Source: Bacteroidales bacterium
GTDB lineage: Bacteria; Bacteroidota; Bacteroidia; Bacteroidales; WCHB1-69
Reading direction: 5' to 3'
DNA: 64,000 bases
Assembly (NCBI GenBank): GCA_017962275.1
Contig: JAGCVQ010000073.1
Span: 4,543 to 68,542, forward strand
Shown here: one piece after another, positions 1 to 64,000 of the stretch
How positions within the stretch are numbered: position 1 is the stretch's first letter
How the letters are laid out: every line of letters begins with the position of its first letter
The notes under the pieces: model-generated
Told to the model about the DNA's origin: nothing
What the model saw: only the letters and a program-made list of their open reading frames with translations
Database searches by the model: none
Program-made: the position numbers and the translations under genes

Positions 1-1479
1 GGTGTCGAATGTAGCGTAGAGCTCGCACCCTTTGCCGTCGAGCAATCGCCGCTCGACGGGAATGACGAGCGTTGAATCGGCCGGAACGCCGTAAACGGAA
101 CGCACATCCCCGGAGGAGAGATACGATTTGTCCGTGATCACCGTTACCGTGTCCCGCTTTAGGATCGCGCCCGTGTGTGTGTCCGTGTAAACCCACGTCA
201 GCGGGTTGGTGTAATGGTACCGGTAGAACTCGTCATCGCCGTTTTGGGTGTATTTGTCCGGGGAATACTGCTGCGAAGCCCCTTCTTTATGATAATATAT
301 GGAATAATTCGCCAAGTGCCAATACGAGACGCGCACACAACCGCCTTCTTCGATTTTGACAGAGTCTGTGAGATCCATACTGTCCTTCGCGAAATAGTTT
401 TCATTCGGTTTAAGAATTCGGGTGACTCTGTTGAGCGAGGAGGTACCGCAACCCGATAGTTGGTATTCCAGTGTGATGTCGTGTTCCCAAATATCGCAAT
501 ATTTCTCGGCGCTTCGGATGGTGTCGTACAGGTGAATGTACCTTCCGGAGGTCGTGGCGTTTTCCGGGACGGGTCTCCAATCGCCGTCCGCCACACCGTC
601 GAAACGGAAACGGTAACTTCCATATTTATGAATAAAGCTGATGAGATCCGACACGCTGTTTTGGAAGTCAATACTGATTTTCACCACATTGGTGTCTGCG
701 AAATTGCCGGAGGAGGCGAAAACAGAAATGGAAGTAGCCTGAGGAATCGTGTACGTGCCCACCGATGCCACCACATCCGGCAGACCATACCCGCAGCCAT
801 CTTCCACGTGGAACGACCAGTTTCCGCCCGGTAAACTGTCAATCGAGTAGTAATCCTTATAGCTATAAATAGCCTCGAAGGTGCCGTTGTACTGACGGCT
901 TTCGAAAACTTGGGTGCGGAGCGTGTCGCCAGTGTTGTTGTTCCGAACCGTCACTGTGTAAGGAAATTGCCCATAGAGGATGCGTAACTGTACGCGGCCG
1001 ATGTTCTCGCAGGAAATGGTGGCGAGTGTGCCCGCATCATACCGTTGGAATTTTGCATCAAACGGCACGACTGCCGCCGTGGGTTTCTGGTAGGTGGTGT
1101 TGATGGTGAGCACGGTCTGCGTGTCCACCCGCGTGAATCCGCCCGCGCTATCGGCAAGCAGTCCTTCGACCCCTACGATATAGGTTCCGTAATTGATTGT
1201 CAATGTGTCGGTTCCGCCATCATAGTACCAGCCTGCATAGTGGGCTGAGTCCGTCTCGCTCAGCTTGTAATAGACGCGCACCTGCGACAATTGCGGGGGC
1301 AGACTGTTTTGTACCGTCCCGACATTGTCTGTCAGCGCATAGATCACCTTGCCGTTGTTGTAGCAAGTGGCGTCCCGAGATGAAAATCGGATGTGAAACC
1401 CGTTGTCCTCCTGCGCCAAGGCAGTGAGATACAGCCATCCTGACTGAAATAAAAGTAGAAAAAGTAGTGTTTTCTTCAT
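1..1479 (-). CDS. Secreted protein of unknown function, N-terminal part only (gene runs off the left edge)
   Basis: Absent from the ORF track because no stop lies in-window. My own minus-strand translation from ATG at 1479 gives MKKTLLFLLLLFQSGWLYLTALAQEDNGFHIRF... and stays open for all 493 codons to base 1. The N-terminus looks like a signal peptide. Confidence 0.7.
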   Translation of the reverse strand, partial: MKKTLLFLLLFQSGWLYLTALAQEDNGFHIRFSSRDATCYNNGKVIYALTDNVGTVQNSLPPQLSQVRVYYKLSETDSAHYAGWYYDGGTDTLTINYGTYIVGVEGLLADSAGGFTRVDTQTVLTINTTYQKPTAAVVPFDAKFQRYDAGTLATISCENIGRVQLRILYGQFPYTVTVRNNNTGDTLRTQVFESRQYNGTFEAIYSYKDYYSIDSLPGGNWSFHVEDGCGYGLPDVVASVGTYTIPQATSISVFASSGNFADTNVVKISIDFQNSVSDLISFIHKYGSYRFRFDGVADGDWRPVPENATTSGRYIHLYDTIRSAEKYCDIWEHDITLEYQLSGCGTSSLNRVTRILKPNENYFAKDSMDLTDSVKIEEGGCVRVSYWHLANYSIYYHKEGASQQYSPDKYTQNGDDEFYRYHYTNPLTWVYTDTHTGAILKRDTVTVITDKSYLSSGDVRSVYGVPADSTLVIPVERRLLDGKGCELYATFDT

Positions 1480-1916
1480 AGAGCCGTTTTTTTATGAATT
1501 AATTGTAAAAAGGATTATGCAAATGCGTGTGAATCTGAAAGTTCCGATGTTTAAATATTCGGTCAATTTCGAGCGATGACAATCGGATATTTGTCCTCTG
1601 AAGATCAAAAGGACTGATTTTTTAACTATTAATAGTAAATTTTTCATCATTGAGCTTCAATTTTCACTGCGGCAAAAATATAAAAATTCCGTATAGTTGA
1701 GCCTATATAATTAAAATATTTTTTACTTTCGATTTTTAACAATTAACTGTTAAAAATTAAGGTGCACGATTTTTGGACAAAAGGGAAGGAAAAACCAGGG
1801 TTTCTACTAGGCCGGTTTTGATTTCGGTTTGAAAATGCTTCTCCGGGGTGTCGATTTAATCCAAAAAATGCGATAGCCGGATTTTTTCAGAAAGAAAATC
1901 ATAACTAAAAAAAACG

Positions 1917-1924
1917 TATCTTTG
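1917..1924 (+). promoter_or_regulatory. Bacteroidota -7 promoter box TAtcTTTG
   Basis: Matches the TAnnTTTG consensus; 23 nt before the ATG at 1947. Confidence 0.55.
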
Positions 1925-1946
1925 CCGCTTGTATGATGAAGCAAAT

Positions 1947-3548
1947 ATGGAGATGAAAAGAACATTATGGATTGTTTTCGCCTTGATGATGGGCGTGACA
2001 CTGCAGGCGCAGAGTGTTGCGGATTATGAATCGGACGGCATGGAGTGCACTTCCATCACGGTGGGGAAGAAGGCTTCTGCCGATGGATCGGTGATGACTT
2101 CGCATACGGACGACAGCCATCGTTCGCGCACGAACATTTACGTGACGCCCGAGCAGGACTACGAACCCGGTGCCACGCAGACGCTTTACAAGCGCGAGTG
2201 GGCAAAGAAGCAGCAGCCCGGTCAGATGTTGCGCTATGATAACATTCCCGTGGGTGAAATCCCGCAGGTAGAGCACACCTACCAGTTCCTCAACACCGCT
2301 TATCCCTGCGTGAACGAGGCTCAGTTGGCCATCGGCGAATCGACTTTCGGCGGACGTCCCGAACTGAAGTCCGACAGCGGTCTCATTGATTGCCAGCGGC
2401 TCTGCATGCTGCTGCTGCAACGCTGCTGTACGGCCCGCGAAGCTATCGAAACTGCCGGCGTGCTGCTCAAGAAATACGGCTGGATTGACGCAGGTGAGTG
2501 CCTGACCATCGCCGACAAGGATGAGGTGTGGCATCTGGAGATCCTCGGTCCCGGCAGGGGCAAGTTAGGCGCGGTATGGGCGGCACAGCGCGTGCCCGAC
2601 GATCATGTGGCTGTCAATGCCAACGCCTCCACCATCCGCGAAATCAACCTCAAGGACAAGGATTACTTCATGGCCTCCGACAATGTCTATTCGCTGGCCC
2701 GCGATAACGGCTGGTGGGATGGCAAATCGACCTTCCGCTTCGCATACGCATACGCACCGCAAACCCGTACGTCGATGGCATGCCGCCGTCGCGAGTGGCG
2801 CGTCTTCGATCTCGTCGCCCCCTCCCTCCACCTCGACCCCAACGCCGAAAACTATCCTTTCTCTGTGAAACCCGACACGCTCGTCACCCTCGAAAAGATG
2901 ATGAGCATTTTCAGAGATTTCTATGAAGGCACCCCCTACGACATGCGTAAAACGCTGACCGTCACCGATAAAGACGGCAAGACCGTCATCTCCCCGATGG
3001 CCAATCCGTTCATGAAGCTCGACGAGCTGAAGTTGCACCGCATCAACGGAGGCTGGAATGAGCGCGGTGAACGCAGTATCGCTGTCCATTTTACCGTCTA
3101 TGCCACCATCATTCAATGCCGCAACTGGCTGCCCGATGAGGTCGGTGCCCTTTGCTGGTTTGCCCTCGACAATGTGGCTTCCTCCATCTATGTGCCTATC
3201 TATGCCAACGTTACGGATCTCCCGTCCACCTATAAAACGGATGGGCGCCTCACGGGATTCAGCAGGGAGTCCGCTTGGTGGGGCTTCAACCGTGTGGGCA
3301 CGATCGCCGCACAGCGTTGGGGCGACATGCACGTGACGGTGGATAAGACATGGCAGCCCTTGCAGAAAGAGTTCATCAAGGAACACTATGTCATCGAACA
3401 AGAGGCGATGGAGCTGATCAAGCAAGATCGTTATGAGGAGGCTGTACAGGTGCTCACCAACTTCACCGACATTTGCGGCAACGAGGCTGTGGAACGCGCC
3501 TGGAAGCTCGGCGACGAACTCTGGACAACCTACGACGGCCAATGGTAA
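1947..3548 (+). CDS. C69-family dipeptidase (secreted)
   Basis: Signal peptide MEMKRTLWIVFALMMGVTLQAQ, then the Cys-nucleophile context GMECTSITVGKKASADGSVMTSHTDD typical of C69 dipeptidases. The track start at 1929 is TTG; I moved it to the first ATG, 23 nt after a -7 box. Confidence 0.85.
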   Translation: MEMKRTLWIVFALMMGVTLQAQSVADYESDGMECTSITVGKKASADGSVMTSHTDDSHRSRTNIYVTPEQDYEPGATQTLYKREWAKKQQPGQMLRYDNIPVGEIPQVEHTYQFLNTAYPCVNEAQLAIGESTFGGRPELKSDSGLIDCQRLCMLLLQRCCTAREAIETAGVLLKKYGWIDAGECLTIADKDEVWHLEILGPGRGKLGAVWAAQRVPDDHVAVNANASTIREINLKDKDYFMASDNVYSLARDNGWWDGKSTFRFAYAYAPQTRTSMACRRREWRVFDLVAPSLHLDPNAENYPFSVKPDTLVTLEKMMSIFRDFYEGTPYDMRKTLTVTDKDGKTVISPMANPFMKLDELKLHRINGGWNERGERSIAVHFTVYATIIQCRNWLPDEVGALCWFALDNVASSIYVPIYANVTDLPSTYKTDGRLTGFSRESAWWGFNRVGTIAAQRWGDMHVTVDKTWQPLQKEFIKEHYVIEQEAMELIKQDRYEEAVQVLTNFTDICGNEAVERAWKLGDELWTTYDGQW

Positions 3549-3590
3549 CCCCATAACCCTATAACCGTGTAACCCTTTAACCTTCAACCC
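3545..3590. repeat. Degenerate 7-8-nt tandem array, GGTTA/TAACC family
   Basis: GTAACCCC ATAACCCT ATAACCGT GTAACCCT TTAACCT TCAACCC. It fills the stop-to-start spacer between the C69 and thioesterase genes and is the reverse complement of the family at 30766-30925. Confidence 0.85.
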
Positions 3591-3594
3591 ATCA

Positions 3595-4344
3595 ATGACA
3601 GACATCATCCCGATTCTCGAAAAGTCATTCCAAATCCCCTCCTATTTTGTGGATGAGAATGCGGAGCTCACCGTCAGTGCGCTTTTCAGCCTGCTGCAGG
3701 AGATGAGCGACAATCACGCATCCCTTTTGGGCGCAGGATGGCACGAGTTGCGGGTGCGGGGCTACTTTTGGGTCATTACCAAGATTCAGTTGAAAATCAA
3801 CCGGTTGCCGAAGTGGACGGAGCCGGTGCGGTTACGTACTTGGGTGAAGAATTCCAATGCGGCCACCTCTCCCCGCGACTACGAGATGTTGGATGTTGAT
3901 GGAAACCTGCTCGTTGCCGGAAGTTCGGTGTGGGCCATTCTCGACATCGCCAACGGCCGGCCTCAGCGAATGAGCATGTTCGACGGCTGTTTCCTGCCGC
4001 AGGAACGCAACGCCATCGACCGCATACCTCCGAAAATCAGCGCGTTGGATATTCCAAAAGAACCGCGATATTCCAAAGAGGTGGTGGCTTCCGACATCGA
4101 TATTAACCGCCACGTCAACAACGCCCGGTACATCCAATGGGCGTTCGATGCGGTGAAGGAGGAGTTCCGCCATACGCATCGTGTCTCCGGCATGACAGTC
4201 AACTTCCTGTCTCAAGCCAAGTTGGGCGACCACTATGCCGTCCATACCGAAACTGTTTCCGAGTACGAATATAAAACGACTCTTTACTCTTCTGATGATC
4301 GCCAAGAGTATTGCCGTATCCAATCCGAATGGAAGTCTATATGA
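3595..4344 (+). CDS. Acyl-ACP thioesterase
   Basis: 249 aa with a double hotdog-type layout. The FatA/B-like stretches YFVDENAELTVSALFSLLQEMSDNHA and DIDINRHVNNARYIQW are characteristic. Confidence 0.85.
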   Translation: MTDIIPILEKSFQIPSYFVDENAELTVSALFSLLQEMSDNHASLLGAGWHELRVRGYFWVITKIQLKINRLPKWTEPVRLRTWVKNSNAATSPRDYEMLDVDGNLLVAGSSVWAILDIANGRPQRMSMFDGCFLPQERNAIDRIPPKISALDIPKEPRYSKEVVASDIDINRHVNNARYIQWAFDAVKEEFRHTHRVSGMTVNFLSQAKLGDHYAVHTETVSEYEYKTTLYSSDDRQEYCRIQSEWKSI

Positions 4345-4381
4345 TTTATAACTGATATTTTTTCACTAATACCGACCAGCT

Positions 4382-4966
4382 ATGTATATAAACGAACAAC
4401 TTTTTTCAGATTTCCTGAAGGTGAAGGAGATTCTGTGGGTCGGTATCAACTTCTCACGAGCGAAATTCACCCGATCAGGTTTCGACTTTTCCCAGGAGAT
4501 TCTGCAGCACTATCTTCACGACTGGAACATGCTGATTTTGAATGACCAGAAAAAATACGACATTCGTATGAGTTTCCGGAAACCGGTCATGCAGTATAAC
4601 TTAAGTACCATCACCAAATTAAACAAAGCGTTAAAAGTCAACGACTTGCTTACGAATGTCATCAGTTCGAAACACGTCTATTCGGACGACCAGATGCTTG
4701 AGTACGCTTCAACATTAAAACTGCCGACCACGCTGCCTTACTCCCTGATGTTTGTGGTAGAGTCGTTTGATTCCTCGGTGAAAACCGCTTCTATCTGGGT
4801 GGTAATCAACCAAACGGAAATCCAAGAGGTCGTCCTTTGTGAAAAGTTTTTGAAAAGTCCGGCCGGTATCGGTACGCGAAATTATTGGGCCAGAACGTTT
4901 TACAATGTCTTTTACGACATCCAGTCCAATACGTTCCACCGCTGGGAGAACATGGTCCAGCCGTAA
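4382..4966 (+). CDS. Hypothetical protein
   Basis: Clean 194-aa ORF with an ATG start and no competing ORF of similar length. I recognise no motif. Confidence 0.55.
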   Translation: MYINEQLFSDFLKVKEILWVGINFSRAKFTRSGFDFSQEILQHYLHDWNMLILNDQKKYDIRMSFRKPVMQYNLSTITKLNKALKVNDLLTNVISSKHVYSDDQMLEYASTLKLPTTLPYSLMFVVESFDSSVKTASIWVVINQTEIQEVVLCEKFLKSPAGIGTRNYWARTFYNVFYDIQSNTFHRWENMVQP

Positions 4967-4975
4967 TCGTTTACA

Positions 4976-6199
4976 TTATATATATAGGTTGGCGTCGCCG
5001 TAGCTCAGGAATCGGTAACCGTTGTCCAGGGCATGGCGGTAAATGCGGTGCCATTCGTCTCCTAAGAAATTGGAAATCAGCAATAAAAGGGTGCTTTTCG
5101 GCTGGTGGAAATTGGTAATCAGTCCGTTGACAATGTGCCGTTTGTAGGTAGGCAGGATGATGAGGCGTGTGGCTGCCCGCAACATGTCGGTGTCCTGTTT
5201 CTCAAGATAGTTCAAAATGGCTGCAAGTGACTGATCCAATGTCACTTCGTGTATGGCTGGGTTCTCGTAGGTTTCCCATTGTTCCACCAATAGCGGATTC
5301 TCCAGACCGAGATGCAGCTTCGCCCCGACCACAAAGAGCGACTCGAGCGTCCTTGTGACCGTGGTTCCCACCGCAATGAGCTGTTTGTCTTTGTTCTTCA
5401 ACAACTTACGGATGAAGTCTTCTGTGATCACAATCTTCTCTTCATGCATGAAATGGCCTCCGATGGTTTCGGATGAGACCGGCTTGAAGGTCCCCGCGCC
5501 CACGTGGAGCGTAACGTACTCTGTTTGAACGCCTTTGGCCACAAGTGTTGCCAAGAGTTCGTCCGTGAAATGCAGACCGGCGGTGGGAGCGGCCACAGAG
5601 CCATCGTGGCGGGCATAGACGGTCTGGTAACGTTCTGTGTCACTGTCCTCCGCATCGCGGCGGATGTAGGGTGGAAGCGGCACTTTCCCGTATGCCTCGA
5701 TCCATTCGGCAAAGGAAACCTCCGTTTCGGCCCATGAGAACGTGACCTCGAAGGTACCCTCCACAGCCTCTCCGCGCTCGGCTTGAATGTGTATAACCCT
5801 CTCATCCAAAGGCACTTCGATGTCGATAGGGTGTTTCCATTTACGGGCGTTCCCCACCATGCACTTCCAAGTCACGCTGCCCGACAAGGTGAACGCGACA
5901 GCCGGGTCGGAAGTGGGTTTTAGCGGTTCCAGGCAGAAGATCTCGATGGCGGCACCGGTGGCGTTATGTACCAAAAGCCGCGCGTGAATAACCTTGGAAT
6001 TGTTGAACACGATCCAATGGTTCTCTGACAGGAAATCGGGGAGATTATGGAAGACAGAGTCTGTGATTGTATTCTCTTTCTTGTTGAATACCAATAATTT
6101 GGAGCTGTCCCGCTGTTCGGCAGGATAGTAGGCGATTCGCGACTCCGGTAACGGGTAGTCGTAATCTTCTATGCGGATGTTTTTATTCGGGTCACTCAT
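4976..6199 (-). CDS. queA: S-adenosylmethionine:tRNA ribosyltransferase-isomerase
   Basis: 407 aa. The N-terminal DYDYPLPESRIAYYPAEQRDSSKLLV and the overall length and pattern match QueA. Confidence 0.93.
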   Translation of the reverse strand: MSDPNKNIRIEDYDYPLPESRIAYYPAEQRDSSKLLVFNKKENTITDSVFHNLPDFLSENHWIVFNNSKVIHARLLVHNATGAAIEIFCLEPLKPTSDPAVAFTLSGSVTWKCMVGNARKWKHPIDIEVPLDERVIHIQAERGEAVEGTFEVTFSWAETEVSFAEWIEAYGKVPLPPYIRRDAEDSDTERYQTVYARHDGSVAAPTAGLHFTDELLATLVAKGVQTEYVTLHVGAGTFKPVSSETIGGHFMHEEKIVITEDFIRKLLKNKDKQLIAVGTTVTRTLESLFVVGAKLHLGLENPLLVEQWETYENPAIHEVTLDQSLAAILNYLEKQDTDMLRAATRLIILPTYKRHIVNGLITNFHQPKSTLLLLISNFLGDEWHRIYRHALDNGYRFLSYGDANLYI

Positions 6200-6204
6200 G
6201 GCGG

Positions 6205-6212
6205 CAAAGATA
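6205..6212 (-). promoter_or_regulatory. -7 box TAtcTTTG upstream of queA
   Basis: Only 6 nt from the queA ATG, which implies a leaderless or near-leaderless mRNA. Confidence 0.4.
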
Positions 6213-6258
6213 CAAAATTATTAACAATTTTTAACTTGACAAGGGCTTTTTATTGTTG

Positions 6259-6266
6259 TATCTTTG
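6259..6266 (+). promoter_or_regulatory. -7 box TAtcTTTG
   Basis: 24 nt before the ATG at 6290. Confidence 0.55.
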
Positions 6267-6289
6267 CAATAAAACAATTTATTCAAATA

Positions 6290-7084
6290 ATGAAAACGAA
6301 AATAATATTGAAATTATTAGTTATCAGCCATTTGTGTTTCGCGGCACCGATCCGTTGCCTGTCGCAGGATGCGCTGTTCCGCGCTTTCGCTACCGAAACC
6401 GCCACCGACAGGCCGTCAATAGGCTGCTTCGTCCCATCGTATGCGGCCCTCCACATCCGCAACGACTTCTGCACCAAGGAGATGACGACAGCGGAAATCA
6501 CAGGGCAGCTCACCCTGCACAAAAACGTGCTTCGCGTATCCGTAAGCCACTACGGATACGCCAATTACGGGGAATTGAAGATGTCCGCCGGCTACGGGCG
6601 ACAGTTCGGCGATCGCTTCGCCATGACGGCGAGGGTCTTCTACCTGATGGCGCATGCCCGAGACTATCCGTCAAGGCACTCCCTCTGCACGGACTTCTCC
6701 ATTGCGTGCAGCGCTTCGCCCAAACTGCTGTTCGACGCCACGGTCTATAATCCGTTTATGATGCGCTACGGTGTTGTGGGCCAAGATGTTATCCCGTTGA
6801 GATTCTCCATCGGGTGTACCTATACGCCCGTGCGGAAGCTATTGCTTGCCTTTGCGATGTCGAAAGAACTGCACGGCGGTTGGGAGATGGATTGCCGCTT
6901 CATGACCCAGCCGTTTCCGCCGCTGTTGCTCGCCGCCGAATGCTCCAACCTCCGCCTTGGCATTTACATCGGATGGATAATCAAACGTTTTTTGGTCTCT
7001 GTTAACGCTGCTTGGTATTACCGCATTTCCGTCTCCTCTGAGATTGGCGGATTCTATTTTCACGATGAAACGATTAGACGATGA
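6290..7084 (+). CDS. Hypothetical secreted or outer-membrane protein
   Basis: Signal peptide MKTKIILKLLVISHLCFAAP. The ATG lies 24 nt after a TAtcTTTG box. Composition is beta-strand rich with alternating aromatics. Confidence 0.55.
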   Translation: MKTKIILKLLVISHLCFAAPIRCLSQDALFRAFATETATDRPSIGCFVPSYAALHIRNDFCTKEMTTAEITGQLTLHKNVLRVSVSHYGYANYGELKMSAGYGRQFGDRFAMTARVFYLMAHARDYPSRHSLCTDFSIACSASPKLLFDATVYNPFMMRYGVVGQDVIPLRFSIGCTYTPVRKLLLAFAMSKELHGGWEMDCRFMTQPFPPLLLAAECSNLRLGIYIGWIIKRFLVSVNAAWYYRISVSSEIGGFYFHDETIRR

Positions 7085-7131
7085 GTAGATTATAATGACA
7101 GGTGAACAACTGTGAAATGAAAATAATAACG

Positions 7132-9081
7132 ATGAAAAGCAAATGCTTGATGGCGATTTTGTTGATTTTCGCACTACCGGTGTCTCTGTTTTCGCAAGAA
7201 GATAGTGTTAAGCTGGTGGAAAACGTCATTGATGACTTGGAATTCCAGATCGAGGAAATGGAGGTGCCGGAAAGTGTCTCGGAAGAGATGCTGGAGGTGA
7301 TGGAATCAGCGCGGATGAACAAGAAGCCCAATCTCAATGATTTGAGTTATGAAGTGGCGGTCAGTCAGTTGCATTTGTCTGATTACCAGTACTATCAACT
7401 GCAGCTGTACATAGAGACTTTCGGGCCTCTGTACAGCGTATATGAAATTCCCGCCATCGATGGATTTGGCGATGAGGAGATGAGGAGGCTGGCGGAGATA
7501 ACCGTCATCGCACCGCCGCCAAAACGACGGCCGACCTTCTGGGAACTGATGCGTTCCAGCAAGAGTGTGTTGTGGGTGCGCTATGGTCAGGTGGTGGAAC
7601 GACAAGCGGGTTACGACACTTCCCGGTCGAACCACTACGACGGGTCGCCTGCGCACCTGCAGTTCCGCTACGACTTCAGCATCCGGCAGCATTTCGGATT
7701 CCGCATTGCGGGGGAGAAGGATGCCGGGGAGCAGTTTTTCCGAGGCGACCAGAAACAGGGCTTCGACCATTATTCGGGTTCGGTATTCGTGAAGAATCTC
7801 AAATGGCTGAAATATGCTGTGTTGGGGGATTATCGACTCAATTTCGGGCAGGGACTGGCAATCGGGTCATCGATGATGTCGGGCAAAGGGGGCGGGGTGA
7901 CAACGATACGGCGTTTCAGTGACGGGGTTCGCGCAGTGGCCACGACGAACGAGGGAGAGCTTTTCCGCGGAGGGGCGTTCACGCTGGGCAACACGCGGTG
8001 GTCGGGGAGCGGTTTTGCCGGAGCCGTCACCGAAAGCAACCGCACCGCGTTCGGCGGGTCGCTTTCCTACCGACAGGCACAGTTCTCGGTAAGCGCACAG
8101 GCCATCTGCTACGGGGAATATGACGACAGCGCGAACGTCGGGGAGAAATGGCGGTCGTTAGGGCAACCCAAGCAGATGAACGCCGGTGTGTCGTACCATG
8201 CGTTGGTCGGAAAGGTACTGTTGTTCGGAGAGGGGGCCGTTAGCGAGAAGGGAAAACCTGCCGTGCTGCAGGCTGCGCTCATCCCCGTGGCTCCCGTATT
8301 CCAGATGGCGGCATTGATACGCTATTACGCCACCGGCTACCAATCCCCGATGGGTAGCGGCTTCCGGACTTCCTCGGGCGACTGCGGTGAGTTCGGGACG
8401 TATTTGACGGGGCATCTCGTCCTGTCAAAAAACGTGGAGGCAGACTTCTTCTGCGACTACTTTCGGTTATTGTGGTTGAGCTACCAAACCGATGCACCCG
8501 CACAGGGGATGGATGCCGGTGTGGCGTTAAGCTGCCGACTTCCGGGGAAGAATCTGCTGTATGTTCGCTATCAATGGCGGACCAAGTCGAAAAACGAGAG
8601 CGATGACACCTATTTGCATCGGCTGAGGGAGCAGAGTCGGCATCGGTTCCGGCTGCAATGGAGTTGCAATCCCCTGCCCTGGTTAGACACCAAAACCGAG
8701 ATCAGCATGGTGTTCAACAGGGGTCCCTGCATTGAAAAACGTTGGCACAAAGGAATTCTGATGTACCAAGATTTGGCGTTCAACTGGAAGAAGCCACAGC
8801 TCAGCATGCATCTGCGCATCGCCTATTTCGATACGGACCGCTACGATGAGCGGCTCTACGCTTACGAAAACGATGTCTATTACGCCTTTACGGTCGGCTC
8901 ATACTACTATCAGGGAATAAAGGCCTACTTGCTGTTACGCTACAAAATACGAAACTTCAGCATCTGGTTCCGTGTGGCCCGGACGCATTATCTGAACAGA
9001 AATGACATCGGCAGCGGCCTGACCTATATTGACAAGCCGTACAAAACAGAGGTGAAAGTGCAGGGAATGTATCGGTTCTGA
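7132..9081 (+). CDS. Large secreted or outer-membrane protein with an N-terminal ComEA-like helix-hairpin-helix module
   Basis: Signal peptide MKSKCLMAILLIFALPVSLFSQ. A ComEA/HhH-like stretch reads LSDYQYYQLQLYIETFGPLYSVYEIPAIDGFGDEEMRRLAEI. A long Gly/aromatic-rich beta-type C-terminal region ends in ...VQGMYRF. Confidence 0.6.
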   Translation: MKSKCLMAILLIFALPVSLFSQEDSVKLVENVIDDLEFQIEEMEVPESVSEEMLEVMESARMNKKPNLNDLSYEVAVSQLHLSDYQYYQLQLYIETFGPLYSVYEIPAIDGFGDEEMRRLAEITVIAPPPKRRPTFWELMRSSKSVLWVRYGQVVERQAGYDTSRSNHYDGSPAHLQFRYDFSIRQHFGFRIAGEKDAGEQFFRGDQKQGFDHYSGSVFVKNLKWLKYAVLGDYRLNFGQGLAIGSSMMSGKGGGVTTIRRFSDGVRAVATTNEGELFRGGAFTLGNTRWSGSGFAGAVTESNRTAFGGSLSYRQAQFSVSAQAICYGEYDDSANVGEKWRSLGQPKQMNAGVSYHALVGKVLLFGEGAVSEKGKPAVLQAALIPVAPVFQMAALIRYYATGYQSPMGSGFRTSSGDCGEFGTYLTGHLVLSKNVEADFFCDYFRLLWLSYQTDAPAQGMDAGVALSCRLPGKNLLYVRYQWRTKSKNESDDTYLHRLREQSRHRFRLQWSCNPLPWLDTKTEISMVFNRGPCIEKRWHKGILMYQDLAFNWKKPQLSMHLRIAYFDTDRYDERLYAYENDVYYAFTVGSYYYQGIKAYLLLRYKIRNFSIWFRVARTHYLNRNDIGSGLTYIDKPYKTEVKVQGMYRF

Positions 9082-9113
9082 AATGACGTTCTTTTCGTTC
9101 GTTCTTTTCGTCC

Positions 9114-9141
9114 GTAGAGACGCAAAATTTTGCGTCTCTAC
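9114..9141. repeat. Perfect 28-nt palindrome GTAGAGACGCAAAATTTTGCGTCTCTAC (copy 1)
   Basis: Read directly from the sequence. It lies between convergent genes and could act as a bidirectional hairpin or terminator, although no U-tract follows it. Confidence 0.9.
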
Positions 9142-9142
9142 T

Positions 9143-9170
9143 ATTGCCTGTTGCAAATTGCCTTTTGCCT
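9143..9170. repeat. Heptamer array, AGGCAAT family (reverse orientation)
   Basis: ATTGCCT GTTGCAA ATTGCCT TTTGCCT, with an exact period of 7. Confidence 0.8.
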
Positions 9171-9174
9171 CAGA

Positions 9175-9807
9175 TCAAAGAATCATCTCTTTTACGGAAT
9201 CATGGATGCCCAGTTCTTTGGCGATGCCGAGCAGTACGTTGTCGATTTTGTCCTTGACGAACTCTTCCGATTGGATGAGGTGGAGATTGGGATGCTTTGC
9301 CCACGCCTTGATGAGGTTGTCGTCCACTGCGATAGCTTCCGCCAAGGTTTCCTCCATTCTGGCGGAGTTGTTGCTCAGCGTGTAGCTGTTGGGGGCCCCT
9401 TTCGCGCTGGTGCAAAGGTGGAAAACCGCCTTGTATCGACCCATAAGTTCCTCCTCGGTGTGGCCGGTTTCGCGGAGCAGTTCTTGCCAGTCGGCGGGAT
9501 CCATGTAGGCCGAGATGTCCATCGCACCGCGGTCATTGACAATAAGCCCGGGTTTGCCGGTCGCTTCGGCAATCTCGTAGAACGACTCCTCCATCTGCAG
9601 CAGGAACCGCATCATACTCTTGTGAATCTCGAAATAAAGGTTCCGGTCCTTTGTCAGGAAGTCGGCACCCGCCTTGATGAACAGCGTGGGGGCTTCGGGC
9701 AGCGTGAAGACGGCATATCCCAACTTGGTGAAAAACTCCTCCACACGTTCATTGGTGGTGGTTTTGCCGGCGCACGGACCGCCGGTGAGCACGATCTTGG
9801 TTATCAT
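9175..9807 (-). CDS. P-loop NTPase (AAA_28-like ATPase)
   Basis: Walker A motif MITKIVLTGGPCAGKTT at the N-terminus; 210 aa. The opposite-strand ORF 9130..9825 looks like a shadow ORF. Confidence 0.75.
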   Translation of the reverse strand: MITKIVLTGGPCAGKTTTNERVEEFFTKLGYAVFTLPEAPTLFIKAGADFLTKDRNLYFEIHKSMMRFLLQMEESFYEIAEATGKPGLIVNDRGAMDISAYMDPADWQELLRETGHTEEELMGRYKAVFHLCTSAKGAPNSYTLSNNSARMEETLAEAIAVDDNLIKAWAKHPNLHLIQSEEFVKDKIDNVLLGIAKELGIHDSVKEMIL

Positions 9808-9834
9808 AAGGCTACACTAATCTGAATGGCGGCG

Positions 9835-9842
9835 CAAAAATA
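9835..9842 (-). promoter_or_regulatory. -7 box TAttTTTG
   Basis: 28 nt before the start at 9807. Confidence 0.5.
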
Positions 9843-9920
9843 CACATTTTCAGCTCTCAACGTGTTATAAAAATGTCTATTTGGTGTTACTATGATTATC
9901 GTTTTATTCAAGAAAAGTTG

Positions 9921-9928
9921 TATTTTTG
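9921..9928 (+). promoter_or_regulatory. -7 box TAttTTTG for the abiEi-abiEii operon
   Basis: 24 nt before the ATG at 9952. Confidence 0.55.
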
Positions 9929-9951
9929 CAGCGTCTTTTGAATAAAATGAT

Positions 9952-10572
9952 ATGACCTATTTGGAATTCAGAGAGCAGTGGCATACGGTGGGGTGTTTCA
10001 ATATCTACCAAATCCGTGCCTGGAAGCCTGATTTCGACAGAAGCAACCTTTTCCGTTGGGTGAAAAAGGGTTATTTGTCTAAGTTGAGGCAAGATTGGTA
10101 TGCTTTCAGCGACCTCAAGGGTAGTCCTGAAACAGCAAGATATGTGGCGCAGCGGATATACACCCCGTCGTATATCAGCCTACACACCGCATTGTCTTTC
10201 TATGGCATTATTCCTGAAGCGGTGACATCCATCATGTGCGTCACTTCCAATCGTCCAGCCACCTACAGCAACGATTTCGGCGAGTTCAGCTATCAAACGG
10301 TGAAGCCCGCCCTGTTCTTCGGTTACAAGCCCATGATCCTGTCGCCGCATGGCAGCTACCTGCTCGCATTTCCCGAAAAGGCCATCCTCGACCTGCTGTA
10401 TCTTTACCCGCAATACAACACAGAGGAAGCATTGATGGAACTCCGTTTGGATGAATGGTGGATGCAGGAAGAGTTGGACCGAGACCGATTGCTGGCGTAT
10501 TCCGAGCAAAGTGCCGTTAAGGCGTTACAATATAGAGTGAATCTACTGTTAAAAACATACAGAAATGATTGA
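9952..10572 (+). CDS. AbiEi-family antitoxin (type IV TA system)
   Basis: 206 aa. The N-terminal winged-helix-like FRWVKKGYLSKLRQDWYAF and then YISLHTALSFYGIIPE are typical of AbiEi. It overlaps the downstream AbiEii gene by 8 nt. Confidence 0.75.
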   Translation: MTYLEFREQWHTVGCFNIYQIRAWKPDFDRSNLFRWVKKGYLSKLRQDWYAFSDLKGSPETARYVAQRIYTPSYISLHTALSFYGIIPEAVTSIMCVTSNRPATYSNDFGEFSYQTVKPALFFGYKPMILSPHGSYLLAFPEKAILDLLYLYPQYNTEEALMELRLDEWWMQEELDRDRLLAYSEQSAVKALQYRVNLLLKTYRND

Positions 10573-11800
10573 TTTATCCTCACTGTTATCATTCTATCCT
10601 CAACAAATAGCGGCGAATGCTGCATTTCACAAGCATGTTCTCAAAGAATATGTGGAGCTTTTGGCATTAGAGCATCTGATGCAGTCCCCTTTTGCGCCAA
10701 AGTTGGTGTTTGTCTGGGGAACGAATCTCCGTCTTGTATATGGAATTGATCGTTTTTCGGAGGATTTGGGCTTCGACTGCAAAGGTTTGACCTCCGAGGA
10801 ATTCATCAGCATGACGGATTCTTTGGCGGAATATCTTCGTCTTCAGGGACTAAAAGTGGAACTTCGGGACAAGGAAAATCCAAAACTAACGGCGTATCGT
10901 CGCAACATCTTTTTCCCAGAACTACTCTTTGAAATGAATCTTACAGGTCATCGCGAGGAACGGTTTCTAATGAAGATTGAGGCACAAGTTCAGGGGGTGG
11001 ACTATATCCCTCAAACGGCTTTGGTCAATCGCTGTGGTTTTTTCTTTTCGGTCACGGTGCCTTCAAAGGAGACCTTGTTGTCCATGAAACTTTCGGCATT
11101 GTTGGCAAGAGCCAAAGGACGTGATTTTTACGACACGATCTTTTTGTGGCAACAAATCGCCCCTGATTTTGATTTTTTGAAACAACGGAATGGCATAGAG
11201 AATGCAGCCGATTTAAGGAAGGCGTTGTTGGACAAGTTGGAGAACACCAGTCTGTCGCAGAAACAGAAAGATTTCGAGCATCTGCTGTTCAATCCAGTCC
11301 GAAGTGCACAAATATTGCATTTCAGGGAGTTTGTGGAGGAAAAGATTAGTGATGACGGATTTCTATATGCAAATGAGATTGAGTTTAATGGCACTAAGGC
11401 ATATTTAAGCGAAGGACTCGCAGAAGTCGAAATAGGTAAGAAATATGGCTATATTGACAAAGATAAGAATTTGATTATCAACGCTGTTTTTGACGATGCA
11501 TATCCATTTGTCAACGGCACAGCACCTGTTGAAATAAAAGGCAAATGGGGATTGATTAACAAAGAGGGAGAATTTGTGATTGAGCCTAAATATGATGACA
11601 TAACATCATTTCATGAAGGATTGGCTGTGGTTGATCTCGATGGAAAAAGTGGGTATATTAACGAACAAGGTGAAATAGTGATACCGATTGTTTACGAGCA
11701 GGCGTCCGTTTTTCGGGATGGAGTTGCCCTTGTCTCTTTAGATGGCAAGAGTTTTTATCATATTGATAATCAGGGAAAAAAGATAAGGAAATGCGAGTGA
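10565..11800 (+). CDS. AbiEii/AbiGii-family nucleotidyltransferase toxin fused to C-terminal WG (KWG-type) repeats
   Basis: Nucleotidyltransferase signature WGTNLRLVYGIDRFSEDLGFDC. The C-terminal ~130 aa carry four tandem repeats of the GKKYGYIDKDKNLII / KGKWGLINKEGEFVI / DGKSGYINEQGEIVI / DGKSFYHIDNQGKKI type. Confidence 0.8.
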   Translation: MIDLSSLLSFYPQQIAANAAFHKHVLKEYVELLALEHLMQSPFAPKLVFVWGTNLRLVYGIDRFSEDLGFDCKGLTSEEFISMTDSLAEYLRLQGLKVELRDKENPKLTAYRRNIFFPELLFEMNLTGHREERFLMKIEAQVQGVDYIPQTALVNRCGFFFSVTVPSKETLLSMKLSALLARAKGRDFYDTIFLWQQIAPDFDFLKQRNGIENAADLRKALLDKLENTSLSQKQKDFEHLLFNPVRSAQILHFREFVEEKISDDGFLYANEIEFNGTKAYLSEGLAEVEIGKKYGYIDKDKNLIINAVFDDAYPFVNGTAPVEIKGKWGLINKEGEFVIEPKYDDITSFHEGLAVVDLDGKSGYINEQGEIVIPIVYEQASVFRDGVALVSLDGKSFYHIDNQGKKIRKCE

Positions 11801-12057
11801 TACTATCTCTTATTCTGATTGTCAACGTCCTCGCCTTCCTCCTCTATGGCATCGACAAGTGGAAGGCGAAGCGGGCGCGGTGGCGGATTCCCGAGAGTGT
11901 GCTGTTGGGGCTGGCGGCGGTCGGGGGCAGCATCGGCGCATGGCTGGGGATGCGCGTGTGGCACCACAAGACCCAGCACAAGAAATTCCGCTACGGTGTG
12001 CCGGCGATTTTGGTGGCGCAAATTGTGTTGCTGGTGTGGATTTTTTGGCCGAGGTGA
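11791..12057 (+). CDS. DUF1294-family small membrane protein
   Basis: 88 aa. LLYGIDKWKAKRARWRIPESVLLGLAAVGGSIGAWLGMRVWHHKTQHKKF matches the DUF1294 pattern. Its ATG overlaps the AbiEii stop by 10 nt. Confidence 0.7.
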   Translation: MRVILSLILIVNVLAFLLYGIDKWKAKRARWRIPESVLLGLAAVGGSIGAWLGMRVWHHKTQHKKFRYGVPAILVAQIVLLVWIFWPR

Positions 12058-12069
12058 TCAAAAAAATCG

Positions 12070-12077
12070 TATCTTTG
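12070..12077 (+). promoter_or_regulatory. -7 box TAtcTTTG for hipBA
   Basis: 32 nt before the ATG at 12109. Confidence 0.5.
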
Positions 12078-12108
12078 CAACTGATAATATTTTGGTTGTT
12101 TTTGCGGT

Positions 12109-12450
12109 ATGTATAAGGAAATAGATAATATGTTATCAGTTCTTGAGGGCTATTTGCTTGAGGATGCCGACCATGTTGGCAAGCAAATTGCGAATGATTT
12201 TCGCCATCGCAGGGTGGAGAAAGGATTGACGCGCGAGGAGGTGGCCGAACGTGCGGGAGTCGCCATGAGCAACGTGGTACGCTTTGAGCAAAAAGGTCTG
12301 ATCTCTCTGAAAAACCTGATAGGATTGGCAACGGCGTTGGGCTACGCCTCTGAAATCAAAGGGCTATTTGCCACGCCAAAATACTCAACCATGGAAGAAC
12401 TGACACAAATTCGCAAGAATTCTGGTAAAACAAAAGCATATAAGAAATGA
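12109..12450 (+). CDS. hipB: XRE-family HTH antitoxin (HipB-like)
   Basis: HTH stretch RRVEKGLTREEVAERAGVAMSNVVRFEQKG. An ATGA overlap joins it to the downstream HipA-like gene. Confidence 0.75.
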   Translation: MYKEIDNMLSVLEGYLLEDADHVGKQIANDFRHRRVEKGLTREEVAERAGVAMSNVVRFEQKGLISLKNLIGLATALGYASEIKGLFATPKYSTMEELTQIRKNSGKTKAYKK

Positions 12451-13571
12451 AAACGGATAAATTAACTGTGAAATATCACGACAGGACTGTCGGAACGTTG
12501 TCTCTTACTCCCGATGATCGTCTGTGCGCCTTTGAATATGACAAATCGTGGTTGTCTGACGGATTTAGCATATCGCCATTGGAACTTCCTTTGAAAACAG
12601 GATTGTTTATTGCCAAACATCAGCCTTTTCATGGAAATTTCGGCATCTTTGAAGACAGCCTCCCCGATGGTTATGGTCGCTATCTGCTTCACAAGGCGTT
12701 GTTGCGCGAAGGTATCAACGACGCAGACCTTTCTGCCCTCGACAGATTGAGTATCGTTGGGGATGGTGGTATGGGGGCGTTAACCTATCATCCTGAAAAA
12801 AAGATAATTAAAGAAGTTGATACAGTTGATTTTGATTTGCTCCAAGAGAAAGCATTGCAGGTGCTGAAGGAGCAACAGGATACTGATGCAGGTTTGCTTC
12901 TTTACAAAAGTGGAAACAGTGGAGGGGCTCGTCCCAAAGCCATTTTCAGTGATAAAGAAGGTCATTGGCTTATAAAGTTCCGTCACTATTACGACCCCGT
13001 TGACATCGGGCAGCAGGAACTCCATTACAATGAGGTGGCCAGACAATGTGGTATCAATGTCCCTGATTGTAAGCTGATTAACGGACGCTATTTTACGACA
13101 CGACGTTTCGATATCGCACCAAGCGGCGAGCGTATCCATACGGCTACGGCAGGTGGCTTGCTTTGTCTGTCGTTGACCATGCCGTATCTCGATTACACAA
13201 ACTTGCTTGCGTTGACTGGTTTTCTCTCTCAAAGCGCTAAAGAAGTGGAAGAGTTGTTTCGACGCATGGTGTTCAACTACTTGACTGACAACAAGGATGA
13301 CCACTGCAAGAACTTCAGTTTTATGGTTACAAAGACTGAGAGTGGACATTATTCCTGGCATCTTGCGCCCGCATACGATTTGACGCTTTGCACGGAGGGT
13401 TATAACGGAGAGCACGCCACTTCCGTCAACGGAACGGGAAATCCCACATTGAAAGATATGATAGCGGTGGGCACGAAAAACAAAATGAGCGAACAGCGTT
13501 GCAAAGAGATATATGAAGAGGTGAAATCGAACTGCGGCGATTTGCTTTTATGTAGAATCAAAGAATCGTAA
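12447..13571 (+). CDS. hipA: HipA-family serine/threonine kinase toxin
   Basis: 374 aa. N-terminal coupling domain (LTVKYHDRTVGTLS...FEDSLPDGYGRYLL) and a C-terminal kinase region (NKDDHCKNFSF...APAYDL). Confidence 0.85.
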   Translation: MKTDKLTVKYHDRTVGTLSLTPDDRLCAFEYDKSWLSDGFSISPLELPLKTGLFIAKHQPFHGNFGIFEDSLPDGYGRYLLHKALLREGINDADLSALDRLSIVGDGGMGALTYHPEKKIIKEVDTVDFDLLQEKALQVLKEQQDTDAGLLLYKSGNSGGARPKAIFSDKEGHWLIKFRHYYDPVDIGQQELHYNEVARQCGINVPDCKLINGRYFTTRRFDIAPSGERIHTATAGGLLCLSLTMPYLDYTNLLALTGFLSQSAKEVEELFRRMVFNYLTDNKDDHCKNFSFMVTKTESGHYSWHLAPAYDLTLCTEGYNGEHATSVNGTGNPTLKDMIAVGTKNKMSEQRCKEIYEEVKSNCGDLLLCRIKES

Positions 13572-15441
13572 TCGTTTCATCATCACTCACCCGCATCTCA
13601 CATCGCCCGCAATCGAACACCAACCGGAAACGGTGCTTGCCGGAAATGAGATACAACGGGTCTTTCGGAGAGTTCGCCTCGGGGGGAAGTTTCTTGCACC
13701 AACCCAACTCGTAACGAAGACAATATTTGCAGGTCATCAACGACTTGCCGGCGTAATCTTCGGTTTTGTCCAAACCGTACTCGATTTCCTTGGCCCCGAA
13801 ATCCTCATACACCTTCCGATGCGCCTCGTTGGTGATGTTCCGCAGATAATCGGCACGCTGGAAGAGAGGTTCGGGATGGTATTGTAACGGCGTGTCTTTG
13901 GGGTGGAAATGCGCGAGACGGGTGGCTGTTAACTGTTCCACCAACTTGGTTTTCAGTTCGTTGATATATCCGGCACGCAAAAAAGCCGTGCATTTGGGAA
14001 TGGTGACGGTGCGTGCCTCGAACGAGGTGCCGCCTAACTTCGACAACGCCGTACGCAATGTCTCCGCCATCTTCTCGGGCTGCTGCGCGGCCGTCAACGC
14101 CACATTGTCCTCCACAATCGCGGTGCATCCGTCCTCATCGGTCATGGTAACCCGAACACGATCAGTGAGCTCTTCGAATAGAATATCCACGGCAATCTTC
14201 CGTTCAGCGGTCTTTCCACTCAAAATCTTCTCGAATTGCTTGTCAATATTTCGGTACAACGCCACTTTGGTGAATTTGGACAGCGGCTTCTGCGGAATGA
14301 TGCGATTGCCTTCCACTCCGTTGACCAAAAAGCCCTCTAATTCGCCCTGCTCGTTGATAAAACACAGACCATCGCCGTTGGATATTGGTTGTTGGCTGTT
14401 AGCTTTCGGCTTTTGGCTATTAGCTATTGGCTGTTGGCTGTTGCCTAATCCCTCAAACCAATACTTCCCGCCACGCTGCCTTAGATACCCGACAAATTGT
14501 CCCATCGCCTTCGGTGTATCGAACGAGGTCATCTTTTCGCGCTGACCTTCAATGAAGTAGGAGGTGAAGTTGCGGTTGAAGGTCTTGTGCAGGTCGGGAG
14601 TAAAGAAGAAACGGGTGGTGCCGCTGCCAACCCGTTGATAATCGGGACGTTCTTCCAATATACGGTCGATGAGCTGACGGTAGTAGGCGGTGACGTTCTT
14701 GACGTAACTCTCGTTTTTCAGCCGGCCCTCGACCTTGAAAGAGCAAATACCCGCGTTCATCATCTCTTCAATGTGATCGGCGCGGCACATATCCTTCAAC
14801 GAGAGCAGGTGCTTGTTCCGGATAAGAGTCTTACCGTCAGCATCTTGCAAGTCGAAGCGGGTTCGGCAGATCTGAGCGCAGGCCCCTCGGTTGCCACTCC
14901 GTCCTGTCATCATCCGGCTGATGTAACACTGGCCGCTGTAGCAGACGCACAATGCGCCATGCACGAACGCTTCCAATTCGATATCGGTCTGTTTATGAAT
15001 CTGTTGTGCAGTCTGTAAATCCATTTCACGGGCCAGTACCGCACGGGTGAAACCTAACTTTTCGAGAAATTGGATGCGTTCCAACGAATGGTTGTGGCAT
15101 TGCGTGCTCGCGTGCAAGGCGATGGGCGGGATATCAAGCGTCAACAGTCCCAGATCCTGAACCAACACGGCATCGACACCGATGTTATAGAGTTCCCAAA
15201 GCAGCTTCCGGGCGGACTCTAACTCGTTGTCGTACAGCAAGGTGTTGACGGTGACATGCACTTTCGAGCCGTAGAGGTGGGCATGTTTCACCAGGGCTTC
15301 GATGTCCTGCAGGGAATTGCCGACCGCCTGACGCGCCCCGAACGCAGGCGCACCCGTATAGACAGCATCCGCGCCGTGGTTGATGGCGGTGATTCCGCAG
15401 GCCAAATCCTTGGCAGGCAACAAAAGCTCGATCTTACTCAT
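13558..15441 (-). CDS. Peptidase U32 family protein (collagenase-like/RlhA-TrhP type) carrying an internal low-complexity insertion
   Basis: IELLLPAKDLACGITAINHGADAVYTGAPAFGARQ and the long conserved body are U32-like. The track start at 15447 is TTG; the first ATG is at 15441. The insert is GNSQQPIANSQKPKANSQQPISNG. Confidence 0.88.
   Translation of the reverse strand: MSKIELLLPAKDLACGITAINHGADAVYTGAPAFGARQAVGNSLQDIEALVKHAHLYGSKVHVTVNTLLYDNELESARKLLWELYNIGVDAVLVQDLGLLTLDIPPIALHASTQCHNHSLERIQFLEKLGFTRAVLAREMDLQTAQQIHKQTDIELEAFVHGALCVCYSGQCYISRMMTGRSGNRGACAQICRTRFDLQDADGKTLIRNKHLLSLKDMCRADHIEEMMNAGICSFKVEGRLKNESYVKNVTAYYRQLIDRILEERPDYQRVGSGTTRFFFTPDLHKTFNRNFTSYFIEGQREKMTSFDTPKAMGQFVGYLRQRGGKYWFEGLGNSQQPIANSQKPKANSQQPISNGDGLCFINEQGELEGFLVNGVEGNRIIPQKPLSKFTKVALYRNIDKQFEKILSGKTAERKIAVDILFEELTDRVRVTMTDEDGCTAIVEDNVALTAAQQPEKMAETLRTALSKLGGTSFEARTVTIPKCTAFLRAGYINELKTKLVEQLTATRLAHFHPKDTPLQYHPEPLFQRADYLRNITNEAHRKVYEDFGAKEIEYGLDKTEDYAGKSLMTCKYCLRYELGWCKKLPPEANSPKDPLYLISGKHRFRLVFDCGRCEMRVSDDETITIL
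14384..14446. repeat. Nine in-frame heptamers inside the U32 peptidase CDS
   Basis: ATTGGTT GTTGGCT GTTAGCT TTCGGCT TTTGGCT ATTAGCT ATTGGCT GTTGGCT GTTGCCT = 63 nt. They encode NSQQPIANSQKPKANSQQPIS on the minus strand. Confidence 0.9.
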
Positions 15442-16654
15442 CGGCAAAGCGTTTCGCCTTCAGTGGGAACTGTTCGGCCAGTTCGCCGGAGTAATAAAAG
15501 TCATTGCAAATCACCCCGAAGGTGTAAATCTCATCGTGGACGGTGATGTGCGAGCCGCCGCACTGTGGGTCGGGACCCGGTTTGGAGGCTGCGAACCCGA
15601 GGTTGAAAAGGGTGAACAGAATGTCGGGACGATTGGTGATGTCGTATCCTGAACGCTTCCATTGCAGCATGGTCTGATGCAGGATACAACCCGTGTAAAT
15701 GTATGAGTACAAATGATTTCGGTAATTCGTGAGCCGGTTGAACCGCTCAGATTGGTGGTCAGCGGTCTGGAAATCGAGGATGTGCTCGTAGGTTTTGCCC
15801 ATGTAGAAAATGGAGGCGGTGTCGGTGAGGTTGCGTTCCACCTGCATGGCCGTGAAATCCTTGATGCCGTTGACCCCGAGCGAGAACTGCGACTGCACCG
15901 AAAGTACCTTCATCGGGCCGAGGTAGCGTTTGTACATTTCGCGTTTGCTGTTGAAAAGCCGTACCTGTTCTCCTACGAGACAGCCCACGATGAGGCGGGG
16001 CTCAACCCCGGTGAGACGGGCGGCTTCATAAATCACGGCGGAATCTTTCAAGATGGCAGCCTTCAACGCCGGCCATGCCGAATCGTTCATCCACGGAACC
16101 ACATTTCCTTCAAACGGAGACATCTTATTGGTTTTCAATAGATTGTTGATATCGTCCACCATCTTCTGATAGGCCGTGGCGTGTTCATCGTCCTGCATGT
16201 ACATGTTGGCGGCATAGAGCATCTCGCTGATGGCCGTGGGACGGTCACTGTATTGCGCGGCATTGAAGATCAGGTCGGCATTCTTCGGATAGAAGTGCCG
16301 CAAAACGGACAGCGAGCGGTAATCCGTGAGAATCTGCTCTTGGCTGTCTATCGAATCCGACTGCGATGTATATTTCTGTCTTTCAGATAGGTAGCGATTG
16401 TTTTGGTCGGCGCCGCCCTTGTTGTTGGTGAAGCCGAGTTCGAAAAACGCCCATGCGCCGAGGATGCCCGCACCCACCAGCGCAAACAGATGTAACACAA
16501 TCAGATAGAATTTGCTGTGTCCCTTCAGCCGTTTCCATGATTTCCACAAACTCCGCTTCTTGCGGAGTTTTTTCGAAGTTTGTTGGGACGTATTGCCATT
16601 GGATTGTAGAGACGGTGCATGCACCGTCTCTACAGAGGAATTTGTCTCTTCCAT
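15434..16654 (-). CDS. Hypothetical membrane-anchored protein
   Basis: 406 aa. A basic stretch is followed by one TM helix (FYLIVLHLFALVGAGILGAWAFF) and a large soluble domain. An 8-nt overlap (ATGAGTAA) joins it to the U32 gene. Confidence 0.6.
   Translation of the reverse strand: MEETNSSVETVHAPSLQSNGNTSQQTSKKLRKKRSLWKSWKRLKGHSKFYLIVLHLFALVGAGILGAWAFFELGFTNNKGGADQNNRYLSERQKYTSQSDSIDSQEQILTDYRSLSVLRHFYPKNADLIFNAAQYSDRPTAISEMLYAANMYMQDDEHATAYQKMVDDINNLLKTNKMSPFEGNVVPWMNDSAWPALKAAILKDSAVIYEAARLTGVEPRLIVGCLVGEQVRLFNSKREMYKRYLGPMKVLSVQSQFSLGVNGIKDFTAMQVERNLTDTASIFYMGKTYEHILDFQTADHQSERFNRLTNYRNHLYSYIYTGCILHQTMLQWKRSGYDITNRPDILFTLFNLGFAASKPGPDPQCGGSHITVHDEIYTFGVICNDFYYSGELAEQFPLKAKRFADE
16605..16634. 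repeat. Perfect 30-nt palindrome TGTAGAGACGGTGCATGCACCGTCTCTACA (variant of the GTAGAGACG family)
   Basis: Same outer arms GTAGAGACG/CGTCTCTAC with a different core. It lies within codons 8-17 (VETVHAPSLQ) of ORF 15434..16654. Confidence 0.9.
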
Positions 16655-16718
16655 TTACGTCTTACGTTTTAAATCTTACGTCAAAATCTAACGTCTAACG
16701 TCCTACGTCTCACGTCTA
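16655..16718. repeat. Heptamer array, ACGTCTC family
   Basis: TTACGTC TTACGTT TTAAATC TTACGTC AAAATC TAACGTC TAACGTC CTACGTC TCACGTC. It fills the spacer from the rnfA stop to the next start codon. Confidence 0.85.
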
Positions 16719-17309
16719 TTACACCAAATTCGCAAATCCCATGAACGCCATGGCGAGGATACCGGCGGTGATCAGCGCGATCGGAACGCCCTTCATGCCT
16801 TTGGGGATTTCCACCAGTTCGAGTTGCTCGCGCAGACCGGCGAAAATCGTGATGGCCAAGGTGAAACCGATGGCGATGGCGACGGCATACAACGTGTTGT
16901 CAATCACGGAGAAACCGTGGCCGGGGATGATGGTCTGCTGGGTCACGTTGATGGCGACACCCAACACGGCGCAGTTGGTCGTGATCAGCGGCAGGAAGAC
17001 ACCCAACGCACGGTAAAGCGACGGGCTGACCTTCTTGAGGATGATCTCCACCATCTGCACCAGACTGGCGATGACCAGGATGAAGACGATGGTTTGCAGG
17101 AAGGTGATGTCGAGCGGCACCAGCACATACTTCTGCAGCAGCGAGGTGACCAGCGTGGCCAGCGCCATGACGAACGTGACGGCCGCGCCCATGCCGAGGG
17201 CGGTGTTCACCTTGCTGGAAACACCCAAAAACGGGCATATACCAAGGAACTGCACCAAAATGATGTTGTTGACCAGCACAGCTCCGATGATCATTAATAT
17301 GTATTCCAT
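16719..17309 (-). CDS. rnfA: Rnf electron transport complex subunit A
   Basis: MEYILMIIGAVLVNNIILVQFLGICPFLGVSSKVNTALGMG is the RnfA/NqrE-type polytopic signature. It is the last gene of an rnfD-G-E-A order. Confidence 0.92.
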   Translation of the reverse strand: MEYILMIIGAVLVNNIILVQFLGICPFLGVSSKVNTALGMGAAVTFVMALATLVTSLLQKYVLVPLDITFLQTIVFILVIASLVQMVEIILKKVSPSLYRALGVFLPLITTNCAVLGVAINVTQQTIIPGHGFSVIDNTLYAVAIAIGFTLAITIFAGLREQLELVEIPKGMKGVPIALITAGILAMAFMGFANLV

Positions 17310-17340
17310 TTTTTTCTGTTATTTCGTTTGTTGTTTAATA

Positions 17341-17396
17341 GTGATCAGTGAACAGTGATCAGTGAACAGTGATTTGTGATTGGTAAGTAGAAATCG
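17341..17396. repeat. Heptamer array, CAGTGAA/GTGATCA family
   Basis: GTGATCA GTGAACA GTGATCA GTGAACA GTGATTT GTGATTG GTAAGTA GAAATCG, inside the rnfE-rnfA spacer. Confidence 0.85.
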
Positions 17397-17422
17397 AATA
17401 TTGTAGTGAGTACGAGCATCCC

Positions 17423-17457
17423 AACAATTATCCATTATCCATTATCAATTCTCACAA
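17423..17457. repeat. Heptamer array, ATCCATT family
   Basis: AACAATT ATCCATT ATCCATT ATCAATT CTCACAA. It overlaps the rnfE stop codon and last codons. Confidence 0.8.
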
Positions 17458-18065
17458 TGTTTCTTCTTCTCCTCTCTCTTGTTCACGATGAAGCGCACTG
17501 CCGCCATTACGAAACCGAAGACGAGGAACGCGCCGGGAGCCAAGACGAAGATCAGCATGTTGTACTCCGACGGGATGAAGTGGTAGCCGAGGAAGGAACC
17601 GGAACCCAGAATCTCGCGGATGGCACCGATGAGCGTCAGTGCGATGGTGAAGCCGATACCCATGCCGAGGCCGTCAAGCAGCGAATCGAGCACGGTGTTC
17701 TTGTTGGCGAAAGCCTCCGCACGGCCCAGCACGATGCAGTTCACCACGATCAACGGGATGAACACACCCAAGCTGGCGGACAATGAAGGCAGGAAACCCT
17801 GGATCAGCAGATCGATCATGCTCACGAACGTGGCGATGATGACGATGTAGCTCGGGATGCGCACCTTGTCGGGGATGACGTTTTTCAGTGCGGAGATGAG
17901 CATGTTGGACATCAGCAGCACGAAGGTCGTGGCCGCGCCCATACCCAAGGCGTTGGTCACCGAGGTGGTGACAGCCAGCGTCGGACAGCAGCCCAACACC
18001 AAAATCAAGGTCGGGTTTTCTTTGAAAAAGCCCTTGGTCAGTATGTTTAATTTGCTGTTACTCAT
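17445..18065 (-). CDS. rnfE: Rnf electron transport complex subunit E
   Basis: NPTLILVLGCCPTLAVTTSVTNALGMGAATTFVL is the RnfE/NqrD signature; 206 aa. Confidence 0.92.
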   Translation of the reverse strand: MSNSKLNILTKGFFKENPTLILVLGCCPTLAVTTSVTNALGMGAATTFVLLMSNMLISALKNVIPDKVRIPSYIVIIATFVSMIDLLIQGFLPSLSASLGVFIPLIVVNCIVLGRAEAFANKNTVLDSLLDGLGMGIGFTIALTLIGAIREILGSGSFLGYHFIPSEYNMLIFVLAPGAFLVFGFVMAAVRFIVNKREEKKKHCEN

Positions 18066-18642
18066 GATAATCCTCCTTTATTTTCATAAAAATGTCGTAA
18101 GCGCGTTGCACCGCGTCGCAGTAGGCGCGTGACGAAATCGTGGCCGCCGTGATGGCATCCACATCGCCGCCGTCTTTCTTCACCACCAGTTTGAAATCTG
18201 CAGGATTCTGATGGTTGAACTGCATGGCGAAGTCGCTTTTGCTTTTGTTGATGTTGTCGCCCAAACCAGGGGTCTCGTTAGCCTTGAGGACCTCGGTGTT
18301 GACGATGGCACCTTCCGCGTCGAAACCGACCATCAAATCGAAGCGACCCGAGAAGGCTTTCTTGGTGTAGGTCTCGATGCCCGCACCGCAAAGTTCGCCG
18401 TCCTTGCCGATGGCCAAATGCACGGGAATCTCTTCGTTGTCGGCATCCACAATCACAGTATCGCGTACAGTGCCCTCATAATCAGGCAGTACAGCCTGCA
18501 GGGCTTTTTGTTTCTTCTCCAGTTGACCCTGTTCGATAGGTCCTTTGGTGAGGGCATAGACGCCCGTCAATGCCAATGCCGCCAGCAAGGAGATGCATGT
18601 CAGCACAATCACTAATCTCCAGATAGAATCATTCTTTGCCAT
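18058..18642 (-). CDS. rnfG: Rnf electron transport complex subunit G (FMN-binding)
   Basis: An N-terminal TM anchor, then an FMN-binding domain with the flavinylation-type motif DAITAATISSRAY. It overlaps rnfE by 8 nt. Confidence 0.85.
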   Translation of the reverse strand: MAKNDSIWRLVIVLTCISLLAALALTGVYALTKGPIEQGQLEKKQKALQAVLPDYEGTVRDTVIVDADNEEIPVHLAIGKDGELCGAGIETYTKKAFSGRFDLMVGFDAEGAIVNTEVLKANETPGLGDNINKSKSDFAMQFNHQNPADFKLVVKKDGGDVDAITAATISSRAYCDAVQRAYDIFMKIKEDYHE

Positions 18643-18660
18643 ATCGATAGAATTTTAGGG

Positions 18661-19626
18661 TTAGTGAGCAAATTGTTTGGGTTTGAAGCCTTTGTTAATC
18701 AACGGCACCACAGCGTTCATCAGCAGGATGGAGAAAGAGACACCCTCCGGATATGCGCCGAAGAGGCGGATAATGATGGTGAGCAGACCGCAGCCGCAGC
18801 CGAACACGATCATACCCCAAGGGGAGGTCGGGGAGGTTACCATGTCGGTGGCCATGAAGCAGGCACCGAGGATGAGGCCGCCGGCGAGCACGTGGATGAA
18901 GGGGTTGACATACACTTCCGGATTCACCAGATGGAAGATGCCGGCCACCACAAAAACCGTGGCGATGAATGACACGGGGATGTGCCACGTGATGATGCGT
19001 TTCCAGAGCAGGAAGGCCGCGCCGATAAGCAGGGCGATGGCCGAAACCTCACCGAAGCTGCCGCCCATCTGTCCGAGGAGCATGTTGGCGTAGGTCGGAA
19101 GTTGCGTCAGGTCGCCGCCCTCCTTGATGAGACCGAGGGTTGTGGGACCCGTCACGGCGTCAGCGAAGTGGAAACTCCAGAGGGGAGTCGGAACCGGCCA
19201 GGAGGTCATCTGCACCGGGAAGGCGATGAGCAGGGTGACACGCGCCACCAAAGCAGGGTTGAACGGGTTGTGGCCCAGACCGCCGAAGGGCATCTTCGCG
19301 ATGCCGATGGCGACCAAAGCACCCACCACCATAATCCAAACCGGAAGGTTAGAGGGCACGTTGAAGGCCAGTAGAAGACCCGTGACCACGGCCGAACCGT
19401 CGTCAATGCTCGGCTTCTGATGCAGCATGAAACGTTGGATGAGGTATTCGAACAGCACGCAACATCCGATGGAGACGAGTGTGAGGATGATGACGGGCAG
19501 CCCGAAATAATAGACGGATACCAGCAACGCCGGCACCAGCGAGAGAACCACCGACCACATGATCTTCTTCACAGACTCGTCGCTGTGCACGTGTGGTGAT
19601 CCTGAAATGTGTAACAGTTTATCCAT
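18661..19626 (-). CDS. rnfD: Rnf electron transport complex subunit D
   Basis: 321 aa and polytopic. SGSPHVHSDESV..., GGLGHNPFNPALVARV and the C-terminal FMATDMVTSP are typical of RnfD/NqrB. Confidence 0.9.
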   Translation of the reverse strand: MDKLLHISGSPHVHSDESVKKIMWSVVLSLVPALLVSVYYFGLPVIILTLVSIGCCVLFEYLIQRFMLHQKPSIDDGSAVVTGLLLAFNVPSNLPVWIMVVGALVAIGIAKMPFGGLGHNPFNPALVARVTLLIAFPVQMTSWPVPTPLWSFHFADAVTGPTTLGLIKEGGDLTQLPTYANMLLGQMGGSFGEVSAIALLIGAAFLLWKRIITWHIPVSFIATVFVVAGIFHLVNPEVYVNPFIHVLAGGLILGACFMATDMVTSPTSPWGMIVFGCGCGLLTIIIRLFGAYPEGVSFSILLMNAVVPLINKGFKPKQFAH

Positions 19627-19672
19627 TGATTGTTGATTTTATTGAATTCTACCTGTCAAAATAATCAAACCG

Positions 19673-19680
19673 CAAAAGTA
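19673..19680 (-). promoter_or_regulatory. -7 box TActTTTG for rnfDGEA
   Basis: 47 nt before the rnfD start at 19626. Confidence 0.45.
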
Positions 19681-19710
19681 CTCTTTTTTTGAATACGTTG
19701 TGTTTTTAAA

Positions 19711-19801
19711 AGACGTAAGACGTGAGACGTAGGACTTAAGATGTTTGGCTAAGGAATTCGCCCTCTCCAATCCAACGTCTCACGTCTTAGATCTTACATC
19801 A
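19711..19801. repeat. Inverted pair of ACGTCT-family heptamer arrays
   Basis: Left arm: AGACGTA AGACGTG AGACGTA GGACTTA AGATGTT (19711-19745). Right arm: AACGTCT CACGTCT TAGATCT TACATCA (19774-19801). A 28-nt spacer separates them. The pair lies between the T9SS gene stop and the rnfD promoter. Confidence 0.85.
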
Positions 19802-19802
19802 G

Positions 19803-22142
19803 CTATCGTATCAACGTTATGGTTCCCGTTCGCACCTTCTTCTCATCGGGAGTTCCGATGCGGGCGTAGTTGATTTTCCAGAGATAGACGCCTTGTGGTG
19901 CGGGTTTTCCGCCAAGGGTGCCGTCCCAACCCGTGTCGGGGTCGTTGGTGTAGAAAATCAGCTCTCCGTCGCGGGCATAGATGATGAACTCGTAGTTCAC
20001 CACATCGTGCACCTTGGGCAGGAACACTTCGTTCAAACCGTCGGTGTTGGGCGTGAAGGCGTTGGGCACGAAGAAGGCGAAGTTGTCCTCCACGGGCACT
20101 ATCTGGATGGTGTCGTCGCTGCAGCCGTCGCTGTTGGTGACCATCAGCCGCACCGTCATCAGGTCGCTTTCCTGCAGATGATAGGCGTGCGAGGGCTCCT
20201 GCACGTACGAGGAATGTCCGTCGCCGAAGTTCCAGCTGTAGTTGGTGATGTTGGTGCCGGTGGAAAGGTCGAAGAAGAAGACCTCCTCGCCGTTCTCGGG
20301 CTCCGACGGACTGAAGAGGAAGTCGGCGTGCGGGTATCCGGCCACGTGGACGATGTTGTTCAGCACCAGCGAATCATAACAGCCGGGAGCCGTCGTCACT
20401 GTCAATTTTGCGGAATAGTAACCTTCGTCGGCCAACGAGGTGTGCAAGGTGGCGGTAGAGTCGATGTAGGTGTATGTACTGTCGTTATAGATGTTCCATA
20501 GCAGGGTGGCGTAGTTGGGACTGTATTGCGCCTGCCAGGTCACCGGCAGTGGCTGGCATCCGTGGTCGGGTGTGTAAGTGATGTCGATCTCGGGTCGCGG
20601 CACAATGGTCACCTGCACGGTGGCGGTGTCAGTCATACAGCTCCACTGGTCACGGGCCACCACTTTGTAGGTGCCGCTCGATGTGATTTCGCACTCGGTG
20701 GCGAGCCGGTCGGGATGGGTGATGCCCGTGGTGGGGATCCACTCAAAGACCACAGAGTCGGAACCTCTCAGTTTCTCCACCTCTACGTAACGGAGCGTGT
20801 CGCACGCCGTGAAGGCGGTGTCGCGCAAGCGCACGCTGTCGTTGGCGCGCAGATGCAGAATGATGGTGTCGTATGTCCGGAGATGAGGAGCTAAGTTGGC
20901 GAAACCGTCGCAACCCTGCGTGACGACGTACAGCCGCACCTCTTTCACCTGGTTGGGGTTCGAGAACTGAACGGACGGCAGCATTCTGACGTGCACCAGC
21001 TGCACAGTATCGCCGGGAGGATAGTTGAAACTGTTGTTTTCGATGTCGATGGTGTCCCCGTTCGGCTTGATCAGGGAATAGTCAACGTTCAACACCGCAT
21101 CGCCTCCCGTCTCAATCACGATGGAGGTGTTGGCGGTGATGGCCGGGCGTTCGATACTGAACGTGAGGTCGAGGTTACGGCAGTTCTGCACCAGGGTGTC
21201 GCCACCCTCTGACGATCCCCAGTCCTGACCGATCTGCACGTGGGGACTGTAGAAACTGCCCTCTTCGAGGAACACACCGGAGTCGAGGCTGTTGTCGCCC
21301 ACATTGGCCACAGCCAATTTCATGTGGTAGGTCTGGCAGCTGAAAATGGTGGCACCGGCAGTCAGTGCCGTAGTGTAACCATCATATTCCACACCTGAAG
21401 ATAGGTTGTTGCTGACGTAAAAAGAAGAATATGGGGCAGAAGAGCCCGGAGGAATACAGTTGCCTGCGGAGCCTGAACTACCTGGGCCCGCATTGATGGT
21501 GTTGATGGCGACAGGAAGTCCATTTGGATTGGCGGCCGTCACCGTGCCGGGAATAATGGCCACATTCTTCGTTGTGGTATTCAGGGTCACCGGGTCAATA
21601 CCGGTCAGAAAAAAACCGAAGACATCGTTGTAAGAGGAACAAGCCCATTCGGGATACTCCTCGGATGCAAAAATGTAGTTGAAAGCGAATTCATCGGCCA
21701 TGGCGATAAAGTCGAACTCCAAGGAAGCAGATCCATTGATACTACTGCTGGCCAACGGGCCGAGTTGCGATTCCGTATAGTAATTCGAGACAGAACTGGT
21801 GGATCCGGAACTGGAGTTGGGACCTGCTGCCACGGAAACATTGCCGGTTGTCAGCACCAGCCCTGTAGCGAAGGGGAACGCGGAAAAACCGTTACGGTTG
21901 AACGTCCCTATCTGAGGGTACGTGACGTTGCCAGATTGGTTGTTGAACTTGCCCTTCTGCGACGCATCAAACACATCCGGATCCGGAAAGCCCGAAATCA
22001 TCACCCCGTCGCCCTGCAAGTGGTGTTGCAGAATGGTGTCCACATGCGTTCCCTGCAGCGATGTCACCGTCAGATTCTGGTTCTGCGCCTGCATTATGGA
22101 AAATGCCAAAACGATAATCGTTCCCCAAAGAAACCTCTTCAT
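19803..22142 (-). CDS. T9SS cargo: choice-of-anchor-L-like N-terminal domain, Ig/PKD-like repeats, type-B (gliding-motility CHU_C) C-terminal sorting domain
   Basis: Signal peptide MKRFLWGTIIVLAFSIMQAQ. ASLEFDFIAMADEFAFNYIFASEEYPEWACSSYNDVFGFFLTG is choice-of-anchor-L-like. The C-terminus VPNAFTPNTDGLNEVF...GVYLWKINY...GTITLIR is the T9SS type-B domain. The start is set at the ATG that precedes the signal peptide. Confidence 0.85.
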   Translation of the reverse strand: MKRFLWGTIIVLAFSIMQAQNQNLTVTSLQGTHVDTILQHHLQGDGVMISGFPDPDVFDASQKGKFNNQSGNVTYPQIGTFNRNGFSAFPFATGLVLTTGNVSVAAGPNSSSGSTSSVSNYYTESQLGPLASSSINGSASLEFDFIAMADEFAFNYIFASEEYPEWACSSYNDVFGFFLTGIDPVTLNTTTKNVAIIPGTVTAANPNGLPVAINTINAGPGSSGSAGNCIPPGSSAPYSSFYVSNNLSSGVEYDGYTTALTAGATIFSCQTYHMKLAVANVGDNSLDSGVFLEEGSFYSPHVQIGQDWGSSEGGDTLVQNCRNLDLTFSIERPAITANTSIVIETGGDAVLNVDYSLIKPNGDTIDIENNSFNYPPGDTVQLVHVRMLPSVQFSNPNQVKEVRLYVVTQGCDGFANLAPHLRTYDTIILHLRANDSVRLRDTAFTACDTLRYVEVEKLRGSDSVVFEWIPTTGITHPDRLATECEITSSGTYKVVARDQWSCMTDTATVQVTIVPRPEIDITYTPDHGCQPLPVTWQAQYSPNYATLLWNIYNDSTYTYIDSTATLHTSLADEGYYSAKLTVTTAPGCYDSLVLNNIVHVAGYPHADFLFSPSEPENGEEVFFFDLSTGTNITNYSWNFGDGHSSYVQEPSHAYHLQESDLMTVRLMVTNSDGCSDDTIQIVPVEDNFAFFVPNAFTPNTDGLNEVFLPKVHDVVNYEFIIYARDGELIFYTNDPDTGWDGTLGGKPAPQGVYLWKINYARIGTPDEKKVRTGTITLIR

Positions 22143-22226
22143 ATTCGAATATTGTTTAATCATCAAAACGCCTCGTATCCTCTCTATTTTCTGCATAACG
22201 AAAAAAATCAAAAAATGTGGCAAAAA

Positions 22227-24563
22227 TTATTCCACCTCAATTTCATCAACGAAAATCCAAGCCGGGTAACCGTAACCGGTATGTCCTTCAGGCAGTTGGT
22301 GGCCGGTAATGGCCACACGCACATAGCGGGTACGTACGGCTTCGAACGGAATCTCGTGACGCTCAATAGTGCTTTCGCTGCCCCATTCGGCCAACGGATA
22401 GTCCACGTGGGCCACCTCGCGAAACTCCTCGCCGTCGTCGGAAACGCTGATCACGCAGGATTTCGGGTTGTAAATCCAGTCGTTGATGTTGAGGATAGTG
22501 CTGAATGCAACTTTTTGTATGTCAGTGGGTTGAAGCAAGTCGATGGTGGCTTCCAACGGGGTTTCCCAGAATCCTATCCAACGGCCGGTGCGGTAGTTCT
22601 GGCTGCCGTGCAACCCGTCGATGAGCGTGGGGGCGCCGTCGTAGGCGTAATTCACGTGCGGCGGCTCCTTCAGCGAAATCGGTTTCATCGACGATTTCGA
22701 GAAACGGAACTGCGTCTTATATTCCGAAGTCGCGCCGTCGGGACGAATCAGAATGGCCCGGAAGTCGGTGTTTTTCCGAATCTCCACCGGATCGGTGTAG
22801 AGTTCCCCTTTCTTGGGGTCGCTGCCGTCAAGCGTGTAACGGATCTCGCCGTCACCGAACTTGGAGAGCATAACCAAGATGCAGCCCTCTTCATAGTCGG
22901 GCTCCACCTCCGCCTGCAGGTCGAAAATATGGTGCGCATAGTGGTAGTCATACATGTCGTAGATTTTCGCCATCTTGAAGCACCGTTTCACAAAGTCTTG
23001 ATAATCGCGCTGTTGCGGCTTGCACCATTGGAGTTCCGCCAAGGCCGCCATACGCGGCAGGGCGTCATACTCCACGTCGCGGAAACTGTGGACATACTCG
23101 CCCCAGATGTTGGCTTGCACCCCGATGATGTGCTTCTTCTGCCGTTCGTTGAGCTCGTCCGGCAGCGGCTGGAACTTATAGACCCGCTCCACAGGCAGGT
23201 AGCCGTCAGCGAAGACAGGCTCCTCCTCAGGCGTAAGCGACTGGCCCTGACTGAAATAGAGGTAGTCGCCGGGAGTCATCACCACATCGTGACCCTTCTT
23301 GGCCGCGGTAATGCCGCCAGCCGTTCCGCGCCAGCTCATAATCATCGCAGTCTTGCTGATGTCGCCCTCCAAAATCTCGTCCCAACCGATAACGCGGCGG
23401 CCACGAGCCTTCACCACCTTCTCCATGCGGTTCATGACGTAGCTTTGCAGGTAATCCTCTGCAGTGCAGCGGCCGGTGGTGTGAAATCCCAGCTCCTGGA
23501 TCTTCGCCTGACATTTCGGGCATTCGTGCCAGCGGGTCTTGGGACATTCGTCGCCGCCGATGTGGATGATGTCCGACGGGAAAACGTCCATCACCTCGTT
23601 GAGGACATCCTCCAAGAAGCGCATAGCCTCCTCGTTGCCGGCGCAGATCACCTCGTCGGAGACGCCCCAGCGCCGCCACACCTCGTAGGGACCGCTGGTG
23701 CAGCCGAACTGCGGGTAGGAGGCCAGTGCGGACTGCGTATGACCGGGCAGGTCGATTTCGGGGATGATGGTGATGTGGCGTTCGGCAGCGTAGGCCACCA
23801 GGTCGCGAAGCTCGTCCTGTGTGTAGAAGCCGCCGTGACGGATGGTGTCGTAGCTGTTGGTGTTGCGTCCAAGCACGGTGCCGCTGCGCCATGCCCCGAC
23901 CTTGGTCAGCTTGGGGTACTTCTTGATCTCCATGCGCCAACCTTGGTCTTCGGTAAGGTGGAGGTGGAACTTGTTGATATTGTGCAGCGCCATCATGTCG
24001 ATGTAGCGTTTCACGGAATCGAGCGGGAGGAAATGGCGACCGACGTCGAGGTGCATGCCGCGGTAGGCGAACTGCGGATAGTCGCGAACCGTGCCCGCAG
24101 GGAAGTTTACGACATCGATTTTTTCGCCGGCGGGGACGCTTTTGCGAAGGGTCTGGATGCCGTAGAAAACGCCGGGGCGGTCTGCGCCGCGGACGACGAT
24201 TTTGCTTGAGGAGACGTCAATCTGATACGATTCGGGACGCTGGCAGGTGTTGGTGTCAATGATCAGGTAAACGCCGGAGGCTGTCTGTTGGGTCATCGGC
24301 TTGAGCTGGAGTTTTTCGCGCAGGAAATCCGACAGGTATTCGGCGAGGAACTCGGCCTCGCGCCGCAGGGTGTCGGTTTCGGAGTAGAAGATAACGGTGG
24401 TTTCGGAGAGCGCGAACGGTTCCGATTTCGCCAGGGCGATCTCCTTCGGCAGGGGGATGACTTGGTAGTCGGCCTCCGCCACGCGCTGTTTGCACCCGCA
24501 GAAGAGTGCGGCGCAGAACACTGCCGTCAGTAGAATCCCAACTCTTGCGTATAATTTTCCCAT
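22227..24563 (-). CDS. GH20 beta-N-acetylhexosaminidase lipoprotein with a C-terminal discoidin/F5-8-type domain
   Basis: Lipobox LFCGCKQ. GH20 core HLDVGRHFLPLDSVKRYIDMMALHNINKFHLHLTEDQGWRMEIKKYP and HIGGDEC. The track start at 24572 is GTG; the first ATG is at 24563. Confidence 0.9.
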   Translation of the reverse strand: MGKLYARVGILLTAVFCAALFCGCKQRVAEADYQVIPLPKEIALAKSEPFALSETTVIFYSETDTLRREAEFLAEYLSDFLREKLQLKPMTQQTASGVYLIIDTNTCQRPESYQIDVSSSKIVVRGADRPGVFYGIQTLRKSVPAGEKIDVVNFPAGTVRDYPQFAYRGMHLDVGRHFLPLDSVKRYIDMMALHNINKFHLHLTEDQGWRMEIKKYPKLTKVGAWRSGTVLGRNTNSYDTIRHGGFYTQDELRDLVAYAAERHITIIPEIDLPGHTQSALASYPQFGCTSGPYEVWRRWGVSDEVICAGNEEAMRFLEDVLNEVMDVFPSDIIHIGGDECPKTRWHECPKCQAKIQELGFHTTGRCTAEDYLQSYVMNRMEKVVKARGRRVIGWDEILEGDISKTAMIMSWRGTAGGITAAKKGHDVVMTPGDYLYFSQGQSLTPEEEPVFADGYLPVERVYKFQPLPDELNERQKKHIIGVQANIWGEYVHSFRDVEYDALPRMAALAELQWCKPQQRDYQDFVKRCFKMAKIYDMYDYHYAHHIFDLQAEVEPDYEEGCILVMLSKFGDGEIRYTLDGSDPKKGELYTDPVEIRKNTDFRAILIRPDGATSEYKTQFRFSKSSMKPISLKEPPHVNYAYDGAPTLIDGLHGSQNYRTGRWIGFWETPLEATIDLLQPTDIQKVAFSTILNINDWIYNPKSCVISVSDDGEEFREVAHVDYPLAEWGSESTIERHEIPFEAVRTRYVRVAITGHQLPEGHTGYGYPAWIFVDEIEVE

Positions 24564-24590
24564 AGTCGTCACTATTTACAATTGAAACGG

Positions 24591-24598
24591 CAAAGATA
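24591..24598 (-). promoter_or_regulatory. -7 box TAtcTTTG for the GH20 gene
   Basis: 28 nt before the ATG at 24563. Confidence 0.55.
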
Positions 24599-24605
24599 CA
24601 TTTTT

Positions 24606-24640
24606 AATTGATAATGGATAATTGATAATGGATAATTGTT
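24606..24640. repeat. Heptamer array, ATCCATT family (reverse orientation), left arm of an inverted pair
   Basis: AATTGAT AATGGAT AATTGAT AATGGAT AATTGTT. Confidence 0.85.
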
Positions 24641-24738
24641 CGGGGCTTCGATAATGATTGGGAAGGATGTTTCAGCTGCGGTTCTATGTTTCGAAGCCCA
24701 AAATGCCATCATAACGCACCAACATAACGAGCGACCCC

Positions 24739-24773
24739 AATAATTATCCATTATCCATTCTCAATTATCCATT
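24739..24773. repeat. Heptamer array, ATCCATT family, right arm of an inverted pair
   Basis: AATAATT ATCCATT ATCCATT CTCAATT ATCCATT. Confidence 0.85.
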
Positions 24774-24780
24774 AAATTCG

Positions 24781-24788
24781 TATTTTTG
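24781..24788 (+). promoter_or_regulatory. -7 box TAttTTTG for gmk
   Basis: 22 nt before the ATG at 24810. Confidence 0.55.
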
Positions 24789-24809
24789 CGCTCCAAAATC
24801 CAACCGATT

Positions 24810-25379
24810 ATGACAGGCAAAGTAATCATCGTATCCGCGCCCTCGGGGGCTGGCAAAACCTCCATCGTCAAGCATGTGCTGGACTTCCTCCCCGAGCTGC
24901 GTTTCTCCACATCCGCGACCACCCGTGCCATGCGCGAGGGCGAGATCAACGGCCGCGACTACCATTTTCTCACCGTCGATGACTTCAAACGCGGCATCGA
25001 CCGCGACGAGTTCCTCGAATGGGAGGAGGTTTACCACAACCAGTTCTACGGTACTCTCAAGAGCGAAATCCGCCGCATTTGGGATGAGGGCAAGGTCGTG
25101 ATTTTCGATGTCGATGTGAAGGGCGGTCTCAATATCAAGAAGTTCTTCGGCGACAACGCATTGGCGGTTTTCATTGAGCCGCCCACCGTGCAGGAATTAG
25201 AGAACCGGTTGCGCAAGCGCGGTACCGAAACGGAAGAATCGTTGCGAAAACGGGTGGAGAAGGCCGAATACGAACTCTCGTTTGCACCTCAGTTCGACAA
25301 GATCATTGTCAATGACAATCTTGACGACGCCCGTGCCGAGATGCTCCACACTATCCGCGAATTCCTTGACGAAGAATGA
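24810..25379 (+). CDS. gmk: Guanylate kinase
   Basis: MTGKVIIVSAPSGAGKTSIV P-loop, then TTRAMREGEINGRDYHF. The ATG lies 22 nt after a -7 box. Confidence 0.92.
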   Translation: MTGKVIIVSAPSGAGKTSIVKHVLDFLPELRFSTSATTRAMREGEINGRDYHFLTVDDFKRGIDRDEFLEWEEVYHNQFYGTLKSEIRRIWDEGKVVIFDVDVKGGLNIKKFFGDNALAVFIEPPTVQELENRLRKRGTETEESLRKRVEKAEYELSFAPQFDKIIVNDNLDDARAEMLHTIREFLDEE

Positions 25380-26497
25380 GTTGTAAGCACAAACATATCG
25401 CCATTGTCGGGGCGGGGGCGTCGGGACTGTTCTTAGCGAAGAAGTTATCCGAGGCACCAAACTTGGAGGTTTCCGTGTTCGAGAAAAACCGGCAGGTGGG
25501 CGCGAAACTTCGGGCTTCAGGCGGCGGCAAGGCCAACATCTTCAACCGAGACATCCGTCCTGAACACTACAACCAGCCGGCTTTTGTGTCTGATTTGCTC
25601 TCCCGCTATACCCCGGAACAGCTTGAAAACCAGTTTGCTGCGTGGGGATTAGTGACCGTCGCCGACGAGGAAGGACGTGTCTATCCCGCCTCGCAGTTCT
25701 CGCAAACGGTGGTGGATGTGCTGACTGACTTCGCCTCTGACAATATACACCTTAAAACGGAGCATAACATTCAACATATTGTGAAAGAGGGTGATAAGTG
25801 GATAATTGACGATGAACCCGAGAAGTTTGATGTGCTGGTGCTCGCTTCGGGATCGCCCGCTGGCATGATTCCCAAAAACCAGCGGGGATATAACGGCTAT
25901 CTGCAAGATTTTTCGCTGAAAACCAATCCGTTGCAATCCTCTTTGGCCGGTTTCCTTTTGGAGAATTATCCCAAGTCATTGTCGGGTTGCCGCACCAAAG
26001 CGATTGTCTCCTTATTTCAAGACAAAAAACTGATTCACAAAGAGTTCGGGGAAATCACGTTCAAAGATGACGGGGTGTCCGGCATTGTAATCATGAATCT
26101 GTCGGCCTACTACCGCAGATTGTCGTCCACCCATGATTGCCGCCTGGAAATCAACCTCACCTACTGGGACGAGAATTTCGATATTAGCGCATATTTGCGT
26201 AACAATCAAAATGTTACGGGATTATTGCACCCGAAATTGGCCGCCTTCTATCAGCAACATCCCTTCGACATCCACCGGCTGACGTTCCCCATTGCAGACA
26301 CTTATTCTTTAGACACGGCGCAGGTGGCCCACGGCGGCATCGATCTGTCGGAAATCGACTACCGTTTTAAAGTAAAAAACGTCCAGAATCTCTATCTGTT
26401 AGGAGAAATCCTGGACGTGGATGGTGTGTGTGGCGGCTACAACCTGTTTTTCGCATTCGCCTCGGCGGCTGTGGTCGGGGCGGAGCTGTTGCGGTGA
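25376..26497 (+). CDS. HI0933/BaiN-like NAD(P)/FAD-dependent oxidoreductase
   Basis: Dinucleotide fold HIAIVGAGASGLFLAKKL, then LRASGGGKANIFN, typical of the HI0933 family. An ATGA overlap joins it to gmk. Confidence 0.8.
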   Translation: MSCKHKHIAIVGAGASGLFLAKKLSEAPNLEVSVFEKNRQVGAKLRASGGGKANIFNRDIRPEHYNQPAFVSDLLSRYTPEQLENQFAAWGLVTVADEEGRVYPASQFSQTVVDVLTDFASDNIHLKTEHNIQHIVKEGDKWIIDDEPEKFDVLVLASGSPAGMIPKNQRGYNGYLQDFSLKTNPLQSSLAGFLLENYPKSLSGCRTKAIVSLFQDKKLIHKEFGEITFKDDGVSGIVIMNLSAYYRRLSSTHDCRLEINLTYWDENFDISAYLRNNQNVTGLLHPKLAAFYQQHPFDIHRLTFPIADTYSLDTAQVAHGGIDLSEIDYRFKVKNVQNLYLLGEILDVDGVCGGYNLFFAFASAAVVGAELLR

Positions 26498-26526
26498 CAG
26501 CGGTAGTTCCCTTTACCGTTGAAACT

Positions 26527-28158
26527 TTACGGTTCCATCACCGTTCTGTCTGACGGTTTGTATCCCAGTTTTTTCATCAGATTGCGTTCAAACTCGACCT
26601 TCATGGCGAACTTTTGGGGGTCTTTTTTCTCTTTCGGGCTCCAAACGCATTCTGACAGCGCAAAGAGTCGCGGCATAATCATATATTCGGCCGTTTCGGG
26701 GTCGTTGACGAACTCGGTCCAGAGGTTGCACTGCCCACCGAGGATGTGCTTGGCCTGCTTCTCGCTGAGCCCTTCCGGCATCGGGTCGAAAGAGTAGGCC
26801 TTGCCCAAGGAGACGTAACCCTCCATGCAGAGCCGCTCGTCCTTGTCCTTGCTCTGGTAGTAGTTGTAGTAGCAGTGCGTGGTGGGGCACATAATCACGT
26901 CGTTACCGTGTTTGGCAGCGGTTTTCGCCACGTCAAGGCCCTGCCAGCACATAATGGTGGAGGTGTTCACCATGTCCTCCGATACGATGTCGTCCCAAAT
27001 GATGGCCTTTTTGCCGAGCGAATCCAGATGGTGTTCAATCTGGTTCATCAGCCATTGTTGCAGCTCGAACTCGTTCTTAAGTCCCTTGTCCTGAATGCGT
27101 TGCTGACACTTCGGACAGACCTGCCAGTTGTCGTTGAAGGCCTCGTCGCCGCCGATGTGGATAAGCGGGTAGGGGAACAGTTCCGCCACCTCGTCGAGCA
27201 CGTTTTTGTAGAAGGTGAGCACCCCGTCGTTTCCGGCGCACATGATGGCTTTCGGGGGCCAGTAGGGACCCACGGCCACGGTGTAGGGGTAGTCGTCGCA
27301 GGCGTACTGCGGGTAGGCGGCGAGGATGGCACTGCAATGGCCGGGAATCTCGATTTCGGGGATGATGTCGATGTGGCGGGCGGCGGCATAGCGCACGATG
27401 TCGCGGATTTGCTCTTTGGTGTAGAAGCCGCCGTAGGTCATGGGTTCATCGGGCAATACCGGATGCAGCGTGTCCCACGAAGTGCGCTCGGGTCGCCACG
27501 CGCCCACGGAGGTCAGTGCCGGATATTTGTCGATTTGGATGCGCCAGCCGTGGTCGTCGGTGAGGTGCCAGTGGAACTTGTTGATCTTGAAGAACGCCAG
27601 CATGTCGATGTACTTCTTCACGAAGGCTGTGTCGAAGAAATGTCGCGACACGTCGAGGTGGGCGCCGCGGTAGGCGAAGCGCGGGTAGTCGGTGATTTGG
27701 CAGCAAGGCACGGCGAAGGTTTTGCTGTCAGCCAGCTTGTCGGTGCCGGCCATCTGCATCAGCGTCTGCATGGCGTAGAAAAGTCCGGCGGTGGAATTGG
27801 CCTCCACGACAATTTTGTTGGATTTCACCAGCATTTTGTAGCCCTCATCGCCGATGTCCTTGATTTCTTTCTTGCTGATACTGAACAGGATGGAGTGTTT
27901 TTTCGCGCTCTCTGCATCGCCGAGGTTGGGTCGCATCTTGAAGTAGCTCTCGTAGAGGTCGCGGATCATCTTCGAGGTTTCGGCACCGTCCGCGCCGAGG
28001 TTTTCGAAGCAGAGCATCGTCTTGTTGTCGATGGTGAACTGTCCGGCTTTGGGCGTGACTTCCACCGGCTCGGGAATGACGACGACGGCTTTGGGTTTCT
28101 GGCAGCCGAAGAGCACTACGGCTGCGAGGATGATGGTCAAAAGGGAGATTTTTTTCAT
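26527..28158 (-). CDS. GH20 beta-N-acetylhexosaminidase lipoprotein
   Basis: Lipobox VLFGCQK. GH20 core HLDVSRHFFDTAFVKKYIDMLAFFKINKFHWHLTDDHGWRIQIDKYP and HIGGDEA. Confidence 0.9.
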   Translation of the reverse strand: MKKISLLTIILAAVVLFGCQKPKAVVVIPEPVEVTPKAGQFTIDNKTMLCFENLGADGAETSKMIRDLYESYFKMRPNLGDAESAKKHSILFSISKKEIKDIGDEGYKMLVKSNKIVVEANSTAGLFYAMQTLMQMAGTDKLADSKTFAVPCCQITDYPRFAYRGAHLDVSRHFFDTAFVKKYIDMLAFFKINKFHWHLTDDHGWRIQIDKYPALTSVGAWRPERTSWDTLHPVLPDEPMTYGGFYTKEQIRDIVRYAAARHIDIIPEIEIPGHCSAILAAYPQYACDDYPYTVAVGPYWPPKAIMCAGNDGVLTFYKNVLDEVAELFPYPLIHIGGDEAFNDNWQVCPKCQQRIQDKGLKNEFELQQWLMNQIEHHLDSLGKKAIIWDDIVSEDMVNTSTIMCWQGLDVAKTAAKHGNDVIMCPTTHCYYNYYQSKDKDERLCMEGYVSLGKAYSFDPMPEGLSEKQAKHILGGQCNLWTEFVNDPETAEYMIMPRLFALSECVWSPKEKKDPQKFAMKVEFERNLMKKLGYKPSDRTVMEP

Positions 28159-28172
28159 ATTTCGGTGATTAT

Positions 28173-28481
28173 TTATTCGTTATAAGGTGCGGGATCCTCC
28201 GCCACTTGGTTTACATGCGAGAAATCATCATTTTTCGTTGAGATGCTGTGCTCATAAAGAAATTCGGGAGCAAAATCCACCCCGTTGTACCATTCTAAAG
28301 TCCATGGTGTCAATGCAAATTGAATGAATTTGTGCTTGTCGCGGAGTTCGTCGAAAAATTTGCCATGCAAAAGAGGCTCAAAGTTCATTATTCGGATTTC
28401 TCCGTTGTTGAATTCGAGTTTCATCACGTAGTCATGAAGATATTCTACATCTATTACTCTTAAAAATCCAAAATCTTCCAT
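28173..28481 (-). CDS. DUF2442 domain protein
   Basis: 102 aa. VIDVEYLHDYVMKLEFNNGEIRIMNFEPLL matches the DUF2442 pattern. It lies 6 nt downstream of the DUF4160 gene. Confidence 0.7.
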   Translation of the reverse strand: MEDFGFLRVIDVEYLHDYVMKLEFNNGEIRIMNFEPLLHGKFFDELRDKHKFIQFALTPWTLEWYNGVDFAPEFLYEHSISTKNDDFSHVNQVAEDPAPYNE

Positions 28482-28487
28482 AATGTT

Positions 28488-28745
28488 TTATTCTAACGGT
28501 TTAATGGATAATGGTTCTTGCCCGTTCTTGAGACGATTCCAATTGTCTAAGATTTCATTATAATGTAAATCCATCCATGTATATATTTTAGCAAGCTCTT
28601 TTCGGGACATTTGTCCAGTAACAATTCCCTTTTTTATAGAAATAACGGCTCGTTGGTCACCATATCTTACATGAAAGTGGGGCGGATTGTGATCATCTGC
28701 GAACATCAAAATGATGATACCATAGAATCTGCATATTTCGGGCAT
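28488..28745 (-). CDS. DUF4160 domain protein
   Basis: 85 aa. FYGIIILMFADDHNPPHFHVRYGDQRAVISI is the DUF4160 signature. Confidence 0.75.
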   Translation of the reverse strand: MPEICRFYGIIILMFADDHNPPHFHVRYGDQRAVISIKKGIVTGQMSRKELAKIYTWMDLHYNEILDNWNRLKNGQEPLSIKPLE

Positions 28746-28771
28746 AGTATTCTTAGTTTGGTTTCAAAAGG

Positions 28772-28779
28772 CAAAAGTA
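28772..28779 (-). promoter_or_regulatory. -7 box TActTTTG for the DUF4160-DUF2442 pair
   Basis: 27 nt before the start at 28745. Confidence 0.5.
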
Positions 28780-28834
28780 CAAAAAAAACATACAGAATTA
28801 TCTGCCACGAAATATTGTCATACGAATTATTTTG

Positions 28835-28842
28835 TACCTTTG
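28835..28842 (+). promoter_or_regulatory. -7 box TAccTTTG for ogt
   Basis: 40 nt before the ATG at 28882. Confidence 0.45.
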
Positions 28843-28881
28843 CAGCGGCAAATTTAAGGTTTGCCGTCAAATTCAGCTGAA

Positions 28882-29493
28882 ATGAACGACGAAAAACACT
28901 GCCGCGTATGGATAGAGCCGATGTCGCGTGAGGAGTTCTCGGGCAAGGGGAAGCCCCTCACCATCAGCTACAGCATCTACGCCGCCCCTTTCGGGCGCGT
29001 TTTGATTGCCTCTACCGCCAAGGGCATCTGTTTCCTCATGCCCGCCGCGATGAAATGGGAGCCTGAGGCGACCCTGAGAAGGCATTTCCCCAAGGCGCGG
29101 TTCCGCTGTCGTACCGTGGCCCTGCACAAGAAGGCGCTGTTGCTGCTCCGACAACGCTATGACAAGGTGCCGAGCCTTTGTCTCCATCTGTACGGCACTC
29201 CCTTCCAAATGGAGGTGTGGCGCGATTTGTTGTCCATTCCCGTCGGTATGGTGACCACCTACCAGCACATTGCCGACCGCATAGGCCGACCCAAATCGGC
29301 ACGGCCGGTGGGACAGGCGGTGGGGGCCAACCCGGTGATGTATATCGTGCCCTGCCATCGCGTTGTCCGCACTGACGGCTCTCTCGGGGGCTTCCGTTGG
29401 GGGATCTCCCGCAAAATCAAGTTCCTGAACGAGGAGGCCAAGGCCGCCACGAAAGTCGCGGGGCTCAAGAAGTGGGAGCCGACGCTGTTCTGA
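28882..29493 (+). CDS. ogt: Methylated-DNA--protein-cysteine methyltransferase
   Basis: Active-site motif IVPCHRVV preceded by TYQHIADRIGRPKSARPVGQAVGANP. The track start at 28861 is TTG; the first ATG is at 28882. Confidence 0.85.
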   Translation: MNDEKHCRVWIEPMSREEFSGKGKPLTISYSIYAAPFGRVLIASTAKGICFLMPAAMKWEPEATLRRHFPKARFRCRTVALHKKALLLLRQRYDKVPSLCLHLYGTPFQMEVWRDLLSIPVGMVTTYQHIADRIGRPKSARPVGQAVGANPVMYIVPCHRVVRTDGSLGGFRWGISRKIKFLNEEAKAATKVAGLKKWEPTLF

Positions 29494-29512
29494 TAATGAC
29501 TATTCGCGAGGT

Positions 29513-29540
29513 GTAGGGACGTAAAATTTTGCGTCTCTAC
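29513..29540. repeat. 28-nt palindrome family, copy 2 (GTAGGGACGTAAAATTTTGCGTCTCTAC)
   Basis: It carries two transitions in the left arm relative to the perfect palindrome. Both still allow G-U pairing in a plus-strand RNA. It lies 20 nt after the ogt stop. Confidence 0.85.
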
Positions 29541-29565
29541 AAAACAGATCATATATTGTCTCTTC

Positions 29566-29620
29566 CTCCGGTCCAACTCCGGTCCAACTCCGGTGTAACT
29601 CCTGTGTAAGTCCTGTGTGG
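29566..29620. repeat. 11-nt tandem array with stepwise drift
   Basis: CTCCGGTCCAA CTCCGGTCCAA CTCCGGTGTAA CTCCTGTGTAA GTCCTGTGTGG. It abuts the hemW stop. Confidence 0.88.
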
Positions 29621-29622
29621 GT

Positions 29623-30756
29623 CTATTCGTTCGTCAGGAATGCGCCGCTGGCGATGCCGTCCGCGAACCAGAGTCCCTGCGCGGTCAGGTGCAGACGGTC
29701 GGGGGTGCGGATGTAGTGCTCGTCCGGGACTTCCGAAGAGAAGTAACAGAGTAGCGACTTGACCTGTACTGCGCCAAACAGTCCCTCCATTTCCTGTAAG
29801 TCAATGCCCGAAGCGGTTCGTAACCGCAAGAGGATGAACTCGTTGTGCTTGTCGATGTCGGTCAAGGTCTCGCGCTCGTGACAGGGTTTCCGCCGCTCGA
29901 TTTGGGCGAAGTAGCCCGACAGGGTGGGGGCGTTCCATGAACGGTGCTCCCCGTCGAAGGAATGCGCCGAAGCCCCTAATCCGATATACGGCACGCTATG
30001 CCAGTAGGCGGAGTTGTGCTTTGACTCCCAGCCTTTTACCGCAAAGTTGGAGATCTCGTATTGTTCGAACCGCGAATTGGTCACTGCTTCCGACAATATT
30101 TTATATTGTACGGAAGCCAAATCTTCGTCGGGCTCCACGTCGCGGTGCTGATGGATGCGGCGGTAGAGCAGGGAGTTCTCCTCCACGGTGAGCGCGTAGG
30201 CGGAAAAATGTTTGACGGGCAAGCCGAAAGCTATGTCCAACTCTTTCTGCCATAGCGTATTGTCACGTTCATTCACCCCGTAAATCAGGTCGATGGAGAT
30301 ATTGTCAAAACCGGCAGCATGCGCGTTCTCAACGGCTTGCATTGCCTCTTTTGCGGTATGCTTGCGTCCCAAGAATTGCAATATGTCATCGTGAAAGGAT
30401 TGTATCCCGATGCTTATCCTGTTGAATCCCAATGATTTCAACGACTTGCAATGCTCGGATGTGAGTTGTTCAGGATTCGCCTCGATCGTGATTTCGGCGT
30501 TGGGATTAATGGTGTAATTCCGATGAATATTGTCCAGGATATGCTGTAGTTGAGCGGGTTGCAACAACGAAGGGGTTCCGCCGCCGAAATAGAGAGTCCG
30601 GATTTTATCGCCCGCCGTTTCGTCCTTCCGCAAAACCATCTCCGTATCCAACGCTGTCAGGTATTTTTCCATATCCTTTTGGTTCACTGTGGAATAGAAT
30701 CCGCAGTAAACGCACTTGGACTTGCAGAAGGGGATGTGGAGGTAGAGGCCGGGCAT
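29623..30756 (-). CDS. hemW: Radical SAM heme chaperone HemW (HemN-like)
   Basis: LYLHIPFCKSKCVYCGF is the CxxxCxxC radical-SAM motif, followed by TLYFGGGTPS; 377 aa. Confidence 0.88.
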   Translation of the reverse strand: MPGLYLHIPFCKSKCVYCGFYSTVNQKDMEKYLTALDTEMVLRKDETAGDKIRTLYFGGGTPSLLQPAQLQHILDNIHRNYTINPNAEITIEANPEQLTSEHCKSLKSLGFNRISIGIQSFHDDILQFLGRKHTAKEAMQAVENAHAAGFDNISIDLIYGVNERDNTLWQKELDIAFGLPVKHFSAYALTVEENSLLYRRIHQHRDVEPDEDLASVQYKILSEAVTNSRFEQYEISNFAVKGWESKHNSAYWHSVPYIGLGASAHSFDGEHRSWNAPTLSGYFAQIERRKPCHERETLTDIDKHNEFILLRLRTASGIDLQEMEGLFGAVQVKSLLCYFSSEVPDEHYIRTPDRLHLTAQGLWFADGIASGAFLTNE

Positions 30757-30765
30757 TGTTCTAAT

Positions 30766-30925
30766 GGTTATTGGTTATAGGTTATTGGTTATTGAAGCTT
30801 AGAGTTTAGGGTTAAAGGGTTAAAGGGTTATAGGGTTAAGGGTTACACGGTTACATGGTTACACGGTTATATGGTTACACGGTTACATGGTTACATGGTT
30901 AGGGGTTAGAGTTTGGGTTTGGGGG
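30766..30925. repeat. About 160-nt degenerate 7-8-nt tandem array, GGTTA family
   Basis: GGTTATT GGTTATA GGTTATT GGTTATT ... GGGTTAAA GGGTTAAA GGGTTATA GGGTTAA GGGTTACAC GGTTACAT GGTTACAC GGTTATAT GGTTACAC GGTTACAT GGTTACAT GGTTAGGG GTTAGA GTTTGG GTTTGGGGG. It spans the spacer and the last codons of 30906..32444. Confidence 0.9.
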
Positions 30926-32444
30926 TGCCGCAGAATAGTAAGATTGGGGTGAAGGTGGTGAAGAGCATGAGGCCGGTTTGGGCGTTGAGGGTGTCTTCGA
31001 CCAGCATGGAGAGGAACATCATGGCGATGAAGGCGAAATAGAGGAAAGAGACTCGTCTCCTCATTGTCGCGAAGGGATAAACCAAGATGAAGCAGAAATA
31101 GAGCATGGGGATGATGCCGGCGGCGAGCCAGTAGGTGAGGAATTGGTTGTGGCTGCCGCGACCCAGCCGTTTGCCGGCGATGGGTGAGTGCTGTATCTCC
31201 AACTGTCGGTCGAGGGCCGCCCGTTGCTGCCCGATGCCGATCCCGAACAGCCAGTGCTCGCGGATGACCTGCCACGACGCCCGCCAAAGCTCCACCCGCT
31301 CCATTAACGATGACTCTTTGATAATGCCGTATTTCCCGTACAGCGTGAATCCGAAGTAGGTTTCGTACAAGGCCCGCCGCAGACTGGCTTTCCGCGTGTA
31401 ATAGACGTTGGCGTAGTGGTTCTCGATGTTGCGGATGTCATTGTCGCTCAGGCTCATCACGGCGGCGGAATCTTTGCGCAGACCGAGTGAGTTGAGGTAG
31501 CGCAGCAGGGCGGAGGCCGTCACCTCGTCGTACGCCGAGTCTGAACGCATGGCCCAGGCGGTCTGCATCTCCTGTTCGCACACGTAGTGGCCGATATAGT
31601 GGCCGTTTTCCACCATCGGATCCTCCTCGAAAGTGTAGGGGTTGCCCGAAGCAGTCAGCGCGGAACGGTTGGGTGCGGGATCCTTCACGTGGAAATAGTC
31701 GTACGATATATATATGGTATAGACGATGGTGGCGGTGAGGGTCAAGGAAAGAGCTCCGCCAAGTACCCGTTTTGTCTTGTTATCCTTTTGGTTTACAATA
31801 AGATGGATAAGGTAGCAGAGCGCGATAACCATCAGGATTACAATGCCGGAAAGGGTTTGGCTGTAAAGCAGGTAGAAGAGTAGTAATAGGCTGATTATTA
31901 TGCAGATAATATGGGTGGCTGAGATGTTTCTCGGAAGGTTGGTCAGAAAATGCAGGCAAAGGATGATGGAAAAGGTCACGCAGAGGCTGAAACGGATGTG
32001 GTCGATGAAGCGCGACATCTCCCGGAAGTCGTTCAACGTGTGGGTTTGGGCGTAGCCGAAGTTCCAGCAGCAACCGAACAGCGTGGCTAAGACAAAAGCC
32101 CCGAATATCCAATGTAACTGTCTGTTGTTAAACGGTTTGGAAGTGATGACTACAATGGGGGTGAGGAGGAACGGCAGCTTGCCGAGCATCTCCTTGCCGG
32201 CCGCGTTCCAGTCAGTGACGTGAATCAGACCGATGGCGTAGACGAGGTAGAAGGCCGCGAACCAAAGTCCTTGACGGTTTTTGCGCAATCGAATCCGTTT
32301 TTCCTTCCAGTTCCATTCCGCTATCCAGTTGAGCAGCAGGAGGAAAGGGGCCAGTCCCATGAGAAAGTGCGACAGCGGGATGGCTGCCGCCAAGGTGACG
32401 GTGCCGAGCAGGTAGAATAGGTTGTGGAAGTCGGCGCGGCGCAT
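30906..32444 (-). CDS. O-antigen ligase (Wzy_C)-like polytopic membrane protein
   Basis: 512 aa with many TM helices. The GRGSHNQFLTYWLAAGI region is typical of O-antigen ligase-like proteins. The last codons (PKPKL) are encoded by a tandem repeat. Confidence 0.75.
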   Translation of the reverse strand: MRRADFHNLFYLLGTVTLAAAIPLSHFLMGLAPFLLLLNWIAEWNWKEKRIRLRKNRQGLWFAAFYLVYAIGLIHVTDWNAAGKEMLGKLPFLLTPIVVITSKPFNNRQLHWIFGAFVLATLFGCCWNFGYAQTHTLNDFREMSRFIDHIRFSLCVTFSIILCLHFLTNLPRNISATHIICIIISLLLLFYLLYSQTLSGIVILMVIALCYLIHLIVNQKDNKTKRVLGGALSLTLTATIVYTIYISYDYFHVKDPAPNRSALTASGNPYTFEEDPMVENGHYIGHYVCEQEMQTAWAMRSDSAYDEVTASALLRYLNSLGLRKDSAAVMSLSDNDIRNIENHYANVYYTRKASLRRALYETYFGFTLYGKYGIIKESSLMERVELWRASWQVIREHWLFGIGIGQQRAALDRQLEIQHSPIAGKRLGRGSHNQFLTYWLAAGIIPMLYFCFILVYPFATMRRRVSFLYFAFIAMMFLSMLVEDTLNAQTGLMLFTTFTPILLFCGTPKPKL

Positions 32445-32447
32445 CTC

Positions 32448-34091
32448 CTATTTTTTCGGGGAGAGGATTTCGCGGTAGCGGCTCGGATTGAGCAGCACGC
32501 TCTTGGCGGCTTCGATGTCGCGGTCGTGATGCAGGCTGTTGACGAGCTTGCCGGTGCTGAAGTAATAGCGCGAGACGATTTCCTGCGTGAGGGCGCGGGC
32601 GATTTCGGACTTCTGGGTGGTCAGTTCCTGCGTTTTGAGGTTTTCGATCTGCGACTTCAGCTGGTTGTAGGCGTTTTGGATGCCCGCGAACGAATGATCG
32701 TCTTCGGCAGCGGTTTTCAGCTCTTCCAGCTTTTTCTCGATTTCGGTCGTGTAATCGTACTTTTTCGCTTTGAGGAATTGCAGAAAATCGTTGTAGATGG
32801 CATCGTCCACGACAAAGTCCTCCGCCTTGGCGATGGTTTCGTGTTTCGCACGGTAGTCGTTGGCAAAGTCGAAGATGGCCTGATCCTCGATGAGCGCGGT
32901 CAGGATGTCGGGCACGTCCTCGTCCGCCACGGGTACGTCGGGTTCCACGCCGCCCTTGTCATAGACGGTGCGTCCGTTCTTGGTCTTATATGCAACAGCC
33001 AATGAATCAGGAATCTTGTAACCGCCCTTGGTGGTGTCGCGGTCGAAATACTCGATATTCTGCACGCAACGGCCGCTGGGAATGTAGTATTTCGACACGG
33101 TGACCTTCATGCTGGTGTTGTAATCCATGGGATAGACCTTCTGCACCAGACCCTTGCCGAAGGATTTCTTCCCGACGATGACGGCGCGGTCGAGGTCTTG
33201 CAGCGTGCCGGAGACGATTTCCGATGCCGAGGCACTGTGTTCGTTGACCAGCACCACGATGGGGATATCTGCGTCGGCCGCCTCATTGCGGGTGCTGTAA
33301 ATCCGGTTCATCTCCGCAATCTTGCCCTTCGTTTCCACTACCTTAACATCCTTGCCCACAAAGAGATCGATGATGTTGACCGCTTCGCCGAGGAGACCGC
33401 CGCCGTTGTCGCGCAGGTCGATGATGAGGTACTCCATGCCGTCCTCTTTGAGTTTCTTGAAGGCGTCATAGACTTCCTGTCCGGCGTTTTCGAGGAATTG
33501 GTTGAGCTTGATATAGCCCACTTTGTCGCCAAGAAGTCCGGACCAGGGGATGTTGGGTTGTTTCACCTTCTCGCGTTTCACCTTGAACGTCAGGTTCTTG
33601 CCGTCGGTCGGACGGAAAACATCCACGGTGTAAGTGCTTCCGGGCTGCCCGCGCATGGCGAGGATGAGGGCGTCAATGTCGCGGCTCTCGGACGATTGTC
33701 CATTGATTTTGAGGATGCGGTCGCCGACGCGCAGACCGGCCTTCGCGGAGGGACCTTCACCCACCATATCGATGATAACCGGCTGTTTGTCAATGACTTT
33801 CAGGGTGACATCCACATCGCCTGATTCACCAGCGTTCATCATGCGGTAAGTTTCGATTTCGCCCTCGTTGTAATAGACGGTGTAGGGGTCGAGGCTCAAC
33901 AGCATGGCCTTGATGGCGGTCTGGGTCAGTTCGCCGGGAGAAATCTCGTCGGCGTATTTGTCGTTCAGCTCGTTGAGCACGCTGATGAAAATATCGACAT
34001 TCTTGACGATTTCAAAGTCGTTTTGGGCGGAAATGTTGGTAAAAAGTCCGGTGATTGCGATGATAATTGCGGTTATTATGGTTTTTCTCAT
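32448..34091 (-). CDS. S41 C-terminal processing (tail-specific) peptidase
   Basis: PDZ region (GPSAKAGLRVGDRILKING) and the catalytic region VVLVNEHSASASEIVSGTLQDLDRAVIVGKKSFGKGLVQ. Confidence 0.9.
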   Translation of the reverse strand: MRKTIITAIIIAITGLFTNISAQNDFEIVKNVDIFISVLNELNDKYADEISPGELTQTAIKAMLLSLDPYTVYYNEGEIETYRMMNAGESGDVDVTLKVIDKQPVIIDMVGEGPSAKAGLRVGDRILKINGQSSESRDIDALILAMRGQPGSTYTVDVFRPTDGKNLTFKVKREKVKQPNIPWSGLLGDKVGYIKLNQFLENAGQEVYDAFKKLKEDGMEYLIIDLRDNGGGLLGEAVNIIDLFVGKDVKVVETKGKIAEMNRIYSTRNEAADADIPIVVLVNEHSASASEIVSGTLQDLDRAVIVGKKSFGKGLVQKVYPMDYNTSMKVTVSKYYIPSGRCVQNIEYFDRDTTKGGYKIPDSLAVAYKTKNGRTVYDKGGVEPDVPVADEDVPDILTALIEDQAIFDFANDYRAKHETIAKAEDFVVDDAIYNDFLQFLKAKKYDYTTEIEKKLEELKTAAEDDHSFAGIQNAYNQLKSQIENLKTQELTTQKSEIARALTQEIVSRYYFSTGKLVNSLHHDRDIEAAKSVLLNPSRYREILSPKK

Positions 34092-34252
34092 AGTCGAAGT
34101 TCAAGGTTCAAAGTTCCAGGTTCAAAGTTCCAGGTTCAAGGTTCAAAGTTCAAGGTTCAAAGTTCAAGGTTCAAAGTTCAAGGTTCAAAGTTCAAGGTTC
34201 AAAGTTCATAAGTCCTAAGTCTCACGTCTCACGTCTCACGTCTCACGTCACC
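34092..34252. repeat. About 23 tandem heptamers, GTTCAAG family morphing into CGTCTCA family
   Basis: AGTCGAA GTTCAAG GTTCAAA GTTCCAG GTTCAAA GTTCCAG (GTTCAAG GTTCAAA)x5 GTTCATA AGTCCTA AGTCTCA CGTCTCA CGTCTCA CGTCTCA CGTCACC. The period is exactly 7, running from the stop at 34248 to the start at 34091. Confidence 0.95.
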
Positions 34253-35015
34253 CGTGCCGGCCTTTTTTCTTGCCGAAGTTGAAGGAAAGATAGCCGGTGA
34301 GGTAACATTTCTTGGCGGGGTTGAAGGCCATCTGCTGGATGAACGGGAAGACCATCTGGACTTGCAGACCGATTTCGAGGGCGGTGAGTTTGTAGTCGTT
34401 CTTGGCGAAGTCGAAAACGAGTCCGGTTTTGGCGTAGAATCCGGGCCGGAAGATGGTCTGCGAGATGCCGTTGTAGAGCCGGGCGCCGCCGAGGATGTTG
34501 TTGAGGTTGTGCTTCTCGGGGTCGTAGCGCACGATTTCGGAGAAGCCGGTATTGTAGTTGAGCACCTCCACGTAGTTGGGGATGCCGATGCCGAGGGCGG
34601 GGCCCGCCGACAGGGTGTAGCGGATCTGCACGCCGCCCCAGTAGGGTTTCAGGTGGAGGGTGCGCTGGTAGCCGTAGCCGGCCTGCAGGAAGAACAGCGA
34701 GTAGAGCTGGCCGTAGCGGATGGGGCGCACGTTTTCGTAGAAGGCGTTGATGGAGCGGATGGATTTGGGGTGCTTGTTGACCATGAACTGCACCTCCCAG
34801 AAGTGTTTGTTGTAGAGGTCGGGGGTGCGTCCGTGTTGGAAGCCGCCGCCGAGACCTTCCGTATGTGCGATAATCTGGAAGTTCCACTCCTTGTCGGTCA
34901 CATCGTGGTAGTACTCCCCGACGTTCTGGGCCATCGACAAACAGCAAGCGACCGCCAACAGCAATGTCAGCGGCGCTCTCTTGAGGATGAGCCGACCCAA
35001 GCCCGTCGTTCGCAT
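34248..35015 (-). CDS. Hypothetical outer-membrane-type protein
   Basis: Signal-like LLLAVACCLSMAQ and a beta-barrel-like alternating pattern. Two overlapping ORFs in other frames have shadow-type composition. Confidence 0.6.
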   Translation of the reverse strand: MRTTGLGRLILKRAPLTLLLAVACCLSMAQNVGEYYHDVTDKEWNFQIIAHTEGLGGGFQHGRTPDLYNKHFWEVQFMVNKHPKSIRSINAFYENVRPIRYGQLYSLFFLQAGYGYQRTLHLKPYWGGVQIRYTLSAGPALGIGIPNYVEVLNYNTGFSEIVRYDPEKHNLNNILGGARLYNGISQTIFRPGFYAKTGLVFDFAKNDYKLTALEIGLQVQMVFPFIQQMAFNPAKKCYLTGYLSFNFGKKKGRHG

Positions 35016-35027
35016 GAGGGCGGGTGG

Positions 35028-35168
35028 TTAGTTCAGATTGTCCGGGTTCTCAGCCGGCATGTTGTAAGAGTAGTGGCCGTAGGCAGCGCATTTGTGCTGC
35101 GTGTCGCAGGCGGAGAAGATGAGGATGGAGCCCAGAATCATGATGGCTAAAGCGATGATCTTTTTCAT
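35028..35168 (-). CDS. Small lipoprotein (46 aa)
   Basis: Below the ORF-track cutoff. My translation is MKKIIALAIMILGSILIFSACDTQHKCAAYGHYSYNMPAENPDNLN, a signal peptide plus a lipobox Cys. A TAtcTTTG -7 box lies 26 nt upstream on the same strand. Confidence 0.5.
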   Translation of the reverse strand: MKKIIALAIMILGSILIFSACDTQHKCAAYGHYSYNMPAENPDNLN

Positions 35169-35193
35169 TTTTTTTATGTTTTTAATCAAACGG

Positions 35194-35201
35194 CAAAGAT
35201 A
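35194..35201 (-). promoter_or_regulatory. -7 box TAtcTTTG for the small lipoprotein gene
   Basis: 26 nt before the start at 35168. Confidence 0.5.
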
Positions 35202-35254
35202 CGATTTTATTGGATTAGTTTAATCTTTTTTCTCAGACGCTATGTCAAAAAGTG

Positions 35255-35262
35255 TATCTTTG
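35255..35262 (+). promoter_or_regulatory. -7 box TAtcTTTG
   Basis: 23 nt before the ATG at 35285. Confidence 0.55.
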
Positions 35263-35284
35263 CGCTTTGTTTTTAGAAATTGGA

Positions 35285-36010
35285 ATGATGAAGTCAATCA
35301 AACGAATAACCCGCCTGTTTCTGCTTGTGCTCCTTTCCGCCGCGGCTGTCTCCTGCAACACCGGCGAGGGTCCTGGCGGCACCGGCTCTATCGAAGGCAC
35401 TGTTTACAAGGTGCTTCACCCCGATGACAACTACAATTTGGAGACCGACACGGTACTGGCCGCCAAGGAGGATGTTTTCCTGGTTTACGGCACTCAGGAC
35501 TTTTACGGGGATGACGAGGAGACCGACCACACCGGCTTCTATCGGTTCGACTATCTGCGTCCCGGCACCTACACCGTCTATGCCTATTCGTCTTTGGCGG
35601 GCGGCGAGCGCGTAGCGGTTCCGCAGACGGTCGAGGTGCAGCGCGGCAAGACGACCACCGTGCCCGACATCTACATCCACGACGGCAAGGCCTACGGCAC
35701 CTCCATCGTGAAGGGGCGCGTCTGGGCTTACTACATCGACAAGAACGGCAACGTGATTTCCCAGGGCTGGGCCTACGGGCAGCGCATGTACATCCAGCGG
35801 CAGGGCGAGGACTACTCCTTCGACGACGTGCGGGTGGGTCTCGACGGCGTGTTCGCTTTCCAGAAACTTTCGCCGGGTAACTATACGGTCTTCACCTTCG
35901 GCGAGGATGAGGACGAGGTTCCCTACGTGGTCTCCAAAACGATTTCCATTCCCGAAACCGACCAGATTTTCTGGTTCCCGGACACGTTCAAAGTGAATGT
36001 CAAACCATAA
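35285..36010 (+). CDS. Lipoprotein with carboxypeptidase-regulatory-like (CarboxypepD_reg-type) repeats
   Basis: MMKSIKRITRLFLLVLLSAAAVSCN lipobox. Repeated G.Y.F..L.PG.YTV motifs (GFYRFDYLRPGTYTVYA, GVFAFQKLSPGNYTVFT). The ATG lies 23 nt after a -7 box. Confidence 0.65.
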   Translation: MMKSIKRITRLFLLVLLSAAAVSCNTGEGPGGTGSIEGTVYKVLHPDDNYNLETDTVLAAKEDVFLVYGTQDFYGDDEETDHTGFYRFDYLRPGTYTVYAYSSLAGGERVAVPQTVEVQRGKTTTVPDIYIHDGKAYGTSIVKGRVWAYYIDKNGNVISQGWAYGQRMYIQRQGEDYSFDDVRVGLDGVFAFQKLSPGNYTVFTFGEDEDEVPYVVSKTISIPETDQIFWFPDTFKVNVKP

Positions 36011-36011
36011 A

Positions 36012-36046
36012 AGGCATTAGGCAATAGGGAACGAATAGAAACGATA
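36012..36046. repeat. Heptamer array, AGGCAAT family
   Basis: AGGCATT AGGCAAT AGGGAAC GAATAGA AACGATA, immediately after the stop at 36010. Confidence 0.75.
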
Positions 36047-36072
36047 TATTTTATGTAAATATTCATTGAGCA

Positions 36073-36132
36073 GTCCCGAAGGGACAACATCTTAATAACC
36101 CCACACAAGGCGTGAGCCGCAGTGTGGGGTTA
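36073..36132. repeat. Hairpin element: GTCCCGAAGGGAC mini-hairpin plus TAATAACCCCACAC-N15-GCAGTGTGGGGTTA (copy 1)
   Basis: The stem AACCCCACAC/GTGTGGGGTT was read directly. The same element recurs at 62474-62511 and, inverted, at 62612-62657. Confidence 0.8.
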
Positions 36133-36141
36133 GAAACCAAA

Positions 36142-36555
36142 ATGAAGAATATGAAAAAAATAATCCTGTTATTATCCTGTGTGTTGTTGTGCGTTGCCGT
36201 TTCTTACGGACAGGATTCCGAGAAGAAGGAGCTGCGCAAGAATACCACCGTCAAGACGTGGAAAACCCCGACGAAGGGCACCAAATATCTGGACCATGTC
36301 ACGAAATACGACGCCAAGGGGCGCAAGTCGGAGGAGATTGAGTACAACGGCTCCGGCATGAAGGCCCGCGTCACCTACGAGTACGACGCAAACGACCGCG
36401 TGGTGCGCGAGGTGGTCTATGACGAGCACAACAAACCCTATCGCGTCCACAAGATCGAGTACAACGCCGACGGTACCAAGAAGCGGCAGCTGAACTACAA
36501 TACGAAGGGTAATCTGCTGTCTGTCAGGGAGTACGAATACATTCGCGGCAAGTGA
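36142..36555 (+). CDS. Small secreted protein with YD/RHS-like short repeats
   Basis: Signal peptide MKNMKKIILLLSCVLLCVAVSYGQ. Repeated ...YEYDANDRVVREVVYDE...IEYNADG...REYEY segments. Confidence 0.6.
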   Translation: MKNMKKIILLLSCVLLCVAVSYGQDSEKKELRKNTTVKTWKTPTKGTKYLDHVTKYDAKGRKSEEIEYNGSGMKARVTYEYDANDRVVREVVYDEHNKPYRVHKIEYNADGTKKRQLNYNTKGNLLSVREYEYIRGK

Positions 36556-37346
36556 TGGAATCCTTGGAAAGCATCCTCCTGCAGATGGACCCCATTTCCT
36601 TGGAGGCGATGGGTTCTGTGAAGCTGATGAACCGCGTGGACAGCAAGTTTCCCACGAACAGGGAGACGCTGTTGCGTATGGCTCCGCTTTGGAGGGAGCA
36701 TTTCTATGTGCAAGAGAATGAGGGTCAGCGCATTGCAAACTACAGGACGCTCTATTTCGACACGCCCGATGCGGTGACCTATACCATGCATCACAACCGC
36801 AGGCTTCGTCGTCAGAAGGTACGCCAACGCATCTATGTGGAGTCCAATATCGCCTTCTTGGAGATCAAAAACAAGAAAAACACCGGCCGTACCAAGAAAA
36901 AGCGCATCCGGATTCCCATGGAGCAGTGGGGAGACCTCTATTCCGTTCCCGAGTCTGCTGATTTTATTCGCGAAAAGGTCTGGGTGACCGACCAACCGAT
37001 GTCGCCGCGATTGGAAAATGCCTTCCAGCGCATCACGTTGGTGAACAAGGCCAAGACCGAGCGCGTTACCATTGATTTCGGAATCACTTTCCACAACCAT
37101 CTAAGTAATTGTGATTCAGATGTTTCCGATTTGGTGATTATCGAAGTGAAGCAGGACGGGACGTTGCATTCCAGGTTCAAGGACATCCTTCGGGAGTCCC
37201 GTGTGCAGCAGAAGGGACTCAGCAAATATTGTCTCGGGATGCTCCTGACCGACGAACATCTCAAATACAACCGTTTCAAACAGAAGATACGGTATGTCAA
37301 TAAGTTAACTGGTAAAAATTACATAATTAAATCGTTGGAACAATGA
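36555..37346 (+). CDS. VTC-domain (polyphosphate polymerase-like, CYTH-type) protein
   Basis: NRVDSKF...YRTLYFDTPDAVTYTMHHNRRLRRQKVRQRIY is the bacterial VTC-domain pattern. The track start is GTG at 36552; the ATG is at 36555. Confidence 0.8.
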   Translation: MESLESILLQMDPISLEAMGSVKLMNRVDSKFPTNRETLLRMAPLWREHFYVQENEGQRIANYRTLYFDTPDAVTYTMHHNRRLRRQKVRQRIYVESNIAFLEIKNKKNTGRTKKKRIRIPMEQWGDLYSVPESADFIREKVWVTDQPMSPRLENAFQRITLVNKAKTERVTIDFGITFHNHLSNCDSDVSDLVIIEVKQDGTLHSRFKDILRESRVQQKGLSKYCLGMLLTDEHLKYNRFKQKIRYVNKLTGKNYIIKSLEQ

Positions 37347-38059
37347 TACAATTTGATTCAGAGTTGTTTGATCCCTCCATTGCAAGCGAGTTCGCTGAAG
37401 ACGCTACAGGTCTTTTCGGCATTCCGTGGTTCGACGGTCCGAGCTTGTGGCAGATGTTGATCCGCTTTGCCCTCAACTTGGCGGTCTGCTGGTTCATCGT
37501 GGGCTGCCTTTACTACAAAAAGAGCAAGCGCCGTGACTACTATTTCACCTTCATGCTGTTCAGCATCACGATTTTCTTCCTGATATTCCTGATGGACAAC
37601 GTGAAAGTGCAGATCGGATTCGCGTTGGGACTGTTCGCCATATTCGGGATGATACGGTACCGGACAGAGACCGTGCCGATTCGCGAGATGACCTACCTGT
37701 TCGTGGTGGTGGGCATTTCGGTCATCAACGGTCTTGCCATGACGGTGAGCTACACCGAACTTTTCATCACGAACCTGATCATCGTGCTGGCGGTTTGGCT
37801 GTTCGAATCGATTCACCGCAAAACGCATCTGGAAAGTAAGATCATTGTGTATGAGAAGGTTGCGTTGGTGCATGCCGACCGCCAGAACGAACTTATGGCC
37901 GATTTGAAGTCCCGCACCGGTCTCGACATCCGCCGCGTGGAAGTCGGCCACATCGACTACCTCAAGGACATCGCCTACGTGAAGGTCTATTACGCCTCCG
38001 ACCAGCCGGAGAACACGATCAATCAGCTCACCAAAGTGAAAAAGGACAACCTTTTTTAA
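37343..38059 (+). CDS. DUF4956-family membrane protein
   Basis: ATGA overlap with the VTC gene. TM helices and the GLFAIFGMIRYRTETVPIREMTYLF motif are typical of DUF4956. Confidence 0.8.
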   Translation: MIQFDSELFDPSIASEFAEDATGLFGIPWFDGPSLWQMLIRFALNLAVCWFIVGCLYYKKSKRRDYYFTFMLFSITIFFLIFLMDNVKVQIGFALGLFAIFGMIRYRTETVPIREMTYLFVVVGISVINGLAMTVSYTELFITNLIIVLAVWLFESIHRKTHLESKIIVYEKVALVHADRQNELMADLKSRTGLDIRRVEVGHIDYLKDIAYVKVYYASDQPENTINQLTKVKKDNLF

Positions 38060-38082
38060 TGAAGAATGCAGAATGAAGAATA

Positions 38083-38820
38083 ATGAGTAAAAAGCTCATC
38101 ATAGTGCTGTGTGTCATCCTGTGCGTATGTCGAGTGGCGAAAGCTCAGACGTACGCGATGGGGTGTATTGGAGGGGCGGAATGTGAGCTGAAAATTCTTA
38201 AAGGATGGCATGTCTCTTTGGAAGGGGAGTTGCGGTTCGTGCTCTATGAGAAAGATTCGCCCCAATTCGACAGGGCCAAGGTGGGGATATCCACTGACTA
38301 CATGTTCTTGAAAAAGTGGGTTAAAGTCGGGGCGGCCTACAATTACCTGAATTACTACAACCAGGAGGACCATTTCTATGAAAACCGCCATCGGGTGAAG
38401 GGTTTTGTGACTGTTTCTCAGAAGTTTGGAGCATGGAAACCCTCTTATCGACTTCTGGTTCAATCGACGTTTCGCGATGAGCGGCGCGGGGATTACAGGT
38501 TTAACCCGAAAACCTATATGCGCAATCGTTTCATGGTGTCCTGGGCGGTGCCGCGGAGCGATGTAAAGCTGTATGTATCGGAGGAGTTCTGGTGGCGGCT
38601 CTATAAACCCGGCGACAATATCATTGACCAGCTGCGTTCCGTCATCGGGGTGCAGTATATTTTCAACAAACGCCATTCGATGGATGTCTTTTTTCGCGCT
38701 GACAACGAAATTCAGGTTAAAAATCCGGAGAATGTGTTCTCGATGGGAATTACGTACTCCTTTTCGGGCCCTTTGAAATTCAAACATAAGAAGGTGGAAT
38801 CACAGGAAGACTCATTTTGA
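38083..38820 (+). CDS. DUF2490-like outer-membrane protein
   Basis: Signal peptide MSKKLIIVLCVILCVCRVAKAQ and a beta-barrel-like pattern. Preferred over the antisense ORF 38056..38787. Confidence 0.7.
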   Translation: MSKKLIIVLCVILCVCRVAKAQTYAMGCIGGAECELKILKGWHVSLEGELRFVLYEKDSPQFDRAKVGISTDYMFLKKWVKVGAAYNYLNYYNQEDHFYENRHRVKGFVTVSQKFGAWKPSYRLLVQSTFRDERRGDYRFNPKTYMRNRFMVSWAVPRSDVKLYVSEEFWWRLYKPGDNIIDQLRSVIGVQYIFNKRHSMDVFFRADNEIQVKNPENVFSMGITYSFSGPLKFKHKKVESQEDSF

Positions 38821-38835
38821 TAAAATCGATTTGAT

Positions 38836-39684
38836 ATGGAAAATACATCCGCAACCAATTGGGATTCATTTGCTTCCGGAGCGAAGCAGTTTTTGAACGA
38901 CATCGTGTTCCTGTATGTGCCGAAGCTGATTATGGCCGGCATCGTGCTGTTTGTGGGTTGGAAACTTATCAACCTGCTGAACAAGGTCATGCAGAAGGCC
39001 TACGACCGTCACAAGGTCGATCCTTCGTTGCAGCAGTTCTTGCATTCGGTGATTGATATCCTCTTGAAGGTGCTGTTGGTGCTCACGGCGATGGGCATTA
39101 TGGGCATCCAGATGACCTCCTTTATCGCCATCCTCGGTGCCGCGGGCGTGGCCATCGGCATGGGGCTGCAAGGCACGTTGCAGAACTTTGCCGGCGGCGT
39201 TATCATCCTGTTGCTCAAGCCGTTCAAGGTGGGTGACTATATTGAGCAGGGCTCATACGCCGGCTTTGTGGAGAGTATCCAGATTTTCAACACCACGTTG
39301 CGCACGTACGATGCCCGCAAGATCATCGTGCCCAATACCGAGCTGGCTACCAAGTCGTTAGTCAACCATTTCAACCTGCCGCAACGGCGCGTGGCCATCG
39401 ATGTGGGGTTGGCCTACGGCATGTCCGTGGAGAAGGCCAAGGAGGTGATGCTGCGGGTGGCCGATGAGAATCCGCTGGTGCTGCATGAGCCAAAAGCCCC
39501 CTTCGCCACGTTGGAAAAGCTCGGGGACAGCTCGCTTAATATGCGGCTCTATGCCTGGACGCTTCCCGAGAATTACTGGACGACCCTCTATTCGCTCAAC
39601 GAGGCGGTTTACAACGCTTTCCGCTCTGAGGGTTTGGAAATCCCGTTCAACCAGATGGATGTGCATATTCGAAATCAGGAATAA
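38836..39684 (+). CDS. Small-conductance mechanosensitive channel (MscS family)
   Basis: GIQMTSFIAILGAAGVAIGMGLQGTLQNFAGGVIILLLKPFKVGDYI is the MscS pore and beta-domain signature. Confidence 0.88.
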   Translation: MENTSATNWDSFASGAKQFLNDIVFLYVPKLIMAGIVLFVGWKLINLLNKVMQKAYDRHKVDPSLQQFLHSVIDILLKVLLVLTAMGIMGIQMTSFIAILGAAGVAIGMGLQGTLQNFAGGVIILLLKPFKVGDYIEQGSYAGFVESIQIFNTTLRTYDARKIIVPNTELATKSLVNHFNLPQRRVAIDVGLAYGMSVEKAKEVMLRVADENPLVLHEPKAPFATLEKLGDSSLNMRLYAWTLPENYWTTLYSLNEAVYNAFRSEGLEIPFNQMDVHIRNQE

Positions 39685-39716
39685 TGTCACTGTAGTGTCG
39701 TTTTAATTACAATCGA

Positions 39717-40904
39717 ATGAAGATTCTCCATACTTCGGATTGGCACATCGGGCAAGTCCTTAACTTCCACTACGACAGGCAGGAAGAGCATCAGTTTTTC
39801 CTGGATCAGTTGTGCGAGATTGTCCAAAGTGAACGCCCTGACGCCTTGATTGTCAGCGGCGACCTTTACGACAAGAACACGCCGGGCAACAGTTCCATGC
39901 GATTTTTGTCCGACAACCTGCTCCGGATCTGCGATATAGCTCCCGAAATGCCGATTATCCTCACCGCCGGCAACCACGACAGCAGTTCGCGCATCGAGAG
40001 CATGTCGGGGGTGTGGAAGCGCGTGAACACCCACTTCATCGGGGCGGCGGAAAGGATAGGGGAGGAGTACCGGTTGGACAAGCACATCCTCGAAATCCCG
40101 GGCAAAGGTTGGATTGCCGCGATACCGTACATTCCTGATTATCAGAATGATTTGTACAATATCGTGTTGAAGGAGATTCGGGAGAAGAACACCGAGAACT
40201 TGCCGGTGATTCTGATGGGGCACACCACGATTGGCAATGCTGTCTTCACTGCGCACGAAAGCACCACGTTCAACGGTCGCGACATTGTGGGCGGCATCAA
40301 CAGCATGAGTCTCAGCGACATTGATGACGATTACGACTACTTCGCGTTGGGACATATCCACACACCGCAGACGTTGGGTAACGGCAAAGCCCGATATTGC
40401 GGAAGCCCGGTGCAGCTCAATTTCAAGGAGCAGTTTGCGCATTCGGTGACGATGGTAACCATTGAGAATCACGGAGATATGCCGAAAACCAAGACCATCG
40501 AGCTGGAGCCGCTACGGAAATTCTATGTGATTCCTGAAAGGCCCGCGCCATTGGAGGATGCACTCGCCTATTTGGAGAACAATCTTCCTGACAGTCAGGG
40601 TTATGTGCAGGTCAACATCCTGTCGGCGGAGCGGTTGCCCTCCGACACGGAGAATCGCATCCGCAGCATTCTCGACAAGGGCGAAAATCTCCTTTATTGC
40701 GACTACAAGTGTACCCGTCCGGCTGCTGACGGTAAGGCTGTCATTGAGAAGCCCGACTTCAACCTGTCGGAGTTCCGCGAGAAGGACCCGTTCGAGATTG
40801 CCGAACGCTATTTTACCGATACGCTGCAGACGGATATGGACGATACGTTGAAGGAGCTGTTACATACGGTCATCCAAGAAGTTAGGGAAGAACAGGCTCA
40901 ATAA
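39717..40904 (+). CDS. sbcD: Exonuclease SbcCD, nuclease subunit D
   Basis: MKILHTSDWHIG...ALIVSGDLYD...TAGNHD...GHIH are the Mre11-type phosphoesterase motifs. Confidence 0.9.
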   Translation: MKILHTSDWHIGQVLNFHYDRQEEHQFFLDQLCEIVQSERPDALIVSGDLYDKNTPGNSSMRFLSDNLLRICDIAPEMPIILTAGNHDSSSRIESMSGVWKRVNTHFIGAAERIGEEYRLDKHILEIPGKGWIAAIPYIPDYQNDLYNIVLKEIREKNTENLPVILMGHTTIGNAVFTAHESTTFNGRDIVGGINSMSLSDIDDDYDYFALGHIHTPQTLGNGKARYCGSPVQLNFKEQFAHSVTMVTIENHGDMPKTKTIELEPLRKFYVIPERPAPLEDALAYLENNLPDSQGYVQVNILSAERLPSDTENRIRSILDKGENLLYCDYKCTRPAADGKAVIEKPDFNLSEFREKDPFEIAERYFTDTLQTDMDDTLKELLHTVIQEVREEQAQ

Positions 40905-40916
40905 AACCGGTTTGTT

Positions 40917-43900
40917 ATGAAATTCAGGAAATTAGAGATACACAATATCAACTCCATCGCGGAGGCCGTCATCGATTTTGAGCGGCTGATGCCGGAGGAC
41001 CAGCACATTTTCATGATTTGGGGGCCGTCGGGCGCGGGCAAGAGCACCATTTTGGATGCGATTTGTATGGCGTTGTTCTGCAAAACGCCCCGTTTACAGA
41101 GCATTGCGGAGAAGAAGGAGAACCAATACGTTGACCCCGAATTCCAGTTCAGCGACAAGAGCAAAGGCATCGCCATCAACGACCTGCGGCAGTATCTGAA
41201 GCGCGGCACGAAAGAGGGCTACTGTTCACTACAATTCGTTGGAAACGACAGTGTTACCTACACTGCCAAGACCCTTTTCTCCATTAATCGCAACGGCAAT
41301 CTCAACAACATCGAATGGTCGCTGTCTTCCGAAAACGGCCAATGGAGCAAGGTGAAAGAGGTTGAGCAGCAGGTGATTACCGTTACGGGACTGACCTACG
41401 AGCAGTTCTGCCGCACCACGATGCTCGCGCAGGGCGAGTTCACCAAGTTCATGAAGAGCGACCAGAACGCCAAGGCCGAGATTTTAGAGAAACTGACCGA
41501 TACCAGCATCTTTTCGGAGATTGGTCGTCGGATTTACGAGAAATATAACGCACAGAAGAAGGCCTACGAGCAGCTTGACAGTCAAAATGAGAACATTGTG
41601 AGGCTGAATGACGAGCAAATCGCCGAATACCAAGCGCAAATCAACGCCATCGATCGTGAGAACAAACAGCTGGATTCAGAGCTCCATATTTTGAATCAGA
41701 AAGCCACGTGGCTGAGGCATCTTGCTGTCTTACAAGAGGATGTCATCCATTCCGAGCAGTTATGGCAAGCGGCGATAGCCAAATTGAATTCCGAGGATAA
41801 CCTTCGTGCCCGGCAGCTGATCACGCGATGGGAGCAGACCGAAAATGAGCGCAACGCTTTTCTCGAATTGCGGAAACTGCGTCAGAACGCCAGCGCGTTG
41901 GCGCAGACGGAAAGTCAATACTGTGTTCAGTATCAGAAACTTACAGCCGGTTATAACTTCTTGTTGCAAACCATTGGACAAACGGAAGCGGTCAAGCAGC
42001 AATTGCAGGAACAACTCAATGCGCTCTCTTTCAAATGCGAAACCTTTGCGAACGCTCCTGTCATTTCAGAAAAGCTCAAACAGTTTGCCCTGCTTGGACA
42101 GAATGTGGTCGCTCAAAAGCAGAAACTCCAAAAGAATGCGGAAACGGTGGCTGCCATTCAGACGATTCTTGCACAAAAAGAGGAGGAAATCGGTCAGGCA
42201 AAGGCTGGTTTCGATCAGAAATCGGCTGTGTTGTCGGATTTGAAGGAGAAATCCAAATTGTTCGATCTGAATCAGTTGACCTTGTTGCAGGCCAACCAAA
42301 AGGACCGGATTCGCGATTTGAACGAAGCGAAGAAAGCGGTGCAAACACTGAAAGATCAGCAGAATGAGATTAAAAACCTCAAGAAGACGCTGATGGAGAA
42401 ACAAACGCTTGCGGATACGTTGACAGCGCAGATGCAGCAGGAACAGCAGGGGTATGTGCAGGCACAGGCCGCCCAAGACTCGGCGCAGAAATGCTATGAT
42501 TCAGCGGCACAAAGCGTGCATGATTTCGCGAAACAGGTGCGTGCGACGCTGAAAATCGGCGATGTCTGTCCGGTTTGCGGGCAGAAGGTGGCGCAACTGT
42601 TGACCAATGAAGCGGCGGAAGAGAGTCTTTTGAAACTCAAAAATGAGCTCGAAGAGGCTAAAAAAGTGGTGTTGACTGCCAGAAAACGGCTGGATGACAC
42701 GATCACGATTCTGAAAACGACAGAAGGGGAGCTGGCCGCCGTGCAAAAGGATTTGCAGAGCAAGTTGCAGAAACAGAAGTCCGATTTGGCTGGATTGGAG
42801 GAGAGTTGTAAGCGGTTGCAGATTATCGTCGATGAAACGATTTTAGAGCAGCTGGAGCGGCAAATTGAGGACAGTGAGCGTGCTTTGAAAGAGACGGAAG
42901 AGAAAATCGCCGTCTCACGCAAGCTGAACGCGCAAATGGAGCAGGCAAGTGCGGAGTTGGAAAAGATGAAACAACAGCAGGAGACGTTGTTGGGTCTCAA
43001 GCATGCGAAAGAGCTCGAGGCGACTAAATTGCAAGAGGAGACCAGGGTTTCGCAGACACAATGTTTGGACATGGAGAATCAGCAAGCGGCTTTGCAGTCG
43101 GAATTGTCGGGCTTTTTGGCGACGACGTATCCGAAATGGGAGGAGAATCCTTCCAAAACGGCTCAGGAATTGACCGCTGAGGCTGAGGATTATGCCCGAA
43201 AGCAGGAGAAATTAGCCAAACAGCAAGAATTGTCTGATGTGTATCAACGTGATCAGCAGCAGGTTGAGCGGAATATTCAACAAGTGCGGACGCTTTTCGA
43301 TTGGCCGGTTTCCGAGAAAGCACAATTGGTTGACAAATTGGTGGAGAATTGGGCGGATTTCCTCCCGAATTGCACGGTTCTTTCGCAAAATAGAGCGAAT
43401 TTGGATGCCGAAATGGCGAATAAGGAATTCTTCCTGCAAACTTTCTATTCCGAACATCCGGACATTCAAGAAGCGATCTTGGCGCAACTGGCGAATACGA
43501 CGATCGAAACTGTCACGCAACTGCGTGAGCAACAGACGGATGCGCAGAATCAAGTGCAAAATACCCACGGGCAATATGAGAAAGCACAGGTCTCGTTGCA
43601 GAAGCACCAGGAATCGAAGCCGGTCTTCTCTGAAGGGGAAGATCTTGCCCGAATTGAGACGAAAATCACCGAAAAGAATCAACAAAAGGAGGAGAAGTCG
43701 CAGAAAATCGGGCAGATACAGCATGTTTTGGAGGAGGATGCCGATAATAAGCGTCGATACGCTGAAACTTTGGCGAAATTGGAAGCTTTGCAGCAGCAGG
43801 TGCGGCAGTGGGAGCGCCTCAACAACGTTTTCGGCGACAGCACTGGCAAGACGTTCCGCAAGATTGCGCAGAGCTTCATCCTGCAGAAGCTGCTCGACAA

Positions 43901-44306
43901 CACCAACTACTTCCTCGGAATGCTCTCCGACCGTTACGAGCTCACCGGTGCGGGTCGCGAGCTGATGATCTTGGTGAAAGACAAGTACTTGGGGGACGCC
44001 CCGCGCCCTGTGGAGATGGTCTCCGGCGGCGAGAGCTTCCTCATCTCCATCGCCCTCGCGTTAGGACTTTCAAACCTCGCCATGCAGGGTATCTCTTCCG
44101 ATTTCCTCTTCATCGACGAGGGCATCAGCCAACTTGACGGCGGCCTCTGCGACAGTGTGGTGAACACGCTCCAGCAACTGCATCACATTGTACATTGCAA
44201 CATCGGTATTATCAGTCACTTGGATGTGCTCGCGGAGAAGATTCCGACGAAGATTGTCGTGCAACCCATAAGCCACGGCACGAGCCAATTAAGAATTCAG
44301 AATTAA
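40917..44306 (+). CDS. sbcC: Exonuclease SbcCD, ATPase subunit C
   Basis: Walker A GPSGAGKSTILDAI, a very long coiled coil with the zinc hook CPVCGQ, and C-terminal SGGESFLISIALALGLS...FIDEG. The last five codons and the stop lie in a heptamer array. Confidence 0.9.
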   Translation: MKFRKLEIHNINSIAEAVIDFERLMPEDQHIFMIWGPSGAGKSTILDAICMALFCKTPRLQSIAEKKENQYVDPEFQFSDKSKGIAINDLRQYLKRGTKEGYCSLQFVGNDSVTYTAKTLFSINRNGNLNNIEWSLSSENGQWSKVKEVEQQVITVTGLTYEQFCRTTMLAQGEFTKFMKSDQNAKAEILEKLTDTSIFSEIGRRIYEKYNAQKKAYEQLDSQNENIVRLNDEQIAEYQAQINAIDRENKQLDSELHILNQKATWLRHLAVLQEDVIHSEQLWQAAIAKLNSEDNLRARQLITRWEQTENERNAFLELRKLRQNASALAQTESQYCVQYQKLTAGYNFLLQTIGQTEAVKQQLQEQLNALSFKCETFANAPVISEKLKQFALLGQNVVAQKQKLQKNAETVAAIQTILAQKEEEIGQAKAGFDQKSAVLSDLKEKSKLFDLNQLTLLQANQKDRIRDLNEAKKAVQTLKDQQNEIKNLKKTLMEKQTLADTLTAQMQQEQQGYVQAQAAQDSAQKCYDSAAQSVHDFAKQVRATLKIGDVCPVCGQKVAQLLTNEAAEESLLKLKNELEEAKKVVLTARKRLDDTITILKTTEGELAAVQKDLQSKLQKQKSDLAGLEESCKRLQIIVDETILEQLERQIEDSERALKETEEKIAVSRKLNAQMEQASAELEKMKQQQETLLGLKHAKELEATKLQEETRVSQTQCLDMENQQAALQSELSGFLATTYPKWEENPSKTAQELTAEAEDYARKQEKLAKQQELSDVYQRDQQQVERNIQQVRTLFDWPVSEKAQLVDKLVENWADFLPNCTVLSQNRANLDAEMANKEFFLQTFYSEHPDIQEAILAQLANTTIETVTQLREQQTDAQNQVQNTHGQYEKAQVSLQKHQESKPVFSEGEDLARIETKITEKNQQKEEKSQKIGQIQHVLEEDADNKRRYAETLAKLEALQQQVRQWERLNNVFGDSTGKTFRKIAQSFILQKLLDNTNYFLGMLSDRYELTGAGRELMILVKDKYLGDAPRPVEMVSGGESFLISIALALGLSNLAMQGISSDFLFIDEGISQLDGGLCDSVVNTLQQLHHIVHCNIGIISHLDVLAEKIPTKIVVQPISHGTSQLRIQN

Positions 44307-44328
44307 GAATTAAGAGTTCAGAATTTTT
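44287..44328. repeat. Heptamer array AATTAAG/AATTCAG
   Basis: AATTAAG AATTCAG AATTAAG AATTAAG AGTTCAG AATTTTT. It encodes the last sbcC codons (LRIQN) and its TAA stop. Confidence 0.85.
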
Positions 44329-44382
44329 TTCACAAACTGCAACCTTTTGCGTTTTTTTCGTCTTGATGGTTGAAAAATGTGT

Positions 44383-44390
44383 TATGTTTG
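44383..44390 (+). promoter_or_regulatory. -7 box TAtgTTTG
   Basis: 24 nt before the ATG at 44414. Confidence 0.5.
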
Positions 44391-44413
44391 CCAACCGAAT
44401 AAAAATTAGCAAT

Positions 44414-46162
44414 ATGAAGCGTAAGATATTAACACTCATTATGTTATTTGCATCCGTGGTGGTTTTCGGGCAGACTCCGAGGCATCTGCGTGTGCTCAAC
44501 TATGTGCCCGACAGCTGCTATTCGCTCTCATTGGTGAATCTCGACACCGTGGCGCGGGTCATCGAACTGGAGTCCTTGCACCGGGAAAGGGTTTTCAAAC
44601 CGCTTTATGACAGCGTGAAATTCACCAAAAAGTTAGTGCAGAGCTGGATAAAACGGGACAGCAAATTAGGTGTGGATTTTACTGCCTCTGCGGCATACGT
44701 GGATTCCCGCTATGTCTTTCTGCCATTGAACAACGAACGCAATTTCGAGAAGATGCTGCGTTCGTTAGACAAGTCGATGCCGCCGTTTGAGACGATGACC
44801 GACGCGGATGGGCGGAAAATCCGTTGCATGACCTTGACGGAGAATGGTATGAGCGCAGCTGTGTTCTGTACTGAGGATGTCGCTTGTTTCGCGATGCTTG
44901 CCGATATGAACGCCATCTACTCAAGCCCGGTGTTCAATGCTGATATGGACACGTTTGACACGGAAGCTCAGTATGATGTGGTGATGAATTACACGGAGAC
45001 GCCGATGCAGGTCTGGACTCGTTTGAGCCGGTCGCACTTTGCCGAAAGTGCTTTGGCGGCCAACATGATGGCCAAGGGCTGGGACTCCTACACGGCTTAT
45101 AAGTACGGCAATCCGCTCGTTAACACATATATCGCAGCGTTGCAACTCTATTTTCCCGCTTCTGCGGACATCAAAAACGCGTTCAGCCAGTTGGACATAG
45201 AGATTTTTGCCAAAGCCGAGGCTCGGCATGACCGCATTACCGCCAATAGTGAGTTTCATATAGAGAACAAACAGCCGGGGAAACAGGCGCTGACATTCTC
45301 TCCCGCGGAATTGAAGAAGCTGATTCCGTACATTCCCGGTGACTATATGGCGTTGGTTGTCAGTTCGATGGAAGGCTACGGGAATCTTATGGAACCGTAC
45401 ATGGGGAAATTTCCGCAATGGCGGGAACTCTGTCCGCTGATGAACAAGCCTTTCGTGTTCACGGCGTCTTCCTTGGAGGACAAGGACATGCAGCTCATCA
45501 CCCTCGTGGATCATCCCGAGCAGGTGCGCGGCATTTTGGAACGTTTCGTGGAGACCAGCAACCACATCACCGATTCCACATACAAGGCGAGAAAAAACAT
45601 GGTGATTGAGGAAGTGGTGGAGGAACCCTATATTATCCCCGTGGAATCTGAGGATTCAGAGAAAGCGGAAGATGTTGCTCCTTCCGATGTGATTGAACTG
45701 CCGTATGCACTCGGTGAGGAAGAAGTGGATTCCACTATCGATATGAAATCGCTGAGGTACAAAAAGATAGATGGATGGGATGCGTACATCATCGTGACGA
45801 ATAGAAAAGAGATGGACTATGACACCTACACGCAGATCGTGAAAGAAGACTCCTCTTGCGTGTTGGTGAAGGATAATCTCCTGTTCTACACCACAAGCTT
45901 GGATGCGGTTCATTTGCTGTCGCAGCCGATGGAGCGCGAATGGCAGAAGGAGTATTTCGAACATCCCTTCTTCGCACGGATTGATTTCGGGGCATTAGTA
46001 TCCCTTTTCGGTCCCGAGGCCGCCATGCCTGTCCGCGACATGACCTGCTATGTCGAGGATAACACCCTCACAATGAATGTCACCGCTGTGCCGGGACTGC
46101 GTCACGGAATCCTTTACGAAATAGTGAAATACGTCGCCGACCTCCTCCAAGATTTCGATTAG
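44414..46162 (+). CDS. Hypothetical secreted protein
   Basis: Signal peptide MKRKILTLIMLFASVVVFGQ. The ATG lies 24 nt after a TAtgTTTG box. The track start at 44195 would overlap sbcC and read through a repeat. Confidence 0.6.
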   Translation: MKRKILTLIMLFASVVVFGQTPRHLRVLNYVPDSCYSLSLVNLDTVARVIELESLHRERVFKPLYDSVKFTKKLVQSWIKRDSKLGVDFTASAAYVDSRYVFLPLNNERNFEKMLRSLDKSMPPFETMTDADGRKIRCMTLTENGMSAAVFCTEDVACFAMLADMNAIYSSPVFNADMDTFDTEAQYDVVMNYTETPMQVWTRLSRSHFAESALAANMMAKGWDSYTAYKYGNPLVNTYIAALQLYFPASADIKNAFSQLDIEIFAKAEARHDRITANSEFHIENKQPGKQALTFSPAELKKLIPYIPGDYMALVVSSMEGYGNLMEPYMGKFPQWRELCPLMNKPFVFTASSLEDKDMQLITLVDHPEQVRGILERFVETSNHITDSTYKARKNMVIEEVVEEPYIIPVESEDSEKAEDVAPSDVIELPYALGEEEVDSTIDMKSLRYKKIDGWDAYIIVTNRKEMDYDTYTQIVKEDSSCVLVKDNLLFYTTSLDAVHLLSQPMEREWQKEYFEHPFFARIDFGALVSLFGPEAAMPVRDMTCYVEDNTLTMNVTAVPGLRHGILYEIVKYVADLLQDFD

Positions 46163-46200
46163 TTTGCTCCCTGACGCTTAATTACTTCTCCACAATCTTA

Positions 46201-46259
46201 CTCACTGCTCTTCACTGTTCACTGTTCACTGTACACTGTTCAATAATCACTAATCCCTC
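46201..46259. repeat. Heptamer array, TTCACTG family (reverse complement of the array at 17341-17396)
   Basis: CTCACTG CTC TTCACTG TTCACTG TTCACTG TACACTG TTCAATA ATCACTA ATCCCTC. It abuts the hflX stop. Confidence 0.85.
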
Positions 46260-47448
46260 AATACAGGAAATTGTTGTACGGGTAAATCTGAATATGCAAC
46301 TTTTTGATCTCCTCGTACAGGAAATCGCGCATTTCGTTGACGTTTTCCTTCGTTTTGGCGGATATGAAGAGCGTTTTCGGACCGAGTTTCGCCATCCAGG
46401 TGGCTTTCAGCTCGTCTAAGGTGATATTCTCTTTGGTCTTGGGCGTAAGGTCGTCTTCGGCCTTCTCCACCCAGGAGTACTGGTCTATCTTGTTGAAAAT
46501 GATGACAGTAGGTTTGCCGCCGCAGTCGATTTCGTCCAAGGTTTTCTGCACCGTCTGAATCTGCTCCTCGAAGTCGGGATGGCTAATGTCGACCACGTGC
46601 AGAAGCAGGTGCGTCTCGCGAATCTCGTCAAGCGTCGATTTGAATGATTCCACCAAACCGTGCGGCAACTTGCGGATAAATCCCACCGTATCAGAGAGTA
46701 AGAACGGCAAGTTTTGGAACACGACTTTGCGGACGGTCGTGTCCAGCGTGGCGAAGAGTTTGTTTTCGGTGAGCACATCGGAGTTGCTGAGCAGGTTCAT
46801 GATGGTCGATTTTCCGACATTGGTATAGCCTACGAGGGCCACGCGGACGAACTGCTCTCGGTGTCCGCGCTGGGTCTTCTTCTGTCGGTCGATGTCTTTC
46901 AACCGCTTCTCCAACAACGAGATACGGTCGCGGATGATACGGCGGTCGGTCTCGATTTCCTTCTCACCGGGACCCCTCATGCCGATACCGCCGCGCTGCT
47001 TTTCCAGGTGCGTCCACATACCCGTGAGACGCGGCAGCAGGTACTTGTACTGCGCCAACTCCACCTGCGTTTTGGCGTGGGCCGTCTGTGCGTGCTTGGC
47101 GAAGATGTCGAGGATGAGGTGAGTGCGGTCCATCACCTTGCATCTCATAAGTTGCTCGATGTTACGCTGTTGAGACGGCGGCAACTCATCGTCCACCACC
47201 ACCATGTCGATGTCGTTCTCGTGCACATAATCGGCCACCTCGCGGATCTTGCCGGAGCCGAAGTAGGTGCGCGTGTCGGGATGGGCGAGGTTCTGGATGA
47301 ACTTCTTCACGCACTGTCCGCCGGCGGTTTCCACCAAGAAAGCCAACTCGTCGAGGTATTCCATCGTTTTCGCCTCCGCCACGTCGGGCGTGGAGACGGC
47401 AATCAGTACGGCCGTTTCGCGGTAATTGTCAGGATTTTCTATCGCCAT
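46258..47448 (-). CDS. hflX: GTPase HflX
   Basis: HflX N-terminal domain (ELAFLVETAGG...) and G-domain motifs GYTNVGKST and DTVGF. Confidence 0.92.
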   Translation of the reverse strand: MAIENPDNYRETAVLIAVSTPDVAEAKTMEYLDELAFLVETAGGQCVKKFIQNLAHPDTRTYFGSGKIREVADYVHENDIDMVVVDDELPPSQQRNIEQLMRCKVMDRTHLILDIFAKHAQTAHAKTQVELAQYKYLLPRLTGMWTHLEKQRGGIGMRGPGEKEIETDRRIIRDRISLLEKRLKDIDRQKKTQRGHREQFVRVALVGYTNVGKSTIMNLLSNSDVLTENKLFATLDTTVRKVVFQNLPFLLSDTVGFIRKLPHGLVESFKSTLDEIRETHLLLHVVDISHPDFEEQIQTVQKTLDEIDCGGKPTVIIFNKIDQYSWVEKAEDDLTPKTKENITLDELKATWMAKLGPKTLFISAKTKENVNEMRDFLYEEIKKLHIQIYPYNNFLY

Positions 47449-47483
47449 TCGTATCGTAAAAGGTTAATCGGTGAAACAGGCGG

Positions 47484-47491
47484 CAAAAATA
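47484..47491 (-). promoter_or_regulatory. -7 box TAttTTTG for hflX
   Basis: 36 nt before the start at 47448. Confidence 0.5.
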
Positions 47492-47500
47492 CGAATTTTA

Positions 47501-47549
47501 AGGCAACAGGCAAAAGGCAATGGAGAACAGACGATAGGGAACAGAGGAA
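47501..47549. repeat. Heptamer array, AGGCAAT family
   Basis: AGGCAAC AGGCAAA AGGCAAT GGAGAAC AGACGAT AGGGAAC AGAGGAA, between the divergent hflX and araC-type promoters. Confidence 0.85.
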
Positions 47550-47579
47550 GTGATTTTGTTGTTTTGTGGATAAAATGTG

Positions 47580-47587
47580 TATTTTTG
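47580..47587 (+). promoter_or_regulatory. -7 box TAttTTTG for the AraC-family gene
   Basis: 26 nt before the ATG at 47613. Confidence 0.55.
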
Positions 47588-47612
47588 CCTTCCAGAATGA
47601 TAAGGAATAACT

Positions 47613-48626
47613 ATGATTCAGAGTAAATTGACAGTAGGGGGAAAAGTGATTTTCTCGGGCGAGTTTCCCGAGGCGGCCACGTTGCGCAAAGTGGAGGAGG
47701 ACGGCCTCGTCACCACCTATTGCGACAACGAGTTCTTCAGCAGCCGGCTGACGGAAAACCGAGTGGGTCGCTATCTGCTTTTGGGGCAGAAAGCCCAAAG
47801 CCATGTCGATTGCGAGTTCGAGGTGCATCGGACGGGACTGCCGGTGCTGATGATGTCGTTGGCGAAGGACAGCGACATCGTGCGCACCCGCCGTGAGGAC
47901 CGCCGCTGGCGTACGGGGGATGTGTGCCTTTCGCTGTTCCCTGAAGAGGATTCCGTTGTTAACCACTGCAAGCGCGGAGCATCGTTAGAGCTGTTCAACA
48001 TTGTGCTGACCGAGCCGGTGGTGCGGCAGCTGGCCGAGCGGCATCCCGATGCGCTGAACAGTTTCTGTCGCGATTTCGAACGCAACGAGGCGATTGCCTA
48101 TACGCCTGAGGGCACGCAGGCGGATCGCAAGCTGTTGAACCTGTTTCGCGCCATAGAGGAATGCAACGAGATGGGTAACTACGCAGCCAAGTATCTGGAC
48201 ACCATGATTTTGGATACGCTGTCGATGATGATCAACCGGGCCAACGAATCGGACGAGACGCTCGCGCCCGTCAATTTGGCGCTGTCCGAAAAGGTACATG
48301 CCGCCCGCGACATCATGATGACCCAGTACCAAGATCCGCCGTCGCTGCACGCGTTAGCATTGATGGTGGGCACCAACGAGTGCACGCTGAAGTCGGCTTT
48401 CAAGCAGGAGTTTGGGGAGACCGTCTTCCAGTGCCTCTTCGATTACCGCATGTCGTTGGCAACCAAGTATTTGTTGGAAACCTCATGGCCCATCGCCGAG
48501 GTCGGGCTGTTGCTCGGCTACGAATACCAGAGCCATTTCTGCACCGCCTTCCGCAGGAAGTACGGCATGTCACCGACGGAGTTCCGGGAGATCAATACCG
48601 TTCCACAAAATCCTTCACTAACCTGA
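47613..48626 (+). CDS. AraC-family transcriptional regulator
   Basis: C-terminal double HTH: LHALALMVGTNECTLKSAFKQEFG...IAEVGLLLGYEYQSHFCTAFRRKYGMSPTEFR. Confidence 0.85.
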   Translation: MIQSKLTVGGKVIFSGEFPEAATLRKVEEDGLVTTYCDNEFFSSRLTENRVGRYLLLGQKAQSHVDCEFEVHRTGLPVLMMSLAKDSDIVRTRREDRRWRTGDVCLSLFPEEDSVVNHCKRGASLELFNIVLTEPVVRQLAERHPDALNSFCRDFERNEAIAYTPEGTQADRKLLNLFRAIEECNEMGNYAAKYLDTMILDTLSMMINRANESDETLAPVNLALSEKVHAARDIMMTQYQDPPSLHALALMVGTNECTLKSAFKQEFGETVFQCLFDYRMSLATKYLLETSWPIAEVGLLLGYEYQSHFCTAFRRKYGMSPTEFREINTVPQNPSLT

Positions 48627-49857
48627 AAATCGGTTCGTAACTGTCGAAAATCGCGTTCTCGTAGTTGTCGAACGGGGTGTGGTAAAAGGGGAAGGCGTCG
48701 CCGCTTTCGTTCTCGAAAAGGATGCTCGGCACGCCTTTCTCAGTGAACGGATAGTGGTCGCTGTTACCGGCTAACTCCCCGCGGTTCAATCCTTTAAAGT
48801 ATTTCTTTTCCGTGTTGATTTTGTCGAATGTCGTGAAGCCTCGGTCGGAGTTGGTTTCTACGTATTGCATGGGGTTGTTGTCACCGATCATGTCGATGTT
48901 GATGAGGAACTTGATTTGCTCTAACGGAACGGTCGGATGCGCCACGTACCACTCCGAGCCGCGCAAGTTGGCATCCTCACCGGAGAAGGAGATGAAGTAG
49001 ATGTCGTACTCGGGACGGTTCTGGGCGTAATAGGCCGCGAGCGTCACAATGGCGGCAGTGCCGGAAGCGTTGTCGTTGGCTCCGGCGTAGAACACCTTCT
49101 TGCCGAGGTTGCCGAGGTGGTCGTAGTGCGCCGTGAAGACGAAGCAGCTGTCGTGCCGCTTGCCCTCCACCTTGGCGATGACGTTGAAGAGTTCGTAGTT
49201 CTCCAGGAACTTGTTCTCAATGTTGACGGTGATGCTCTGCGCGTCCTTCGGGAAGTCGGTGGTGCACCAGATAACGGGCTTGCCCATGATCTTCTCTCCG
49301 TAAGCCTTATAGAATTTGAGATGCGGCTCCCAAGTCTGGATCATGCCGGCGTTGGTGCAGCCTTCCTTACCCCAAATCTTCTTGAAGTCTTGGTAATGGC
49401 GGTAAGAGAAAAAGAAGTCACACACCACGAAGCAGTCCTTGTACTCGGGTTTTGCGAGGTCGGCGAACATCTTCTCGGCATCGTAATTGTTCGTATCGAC
49501 GTAGTAGAGTTTGTAAGTGCCGCGCACGCCCGGCGAGTACTCGCGCATCGAGAATTCCACGCCCGGGGTCAGCTTGCGGCCATCGACGGACATCTCCATC
49601 TTGCCGGGAAAGGTGTTGATGTTGATGGTGAACGGCTGGCAGATAACCTCATCGACGCCCGCCTTCTTGTATTCCTTTGCCAAATACTTCCCCGCTTTGT
49701 TGGCACCGCCGTAGGCATAGCCGCGCCCTTGGTATTTCGCGGAAGTCAGCTCTTTGAGCACCTGTTTGTAATGCTCTAAATTCTGAGCCTGTAGGGACGA
49801 GGTGCACATCGTCTCTACCAACAAAAATGCCAATGCTATGATAGTCAGTTTTTTCAT
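48592..49857 (-). CDS. M28-family aminopeptidase (secreted)
   Basis: Signal peptide MKKLTIIALAFLLVETMCTSSLQAQ. FTAHYDHLG...GANDNASGTAAIVTLA...FISFSGEDANLRGS are the M28 metal-ligand motifs. The start is set 25 nt after a -7 box; the 655-aa track ORF is an upstream extension. Confidence 0.85.
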   Translation of the reverse strand: MKKLTIIALAFLLVETMCTSSLQAQNLEHYKQVLKELTSAKYQGRGYAYGGANKAGKYLAKEYKKAGVDEVICQPFTININTFPGKMEMSVDGRKLTPGVEFSMREYSPGVRGTYKLYYVDTNNYDAEKMFADLAKPEYKDCFVVCDFFFSYRHYQDFKKIWGKEGCTNAGMIQTWEPHLKFYKAYGEKIMGKPVIWCTTDFPKDAQSITVNIENKFLENYELFNVIAKVEGKRHDSCFVFTAHYDHLGNLGKKVFYAGANDNASGTAAIVTLAAYYAQNRPEYDIYFISFSGEDANLRGSEWYVAHPTVPLEQIKFLINIDMIGDNNPMQYVETNSDRGFTTFDKINTEKKYFKGLNRGELAGNSDHYPFTEKGVPSILFENESGDAFPFYHTPFDNYENAIFDSYEPIFRLVKDFVERY

Positions 49858-49881
49858 TGTTTTGGGTATTAAATGATTCGG

Positions 49882-49889
49882 CAAAAATA
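49882..49889 (-). promoter_or_regulatory. -7 box TAttTTTG for the M28 peptidase
   Basis: 25 nt before the start at 49857. Confidence 0.55.
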
Positions 49890-50013
49890 CAATCTGTTTG
49901 GACATTGTGTTTTCAAAAAACGGAAAAAGTTTCTGCTGACCATACAATACCACAAAATTCTCAAGAATTGAATCTTTTTCCGTCATTTGAAAATCGGGTC
50001 TCGAAATCTGTTG

Positions 50014-50021
50014 TATTTTTG
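50014..50021 (+). promoter_or_regulatory. -7 box TAttTTTG for the Ere-family gene
   Basis: 23 nt before the ATG at 50044. Confidence 0.55.
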
Positions 50022-50043
50022 CCGCGTAAAAAATGTGGCTGTT

Positions 50044-51345
50044 ATGAAAGAAAAAGGAAGCAAAAAACATCTCTTCGGAAAGATTCTTCTTTGCCTGCTC
50101 GCGGTTGCCGTTGTCGTAGGCTGTATCTTTTCTTATTTCGGAGGTTTCGGCACAGGTAAATGTGCTGATAAGAAGGAGTTTGCGAAATATGCCGGTGCCG
50201 TTTCGGACATCGTCATCCCGGATGGTGTGCGCGTCATTGCGTTGGGTGAAGCCACGCATGGCAATGCGAAGTTCCAGCAGTTCAAGCTGGATGTGTTTAA
50301 GTTGATGGTCGAGAAATGCGGCGTGCGGGCGTTCGCGCTGGAGGGCGACTACGGTGGCTGCGAGGCGGTCAACCGGTACATCCACGGCGGGAAAGGCACG
50401 GCGGAAGAGGCCGCTGCGGCCATCGGCTTCCCCATCTACCGGACCAAGGAGATGGCGGATCTCATTGAATGGATGCGAAAGTATAACGTTACTGCCGCAG
50501 AGGACGAAGATTTGCGTTTCTACGGCTTCGACATGCAACTCTACGAGCGCAGCTACCAATATTTGCTGGAGGCTGCCAAGACCTTTGCAGTTCCGACGGC
50601 GGAACTGGAGACGCTATGGGACAAGTCGGAAGGGAAGTACTCGACCTCCTATTCTGCCGACCAAAAGGCGAAAGTGGTAGAGGCGGTGAAGCAGAATTTA
50701 TTGCAGTTGAACGACTCAACGACGGCGCAGGCGGTGCATTTTGCAGATATGCTGCTCCAAAATATCGCTTTAGGGAAGATGATGGACAATATGGCGAAGG
50801 GAGTTATGCTTCGCGACTCACTGATGTTCGTGAACACGCACTGGATCATGGAACAGGAGGAAGCCCGTGGCAGCGAACGCATTCTCATTTCAGGACATAA
50901 CGGGCACATCCAGCGTGTCCACGATTACGGAACGGACGGAAAAGCCATGGGGGCTTTGCTGGCCGACGAGCTTGGGGAAGCGTATTTCGCCATCGGCACC
51001 GATTTCTACAAGGCGAAAGTCAGTTTGCCAAAGGGCTCTAGTGCGAGTAAGAGCAAAAAGCGGAGCAACCACACCTTCTATTCCCACGACCCGTTGGCCA
51101 AAGCCGCCAAAAAGTGCGGATATGAGATCTGTTGGCTCGATTTCTCGAAAATTCCGGACAGTTCCGTACTTAAACAACAAATCACGGACTACACTTGGAT
51201 GGGTGACGTGGGTGAAGGCCACACCCCGCTCATGGCACTTATGCCGATGTCGTACCGCGACTGGGTTTCCCCCGCGAAGCTCTACGACGGCGTGATTTTT
51301 GTGGCGAAGGCAGAACCGATAAAGGTTAGAGGGATAAAGGGTTAA
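50044..51345 (+). CDS. Erythromycin-esterase-family protein with an N-terminal membrane anchor
   Basis: VIALGEATHGNAKFQQFKLDVFKLMVEKCGVRAFALEGDYGGCEAVNRYIHG is the Ere-family (PF05139-type) pattern. The ATG lies 23 nt after a -7 box. Confidence 0.85.
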   Translation: MKEKGSKKHLFGKILLCLLAVAVVVGCIFSYFGGFGTGKCADKKEFAKYAGAVSDIVIPDGVRVIALGEATHGNAKFQQFKLDVFKLMVEKCGVRAFALEGDYGGCEAVNRYIHGGKGTAEEAAAAIGFPIYRTKEMADLIEWMRKYNVTAAEDEDLRFYGFDMQLYERSYQYLLEAAKTFAVPTAELETLWDKSEGKYSTSYSADQKAKVVEAVKQNLLQLNDSTTAQAVHFADMLLQNIALGKMMDNMAKGVMLRDSLMFVNTHWIMEQEEARGSERILISGHNGHIQRVHDYGTDGKAMGALLADELGEAYFAIGTDFYKAKVSLPKGSSASKSKKRSNHTFYSHDPLAKAAKKCGYEICWLDFSKIPDSSVLKQQITDYTWMGDVGEGHTPLMALMPMSYRDWVSPAKLYDGVIFVAKAEPIKVRGIKG

Positions 51346-51388
51346 TGCCAATGATCAACTGAAATTTAAGTACTTGCAATTATAAGCT

Positions 51389-51886
51389 ATGTCGAAACGA
51401 GCCAGACAATACATCGGGATATTAGCGGCGGTTGTCGCGTATTACATCGTCCACGAAGGGGCGCATCTGCTTGTCGCCTTGTTCATGGGCGTTTTCAAAG
51501 AGGTGAAATTCATGGGGTTGGGTATGCAGATTGATGTCTTTGCGGAGCGGATGACCGATACGCAGATGGGCCTGTTCTGCCTCGCTGGGGCGGTCGCCAC
51601 TTTCTTGGCTGGCTGGATTTTGGTACTTATGTGCCGAAAAATCTGTGCCTTGGAATCGAAGGTGCTAAAGGCTGTCTTTTGGTATGTGACAATTGCCCTG
51701 CTTGTGCTTGATCCACTCTATCTGAGCGTGTTGTGCGGTCTCTTCGGCGGCGGCGACATGAACGGCATCCGTTTATTGACTCCCGAAGTGGCAGCCAGAA
51801 TCATCTTCGCGGTCATCGGCGTGATCCACGTCTTGGTGATTTGGAAGTATCTGCTGCCAAGGTATAAGGAAGCGTTCAACTCGTAA
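51389..51886 (+). CDS. Polytopic membrane protein with an HExxH motif (DUF3267-like putative zinc peptidase)
   Basis: YIVHEGAHLLVALFMG carries HEGAH at the end of the first TM helix. About 5 TM helices. Confidence 0.6.
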   Translation: MSKRARQYIGILAAVVAYYIVHEGAHLLVALFMGVFKEVKFMGLGMQIDVFAERMTDTQMGLFCLAGAVATFLAGWILVLMCRKICALESKVLKAVFWYVTIALLVLDPLYLSVLCGLFGGGDMNGIRLLTPEVAARIIFAVIGVIHVLVIWKYLLPRYKEAFNS

Positions 51887-51956
51887 TGGAGTAGCATCAT
51901 TTCGGCAAGTTCTGCGTTGCTCCACGGGATAATTATCGAATAAGATTTTTTTCAAT

Positions 51957-52454
51957 ATGAACTGGACCATTATCATCATAGAAACCATCGTCATGACCGC
52001 CTCGTTCACGGCCATGATTCTGATTCCGCTCGTGAAGAACCCTGTGTGGTGGATTCACGACTATCCGGAAGACATTCAGGAGGAATACTTCAAGACGCAT
52101 GAGCGCGTGCCGTCGAAGTTCTTCACCAAGACCGTGCTGATTAAGAAAGGCCTTGCCCTTCTCATTGCCCTTGCCTTAATGCTCGGACTGATGAGGTTAG
52201 CCGGCGCATACAACTTCTGGTCGGCCTTCGCATTGAGCTACGGTATCTGGCTCGTCATCGACTGGTACGACTGCTTTTTCCTCGACTGGGTGCTCTTCGC
52301 TAACATGAAGTCAGTGCGTTTGCCCGGGACCGAGCACATGGACGCGGCCTACCATCAGAAAAAGTACCACTTTGTGCAGTCGTTGTGGGGCATGTTGATC
52401 GGACTGATTCCGTGCCTTATCGGGGCGGGATTATATGCGTGGTTGTTTTGTTAA
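51957..52454 (+). CDS. Hypothetical membrane protein
   Basis: 165 aa with 4 predicted hydrophobic helices, an ATG start and no competing ORF. Confidence 0.55.
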   Translation: MNWTIIIIETIVMTASFTAMILIPLVKNPVWWIHDYPEDIQEEYFKTHERVPSKFFTKTVLIKKGLALLIALALMLGLMRLAGAYNFWSAFALSYGIWLVIDWYDCFFLDWVLFANMKSVRLPGTEHMDAAYHQKKYHFVQSLWGMLIGLIPCLIGAGLYAWLFC

Positions 52455-52573
52455 TTTTATCTCCACGGATCACGCGTATCTACACGTAAATCAAACCGTT
52501 CAATCTTATTTATACGCGCAGATACTAGCGATACGCGGAGATGATATTTCTACGGAAGAATTAAAAAGTTAAT

Positions 52574-52987
52574 ATGACAAAACTCGAAAAATTTCTGACC
52601 CTTTTCATCGGTATCGGCGCGGTGGGCGGCGCGGTGATGATGTGGGTTGACCCTACGGGCGTAAAGTGGGGCGGCGAGCCACTGTTAGAGATGCTGCGTG
52701 ACAAGATGCCCTGGCCGGACATCTTCTTTCGGAACTTCATCCCCTCCGGCTTCGTGCTGTTGGTTCTGAACGGAATCACCCAGTTGGCTGCAGCGTATCT
52801 GCTCTTCAAGAAGCACCCGCTCGCGCAGTGGGCCGTGCTCGCCTGCGGCATTATTTTGATGCTCTGGATCGTCCTCGAATGGTGGGTCTGGGGCTTCAAC
52901 GCCATCAGCAACCTCTATTTCGTGTTCGGACTGGCGGAAGCTTTGGCAGCGGCGATAAGTATGAGGCAACAGAAAGGGATTAGTTAA
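52574..52987 (+). CDS. Hypothetical membrane protein
   Basis: 137 aa with 4 hydrophobic helices. Preferred over the antisense ORF 52561..52911. Confidence 0.55.
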   Translation: MTKLEKFLTLFIGIGAVGGAVMMWVDPTGVKWGGEPLLEMLRDKMPWPDIFFRNFIPSGFVLLVLNGITQLAAAYLLFKKHPLAQWAVLACGIILMLWIVLEWWVWGFNAISNLYFVFGLAEALAAAISMRQQKGIS

Positions 52988-53097
52988 GAGTTAAGAGATA
53001 ATAGTTAATCGTTGATGGGGATAAGTCATAGTCTAAGTTATAAGTCAAAGTCATAGTCAAAGTCATAGTCAAGGTCATAGTCTATACTAACAACCAA
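52983..53097. repeat. Mixed 6-7-nt tandem array, GTCATA/GTCAAA family
   Basis: GTTAAGA GTTAAGA ... GTTAATC GTTGATG ... GTCATA GTCTAA GTTATAA GTCAAA GTCATA GTCAAA GTCATA GTCAAG GTCATA GTCTATA CTAACAA CCAACAA. It fills the stop-to-start spacer. Confidence 0.85.
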
Positions 53098-53102
53098 CAA
53101 AT

Positions 53103-53594
53103 ATGGCTAACCTCATCACCACCGTCCGCATCCTCTGCAGCGTCGCCCTCTTGTTCTGCGCGGCGCTCTCCCCGTGGTTTTACGCGCTCTACATCACCGC
53201 GGGCGTTTCCGATATGGTTGACGGGTGGGTCGCGCGCAAGACGAACACGGTCAGTGATTTCGGTTCGAAATTAGACACCGTTGCGGACATCATTTTCGTT
53301 GTGGTTTGTCTGCTCAAGTTGCTGCCGGTCTTGCATCTCCCCGTTTGGATTTACGTCTGGGTCGGCCTCATCACCTGCATCAAGCTTTTCAATATCGTTT
53401 ACGGTTATATCGTTAGGAAGCAGCTCTTAGCCGACCACAGCATCCTGAACAAGGTTACTGGCGCGTTGCTGTTTCTCCTTCCGCTGACGTTGTCTGTCAT
53501 CGATGTGAAGTATAGTGCGGCGGTGGTCTGTGCGGTGGCGATGATTGCGGGAATACAAGAAGGAATTCGGGGAAAAATGAAACATTACAAGTAA
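53103..53594 (+). CDS. CDP-alcohol phosphatidyltransferase family protein
   Basis: Motif DMVDGWVARKTNTVSDFGSKLDTVADII, that is D-x2-DG-x2-AR-x8-G-x3-D-x3-D. Confidence 0.8.
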   Translation: MANLITTVRILCSVALLFCAALSPWFYALYITAGVSDMVDGWVARKTNTVSDFGSKLDTVADIIFVVVCLLKLLPVLHLPVWIYVWVGLITCIKLFNIVYGYIVRKQLLADHSILNKVTGALLFLLPLTLSVIDVKYSAAVVCAVAMIAGIQEGIRGKMKHYK

Positions 53595-53639
53595 ATAGTA
53601 GAACAATACCGTATTGACGAATCCGATAATCAGCAAGCG

Positions 53640-54692
53640 ATGAATCCCGTAACATCCCGACTTCTCAACCAGCAGCTTGTGGCGCCGCAGTTCAGTGATC
53701 CGGCGGAGGTAGTGAGCCATTTGGGCGCGATGCAGGCGCAGGAATACCGACTGATGCGGTGGGCGGTGGCGATGCGTACCCGCAAACCGTCGTTGTCGGC
53801 GTTCACGAAGGCATTCGACGACGGCCGTATCATTCGTATGCACCTCATGCGCGGCACATGGCAGTTGGTGGCCGCCGAGGACTACTGGTGGATGCTCGAA
53901 CTCTGTGCCCCCAAGGCCATCTCAGTCACCAAGGGGTGGATGCACAGCAACAAAATCGACATTCCCGAAAAGGAATACCTGAAAATCAGGGAGATACTGG
54001 CGCAAACCGCCGCCGACAAAGGGAGCGTGACGAAGGAGGATTTCGTGAACGCGCTGTCGGAAAAGGACATCACGATGGATGACCATCGGCTGTCGTATCA
54101 TATCCGCATGTGCGAGATGACGGGAACGCTTTGCAGCGGCAATCTGCAGCCGATGAAAGCGACCTACGCCCTCGCTTCCGAAAAGGTGAAACGGACGGAA
54201 CCCCTCGACCGCGACGAAGCTCTGATGCGCTTCACCCGAAAGTATTTTCAAAGCCGGCAGCCCGCCACATTGGAGGATTTCGTGTGGTGGTCGGGGCTGA
54301 ACATCAGCGACTGCCGAAGGGGAATTGAATTGTTGGGCGATTATCTACATGTAGAGACGCAAAATTTTGCGTCTCTACCACGCAGGGAATTCTATTTGAC
54401 CGACGACTGTCGCACGCGGGGCTTCCGCAAAGGACAATACCTGCTGATTCCGCCCTACGACGAGTACCTGATCGGTTACAAGAGTCGCGACATCGTGCTG
54501 CAGCCGGAGCATCAGCACCGCGCACACAACAACCGGGGCATCTTCCAGCCCATCATCGCCCACGACGGTCTCATCTGCGGCAACTGGGCACCTTTCAAGA
54601 AGGAATTCCAGGTGGAGTTTTTCCGCGAAGGACACAATGCGGAGGATGTGTTAGGTGCGTGGGAGGGGTATGCGCGGTTTCGAGACATGTAA
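53640..54692 (+). CDS. YcaQ/AlkZ-like winged-helix DNA glycosylase family protein (DUF1006), carrying an in-frame palindromic-element insertion
   Basis: LLNQQLVAPQFSDPAEVVSHLGAMQAQEY...RMHLMRGTWQLV is the YcaQ-family N-terminal pattern. Codons ...HVETQNFASLP... are encoded by the 28-nt palindrome at 54351-54378. Confidence 0.8.
   Translation: MNPVTSRLLNQQLVAPQFSDPAEVVSHLGAMQAQEYRLMRWAVAMRTRKPSLSAFTKAFDDGRIIRMHLMRGTWQLVAAEDYWWMLELCAPKAISVTKGWMHSNKIDIPEKEYLKIREILAQTAADKGSVTKEDFVNALSEKDITMDDHRLSYHIRMCEMTGTLCSGNLQPMKATYALASEKVKRTEPLDRDEALMRFTRKYFQSRQPATLEDFVWWSGLNISDCRRGIELLGDYLHVETQNFASLPRREFYLTDDCRTRGFRKGQYLLIPPYDEYLIGYKSRDIVLQPEHQHRAHNNRGIFQPIIAHDGLICGNWAPFKKEFQVEFFREGHNAEDVLGAWEGYARFRDM
54351..54378. 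repeat. Perfect 28-nt palindrome GTAGAGACGCAAAATTTTGCGTCTCTAC (copy 3), inside a CDS
   Basis: Identical to the copy at 9114-9141. It lies within the open reading frame of the YcaQ-like gene. Confidence 0.9.
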
Positions 54693-54728
54693 CGAAGGCC
54701 GCAGTTCCTCTTACGTAACGGTTCCCAA

Positions 54729-55136
54729 CTACACCAGAACGGCATTCCGCATAGTTTCGGCAAATTTGGTCACGCCCGCTTGAATGCGTTTCACGGTCTT
54801 CGGGGAGGGTTTTCTGTATCCAGTGACGTAATGGCTCAGTTGCTTACAGTTGATGCCGGTTGCTTTTGACAATCCGATAAGGGAGAATGGCGAGTATTTG
54901 AGAAACGAGATGGTGTCAAAAACATACTCGAAGTCAAGATGATCGAAATCGAAACTTTCGCCAGCCTCTTCATATACCGCCTTCATTTCTTCTTTGCTGT
55001 TCAGGAGATCGGCCTTTGCCTCCTCAATGGTATCGCCTTGTCCGAGCAGCATAAAACCCAAAGATTCGTCATCAGTATGGATGTCGTAATCCAAATTCTT
55101 TCCAGTTTCTATAATGGCTCTTACTCTCATATTCAT
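54729..55136 (-). CDS. hicB: HicB-family antitoxin with a C-terminal HTH
   Basis: N-terminal HicB-like fold pattern (AIIETGKNLDYDIHTDD...GQGDTIEEAKADL) and C-terminal HTH (LSKATGINCKQLSHYVTGYRKPS). It lies directly downstream of hicA. Confidence 0.75.
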   Translation of the reverse strand: MNMRVRAIIETGKNLDYDIHTDDESLGFMLLGQGDTIEEAKADLLNSKEEMKAVYEEAGESFDFDHLDFEYVFDTISFLKYSPFSLIGLSKATGINCKQLSHYVTGYRKPSPKTVKRIQAGVTKFAETMRNAVLV

Positions 55137-55174
55137 CAGCTTTTTTTATTTCTAACAACTAATTTACGGTACCG

Positions 55175-55357
55175 TTATTTGATACCCGCTATTTTTAATA
55201 TTTTCTCCAAAGTTCCTTTTTTCACTTCCTCTGACTTATGATGACCAGTTTGGAAACGTTTCCCTGTTTTCGGACTGTACCATACTGGGTGTGCATTGTT
55301 GCCTACAAGATAGCAACCTGCTTTTCTTAATATCTTTTCTAATTCCGAGTACTTCAT
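55175..55357 (-). CDS. hicA: HicA-family mRNA interferase toxin
   Basis: 60 aa. MKYSELEKILRKAGCYLVGNNAHPVWYSPKTGKRFQTGHHKSEEVKKGTLEKILKIAGI matches the HicA/YcfA pattern. A -7 box lies 23 nt upstream. Confidence 0.8.
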   Translation of the reverse strand: MKYSELEKILRKAGCYLVGNNAHPVWYSPKTGKRFQTGHHKSEEVKKGTLEKILKIAGIK

Positions 55358-55379
55358 ATTTTTGTTTTCAAAAACGCTG

Positions 55380-55387
55380 CAAAGATA
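55380..55387 (-). promoter_or_regulatory. -7 box TAtcTTTG for hicAB
   Basis: 23 nt before the start at 55357. Confidence 0.55.
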
Positions 55388-55461
55388 GAAAAAAAACTAA
55401 CATACATAAGTTCTTCAAAAATTTTTTCCCTTACGAATGTGAACTTGACCAGGATTTTTTT

Positions 55462-55469
55462 TACTTTTG
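55462..55469 (+). promoter_or_regulatory. -7 box TActTTTG for the AT-rich unknown gene
   Basis: 58 nt before the ATG at 55527. Confidence 0.4.
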
Positions 55470-55526
55470 CCGCCTTAAGTGTATTAACATGTAATTAAAT
55501 TGTTGCTCCCGACACAAAAAAGGGAT

Positions 55527-56615
55527 ATGAGTATGAAAATTGAAATTGGAGAATCTTTAATTTATACATGGCTTCGTCATGTCAAGGGTTGTCAAACAGT
55601 TCAAACGAATTGGAGACCATCCGAACTATGGTCTCTTAATAATATACGAGATTTGGAGGCCATTATGGATGCTGTTAATAAACGATTTCCTAACTATTCC
55701 ATATTTGGTCATAAAAAGAACGTGTCATTAATACAATTTATTGGGCAAGCAGAAATAGATGTCATAGGTTCCTGTAATGTAGGTGACAAAATTTATGCCG
55801 TGGACGTTGCCTATCATGAAAGTGGTTTAAATTATGGTGGAGGTGATGAAAACACAGCTAGAATTATCAAGAAATGCTTACGTTCGGCAATGTGTGTTTA
55901 TGGCTATTTTAACAAGAAAGATGCAGAAATCGTTTTTGTTGCGCCCAAAATCCATAATGCAGACTGGCCATTAATATGTCAAGGCATTGATGACCTAGAA
56001 AACGAATTGAAACAATTGGGATATAATTTTGTTTTTAAAGTGATTTGCGATCAGTCAAATCCCAATTTTCAAGCAGAGATATTAGATTCTGTAATAGGGG
56101 TGATAGATAACATCTCTGATACCAATGAGCTGTTTGTCAGAAGTGTTCAATTGTTGAATATGTTTTACAACTGTACATCAAAAAATGTAACAACCATACC
56201 CAATATACGTGTTGTGACCTCACCCGCGAATAAACCTCAGATTCGCATGGTTTTAAACAGAACTGACTCATCCGCAGCAAATGCTAGTCATTTTAAAGTA
56301 TATTTGAGTTCTGTAATGAAAAGTAACGGAACCCCTTTTTCTCCAACTTCAATCAATAATTATTGTTCTTCATTAAATTATTCTTTATTCAAAGAAGTTT
56401 TGGTTAACCATGGTCTTTCTGAAGACATCTACGACTGTACAGACATAACAGCATTGAAAGCAGTCTATGATGAACTCAAGCGACAAACTACTCCCATTGC
56501 TCGAAAAGTAAAGAACGAGCGGCATGGATCTTGTACATCAGCATTACGAGAATACACTAATTATTTACGAGAATACTCCTTGGCCACTAATGATAATAAT
56601 CAAGTTTTTGCTTGA
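55527..56615 (+). CDS. Hypothetical protein in an AT-rich islet (possible nuclease-like N-terminal domain; function unknown)
   Basis: Long clean ORF in visibly AT-rich DNA with A/T-ending codons. The track start is TTG at 55500; the first ATG is at 55527. I recognise no family; the spacing of acidic and Lys residues (E..EIDVIG..AVDVAYHE..IIKKC) is only suggestive. Confidence 0.65.
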   Translation: MSMKIEIGESLIYTWLRHVKGCQTVQTNWRPSELWSLNNIRDLEAIMDAVNKRFPNYSIFGHKKNVSLIQFIGQAEIDVIGSCNVGDKIYAVDVAYHESGLNYGGGDENTARIIKKCLRSAMCVYGYFNKKDAEIVFVAPKIHNADWPLICQGIDDLENELKQLGYNFVFKVICDQSNPNFQAEILDSVIGVIDNISDTNELFVRSVQLLNMFYNCTSKNVTTIPNIRVVTSPANKPQIRMVLNRTDSSAANASHFKVYLSSVMKSNGTPFSPTSINNYCSSLNYSLFKEVLVNHGLSEDIYDCTDITALKAVYDELKRQTTPIARKVKNERHGSCTSALREYTNYLREYSLATNDNNQVFA

Positions 56616-56701
56616 ATTCTACTGTTTTAAAGTTTTCCAAATGAAAATATAGTTCTTTCACTAACTGTTCTTTTGCCACCTCAAAATTCTACGTTAGAAC
56701 A

Positions 56702-57331
56702 ATGAATATCCGATTAGAACAACCGCAAGATTACCGCGAGGTGGAGAACCTCACGCGCGAGGCATTCTGGAACGTCTATCGTCCGGGATGCACAGAGCAT
56801 TATGTGCTCAATCAATATAGAAACAACCCCGATTTTATTCCGGAACTGGATTTCGTGATGGAAGAAAATGGTCATATCATTGGGCATGTGATGTTTTCGA
56901 ATGCTGAAATCACCTTTGATGACGGCACTGCCTTTCCTTCCTGGACTTTCGGCCCCATCAGCATCCATCCCGACTACAAGCACAAAGGCTACGGACTAAA
57001 ACTGCTGCAATATGCGCTGGAGAAAGCCAAAGCGATGGGCATCGGTCTGCTCCAGATGGAGGGCAACATCGACTTCTACAAACACGCCGGCTTCGACTTC
57101 GCCAACAAGCTCCACATCCATTATCACGCGGAACCGCGGGAGTCGGAAGTGCCATACTTTCTCGCGCAAGAGCTCATCCCCGGCTACTGGGGCGACCGCG
57201 AAGGAACTTATTGTCCTCCAAAGGGTTATTTTGTGGCAGATGAGAACCCAGAGGCGTTTGAGGCATACGAGGCGACATTTCCTTATAAAGAGAAATTGCG
57301 GTTGCCAGGACAGTTGGGGTACGAAGAATAA
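56702..57331 (+). CDS. GNAT-family N-acetyltransferase
   Basis: GPISIHPDYKHKGYGLKLLQYALEKAKAMG is the acetyl-CoA-binding motif A. Confidence 0.8.
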   Translation: MNIRLEQPQDYREVENLTREAFWNVYRPGCTEHYVLNQYRNNPDFIPELDFVMEENGHIIGHVMFSNAEITFDDGTAFPSWTFGPISIHPDYKHKGYGLKLLQYALEKAKAMGIGLLQMEGNIDFYKHAGFDFANKLHIHYHAEPRESEVPYFLAQELIPGYWGDREGTYCPPKGYFVADENPEAFEAYEATFPYKEKLRLPGQLGYEE

Positions 57332-57346
57332 ATCCTCAAAACATTG

Positions 57347-57354
57347 TATTTTTG
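57347..57354 (+). promoter_or_regulatory. -7 box TAttTTTG
   Basis: 18 nt before the ATG at 57372. Confidence 0.5.
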
Positions 57355-57371
57355 CGGCCTCAAATTCTTGA

Positions 57372-57893
57372 ATGATGCAAACCGAAAGAATCCTATTGCG
57401 TCCGTGGCGCGAGAGCGATGCCGAGACGCTTTACAAATACGCCTCCGATCCGGAGGTGGGTCCCCGCGCAGGCTGGGCGCCGCACCAAAATGTGGAAGAG
57501 AGCTTGGAGATTATCCGCACCGTGTTCAACGATGCGCTGAACACGTGGGCTATTGAGCTGAAAGCCACTGGCGAGGCTATCGGCGCGATGGGCTACGGTC
57601 CTTCCTGCGACTGCAAACTGCCCGCCCGCGAAAACGAGCCCATCTGCGGCTACTGGGTGGCCAAACCTTACTGGAACCAGGGCATCTGCACGGAGGCACT
57701 TCGGCTGATGCTGGACCACATCCGCAAGACCACGGAGATCAAATCCCTCATCAGTGGTCATTTCATTGACAATCCCGCCTCGGGTCGCGTGATGGAGAAG
57801 TGCGGCTTCGTGCCGACCGGCGAAACCTGCATTGACGAGACGCAGTATCAGGGAGCAGGCAGACCCATTCGGGTGCTGCGGCTGGAATTATGA
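57372..57893 (+). CDS. GNAT-family N-acetyltransferase (RimJ/RimL-like)
   Basis: TERILLRPWRESDAETLYKYASDPEV...YWVAKPYWNQGICTEALRLMLDH is the RimJ/L-type pattern. Confidence 0.85.
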   Translation: MMQTERILLRPWRESDAETLYKYASDPEVGPRAGWAPHQNVEESLEIIRTVFNDALNTWAIELKATGEAIGAMGYGPSCDCKLPARENEPICGYWVAKPYWNQGICTEALRLMLDHIRKTTEIKSLISGHFIDNPASGRVMEKCGFVPTGETCIDETQYQGAGRPIRVLRLEL

Positions 57894-59435
57894 TTCGTTT
57901 TCCCGCTTCTCAATTCTTTTCGCCACCCCGATAGCACCTGACGGACAAACCAACCGGCATAGGTGGCAGCCGACACATTTCGTGCCTATCAAATGTGGCT
58001 GGCGACTCTCTGCATCGAAAGTGAGGGCCTGATGTCCGCCGTCACGGCAGGAGATGTAACACCGCCCGCATCCGATGCATTTCCCGTGGTCGAACACCGG
58101 CAGGACTTTCGTGTCGCGGTCAAGGTCTGAGGCTGGCACAAACGACGGCACCATTTCGCCCACAATATCCTCAAGATGCTCAATACCACGTTCTTGCATG
58201 TAGGTCTGCATACCGGAGATGAGGTCGTCGATGATGCGGTAACCGTACTGCATGACGGCGGTGCACACCTGCACGTTGCGACATCCTAACTGCATGAATT
58301 CCAGAGCGTCACGCCACGTTTCAATGCCGCCGATACCGCTGAATTCTATATTTTCGTTTTTCGGCAGTCGGGTGTTGCTTGCCGGCAACGATTGGGCAAT
58401 ATTGACATCCTCTTTGTTATGCTGTCGGTTCACAATCGGATTCTGCGCCATTTCGAGGATGAAGCGCAGGGCGATGGGCTTCACGGCACGTCCTGAATAA
58501 CCCGAAACGGTCCATTTATCACTGACTTTAGCCTCTGGCGACATCGTCACGCTCTTGATGGTGTTGATGGCCGAGATGGCATCGGCACCGGCAAAGTAGG
58601 AGGCTAAAAGAGGACGGTTCATTTGCGTGATGTTGGGCGTCATTTTGGGAATGACGGGAATATTTACGTGGTGTTTCACGTAAGATGTGTAGTACGCCAC
58701 GAGTTCTGTGTCCTGTCCCACGTCGCTGCCCATGCCCGCCAGACGCATCTGTGGACACGAATAGTTCAGCTCAATGGCGTCACAGCCGGCATCTTCGGCC
58801 ATTTTCGCCAAAGCAATCCAATCCTCCTCAAACTCACCCATGATGCTGGCCACAATCACCTTGTTCGGGTAGTTTTGCTTCAGCCGGCGCAGGATCTCAA
58901 AATCGACCTCGTAGGGATTTTCGCTCAGTTGTTCCATATTACGGAAACCGGCAAACGTGGTGCCATCTTTGATAGCGTCGAAGCGGGGCGACACCTCGTG
59001 GATGTCCTGCTTGCAGATGGTCTTGTAGAAGACACCCGCCCAGCCCATCTCCAAGGCGCGGGCCACCATGTCGTAGTTGGTGCAGATGGCCGACGAAGCG
59101 AGGAAGAACGGGTTCTCGCAGGGAATACCGCAGAACGTGATGGCGAGACAGGGGGCCGGTTTATCGGTTGTAACCACCTTGCAGTCAGCCGCTTTCAACA
59201 GTTCGCGGATACGGATTGGCCGGTCGTAGTGGATACAGGCCTGTTCGGCGCGTTCGAGATCGGCGTCGGTGCAGCCGGCAACCCACTTTCCGGCATTTTT
59301 CGCGTTGTTGAACCGGATGGCGCGGATGGCGCGCGCGGGATCCCCTTTCCCACAAGCCTTGGTGCAGGGCGCATCCTCGCACAGCAGACAGCGGGTCGCC
59401 TCTTCGTTAATATGTAATTGGTGCTGATTCATCAT
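57888..59435 (-). CDS. Dihydropyrimidine dehydrogenase PreA-like / DHOD-family flavoprotein with N- and C-terminal Fe-S modules
   Basis: N-terminal CLLCEDAPCTKAC, a central DHOD/DPD TIM-barrel pattern (GCDAIELNYSCPQ, SGIGGI), and C-terminal 2x[4Fe-4S] (CIGCGRCYISC, CVGCHLCRLVCP). Confidence 0.85.
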   Translation of the reverse strand: MMNQHQLHINEEATRCLLCEDAPCTKACGKGDPARAIRAIRFNNAKNAGKWVAGCTDADLERAEQACIHYDRPIRIRELLKAADCKVVTTDKPAPCLAITFCGIPCENPFFLASSAICTNYDMVARALEMGWAGVFYKTICKQDIHEVSPRFDAIKDGTTFAGFRNMEQLSENPYEVDFEILRRLKQNYPNKVIVASIMGEFEEDWIALAKMAEDAGCDAIELNYSCPQMRLAGMGSDVGQDTELVAYYTSYVKHHVNIPVIPKMTPNITQMNRPLLASYFAGADAISAINTIKSVTMSPEAKVSDKWTVSGYSGRAVKPIALRFILEMAQNPIVNRQHNKEDVNIAQSLPASNTRLPKNENIEFSGIGGIETWRDALEFMQLGCRNVQVCTAVMQYGYRIIDDLISGMQTYMQERGIEHLEDIVGEMVPSFVPASDLDRDTKVLPVFDHGKCIGCGRCYISCRDGGHQALTFDAESRQPHLIGTKCVGCHLCRLVCPSGAIGVAKRIEKRENES

Positions 59436-59475
59436 AAAAGTTTTTTGTCAATCAGATTGATATAAATTGAAAACG

Positions 59476-59483
59476 CAAAATTA
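59476..59483 (-). promoter_or_regulatory. -7 box TAatTTTG for the PreA-like gene
   Basis: 41 nt before the start at 59435. Confidence 0.45.
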
Positions 59484-59588
59484 GTTTTTTTTCAATAGTA
59501 AATCAAAAAAAATCCGCATGTCTGCGATTTTCGTTCAACAAACAGCCAGTTATTCCGCTATATGAAAAGCGCATATCCTCGTTTTGTG

Positions 59589-59596
59589 TACTTTTG
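59589..59596 (+). promoter_or_regulatory. -7 box TActTTTG for the zinc-ribbon/CAT-like/membrane operon
   Basis: 28 nt before the ATG at 59624. Confidence 0.5.
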
Positions 59597-59623
59597 CCGC
59601 GTGAATAATCAGTTAAGAACAAT

Positions 59624-60214
59624 ATGGAAAAAGAAATGAATTTTTGTCAGAGCTGCGGAATGCCGCTCACCCCGGAGATCCTCGGCACCAACGCCGATGG
59701 CAGCAAGAACGAAGAATATTGCATCTATTGCTACAAAGACGGTGCCTTCACGGGTGATTTCACTATGGAAGAGATGGTGGAATTCTGCGCGCAGTTTGTG
59801 GAGGAATACAACAAAAACACCGGTCAAAACCTCAGTCGTGAAGAGTACAAGGGCGTGCTTCGTCAGTATTACCCCAATCTGAAACGCTGGCAACTGCCCG
59901 CCGACCAACTTCCACACGCCACTTCGCCCATCAAACAGCAACTCATTGATGAAGTCAATGCACTAGGCATCAAGGATATGCCGCATATTGACAACCTCTT
60001 CGTGTTGCAAGGCTCTTTTGTCAATATGGAGTACACCATCAACGGCAACAAGGTGAAATTGCTCGATGATAATGCCACCTATTGGGGCAACCAAGTGGAA
60101 AAAGGCGATGGCCGTTGCTTCGGCATCGCATGCGACGAACACTGCATCCTCGTGAGCGAATATGGCAAGGATGGCGCGGATGCCGAGCTGGTTGTATTCA
60201 AAAGAAGAGGATAA
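59624..60214 (+). CDS. Zinc-ribbon domain protein
   Basis: NFCQSCGMPL...GTNADGSKNEEYCIYCYKDGAF is the 'putative zinc ribbon' pattern. A TAATG junction joins it to the next gene. Confidence 0.7.
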   Translation: MEKEMNFCQSCGMPLTPEILGTNADGSKNEEYCIYCYKDGAFTGDFTMEEMVEFCAQFVEEYNKNTGQNLSREEYKGVLRQYYPNLKRWQLPADQLPHATSPIKQQLIDEVNALGIKDMPHIDNLFVLQGSFVNMEYTINGNKVKLLDDNATYWGNQVEKGDGRCFGIACDEHCILVSEYGKDGADAELVVFKRRG

Positions 60215-60831
60215 TGAAAACCGAAATACAACCCCAAGAGACCAAGCGGGCGTTTGCCTTTGAGATGTGGATGACGTCGCCGATGCCGATGGTGACGCTC
60301 ACCAAGACCTTTGATGTGAGCCGTATCCACAAGATTTCCAAACGAAAAGACCTGAAATTCAATATGCTGCTTTGCTGGTGCATCGGCAAGGCGGCCAGCG
60401 GGATGGAAGAATTCTACACCCTGCCGGAACAGGGCAAGATGTACCGTTACGACCGTATGGCCATCAACGTCATCGTGAACAACAGAGCTGGCGGCATCAA
60501 CTCCTGCGACATCCCCATTTCCGAGGATTTGCAGCAGTTCAACCGCGATTACATGGAACTGACCTCCAAAGCGGCGGCGGAATGCGAAAGCAGCTTCCTT
60601 GAGGACCACATCATTGTCGGGACATCGGCGATGGTGCAAACGGAGCTCGACTGTTTCGTCAACCAATACACCGAAAAGTTCCTCAACCCGTTAGTGATGT
60701 GGGGCAAGTACCGCAAAAGCTGGTTCAAAATCACCTTGCCCATCTCGTTCCAGTTCCACCACGTGCAGATGGACGGCGGGGATGCCGCGAGGTTTTTGGA
60801 GCGGCTGCAACAAACCATTTACGCGCTATGA
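60214..60831 (+). CDS. CatA-like (chloramphenicol acetyltransferase-like) O-acetyltransferase
   Basis: ISFQFHHVQMDGGDAARFL is the CAT catalytic HHxxxDG motif. The start is set at the ATG at 60214; the track ORF begins upstream inside the previous gene. Confidence 0.8.
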   Translation: MKTEIQPQETKRAFAFEMWMTSPMPMVTLTKTFDVSRIHKISKRKDLKFNMLLCWCIGKAASGMEEFYTLPEQGKMYRYDRMAINVIVNNRAGGINSCDIPISEDLQQFNRDYMELTSKAAAECESSFLEDHIIVGTSAMVQTELDCFVNQYTEKFLNPLVMWGKYRKSWFKITLPISFQFHHVQMDGGDAARFLERLQQTIYAL

Positions 60832-61283
60832 GGCTGCTCAAACATTACCGTTTCGGCTTTGACCTGTCGGGGCTAATCCTCTTCCTGTTGGTGATGCTCC
60901 CGAACTTCATCTGGTTTGCCGTCCCTGCACCAAATGATGTTTTACGAACAGAATCGGTCACGCCGGTGGTGGATGTCATTGCATCCATTTGCCAAGTCCT
61001 GACCGTCGTCTGCCTCTGCTTTCTTATCAATGAAGAAAGAGGTAAGCTACGTTTCTCACCGTTGGTTATCGCCGCAGTCGTCTGTGTTGCAGTCTATTAC
61101 CTAGGCTGGGTGTTGTACTATTCCGGCATCGCCAACGCATGGGTCATTCTCCTGCTGACCCTCCCGCCCTGCTTGGCGTTCATCCTTTTCGCCGTAGACC
61201 GTAAGAACCTCCCGGCGGTGTTGTTCGCTTCGGTATTTGCGGTAGGGCATTTGGTTTTTGGGGTGGTGAATTTTGTGATTTGA
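60828..61283 (+). CDS. Hypothetical membrane protein
   Basis: ATGA overlap with the CAT-like gene. 151 aa with 4-5 hydrophobic helices. Confidence 0.55.
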   Translation: MRLLKHYRFGFDLSGLILFLLVMLPNFIWFAVPAPNDVLRTESVTPVVDVIASICQVLTVVCLCFLINEERGKLRFSPLVIAAVVCVAVYYLGWVLYYSGIANAWVILLLTLPPCLAFILFAVDRKNLPAVLFASVFAVGHLVFGVVNFVI

Positions 61284-61287
61284 CGAA

Positions 61288-61345
61288 ATTCGTCACCAGC
61301 TTGGTGACGAATTAGAGGCTGCAATTCGTCAACGACTTGTTGACG
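61288..61345. repeat. Two adjacent hairpins sharing the core TTCGTCA(C/A)C
   Basis: AATTCGTCACCA-gct-TGGTGACGAATT has a 12-bp perfect stem. TTCGTCAAC-gactt-GTTGACGAA has a 9-bp stem. Both lie between convergent genes and may act as terminators or a protein-binding site. Confidence 0.75.
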
Positions 61346-61369
61346 AAAAAGGGATATTTACACTCTGTC

Positions 61370-62143
61370 TTATTCTTCATTCCCGTTTTCTAACGGCATC
61401 AAATCAATAATGCTCCCGTTGCATTGCGGAAAGTTTTTGCAGACAATCTGATCAAAATCGTCATCACTACGGTATTGTGGACTCATCCTGATAGCCTTGA
61501 CATACCTATATTTAAATCGATCACCGCAATGCAAACATTCCACGGTTTCCTCGAGTGAGAAACCTAATCCTTTTTCTTGATGGTCTTTAATGGCGGCCAT
61601 TTTATCTTGCTCGTTAAGTTCGATGTACATTTCTTCAAAATTTAAGTTGTTATTATTTGGGGTTAAATTGACTGGCGTAGAGTTCCATTTCTTTGCCAAA
61701 TCGATTCGATAAGGAATAAAATCACTGCGATGTTCATCGGAGTTTAGAAACACCTGCTTGAATATTTCAAGTTTCATTTCATTATTAAATGAAGTATTGT
61801 TCATGTCTTCAGCTTCGGCGATGTACCAATCCCATTCTTCAATACTTATTTTATGGGCATTGTCAAACAGAAGATGTGCAAGTTCCAATTCTGCTGAGGT
61901 TGCTTTCAATAAGGTACTCCAGTTTGAAAATCCAGCAACTTTAGCAATGACATGTTGAGCATTCATTAATGTGAAACTAAAAGATGATTTGTCATCGTTT
62001 AATTCCAAATCAAGGAAAATTCCTCCAATGTCAAAAAAATTAGGGCTGTACTCGTAAAAACCTTCCTTGGGGTTGAAATAACGAGTTTTGTAATCTTTTA
62101 GAAGATTCTTAGCTTGAAGCTTAAAATACTCAATGTGGTCCAT
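61370..62143 (-). CDS. Hypothetical protein with a C-terminal Cys4 zinc-ribbon-like motif (AT-rich islet)
   Basis: 257-aa clean ORF in AT-rich DNA. The C-terminus reads CLHCGDRF...VCKNFPQCNGS (CxxC...CxxxxxC). Confidence 0.6.
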   Translation of the reverse strand: MDHIEYFKLQAKNLLKDYKTRYFNPKEGFYEYSPNFFDIGGIFLDLELNDDKSSFSFTLMNAQHVIAKVAGFSNWSTLLKATSAELELAHLLFDNAHKISIEEWDWYIAEAEDMNNTSFNNEMKLEIFKQVFLNSDEHRSDFIPYRIDLAKKWNSTPVNLTPNNNNLNFEEMYIELNEQDKMAAIKDHQEKGLGFSLEETVECLHCGDRFKYRYVKAIRMSPQYRSDDDFDQIVCKNFPQCNGSIIDLMPLENGNEE

Positions 62144-62473
62144 AATGTTTAATCTTTATTATGTGCCAAAGCTTTTATCTATAAAATAACCCGTACCTTT
62201 AGTGACAAAAACCATGACACTTAGGTTAAACATTAAACCCACGAGTGGTATGATAAAATCTTCGCACGGGCAGCAGGCGTTACCACTAAAACCGATGGCA
62301 AAAATATAAAAGTTTTTAATACGTCGACATTCATACTTGAAGGTTTTAATAACATGGGTGCGTTAACTTTTTCAAGGTTAGTGTAAATCTTTGATAATAT
62401 ATGAATTATGACGTTTGTCAATGAACTCGATATGAAATCATTTGGTGCAAGGCGTGTTGGAAACACGCAATCC

Positions 62474-62511
62474 TAATAACCCCACACTAAACAAAGTGCA
62501 GTGTGGGGTTA
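62474..62511 (+). repeat. TAATAACCCCACAC-N13-GCAGTGTGGGGTTA hairpin element (copy 2)
   Basis: Read directly from the sequence. Confidence 0.8.
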
Positions 62512-62611
62512 CGATGCGCGTGCGAGAAACTGCGTGCCAGAGGCACGCTACCTCCAGATTCGCAAATAGTAGCGTGTCTTCGACACGCCATCTACACTCC
62601 GCTGCCGCCAC

Positions 62612-62657
62612 TACCCCACACTGCGCTCCACTTCGTTACGCTGATGTGGGGTTATTA
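62612..62657 (-). repeat. TAATAACCCCACA-N20-GCAGTGTGGGGTA hairpin element (copy 3, inverted)
   Basis: The reverse complement of TACCCCACACTGC...TGTGGGGTTATTA matches the family consensus. Confidence 0.75.
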
Positions 62658-62751
62658 TGATAGCGTACCTCCGGCACGCCACGTCTGTGTTCCAATTCCT
62701 TCAATGTGATTTGTCGAATAAATTATTTTTGGCTACAACTCGTATTTTTTG

Positions 62752-62759
62752 TATGTTTG
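62752..62759 (+). promoter_or_regulatory. -7 box TAtgTTTG for the flavoprotein gene
   Basis: 31 nt before the ATG at 62790. It sits inside a 10-bp inverted repeat, TTGGCTACAA...TTGTAGCCAA. Confidence 0.45.
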
Positions 62760-62789
62760 TAGCCAAAAATACGGTAAACAGAAATAACA

Positions 62790-63329
62790 ATGAACATTCT
62801 CATCCTTTCCGGCAGTCCGCGCAAGAACGGCAACACCGATTTGTTAGTAGAAGCCTTTTCCAAAGGCGCTTCAGAGAAACATCACGTGGAGGTCGTTTCG
62901 GTACACGACTATCATGTGCATCCGTGCATGGGGTGCAATGCGTGCTTCACGAGCGAGGGGAACACCTGTGTGCAGAAAGATGATATGTCGCTCATTTACG
63001 GCAAGTTAGCGAACGCCGATATGCTCGTGATTGCCTCGCCGGTCTATTTCTACGGCTTGAGTGCGCAGCTGAAGGCCGTCATCGACCGCTGCCACAACCT
63101 CATCCGAGACACGTTCCACATCCGGAAAGCCGCCCTCCTTTTGGTTGGTGCTGCCTCGCTGCCCGAACTGTTCGACAGCATCCTCACCCAATACCGGCTC
63201 TGCCTCAACTTCTTCCACATCGAAGACGCGGGTCACGTGCTGGTGCGCGGCGCGAAAGAGAAGGGTGGCGTTCGGGACACGAAAGCGATGGAAGAGGCGG
63301 AGGCGTTGGGAAGGGCGATAGCACAATAA
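62790..63329 (+). CDS. Flavodoxin-like NAD(P)H-dependent FMN reductase / iron-sulfur flavoprotein-type protein
   Basis: MNILILSGSPRKNGNTDLLVEAF...CMGCNACF...ADMLVIASPVYFYGLSAQLKAVIDR. Confidence 0.8.
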   Translation: MNILILSGSPRKNGNTDLLVEAFSKGASEKHHVEVVSVHDYHVHPCMGCNACFTSEGNTCVQKDDMSLIYGKLANADMLVIASPVYFYGLSAQLKAVIDRCHNLIRDTFHIRKAALLLVGAASLPELFDSILTQYRLCLNFFHIEDAGHVLVRGAKEKGGVRDTKAMEEAEALGRAIAQ

Positions 63330-63374
63330 ACCTCATCCCATCTCGTTTACACTATCGTTTGAAACCGTTTTGCG

Positions 63375-63725
63375 ATGAACAATACTCTACGCATTATACT
63401 GAAAGTCCTGATGGTCATCACGTGGGTTTTGATGATGGCGTGGTATATAACCCTTCTCCTCACCCTCGTGCAGGCGTATCGCATGTACGGAAATATGACC
63501 ATCAGTGAAGTTCCGTACCCTTCTCCCATGTTCCTAATTTGTTTAGTGTCTGGATTTTACAATTTTCTTGTGATGATATTCTTGGGATTTCCTTTGAATC
63601 TTTGGAATATGATCCATGAGTTTAAGCTCAAGAAGATCAGCACCCTTTTAATATCGGCATGTTACATTCTACTTGCCCTGGTATTCATTATCATCTGGTT
63701 TTACCTCTGGACGTTTATTGATTGA
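63375..63725 (+). CDS. Hypothetical small membrane protein
   Basis: 116 aa with 3-4 hydrophobic helices and an ATG start. Confidence 0.5.
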   Translation: MNNTLRIILKVLMVITWVLMMAWYITLLLTLVQAYRMYGNMTISEVPYPSPMFLICLVSGFYNFLVMIFLGFPLNLWNMIHEFKLKKISTLLISACYILLALVFIIIWFYLWTFID

Positions 63726-63730
63726 TGGTC

Positions 63731-63785
63731 AGCCAACAGGGAATAGGCAAAAGGCAAAAGGCAATAGTCAAAGTTAAAGTTTAAA
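63731..63785. repeat. Heptamer array, AGGCAAT family
   Basis: AGCCAAC AGGGAAT AGGCAAA AGGCAAA AGGCAAT AGTCAAA GTTAAA GTTTAAA. It fills the spacer between the stop at 63725 and the start at 63789. Confidence 0.85.
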
Positions 63786-63788
63786 AAT

Positions 63789-64000
63789 ATGACCGAATTC
63801 GACAATTTGAAAGGACTCCGCCACAGCGAACAGTTGGTGGTGGAGCATAAAGACACCGCCGCCGTGTATGGCTCCGGCGCGTTGGAGGTGTTCGCCACCC
63901 CCGCGATGATTGCCCTCATGGAGAAGACCTGTCTTATGGGCGTATGCGACAAAATCGGTGAAGGCAACACCACCGTCGGCATTGCGGTGAATATCAAGCA
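63789..64000 (+). CDS. Hotdog-fold thioesterase-like protein, N-terminal part only (runs off the right edge)
   Basis: Not in the ORF track. My translation is [52 protein letters not shown]..., which resembles the fluoroacetyl-CoA-thioesterase-like hotdog family. It stays open to the window end. Confidence 0.65.

Follow-up and report, generated by a model that had tools for sequence, protein, structure and literature searches.

How does an AbiE toxin come to carry a WG-repeat domain at its C-terminus, and does the resulting protein still work as a toxin? The question is raised by a locus in a 64,000-nucleotide stretch of a Bacteroidales genome (GCA_017962275.1, contig JAGCVQ010000073.1, positions 4,543 to 68,542; hereafter the window), in which an AbiEi antitoxin gene overlaps the gene of an AbiEii toxin with WG repeats, and this in turn overlaps the gene of a small DUF1294 membrane protein. 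AbiE of Lactococcus lactis and Streptococcus agalactiae has been described as a Type IV toxin-antitoxin (TA) and abortive-infection system (Dy et al. 2014, PMC3985639), and AbiE has since been proposed as Type VII (bioRxiv 10.64898/2026.01.19.700257). We think it very likely that a mobile AbiE cassette landed in a DUF1361-WG gene, that the WG tail so gained was kept, that the toxin of the window has since been disarmed and that DUF1294 is a neighbour that was there beforehand.

Gene calls and domain architecture

Re-deriving the open reading frames returned the three genes and both overlaps that had been read from the sequence in a first-pass annotation:

9952-10572, + strand: AbiEi antitoxin/regulator, 206 aa, apparently intact
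10565-11800, + strand: AbiEii toxin with WG repeats, 411 aa, TGA stop at 11798-11800
10565-11350, + strand: AbiEii (DUF1814) nucleotidyltransferase core, residues 1-262
11351-11800, + strand: captured tail of WG repeats (residues 263-411; four blades, one every 34 aa)
11791-12057, + strand: DUF1294 small membrane protein, 88 aa

The AbiEi and AbiEii frames share 8 nt (ATGATTGA), the antitoxin gene leading into the toxin gene as in the AbiE operon layout, and the ATG of DUF1294 (11791) sits inside the toxin frame, which gives an overlap of 10 nt. All four families named by the first-pass annotation are strongly supported by profile searches. PADLOC matches AbiEi over profile positions 1-198 of 200 (E 9e-72; the protein has no Pfam match) and AbiEii as PDLC02313 (E 2e-93); in Pfam, the 411-aa protein matches PF08843 at residues 34-262 (E 6e-17) and the WG_beta_rep family PF14903 in three stretches (E 9e-37), and the 88-aa protein matches PF06961 over its full length (profile positions 1-55 of 55, E 8e-27). 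Foldseek places the AbiEii core with MenT4 (6y56, the top match), JHP933 (4o8s) and TglT (6j7n); identity to structurally solved relatives is only ~15-17%. The pair is genuinely AbiEi/AbiEii, and its toxin continues in the same frame into a WG-repeat domain. Two dimensions had to be corrected: the core, placed earlier in the first ~280 aa, ends with the PF08843 match at residue 262, and the four tandem units, taken to be about 30 aa long, have a period of 34 aa.

The tail follows the pattern of its family, tandem repeats of ~34 aa with (K)(Y/W)G(Y/L)I, and in the AlphaFold2 model residues 271-409 form four beta-blade units (pLDDT ~90-97), which Foldseek matches to the beta-propeller blades of BamB and to designed propeller fragments. 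As modelled, it is a four-blade, beta-propeller-like domain.

Such a fusion is rare. PF08843 and PF14903 occur together in only three 90%-identity clusters among the best 120 matches of each of two lists. The best 150 representative-protein matches to the full fused protein are all long multi-repeat WG proteins, which is uninformative on independent AbiEii-WG fusions. Our literature search found no paper on the AbiEii::WG architecture and no functional work on WG_beta_rep, DUF1361, DUF1294 or DUF2238.

Origin of the fusion

Comparison with related loci delimits the part of the window that moves as a unit:

9901-11351, + strand: discrete AbiE module of 1451 bp, comprising promoter/operator, AbiEi and AbiEii codons 1-262
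9901-9951, + strand: conserved leader of the module, with an inverted repeat (TTCAAGAAAAG ... CTTTTGAA) and a TAnnTTTG-type box

Identical module boundaries emerge against G017:C48 (88% identity), L016 (81.5%) and L116. The leader, presumably an AbiEi-autoregulated promoter/operator, is common to every module copy across four left-flank contexts, and in three loci (L116, L117 and L119) the module lies within a 1.6-kb segment bordered on either side by an exact direct repeat of 23 bp. The other end of the module falls just short of the toxin's stop codon, at codon 262-263; the toxin therefore translates on into whatever follows and gains a new C-terminal tail at each insertion site; the tails of close unfused AbiEii homologues diverge past codon ~262.

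The donor of the tail can be named. Full-length DUF1361-WG genes, encoding 384-386 aa, occur in genomes of the same genus; their products end in a cytoplasmic domain to which the tail is homologous (70% amino-acid identity to G017:C76, 64% to G013:C43). Against the DUF1361-WG proteins of rumen Bacteroidales (G013:C43, of 386 aa, P0156 and P0158) a gap-free alignment over the last 149 aa gives 64-72% identity and shows the same four WG repeats. The six-helix DUF1361 domain at their N-terminus has given way in the fusion to the AbiEii core, so that the WG tail is no longer tethered to the membrane. The insertion itself is preserved in L016, where the order is DUF1361, AbiEi, AbiEii::WG: positions 510-1150 and 2689-3065 correspond to 829-1469 and 1563-1939 of L010, and the module occupies 1181-2630. 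In the conspecific L116 (97-99.7% identity) the module stands at a different site, and the position of the L016 insertion is without the module and without 372 nt of WG.

The opposite route, a WG piece inserted into AbiEii, had been suggested by unfused tails that end in '..CE*' as the fused ones do. It was rejected because the halves of DUF1361-WG flank the module in L016 and L116 retains a WG remnant there. A possible DUF1361-like remnant (TTCAGGAATGATAAGAGGA) was also seen after the unfused cassette of G017.

We conclude that AbiE here is a mobile module of 1.45 kb with discrete boundaries, open at its 3' end before the stop codon, and that in one rumen Bacteroidales lineage it entered the linker of a DUF1361-WG gene. 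The target gene encoded a membrane domain of six helices and, behind it, a WG domain of four blades in the cytoplasm; insertion severed the former and joined the latter in frame to AbiEii. The chimera AbiEi-AbiEii::WG then spread, usually together with DUF1294-HipBA, to at least three chromosomal contexts, and its tail has since been maintained by purifying selection.

Selection on the WG tail

The fused tails group as a clade of their own, and among five diverged fused copies the 149 codons contain no indel, frameshift or stop, with dN/dS of 0.09-0.18 at dS of 0.5-1.1. Purifying selection in the fused copies implies that the tail is probably functional. The low dN/dS could in part stem from gene conversion with free WG genes, and recombination does occur within the tail, as the following tract indicates:

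11453-11677, + strand: divergent recombination tract, codons 297-371

Here nucleotide identity to the other fused copies is 75.6%, against 99-100% to L017 in the flanks. The selection on this domain fits a functional one, possibly sensor-like as the first-pass annotation had suggested. In intact alleles the propeller could be an extra module that binds a partner or ligand or drives oligomerisation.

The tail might instead be functionless read-through baggage, tolerated by the toxin in a locus that is decaying as a whole. A module boundary that precedes the stop codon makes tails accidents of position, C-terminally tagged AbiEii remains toxic (PMC3985639), unfused or truncated alleles (e.g. P0404 and P0400) share 90% clusters with fused ones, and every allele seen in the window's species is defective. 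We nevertheless regard this reading as unlikely, given a dN/dS of ~0.1 kept over 149 codons to a dS of up to ~1, a tail that folds confidently as a domain in the AlphaFold2 model, and an intact fused allele (P0389), common in a sister species, that is identical on 24 contigs from many samples.

DUF1294 as a neighbour

The first-pass annotation had proposed a three-component AbiE variant. Spelled out, infection would be sensed by the WG domain, and the coupled DUF1294 protein would act as co-effector or anchor. Several observations speak for a connection of this kind. The 10-nt WG/DUF1294 overlap is kept in the window, L014, L017/G060, L123-125, L129 and L131-139; DUF1294 is under purifying selection, differing from L017 at 28 synonymous and 7 non-synonymous codons; WG repeats are joined elsewhere to kinase, TIR and caspase domains, as would suit a sensor; and AbiE adjoins DUF1294 in four arrangements (window, L120, G017:C48 and L116), which makes some functional link possible. 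The distribution of DUF1294, however, makes the proposal very improbable, as it does not strictly co-occur with the fused toxin. It is found in 45 of the 55 genomes of the genus, and twice in G000, where a core copy (G000:C55) exists beside the second, islet-borne one of the window. In G005 it stands between DUF2238 and HipBA without AbiE, in L015 DUF2238 adjoins the fused toxin in its place, and five genomes (G011, G015, G009, G018 and G021) have homologues of ~75% identity on contigs that do not carry it. In the species of L016 and L116, DUF1294 natively follows DUF1361-WG on its downstream side. The overlap, too, is a remodelled junction: homology to other DUF1294 genes begins only at 11822, and the start codon lies inside the 3' end of WG, in an N-terminus unlike the native ones.

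DUF1294 is thus a pre-existing neighbour, of DUF1361-WG or of DUF2238, and not a component of AbiE. Deletion of DUF2238, suggested by L015 and G017:C48, was at one stage taken as the sole source of the overlap; this was revised after L016 and L116, and the overlap may have arisen either by loss of DUF2238 or from a native DUF1294 that followed DUF1361-WG. What stands of the non-canonical AbiE variant first described is a real and rare WG fusion; the third component falls away, and the cassette insertion and the lost catalytic residues had been missed.

Catalytic residues and the allele series

Three codons of the window's toxin depart from its family:

10715-10717, + strand: codon 51, TGG (Trp), replacing the first Gly of motif I (hGG), G51W
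10769-10771, + strand: codon 69, GGC (Gly), replacing the second Asp of motif II (RxSxDhD), D69G
10988-10990, + strand: codon 142, GTT (Val), replacing a near-invariant Asp, D142V

Among 120 homologues, position 51 is Gly in 115 and Trp in none, position 69, which aligns with D69 of PDB 9hlo_B, is Asp in 117, and position 142 is Asp in 119; the window's residues at 50, 51, 69 and 142 are unique. D142 lies at the end of the modelled strand 136-141 and probably supplies the third carboxylate of the active site. Motifs I (hG[GS]) and II (RxS/TxDhD) are accordingly not intact in the window, which reads V-W-G and R-F-S-E-D-L-G against I-G-G and RFSEDLD in its relatives; P0001-3, P0389 and L017, which are likewise fused, keep both motifs. 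The AbiEii signature quoted in the first-pass annotation is a mutated form of the motif (..WGT...R.SEDLGFD); close relatives all have GGT...RFSEDLDFD. Motifs III (KLxAxxR) and IV (+DxxD) are present (MKLSALLARAKGRDFYD), with K175, R182, R186 and Y189 matching columns that are invariant or nearly so among the 120 homologues and D187 and D190 invariant in alignment A2. In S. agalactiae AbiEii, changing the first Gly of motif I to Ala abolishes toxicity and D69A and D69E are non-toxic; equivalent single substitutions in these two motifs abolish both GTP binding and toxicity (PMC3985639). From these residues we predict that the AbiEii::WG copy of the window is disarmed and non-toxic.

Conspecific metagenome contigs carry a stepwise series of alleles, and a deletion allele, at the same chromosomal site (98-99.75% nucleotide identity). 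D142V is common to all four point-mutant alleles, and the substitutions arose in the order D142V, D69G, G51W, the series running from P0393 (D142V only) through P0397 to the window allele. Codon 51 is still GGG in L129, which is otherwise one synonymous base away from the window. The exact window protein occurs on 6 contigs, and similar motif changes are scattered over ~10% of homologue clusters.

That the substitutions retune the toxin into a functional pseudo-enzyme or one of altered specificity, for instance a WG-tethered regulator or decoy, might be argued from the intact reading frame, the recurrence of the exact allele and the fact that both changes after the branching of P0393 strike catalytic motif residues, which looks like selection and not drift; but it is hardly probable when equivalent single substitutions kill the S. 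agalactiae enzyme, the same species has deletion alleles without most of the gene, and motif changes recur among homologues at the rate expected for recurrent loss of a toxin.

Relation to known systems and significance

The locus shares with AbiE of L. lactis and S. agalactiae an overlapping bicistronic antitoxin-toxin pair of the AbiEi and AbiEii families, as well as RxSxDhD, KLxAxxR and +DxxD in the relatives of the window's toxin, and its Ser65 aligns with the phospho-acceptor T65. It differs in the added 149-aa WG domain, beta-propeller-like as modelled, and in the Trp, Gly and Val at the three positions above. MenT1, MenT3 and MenT4 of Mycobacterium tuberculosis (PMC7450476, PMC10435456, PMC11375011) have the same DUF1814 fold, but come from a different phylum and are without a repeat-domain fusion. 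The mechanism presumed to be shared with them is nucleotidylation of tRNA 3' ends, neutralised via phosphorylation of the Ser/Thr before DhD. By analogy with AbiEii and MenT, an intact toxin would be expected to attach nucleotides to the 3' ends of tRNA and to be restrained by AbiEi, with Ser65 as the phospho-acceptor. PF14903 is fused elsewhere to Ser/Thr kinase, TIR and caspase-like domains, so that the same repeat family sits on signalling or effector domains; here, in contrast, the effector is a TA toxin and the fusion was made by insertion of a cassette into a gene.

The AbiE core is known; the new element is its fusion to a WG tail by cassette insertion. The locus illustrates how a mobile TA cassette without a fixed 3' end enters a host gene and reads through, so that a defence toxin can gain a domain in one step, of which the intermediate is still visible here. 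The intact fused allele (P0389/L017) and the disarmed series (P0393, P0397 and the window) form a natural experimental pair that could show how a WG domain affects an AbiEii toxin and if residue 142 takes part in catalysis, and a toxin-linked WG domain with a growth read-out offers a route to studying WG repeats. There is also a caution for annotation: HMMs would label the window's AbiE a defence system although it is predicted to be inert.

A bolder combination can be formulated, in which WG is a sensor or partner-binding domain, the series D142V-D69G-G51W reflects positive selection and the module represents a new recombinase-less type of cassette. We hold all three together to be possible, if on the doubtful side. 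If true, AbiEii::WG would unite sensor and effector in a single-chain toxin of abortive infection, the sequence of substitutions would record the detoxification of a fused toxin poorly neutralised by AbiEi after horizontal transfer, and the 1.45-kb module would generate toxin-tail fusions wherever it inserts.

The accessory islet and its second TA pair

The fused locus is part of a larger accessory block:

9847-13586, + strand: accessory islet of ~3.7 kb with AbiEi, AbiEii::WG, DUF1294, HipB-like and HipA-like genes
12109-12450 and 12447-13571, + strand: HipB-like HTH and HipA-like kinase genes (Pfam HTH_3, Couple_hipA, HipA_C)

The islet is bounded by an AAA_28 ATPase gene and a gene of the U32-peptidase family. 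No recombinase is encoded within it, and no direct repeats bordering it were found in the window. Its flanks are joined and contiguous in five genomes of the same genus (G021, G066, G005, G060 and G002), the empty site of G021 having 53 nt between the equivalents of window positions 9846 and 13587, and the same islet block was found in two further genomic contexts. HipBA is the second toxin-antitoxin pair of the islet and is syntenic in G013, G017, G005, L017 and L120.

Gene organisation and domain structure

The block comprises five genes, all on the forward strand of the window:

9952-10572, +, AbiEi, 206 aa; PADLOC AbiEi, E 9e-72
10565-11800, +, AbiEii::WG, 411 aa; PADLOC AbiEii, E 2e-93; Pfam PF08843 and PF14903
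11791-12057, +, DUF1294, 88 aa; full-length Pfam match, E 8e-27
12109-12450, +, HipB-like HTH gene directly downstream of the AbiE/DUF1294 genes; Pfam
12447-13571, +, HipA-like kinase gene, overlapping the HipB-like gene by 4 nt; Pfam

The first three ORFs, with overlaps of 8 nt (AbiEi/AbiEii) and 10 nt (AbiEii/DUF1294), lie where the first-pass annotation had placed them, and its domain calls were recovered by Pfam (AbiEii, WG repeats and DUF1294) and PADLOC (AbiEi and AbiEii). In the 411-aa toxin PF08843 covers residues 34-262 (E 6e-17) and PF14903 three stretches (E 9e-37); the four repeat units read from the sequence reappear in the AlphaFold2 model (mean pLDDT 88) as four beta-blade units at residues 271-409 (pLDDT ~90-97), which a low-confidence linker near residues 261-270 joins to a helical/beta nucleotidyltransferase (NTase) domain. 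In Foldseek the first domain matches MenT4 (6y56), JHP933 (4o8s) and TglT (6j7n), and the second matches beta-propeller blades (BamB, PQQ-type proteins and designed four-blade fragments that pair into eight-blade propellers). By sequence, modelled fold and gene organisation the pair belongs to the AbiE/MenAT family, of which the WG fusion on the toxin is a variation; tRNA nucleotidylation, Ser65 phosphorylation and a role for the tail we infer by analogy. The HipB-like/HipA-like pair (12109-13571) is apparently intact.

Rarity and origin of the fusion

The AbiEii-WG fusion is rare. Nearly all of the best 120 of 3195 AbiEii homologues are ~261 aa long and without WG repeats, and only three clusters among these 120 carry the fusion (P0001-P0003; 411 aa, 84-91% identical); when the tail was searched by itself, the PF08843-PF14903 combination was again limited to these three among the matches listed. 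The fusion is confined to a few rumen Bacteroidales and unnamed in the source databases, and no report of it was found in the literature searched.

Proteins of 381-386 aa from the same genus, which begin with a DUF1361 membrane domain, have a C-terminus that aligns gap-free with tail residues 263-411 (64-72% identity). On a crude hydropathy and positive-inside analysis, this membrane domain has six helices and cytoplasmic termini, which would make the native WG domain cytoplasmic. The window DNA is a mosaic of three differently matching segments: 9901-11351 matches the unfused AbiEi-AbiEii pair on contig C48 of genome G017 (88% nt identity), ~11411-11790 the 3' part of DUF1361-WG genes (74%) and 11822-13573 the DUF1294-HipB-HipA genes of the same G017 contig (87.6%).

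The decisive locus for the origin of the fusion is L016, the context of P0003, with the gene order DAGK / DUF1361 (222 aa) / AbiEi / AbiEii::WG. Its nucleotides 510-1150 and 2689-3065 match 829-1469 and 1563-1939 of one intact DUF1361-WG gene, and the 1451-bp AbiE module (leader, AbiEi and AbiEii codons 1-262) lies exactly between the two halves. In its conspecific L116 (97-99.7% identical; DAGK / DUF1361 / DUF1294 / EamA), this position has neither the module nor 372 nt of WG, of which only the last ~25 codons are left. L116 carries the module (99.66% identical to that of L016) elsewhere, between IleRS and DAGK, within a 1.6-kb segment with an exact 23-bp direct repeat, AACCTGCAAAGGTACGAAAAATT, at both ends (3224-3246 and 4830-4852; also in L117 and L119); L016 has a single copy (53-75) at the empty site. 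The comparison therefore shows the AbiE pair to be a discrete module that can relocate, and the fusion to have arisen while the module occupied a DUF1361-WG linker. The repeat resembles an att site or a target duplication, as of a cassette without its own recombinase.

The right-hand homology of the module stops at toxin codon 262-263 (window 11351), just upstream of the stop codon, and at the equivalent point in L013 (the G017 locus), L016, L116 and L120. Because this boundary precedes the stop codon, close homologues end in unrelated tails of ~1-17 residues according to context (..GVQE, ..SEMLCE, ..NKSIMKQIGTFNTYEHN and ..SEEGKVDTSTGREKW, each followed by the stop, in close unfused relatives), and one context yields the 149-aa WG fusion. 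That AbiEii would tolerate arbitrary C-terminal extensions fits the data of Dy et al., in which a C-terminal tag kept toxicity and an N-terminal tag abolished it (PMC3985639). Right after the unfused AbiEii of L013 (~4230-4276), TTCAGGAATGATAAGAGGA resembles the DUF1361 coding end TTCAGAATGATAAGGAAGA, and could be a scar left by the module if it once occupied a DUF1361-WG gene, or a chance similarity.

Maintenance of the WG tail

The captured tail is maintained. Five fused genes (the window, L014, L015, L016 and L017, the closest intact allele, from RUG312) all have 411 codons with zero indels, and pairwise dN/dS of the tail is 0.09-0.18 at dS 0.5-1.1, in the range of the NTase core (0.05-0.14), an estimate to be read with the caveat of frequent recombination in the tail. 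Such recombination follows from the window tail itself, in which codons 297-371 form a divergent tract (75.6% to other fused copies) and the remainder is 99-100% identical to L017. The tails of fused genes group in a separate clade (79-98% nt identity among themselves versus 63-71% to free DUF1361-WG genes), and their divergence therefore postdates the fusion. The intact allele P0389 occurs in 48 indexed blocks of the collection, with an identical protein on 24 contigs that come from many rumen metagenomes. In other proteins WG repeats accompany Ser/Thr kinase, TIR, caspase-like peptidase, SLH and zinc-ribbon domains, which would suit a role in binding or sensing; a literature search found no function for any WG protein.

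Substitutions in the catalytic motifs

The window toxin is predicted to be disarmed. Among 120 homologues V50, W51, G69 and V142 occur in the window alone, the family having I50 (120/120), G51 (115/120), D69 (117/120) and D142 (119/120). A profile alignment equates R63, S65, D67 and D69 with R63, T65, D67 and D69 of Streptococcus agalactiae AbiEii (9hlo_B), and also the GG pair. That protein is no longer toxic when its first Gly is replaced by Ala, or D69 by Ala or even Glu, and double mutants of motif I and of motif II lose GTP binding (PMC3985639); in the newer Type VII model, T65 becomes phosphorylated when AbiEi binds (bioRxiv 10.64898/2026.01.19.700257). With catalytic motifs I and II altered, the window copy is best classed as a degenerate member of the family.

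All of these substitutions are single-base changes relative to L017, and they are not assembly noise, since six contigs carry precisely this protein and intermediate alleles are found on conspecific contigs from the same chromosomal locus (98-99.75% nt identity). The only such changes in P0393 (three samples) are I50V, D142V and P162S; P0395 combines D69G, D142V and P162S with an unchanged Ile at position 50; P0397, with I50V, D69G, D142V and P162S, differs from the window gene by two bases, codon 51 GGG to TGG and one synonymous. The order was therefore D142V, then D69G, then G51W. Both amino-acid changes after P0393 (D142V only) branched off strike residues essential by mutagenesis, a slight sign, from tiny numbers, that full detoxification was selected for and did not come about by drift.

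A conspecific deletion allele (L126-L128; at least three samples) has lost 1162 bp (window 10876-12037) with two-thirds of the toxin, the WG tail and DUF1294, joining AbiEii codon ~104 to the DUF1294 end and leaving AbiEi, a 128-aa stub and HipBA. G52E alleles occupy a third genomic context (L131-L133) with a truncated AbiEi: within the first ~150 nt the fused toxin is preceded by only the last ~55 nt of AbiEi, and all three contigs break at most ~130 nt upstream of this remnant, which suggests that a repeat or IS disrupts the antitoxin. About one-tenth of the 120 homologue clusters have some motif I or motif II substitution; toxin loss is therefore recurrent in the AbiEii family.

DUF1294 and the accessory islet

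The first-pass annotation had proposed a three-component AbiE variant; its fusion stands, and the inclusion of DUF1294 is unsupported. Of 55 genomes of the genus, 45 have a DUF1294 homologue (a second one, 67% identical, is on another contig of the window's own genome), G005 has PaaK-like / DUF2238 / DUF1294 / HTH / HipA without AbiE, and in L015 the fused toxin is followed by DUF2238. The G017 contig reads AbiEi / AbiEii / DUF2238 / DUF1294 / HipB / HipA and L120 unfused AbiEii / DUF1294 / HipB / HipA; in the species of L016 and L116 the DUF1361-WG stop is followed 13 nt later by the DUF1294 start. The adjacency is inherited or secondary, varying among fused toxins, and DUF1294 is a neighbour of AbiE rather than a component. 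Their recurrent proximity is best read as cassettes (AbiE, HipBA, DUF2238) piling up around a resident membrane-gene cluster; HipBA is itself a 1.6-kb insertion between DUF1294 and EamA (L116 versus L120).

A functional AbiE-DUF1294 link keeps a slight probability. The window DUF1294 is probably now co-translated with the toxin. Its start is remodelled, with homology to other DUF1294 genes only from 11822, and the protein begins with MRVILSL.., from an ATG within the last WG codons, in place of the native MNDTPIS.. or MQNISFT... It is still constrained (28 synonymous versus 7 non-synonymous codon differences from L017). Long alternative-frame ORFs over it (11859-12116 and 11819-12124, +) are not genes and arise because the segment is GC-rich (~60% versus ~42% for AbiEii::WG), a step that marks a junction of DNAs from different origins.

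Block 9847-13586 is an accessory islet: its joined 600-nt flanks match contiguously in five same-genus genomes, and G021 has only 53 nt in its place. Neither a recombinase gene nor a flanking repeat around it was found in the window. In RUG312/G060 the five-gene block recurs with an AMP-binding (PaaK-like) gene on one side and an unrelated gene on the other, and in L131-L133 it is found upstream of a 218-aa gene and EamA. Elsewhere in the genus the DNA at the AAA_28/U32 intergenic site (window 9808-9846 / 13587) differs in length from genome to genome, ~4.6 kb in G003 (C23:35584-40234), ~12 kb in G017 (C124:99301-111390) and ~0.7 kb in G009 (C133:53074-53789), and the site may be an insertion hotspot.

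Follow-up and report, generated by a model that had tools for sequence, protein, structure and literature searches.

The host gene and the array within it

The DNA analysed here, referred to below as the window, is a stretch of 64,000 nucleotides from an uncultured Bacteroidales bacterium. The array of interest is located inside an rlhA-like gene on the reverse strand (13558..15447), which encodes a U32 and a DUF3656 domain and was listed as an open reading frame of 629 aa starting from TTG. Translation probably starts at the ATG two codons further in (15441); the resulting product of 627 aa is the one deposited as MBP5497038.1. The Peptidase_U32 domain (PF01136; 14536..15222, reverse strand, residues 76-304, E = 4.8e-77) is a TIM barrel and carries the conserved residues Cys167 and Cys174. 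The DUF3656 domain (PF12392; 13915..14259, reverse strand, residues 397-511, E = 8.9e-17) follows. [quoted passage not shown] The gene product shares 40% identity with E. coli RlhA over the full length (630 columns, E = 2e-156). The four cysteines essential in E. coli, C169, C176, C580 and C611, align with C167, C174, C584 and C613 of the window protein, and these positions are invariant across a 137-sequence alignment. The NCBIfam matches of the protein are restricted to TrhP/UbiU models, with scores under their cut-offs. A sequence search of the PDB returned no match, and the matches of a fold search were confined to 5D88, a U32 TIM barrel, and to generic TIM barrels. As judged from the domains, the full-length identity and the four cysteines, the gene is an orthologue of RlhA, the 23S rRNA ho5C2501 synthase, and not simply the U32 peptidase gene of the first-pass annotation.

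The array consists of ten heptanucleotide units (14377..14446, reverse strand) and encodes residues 334-357 (..GNSQQPIANSQKPKANSQQPISN). On the coding strand the units read, in order, AGGCAAC AGCCAAC AGCCAAT AGCTAAT AGCCAAA AGCCGAA AGCTAAC AGCCAAC AACCAAT ATCCAAC, with the consensus AGSCAAY. Nine of them (63 nt, 14384..14446, reverse strand) had been listed in the first-pass annotation; all nine are exactly present on the forward strand, and the peptide reported for them, NSQQPIA NSQKPKA NSQQPIS, is indeed encoded within the open reading frame. The tenth, degenerate unit is added here. It reads GTTGGAT at 14377-14383 (reverse complement ATCCAAC) and overlaps conserved Ile-Ser-Asn codons. Tandem Repeats Finder (TRF) reports period 7 at 14377-14443 (9.6 copies, 78% matches) and also period 21 (2.9 copies, 76% matches). 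The self-identity of the array is 0.78 at lag 7, 0.71 at lag 14 and 0.73 at lag 21, and does not exceed 0.35 at any other lag. At lag 7, 49 of 63 positions match, which exceeds the mean of 15.7 across the window (sd 4.6) by about 7 sd. The DNA period of the coding array is 7, not 21. Since lag 21 scores about the same as lag 14, the 21-nt super-period previously proposed for this allele is the arithmetic of 7 x 3 and not an additional DNA signal. The tract is imperfect, and neighbouring units are never identical in the window allele. With at least three head-to-tail 7-nt copies beyond chance, a recurrent unit family and a strain-variable copy number, the array resembles heptanucleotide simple sequence repeats (SSR) and short tandemly repeated repetitive (STRR) sequences, except that SSR/STRR-like arrays are intergenic and this one lies inside a coding sequence.

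No structure is predicted for the array RNA (z = -0.11), and Rfam gave nothing in the window. Neither inverted repeats nor target duplications were found around the array in the region 14250-14580. Apart from the array itself, the only direct repeat in this region is a pair of imperfectly matching 13-nt copies (85%) that lie 133 nt apart and do not flank the array. The absence of terminal inverted repeats and of a target-site duplication in this region rules against a mobile insertion of the MITE/REP type.

The protein was modelled with AlphaFold2. The 54 close orthologues alone led to a pLDDT of 52, and a profile search for diverse homologues returned nearly the same close set; the addition of 50%-identity representatives resulted in a confident model (mean pLDDT 94.5, pTM 0.93). 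Its sole internal low-confidence stretch is the coil 333-359, located between the strands 328-332 and 360-364, with a mean pLDDT of 49 in the block 341-350. The modelling proposed earlier thus does place the array in a surface loop. According to the model, this disordered loop lies between two beta-strands of a small domain after the TIM barrel, instead of being the ordinary interdomain linker previously assumed, and is predicted to be away from the catalytic cysteines.

Comparison with the family confirms an insertion at this position. The spacing from FDTPK to NGDG is 26 aa in 103 of 150 diverse representatives and 25-31 aa in 146 of them; distant relatives (47% identity) carry a 26-aa stretch at the array site. 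The window protein has 43 aa here, a net gain of 17 aa over the usual family length and not of the 21 aa previously stated. At 75-81% identity, many orthologues lack an insert or carry an unrelated one. One alternative linker, 'PQYLKTSSLSSPxRGKKLGSAI', is restricted to the linker site among the related loci examined and has zero copies in the window. It was considered as a captured intergenic hairpin and rejected, as its GCCCC/GGGGC stem is no stabler than that of shuffled sequences (z = -0.34).

Array alleles in related genomes

At the DNA level, AGGCAAY/AGCCAAY arrays occupy the same site in dozens of related species. AGGSAAY units are located at the 5′ side and AGCCAAY units at the 3′ side, in an order that is fixed across species, and the arrays always adjoin one same conserved Asn codon. 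The copy number varies from about 2 to 21 units. The anchor-to-anchor lengths are 102, 123, 144 and 165 nt, and all 31 loci with both anchors are in frame; these loci were found via peptide patterns unrelated to the array, in scans blind to the reading frame. The intact alleles of a given species differ in length by exact steps of 7 aa, corresponding to 21 nt or three units. The linker lengths inside six clusters at 90% identity are 23/30, 23/30/37, 23/30, 30/37/44/51, 30/37 and 30/37 aa, whereas the linker length is constant in array-less clusters. About 61 distinct intact array-type linkers were collected, 49 of which fall on a ladder of 16+7k aa, and a DNA ladder of 9, 12, 15 and 18 units is seen in a sister species. 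Such ladders in multiples of 3 nt, here 21 nt or 7 aa, and the location in exposed disordered segments are shared with the in-frame coding minisatellites used as strain-typing VNTRs. In contrast to these, the unit here is 7 nt, and the 21-nt step probably comes from frame selection and not from the repeat unit.

The window allele carries ten units in the coding array and four conspecific contigs (L038-L041, 97-98% identity) carry seven. The additional units AGCCAAA AGCCGAA AGCTAAC (21 nt, 14398..14418, reverse strand) were placed by unit register. Between the same contigs the intergenic arrays differ by one 7-nt unit, and nearly all indels are located in or beside arrays. Within the locus, indels are concentrated at the coding array in two species, and five of five contigs from the window's own species are in frame. 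The frame had been thought to survive because the unit number is a multiple of three; it is the differences between alleles, however, that come in steps of three.

The persistence of the insert in frame in many species, its polar, Gln/Pro/Ser-rich composition, which is like that of natural linkers, and the binding of pre-50S particles by RlhA (PMC5727448) would be consistent with selection acting on the protein, where the heptapeptide repeat might, for instance, form an RlhA arm that is flexible or contacts RNA; the DNA periodicity would then be secondary. This explanation predicts a 21-nt period only, whereas lags 7 and 14 are equally strong. Furthermore, the heptamer is translated in each of the three codon phases, identical units occur in untranslated intergenic arrays, and both the wide range of copy numbers and the many orthologues at 75-81% identity with no insert or another one argue against it. 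We regard it as highly improbable.

A change of one or two units results in a frameshift with a stop codon inside the array itself, which bears out the earlier claim that gain or loss of a single unit would shift the frame. Two out-of-frame arrays were found, both in the sister species: L035 with 91 nt (13 units) and L034 with 94 nt. The 94-nt and 91-nt states and an in-frame 105-nt state (15 units) are present on three contigs from different samples, which do not differ in their flanks over the 450-800 nt compared. Barring misassembly of the contigs, such a pattern is more suggestive of a hypermutable site than of occasional mutation. The lesion in L034 is an 11-nt deletion and not a unit slip. 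The two out-of-frame alleles are rare and could be assembly errors. Other lesions cluster beside the array, with a deletion of approximately 80 nt in L010 and the loss of 1 nt in a G-run in L049 and L050; L037 has a scaffold gap inside the array. Protein fragments in the clusters were inspected singly, and most of them are cut by contig ends or internal starts and not by the array.

These observations bear on the possibility of a true contingency locus, in which single-unit slippage would, at an appreciable rate, turn intact RlhA into a truncated or split form and back; C2501 hydroxylation would then vary between subpopulations, and the switching itself would be selected. SSR contingency loci with tetranucleotide or other non-triplet repeats are known from the coding regions of H. 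influenzae and Neisseria (PMC2651432, PMC3315296). The array is like them in its non-triplet units within a coding sequence, in the early stop that follows a one-unit change and, if the two out-of-frame arrays are not assembly errors, in the natural occurrence of such alleles. The flanks shared by the two out-of-frame alleles and the in-frame 15-unit allele, the gap in L037, the role of the array as the main indel site of the locus in two species, and the fact that rlhA can be deleted in E. coli (PMC5727448) also speak for such a locus. However, the tracts of these known loci consist of perfect repeats, lie close to the 5′ end of genes for surface, LPS or restriction-modification functions, and have frequent OFF alleles (PMC2651432, PMC3315296). 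Here the units are imperfect, the tract lies mid-gene at codons 334-357 of 629, the host gene encodes a putative rRNA-modifying enzyme, and the alleles are almost always in frame: 31 of 31 loci with both anchors, five of five contigs of the window species, and about 61 distinct intact linkers against two out-of-frame arrays, one of which did not arise by a unit slip and both of which may be metagenome misassemblies. The phase-variation switch suggested by the first-pass annotation is therefore hardly borne out, and we consider selected switching of this kind quite unlikely. It is improbable that the array functions as a contingency tract within a housekeeping gene, makes RlhA alternate between the intact enzyme and a truncated or two-piece one, and leaves clonal rumen Bacteroidales populations mixed for a modification of the peptidyl-transferase centre.

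Heptamer arrays in the intergenic regions

The AGSCAAY pattern has 24 matches in the window versus 4.5 expected, and none of 100 shuffles reached at least 24. Four intergenic arrays of the same heptamer family, at the positions given previously, are confirmed. The array AGGCAAA AGGCAAT TTGCAAC AGGCAAT (9143..9170, reverse strand) is located just downstream of an AAA_28 gene, and its orthologue is present in L037 (3972-4008). AGGCATT AGGCAAT AGGGAAC (36012..36032, forward strand) directly follows the stop of the open reading frame 35252..36010, and AGGCAAC AGGCAAA AGGCAAT (47501..47521, forward strand) lies upstream of the open reading frame 47613..48626. The fourth, AGCCAAC AGGGAAT AGGCAAA AGGCAAA AGGCAAT AGTCAAA (63731..63772, forward strand), is found 18 nt upstream of the ATG at 63790. 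In all copies the AGGCAAY strand has the sense orientation of the neighbouring gene. Among the arrays of the window with period 7, 14 or 21, 13 of 16 are outside long open reading frames, which cover 86% of the sequence (P = 2e-9), and one further array (44287-44325) is effectively intergenic. These periods account for 74 of the 117 tandem arrays in the window and 41 related loci, and the window genome contains many unit families, not one. Across this group of uncultured rumen Bacteroidales, heptamer arrays fill the spacers between genes; no description of them was found in the literature searched.

The closest parallels are the heptanucleotide long SSRs (Mrazek et al. 2007, as summarised in PMC4679880) and the cyanobacterial STRR sequences, which, as far as that summary goes, are overwhelmingly intergenic with a strain-variable copy number; polymerase slippage with a 7-nt step has been proposed there as the cause. 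Within the scope of the same summary, the arrays described here share the tandem 7-nt units, the few unit families at many loci and the variable copy number, and differ in the host, an uncultured rumen Bacteroidales, in the unit sequences and in one array being translated in frame within a conserved enzyme. TAACTGA direct repeats are known from Beggiatoaceae, Cyanobacteria and some Bacteroidetes (MacGregor 2015, PMC4679880), and that study also weighs which repeat orientations can be translated. Like them, the present heptamers are located just upstream of start codons or just after stops, with an orientation bias relative to the gene. Unlike TAACTGA, which contains stop codons and cannot cross a coding sequence, AGCCAAC has no stop codon in any of the three sense frames; in addition, many unit families rather than one are present in this genome.

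The shared unit family raises the possibility of a one-off ectopic insertion, in which illegitimate recombination or gene conversion placed a copy of an intergenic AGGCAAY array, or of part of one, in the loop, where it then drifted. One array of the family lies just downstream of the AAA_28 gene (9143-9170 in the window, 3972-4008 in L037), and in relatives without the HipA/AbiE genes the AAA_28 gene directly follows rlhA. The four intergenic arrays of the family and their uniform sense orientation also favour this explanation. Against it, the array ends show neither inverted repeats nor target duplications, arrays always abut the same Asn codon, and the two unit subfamilies keep their 5′-to-3′ order across species. 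Moreover, the 3′ end of the array overlaps conserved codons. The sequence CAAT TTCCAAC, which corresponds to the last one and a half units, is also found in array-less orthologues, where it encodes the conserved Ala-Ile-Ser-Asn, and constitutes a plausible local seed. A one-off insertion is thus unlikely. The earlier view of the array as an insertion of the intergenic type holds for the heptamer family but not for a recent or private event, as dozens of species carry arrays at the same site.

Origin and maintenance of the array

We propose, with a probability of roughly 70%, that the array is a heptanucleotide microsatellite: slippage maintains it, the loop tolerates it, and selection retains only multiples of three units. 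The copy number would shift by replication slippage or unequal recombination between units, and selection for intact RlhA would purge alleles that deviate by one or two units. The insert is probably tolerated because AGCCAAC is open in every sense frame, because its product would always be the same polar, flexible cyclic heptapeptide S-Q-Q-P-T-A-N, and because the loop is predicted to lie away from the catalytic cysteines. The rare out-of-frame alleles may represent occasional loss-of-function or split-gene variants of a dispensable enzyme, or maybe assembly errors. The array most likely grew in place by local expansion, and an origin as a copy of an intergenic array is less probable. In a rough UPGMA tree the linker types (array, 'SSLSSP' type and none) are interspersed, and monophyly of the array-bearing alleles is not resolved; therefore recurrent gain and loss, or recombination, must be invoked.

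The case is one of fairly ordinary repeat slippage filtered by the reading frame. It makes mutation and selection separable within one genome: the intergenic arrays vary in single units, the coding array only in threes. It also illustrates how a non-triplet microsatellite can persist in a conserved enzyme, through a unit open in all frames and a disordered loop, and the locus would be a convenient strain-typing marker. In addition, the case draws attention to this uncultured rumen clade, in which heptamer arrays dominate the spacers in a way similar to cyanobacteria. The locus is also a candidate for heritable on/off variation of rRNA modification, provided that the frameshifted alleles are real. 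Should the contingency reading be true, this would be phase variation of the ribosome itself, driven by a lineage-wide heptamer-generating process.

The heptamer array and its host gene

All nine heptamers listed in the first-pass annotation are found exactly at 14384-14446 on the + strand. On the coding strand (-), the array comprises ten in-register units at 14377-14446: AGGCAAC AGCCAAC AGCCAAT AGCTAAT AGCCAAA AGCCGAA AGCTAAC AGCCAAC AACCAAT ATCCAAC. Tandem Repeats Finder places it at 14377-14443 with period 7 (9.6 copies, 78% matches) and also scores it as period 21 (2.9 copies, 76% matches). Compared with itself, the array scores an identity of 0.78 at lag 7, 0.71 at lag 14 and 0.73 at lag 21; no other lag up to 28 exceeds 0.35. 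With 49/63 positions matching at lag 7, where the window averages 15.7 (sd 4.6), the basic period of the array is 7 nt. As annotated, the array lies inside ORF 13558..15447 (-) and is translated as NSQQPIA NSQKPKA NSQQPIS. The proposed 7-aa (21-nt) super-period is mere arithmetic of a 7-nt unit in a 3-nt code; the unit-to-unit identity at lag 3 (5.14/7) is not above that at lag 1 (5.44/7).

The product of the host gene contains Pfam domains Peptidase_U32 (residues 76-304) and DUF3656 (residues 397-511), an architecture common to E. coli RlhA (b1435), with which it shares 40% identity over its whole length (E = 2e-156). Cys167, Cys174, Cys584 and Cys613 align with Cys169, Cys176, Cys580 and Cys611, which are essential in RlhA; homologues of RlhA occur in 89% of Bacteroidia (Kimura et al., PMC5727448). 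Judging from the full-length similarity, the shared domains and the four aligned cysteines, the host enzyme is most likely a 23S rRNA 5-hydroxycytidine-2501 synthase and no protease. The deposited protein MBP5497038.1 is the same protein begun at an ATG two codons downstream. The genomes closest to the window are uncultured Bacteroidales MAGs from rumen and hindgut.

Position of the array in the protein and its length in relatives

An AlphaFold2 model of the protein, built from an alignment of 137 sequences, has a mean pLDDT of 94.5 and a pTM of 0.93. Its sole internal low-confidence part is the unstructured segment 333-359 (mean pLDDT 49 in the block 341-350), flanked by strands 328-332 and 360-364. 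The array encodes residues 334-357, which places the insert in a loop of the predicted structure. Among 150 family representatives with pairwise identity of 50% or less, the stretch from FDTPK to NGDG is 26 aa long in 103 and 25-31 aa in 146, against 43 aa in the window protein; Paludibacteraceae orthologues (47% identity) are without the insert. The array segment thus inserts about 17 aa, not 21 aa, in a loop whose length is otherwise fixed. No homologous non-periodic segment was found in distant relatives, where the array segment has no counterpart. Apart from such corrections, the analysis supports the earlier reading of the segment as an intergenic-type repeat inserted in frame. The only other representative with a longer stretch here (47 aa) is the 647-aa P0444, a 50%-identity representative; its stretch holds GHREQGA RNRELGR, apparently a translated heptamer array, sited at the preceding turn.

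In 120 orthologues with 75-97% identity, the same site carries between zero insert and about 45 extra residues. Many of them show heptapeptide repeats (e.g. NRQQAIG, NREQAIG, NSQQPIA) that correspond exactly to (AGGCAAY)n and (AGCCAAY)n translated in the three frames. In the DNA of loci with both conserved flanking anchors, AGGSAAY units come first (5′) and AGCCAAY units follow (3′). Here the array invariably adjoins the conserved Asn codon of NGDGLCF, and the anchor-to-anchor distances are 102, 123, 144 and 165 nt. Linker lengths vary within the array-bearing 90%-identity clusters (23/30, 23/30/37, 23/30, 30/37/44/51, 30/37 and 30/37 aa) and are constant in array-less species. A ladder of 16+7k aa fits 49 of about 61 distinct array-type linkers. 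One species has 9, 12, 15 and 18 units on 96-100% identical backgrounds, the array being nearly the sole indel across 4.9 kb. The window allele has 10 units, against 7 in four conspecific contigs from four samples (97-98% identity).

Many other orthologues contain a fixed non-periodic 'PQYLKTSSLSSPxRGKKLGSAI' in place of the array, and some have both. This linker is a 16-aa fixed-length insertion in the same loop (orthologous loci L001, L003-L006, L008 and L016-L018). Even a single 90%-identity cluster (P0058) can contain two linker types (623 vs 610 aa). The loop is thus a general hotspot, possibly with allele recombination.

Maintenance of the reading frame

Indels between the window and conspecific contigs lie nearly all in or beside heptamer arrays. 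Where intergenic differences are clean, they amount to one 7-nt unit each (GATAATG, 3 vs 4 copies; TACCAAT, 1 vs 2); for the coding array, the same comparisons give a difference of 21 nt. When one or two units are removed from or added to the window allele in silico, a stop falls within the array, at codons 338-346, which confirms the expected frameshift; the off-frame TAA and TAG arise from AGCTAAY and AAT-AG junctions. With three units removed in silico, the protein stays intact. In the simplest account, slippage in 7-nt steps would alter the copy number, and selection would retain only multiples of three units in the coding array. The pure AGCCAAC unit has no stop in any of the three sense frames and gives the same cyclic peptide in each, S-Q-Q-P-T-A-N, which is polar and suited to a loop.

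The first-pass annotation considered the array a potential phase-variation switch. Two out-of-frame arrays were found, both in a sister species. That of L035 counts 13 units (91 nt) and is 14 nt short of the in-frame 15-unit allele. L034 has a 94-nt array with an 11-nt deletion, located mid-contig (20.8 kb), and its gene is called in two, a 350-aa U32 product and a 249-aa DUF3656 product. Between L034 and L035, the flanks show 0 differences, upstream over 450 nt and downstream over 800 nt. Along these downstream 800 nt, the in-frame L036 also matches both without a difference; as its contig begins inside the array, the upstream side is not comparable. The three loci come from three different samples. 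Three more observations cluster at this place: a scaffold gap within the more perfect (AGGCAAC)n array of L037, a deletion of about 80 nt directly upstream of the array in L010, and a split gene in another species (L049, 1440-1470; L050, 1269-1299), where a G-run lying 25 nt upstream of it has lost one G. This split gene has the same sequence in two samples, and the downstream ORF restarts at a TTG overlapping the upstream stop. All these findings are compatible with local instability of the region, and also with assembly problems at a polymorphic repeat. However, the units are imperfect, the tract lies mid-gene, and the frame is kept in all conspecific contigs and in 31/31 loci with both anchors, which were recovered by peptide patterns unrelated to the array. 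A dedicated switch with a true contingency function is therefore not established and appears quite improbable.

Heptamer arrays in the genome and the origin of the coding array

Intergenic spacers of the window genome are largely heptamer arrays. Of the 16 arrays with period 7, 14 or 21 in the window, 13 lie outside long ORFs, which span 86% of the sequence (P = 2e-9). Besides the rlhA array, those counted inside ORFs are 44287-44325, which provides just the closing codons of the upstream gene, stop included, and 50383-50411, a weak two-copy repeat. Intergenic heptamer arrays are located at 16655-16717, 17340-17373, 17427-17450, 19710-19741, 24605-24638, 24743-24774, 30765-30794, 34099-34208, 34219-34249, 38058-38081, 44287-44325, 46211-46242, 52982-53008 and 63734-63772; arrays fill the entire gaps 16655-16717, 30765-30901 and 34099-34249. 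Their unit families include ACGTCTY, GATAATG, CAGTGAW and GTTCAAG/AATTAAG. Period 7, 14 or 21 was found in 74/117 non-redundant tandem arrays of the window and 41 related loci, and in none at a Paludibacteraceae locus. As annotated, the AGSCAAY family of the coding array forms short arrays elsewhere (9143-9170 (-), 36012-36032, 47501-47521 and 63731-63772); the pattern has 24 matches in the window vs 4.5 expected, a number reached in 0/100 shuffles.

The main exception to the 7-nt rule are octamer arrays, AGGGTTAC (x11.9) and TAACCCTA (x4.6), at 30808-30901 and 3546-3582; the reverse complement of TAACCCTA is TAGGGTTA, and the two units are almost reverse complements of one another. Short ACGTCTY/AAGACGT arrays form an inverted pair at ~19640-19790, TAAGACGTGAGACGT ... 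ACGTCTCACGTCTTACGTCTT, with about 50 nt of unique sequence between them. A perfect palindromic hairpin family, GTAGAGACG-N10-CGTCTCTAC, has 3 copies vs 0 expected (9114-9141, 16606-16633 and 54351-54378). At 9114-9141 the hairpin adjoins the AGGCAAT array at 9143; a further copy falls within the opening codons of the mechanically listed ORF 15434..16654, whose true start is probably further downstream, since the gene call in a relative is 371 aa vs 406 aa.

No inverted repeats or target duplications were found around the coding array, and its RNA is unstructured. Array-less orthologues, too, contain the final one and a half units of the array (CAAT TTCCAAC / CAAT ATCCAAC), e.g. as GCGCAATTTCCAACGGCGAT in L001 and L018, where they code for Ala-Ile-Ser-Asn. 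They are a plausible seed from which the array may have grown in place. A copy event from an intergenic array is also possible, as an AGSCAAY-family intergenic array lies just past the AAA_28 gene, which directly follows rlhA in relatives without the HipA/AbiE genes. In one sister-species strain (L047:4199-4863), the AAA_28 gene downstream of rlhA is followed by a gene for a Cas12a (Cpf1)-like protein, about 1600 aa long, that bears a WYL/WCX region at its N-terminus. Within the HipA / HTH / AbiEii toxin-antitoxin neighbourhood beside rlhA, 10876-12037 (~1.16 kb) is present in the window and missing from the conspecific L038-L041, which are 97-98% identical elsewhere.

Among long SSRs, heptanucleotide repeats have been described as the most frequent class, and slippage of the polymerase was proposed as their cause (Mrazek et al. 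2007, as cited in MacGregor, PMC4679880), and TAACTGA arrays are found beside start codons (MacGregor, PMC4679880). Our literature search found no description of such heptamer arrays in Bacteroidales. The rlhA array adds a case to two known phenomena, heptanucleotide SSRs and coding VNTRs, in an unusual place and an undescribed lineage. It provides an unusually clear illustration of frame selection acting on a non-triplet repeat.

Follow-up and report, generated by a model that had tools for sequence, protein, structure and literature searches.

An ancestrally short rnfE-rnfA junction, probably widened by two tolerated heptanucleotide arrays in one clade of rumen Bacteroidales

Why should a compact operon hold one long gap filled largely with short tandem repeats? 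In an uncultured rumen Bacteroidales, represented by a metagenome-assembled genome of 2.77 Mb and 52% GC, rnfG and rnfE overlap by 8 nt and rnfD and rnfG lie 18 nt apart, but rnfE and rnfA are separated by 135 nt (positions 17310 to 17444 of the window, by which we mean the whole 64,000-nt stretch of DNA that was analysed). A first-pass annotation of this DNA reported these spacings, which the NCBIfam and open reading frame coordinates show to be exact, and read the gap as two heptamer arrays that are probably transcribed with the rnf genes and may act at the RNA level. The features concerned are collected in Table 1. The rnf genes are split in this genome, with rnfDGEA in the window and rnfC on another contig (G000 C91:23394-24689). 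A perfect TAnnTTTG box, TACTTTTG, lies at 19680, 47 nt before the rnfD ATG. Further heptamer arrays, of the TTACGTC and AAGACGT families, flank these genes on both sides, at 16655-16717 after rnfA and at 19710-19741 before the rnfD promoter. The operon is preceded by an 806-aa gene for a type IX secretion system (T9SS) cargo protein with choice-of-anchor L and type B sorting domains (19803-22223, minus strand). Farther upstream, an 814-aa open frame (21765-24209, plus strand) runs antisense to a 781-aa gene (22227-24572, minus strand), and the codon-usage caller retained the minus-strand gene only.

Table 1. Genes of the rnfDGEA segment and parts of the rnfE-rnfA spacer, in window positions. 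Parts of the spacer are read on the sense (minus) strand.
Feature	Position	Strand	Evidence or property
rnfD	18661-19626	minus	NCBIfam, above curated cut-off
rnfG	18058-18642	minus	NCBIfam, above curated cut-off
rnfE, 206 aa	17445-18065	minus	NCBIfam TIGR01948/NF009070, above cut-off; open reading frame list
Array A, stop side: TGATAAT GGATAAT GGATAAT TG, C-free	17427-17450	minus	TRF, 3.4 copies
Centre, 53 nt, non-periodic	17374-17426	minus	Lag-7 identity only 17/46
Junction motif GGGATGCTCGTA, at inner end of array A, opening the centre	17411-17422	minus
Array B, start side: TCACAAA TCACTGT TCACTGA TCACTGT TCACTGA TCACTAT	17340-17382	minus
rnfA leader, 30 nt, A-rich, ATTAAACAACAAACGAAATAACAGAAAAAAA	17310-17339	minus	Non-periodic
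rnfA, 196 aa	16719-17309	minus	NCBIfam TIGR01943, above cut-off

The description of the gap as two heptamer arrays stands in part. Both period-7 arrays are present (TRF scores of 68 and 41), but they make up only about half of the spacer, and the centre and the leader are non-periodic. Lag-7 identity over the entire spacer is 78/134, compared with 38.2 +/- 5.1 in 2000 dinucleotide shuffles, the highest of which reached 55 (z = 7.9). The spacer is not an assembly artefact, since five independent metagenome assemblies carry it. Array A overlaps the end of rnfE, as first described: its first unit contains the last rnfE codon, AAT, and the stop TGA (17445-17450, with the stop at 17445-17447), and the array closes all three frames within 20 nt of that stop. 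Its family, TAATGGA, is found at about 40 loci in the genome. Array B is resolved by TRF with a period of 7 at 17340-17373 and also with a period of 14 (2.4 copies, 100% identity). It is perfect near rnfA, decays toward the centre and ends 30 nt before the rnfA ATG. On the sense strand it has more C than G, lacks AUG and carries TGA in two of the frames. The 107 nt leading up to rnfA are AUG-free. Its alternating units are present at 8 loci, several of them 20-35 nt before an ATG. Within array B, at 17341-17361, two palindromic TGATCA words (GATC sites) lie 14 nt apart and are kept in relatives with TCACTGA units.

Both families recur in the window much as the first-pass annotation had it. The family of array B is the reverse complement of an array beside hflX (TTCACTG, 46211-46252), and that of array A forms an inverted pair at 24605-24638 and 24741-24774. 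The centre has a single genomic copy by blastn, is near-invariant among strains and retains about 70% identity in another species of the genus, G009. We rejected the centre as a dispersed repeat on this copy number and because recurrence is limited to its first 12 nt. A small open reading frame in the centre (AUG at +28, 24 codons) was likewise discarded as a conserved peptide, as G009 has TTG and a 17-codon frame and most of the changes affect codon positions 1 and 2. When the centre was matched exactly against JGI metagenome contigs, there were no hits. The A-rich leader has a counterpart in array-free genes of the genome, where A peaks in the same way, at 51% between -15 and -11.

Signals that could make the spacer a transcriptional boundary were looked for on several fronts. 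The earlier observation that rnfA has no TAnnTTTG box ahead of it is borne out, with none at up to one mismatch on the sense strand of the spacer. A scan of the spacer for sigma-70-type promoters gave matches not above chance, and a terminator scan of the spacer returned no terminator-like hairpin. One weak plus-strand TTCGTTTG is present at 17323. The sense RNA of the spacer folds no better than shuffled sequences (minimum free energy of -21.4 against a mean of -21.65 kcal/mol, z = 0.08), and no Rfam family matched anywhere in the window, spacer included, at gathering thresholds. Because promoter box, terminator, stable fold and Rfam match are all missing from the spacer, it is likely co-transcribed within the rnf mRNA, and this view is supported by the transcription of comparable repeats in Xanthomonas (PMC4692102). 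The same fold value and the lack of a stable dyad stem-loop or terminator-like site dispose of a REP/BIME element or an intrinsic terminator hairpin. Pairing of array A with array B into a long RNA hairpin fails on that fold as well, and the two units match at only about 4 of 7 positions. Good folds at this junction are confined to some of the relatives, where they arise from unrelated hairpins.

To follow the spacer over short evolutionary distances, we took five metagenome contigs with identical RnfA as strains of this species. Their spacers measure 135, 136, 137, 142 and 149 nt, and copy number is polymorphic between these close strains in whole 7-nt units in both arrays. One strain (L034) has gained 7 nt in array A, giving 4 units, and the same strain and another (L035) have gained 7 nt in array B as one extra unit at its inner end. 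The poly-A run before the rnfA ATG varies from 7 to 9 A by strain, and the remainder of the spacer is invariant. The rnfE stop sits in the first unit of array A. A slipped-strand contingency (phase-variation) locus was rejected, as RnfE has 206 aa in all five strain contigs despite these gains and the spacer has no promoter box.

Spacer length within the genus, followed across 23 species, spans 18-148 nt. In a tree built from rnfE and rnfA, most of the basal lineages have short, array-free spacers of 30-51 nt, and the genome studied here falls within a derived clade of 11 species. Turnover within this clade is rapid: in one contrast between sister species, arrays spanning 95 nt face a spacer of 18 nt, and in a second, 144 nt of arrays face hairpin-bearing spacers of 109 and 65 nt. 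The spacer of G009 is clearly homologous with other copy numbers, and in three other species the stop is followed by TGGTTAT arrays and the start is preceded by ATCACnA arrays. Three relatives (L010, L002 and L011) carry the dispersed hairpins of the genome at this junction, and the GC-rich hairpins found there in relatives reach fold z-scores of -6.2 (L010) and -3.5 (L004). Of 12 clade members, 7 share a leader core, AAACGAAATAACA..ACA-ATG, regardless of what lies upstream. The conserved part of the junction in the clade is the 30-nt leader, not the arrays.

The rnfE-rnfA gap measures 3-5 nt in the outgroups and 3-30 nt in most Bacteroidales, with a median of 12 nt over 72 loci. The few long gaps outside the genus have arrays of the G type behind the stop and of the C type ahead of the start. 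In distant Bacteroidales, loci L040 and L041 (both from yak rumen), L105 and L028 have gaps of 112-191 nt and independently show this arrangement, the G-type arrays having 7-8-nt units. Around rnf, the present clade has 5.3 period-7 arrays per 10 kb, as against 0.77 for the remaining members of the genus and 0.63 for distant Bacteroidales.

Within its own genome, a spacer of this kind is not exceptional. For genome-wide counts, gene positions came from a crude self-trained caller of open reading frames, which gave 2000 genes and 83% coding sequence. TRF reported 866 period-7 rows, 787 of them non-coding, whereas the non-coding rows at periods 6 and 8 number 16 and 202. A period-7 array is present in 404 of 1426 co-directional junctions and in about half of those between 100 and 250 nt long. 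The stop codon lies in or touches an array in 293 of the 2000 genes, and 11 genes end with TGATAAT, as rnfE does. The unit vocabulary is limited, with 153 canonical units in the 866 rows, of which TAACTGC and TAACTAC are the commonest (65 and 46 dimers in the genome, respectively, against 0 for TAACTGA). As a class, arrays on the start side contain 3 ATG triplets where 16 are expected, and their stop triplets are enriched beyond composition (z = 9.6). The depletion of ATG fits the avoidance of AUG reported near the start codons of Bacteroidetes (PMC6847099).

Two further properties bear on how such arrays come about. Inverted pairs of arrays that are complementary at 6 or more of 7 positions occur 25 times, where 10.4 would be expected (about 2.4-fold). 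A test for directional growth (treadmilling) gave a residual periodicity in the first 7 nt past the array ends of 0.31 at inner and 0.30 at outer ends, and the strain gain in array B is located at its old inner end. A loss of mismatch repair does not account for the arrays, as mutS is intact in all 25 genomes of the genus.

The genome also contains dispersed hairpin families. One is a GC-rich multi-hairpin element of about 140 nt (minimum free energy of -57.5 kcal/mol), which is intergenic, is built of two modules and has more than 100 full or partial copies (for example G000 C25:29688-29829, C22:29783-29927, C82:48507-48634 and C47:56333-56432, among loci L116-L121). Six copies of it gave no match in Rfam. 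In nine full copies the element is antisense to the genes on either side and terminates in GGGGAATTGGGGTYGCTCGTA, directly followed by a TAACTGC or TAACTAC array. Another is a REP-like hairpin, GTAGAGACGCAAAATTTTGCGTCTCTAC, with about 150 copies (306 half sites, for example G000 C4:17623, C5:13123 and C11:28234). At the inner ends of heptamer arrays, the 8-mers of this hairpin occur more often than any other word, and the hairpin occupies the rnfE-rnfA junction of L010.

The arrays follow a strict rule of strand polarity. After stops, 253 arrays have more G than C on the sense strand and 22 more C than G; within 45 nt of a start, 124 have more C than G and 35 the reverse. The rule is replicated in convergent spacers (41:6 and 29:1) and in divergent spacers (15:2 and 21:4), and both arrays of the rnfE-rnfA spacer obey it, array A with more G after the rnfE stop and array B with more C before rnfA. 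The same families flip strand accordingly: AGCAGTT is found 39:0 at stops and its complement 10:0 at starts, and the family of array B also switches, being G-oriented behind the stop of the gene at 46258 and C-oriented ahead of rnfA. Polarity does not mirror local base composition, as array-free spacers show no G/C skew after stops or before starts. Nor does it stem from stop codons alone, as families with a stop triplet in both orientations still give 39:0.

The rule extends to promoters. Arrays abutting a promoter -7 box from upstream show a polarity of 53:6, the C-rich strand being the sense strand of the promoter. The DNA upstream of a -7 box is untranscribed from that promoter, so the polarity is a geometric rule on the nearest gene boundary rather than a property of a single mRNA, and the 53:6 ratio counts against explanations that invoke only the downstream mRNA. 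At such sites (24588-24604 and 24783-24790 in the window, and 53 other arrays genome-wide), the array often ends 6-9 nt short of a consensus -7 box of the TGTATCTTTGCCGC type that fires away from it, and it occupies the -12 to -45 region of the promoter.

The polarity rule itself has already been published for Xanthomonas and Nostoc. Rehm et al. (2015) described the heptamers GGGAATC in Xanthomonas and GGGGA(C/T)T in Nostoc PCC 7120, which are mostly intergenic and lie between co-directional genes, with the G-rich strand coding within 50 bp after, or overlapping, a stop and non-coding within 50 bp before an open reading frame (PMC4692102). Those repeats often form convergent pairs, also occur within operons (pecE-pecF) and are mostly transcribed; one family is found per genome, and the GGG or GGGG tracts of the units form G-quadruplexes in vitro (PMC4692102). 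Arrays A and B agree with the positional and strand rule, A overlapping the stop and B lying 30 nt before the ATG. In contrast, their units (TGATAAT/GGATAAT and CAGTGAT/CAGTGAA) have no GGG run, and the genome holds 153 canonical units. The units here cannot form G-quadruplexes because their G residues are isolated, one or two per unit.

Two other classes come close. MacGregor (2015) described TAACTGA direct repeats in Beggiatoaceae, cyanobacteria and a few Bacteroidetes, which lie in the forward orientation before start codons, carry stops in three frames, may overlap the end of the upstream open reading frame and differ between strains by indels in 7-nt steps; binding of S1, Csp or CsrA was proposed for them (PMC4679880). 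Array B (TCACTGA/TCACTGT) is one or two mismatches away and forward, and TAACTGC and TAACTAC are close variants. Unlike those repeats, array B lies 30 nt from the ATG rather than a few nucleotides, TAACTGA dimers are absent from this genome, many families are present and stop-side arrays outnumber start-side ones. As for stops, array B is forward with TGA in two frames only, and array A covers three. The long simple sequence repeats (LSSR) of Mrazek, Guo and Shah (2007), as summarized in PMC4679880, have units of 5-11 nt with heptanucleotides dominant, and an origin by slippage was proposed. Our arrays share the features given in that summary: they are tandem, longer than chance and non-coding, with a preference for 7 nt and polymorphic copy number. 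However, LSSR as presented there are a statistical class with no positional or polarity rule, and the 7-nt preference is unexplained there too. REP/BIME elements resemble the hairpin families of this genome, which are dispersed, fast-turnover fillers of junctions just after stops and stand at this very junction in relatives; the arrays, by contrast, are direct repeats and have neither dyad symmetry nor a stable fold. The arrays belong to a gene-end-polar class that overlaps LSSR and TAACTGA-like repeats.

We consider it probable that the junction was ancestrally short and was widened in one clade by two tolerated heptanucleotide microsatellites, and that it is not a regulatory device specific to rnf. 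The arrays would arise and turn over by replication slippage, and they would persist where selection tolerates them, the limits being a stop codon at one end and an initiation region or promoter -7 box at the opposite end. They would be carried passively on the rnfDGEA mRNA. Locally they may do no more than supply back-up stops in each frame and an unstructured approach to rnfA that is AUG-free over 107 nt. RnfA would then probably be initiated on its own, without coupling to RnfE. Translational uncoupling, one of the functions suggested in the first-pass annotation, would then plausibly be a consequence of the arrays rather than a demonstrated purpose. The broader proposal that the arrays are functional at the RNA level for rnf is not supported: they change in 7-nt steps between strains, sister species have other families, hairpins or nothing in their place, and the same families with the same polarity stand beside unrelated genes, also upstream of -7 boxes and thus outside the downstream mRNA. 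Such rapid turnover between strains and species counts against any role specific to rnf. Slippage alone leaves the 7-nt preference, the strict strand polarity and the limited unit vocabulary unexplained.

An alternative that we regard as unlikely holds that the arrays are cis-elements of the mRNA. They would combine a three-frame stop with a G-poor landing pad, perhaps for a bS1-like protein, to uncouple or set the translation of rnfA, or they would serve as sites of processing or stability. The three-frame stops close behind rnfE, the AUG-free approach to rnfA and the genome-wide enrichment of stops and depletion of ATG in start-side arrays all speak for such a role, as does the reliance of translation initiation in Bacteroidetes on unstructured, A-rich and AUG-poor regions (PMC6847099). 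The S1, Csp or CsrA binding proposed for TAACTGA repeats (PMC4679880) points in the same direction. However, array-free leaders show no G/C skew, conservation resides in the 30-nt leader and not in the arrays, and copy number varies between strains. Congeners carry other unit families, hairpins or only 18-22 nt, and the 53:6 polarity upstream of -7 boxes lies outside the downstream mRNA.

It is quite unlikely, in our judgment, that the spacer is instead a dispersed cassette, composed of a G-rich array, a junction motif with a core and a C-rich array, that was copied in by recombination or an unknown mobility and that slippage only modified. Six other TAATGGA arrays have ends that match array A and its inner flank (TAATTGTT-GGGATGCTCGTA). 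All six end on their inner side in a 12-mer of the class GGGKYGCTCGTW, and four or five of them share a further core of about 40 nt. The 12-mer also stands at the array-facing end of about nine copies of the multi-hairpin element, and this motif common to array junctions hints that an array and its junction may be an inter-locus copy rather than the product of growth in place. The excess of inverted array pairs and the dispersed hairpins at the same junction in L010, L002 and L011 are in keeping with such copying. Yet beyond the 12-mer the 53-nt centre has no second genomic copy, arrays A and B belong to different families and do not pair, and there is no evident sign of a transposase, a target-site duplication or terminal inverted repeats. 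The similarity of the flanks could also stem from arrays seeded by a common short word.

The polarity could in principle be functional in itself, with the C-rich, G-poor strand turned toward the adjacent gene at starts, stops and promoters alike and the arrays acting as symmetric insulators of transcription or translation, for example as Rho-loading pads that stop untranslated or antisense transcripts from running into a gene. We hold this to be very doubtful; if it were true, the strain-variable copy number would tune the ratio of RnfA to RnfE. Least credible, and hardly tenable, is that rnfA forms an independent transcription unit with the rnfDGE terminator, an rnfA promoter or both in the spacer: 135 nt is long for an operon gap and some relatives have GC-rich hairpins here, but the spacer has no sense-strand TAnnTTTG box, terminator-like hairpin or stable fold, RnfA is an obligate partner subunit of RnfE, RnfD and RnfG, and most Bacteroidales have rnfA within 3-30 nt of rnfE.

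Reading the junction as an ancestrally short gap widened by tolerated arrays removes a candidate regulatory element of rnf, as the long gap becomes a by-product of a genome-wide repeat habit. The rnfE-rnfA junction offers a compact orthologous series of short, array-bearing and hairpin-bearing states, with the array habit concentrated in one clade. With about 800 arrays and 153 unit families, the lineage is a rich natural experiment on why heptamers dominate and why the G-rich strand points away from the gene end.
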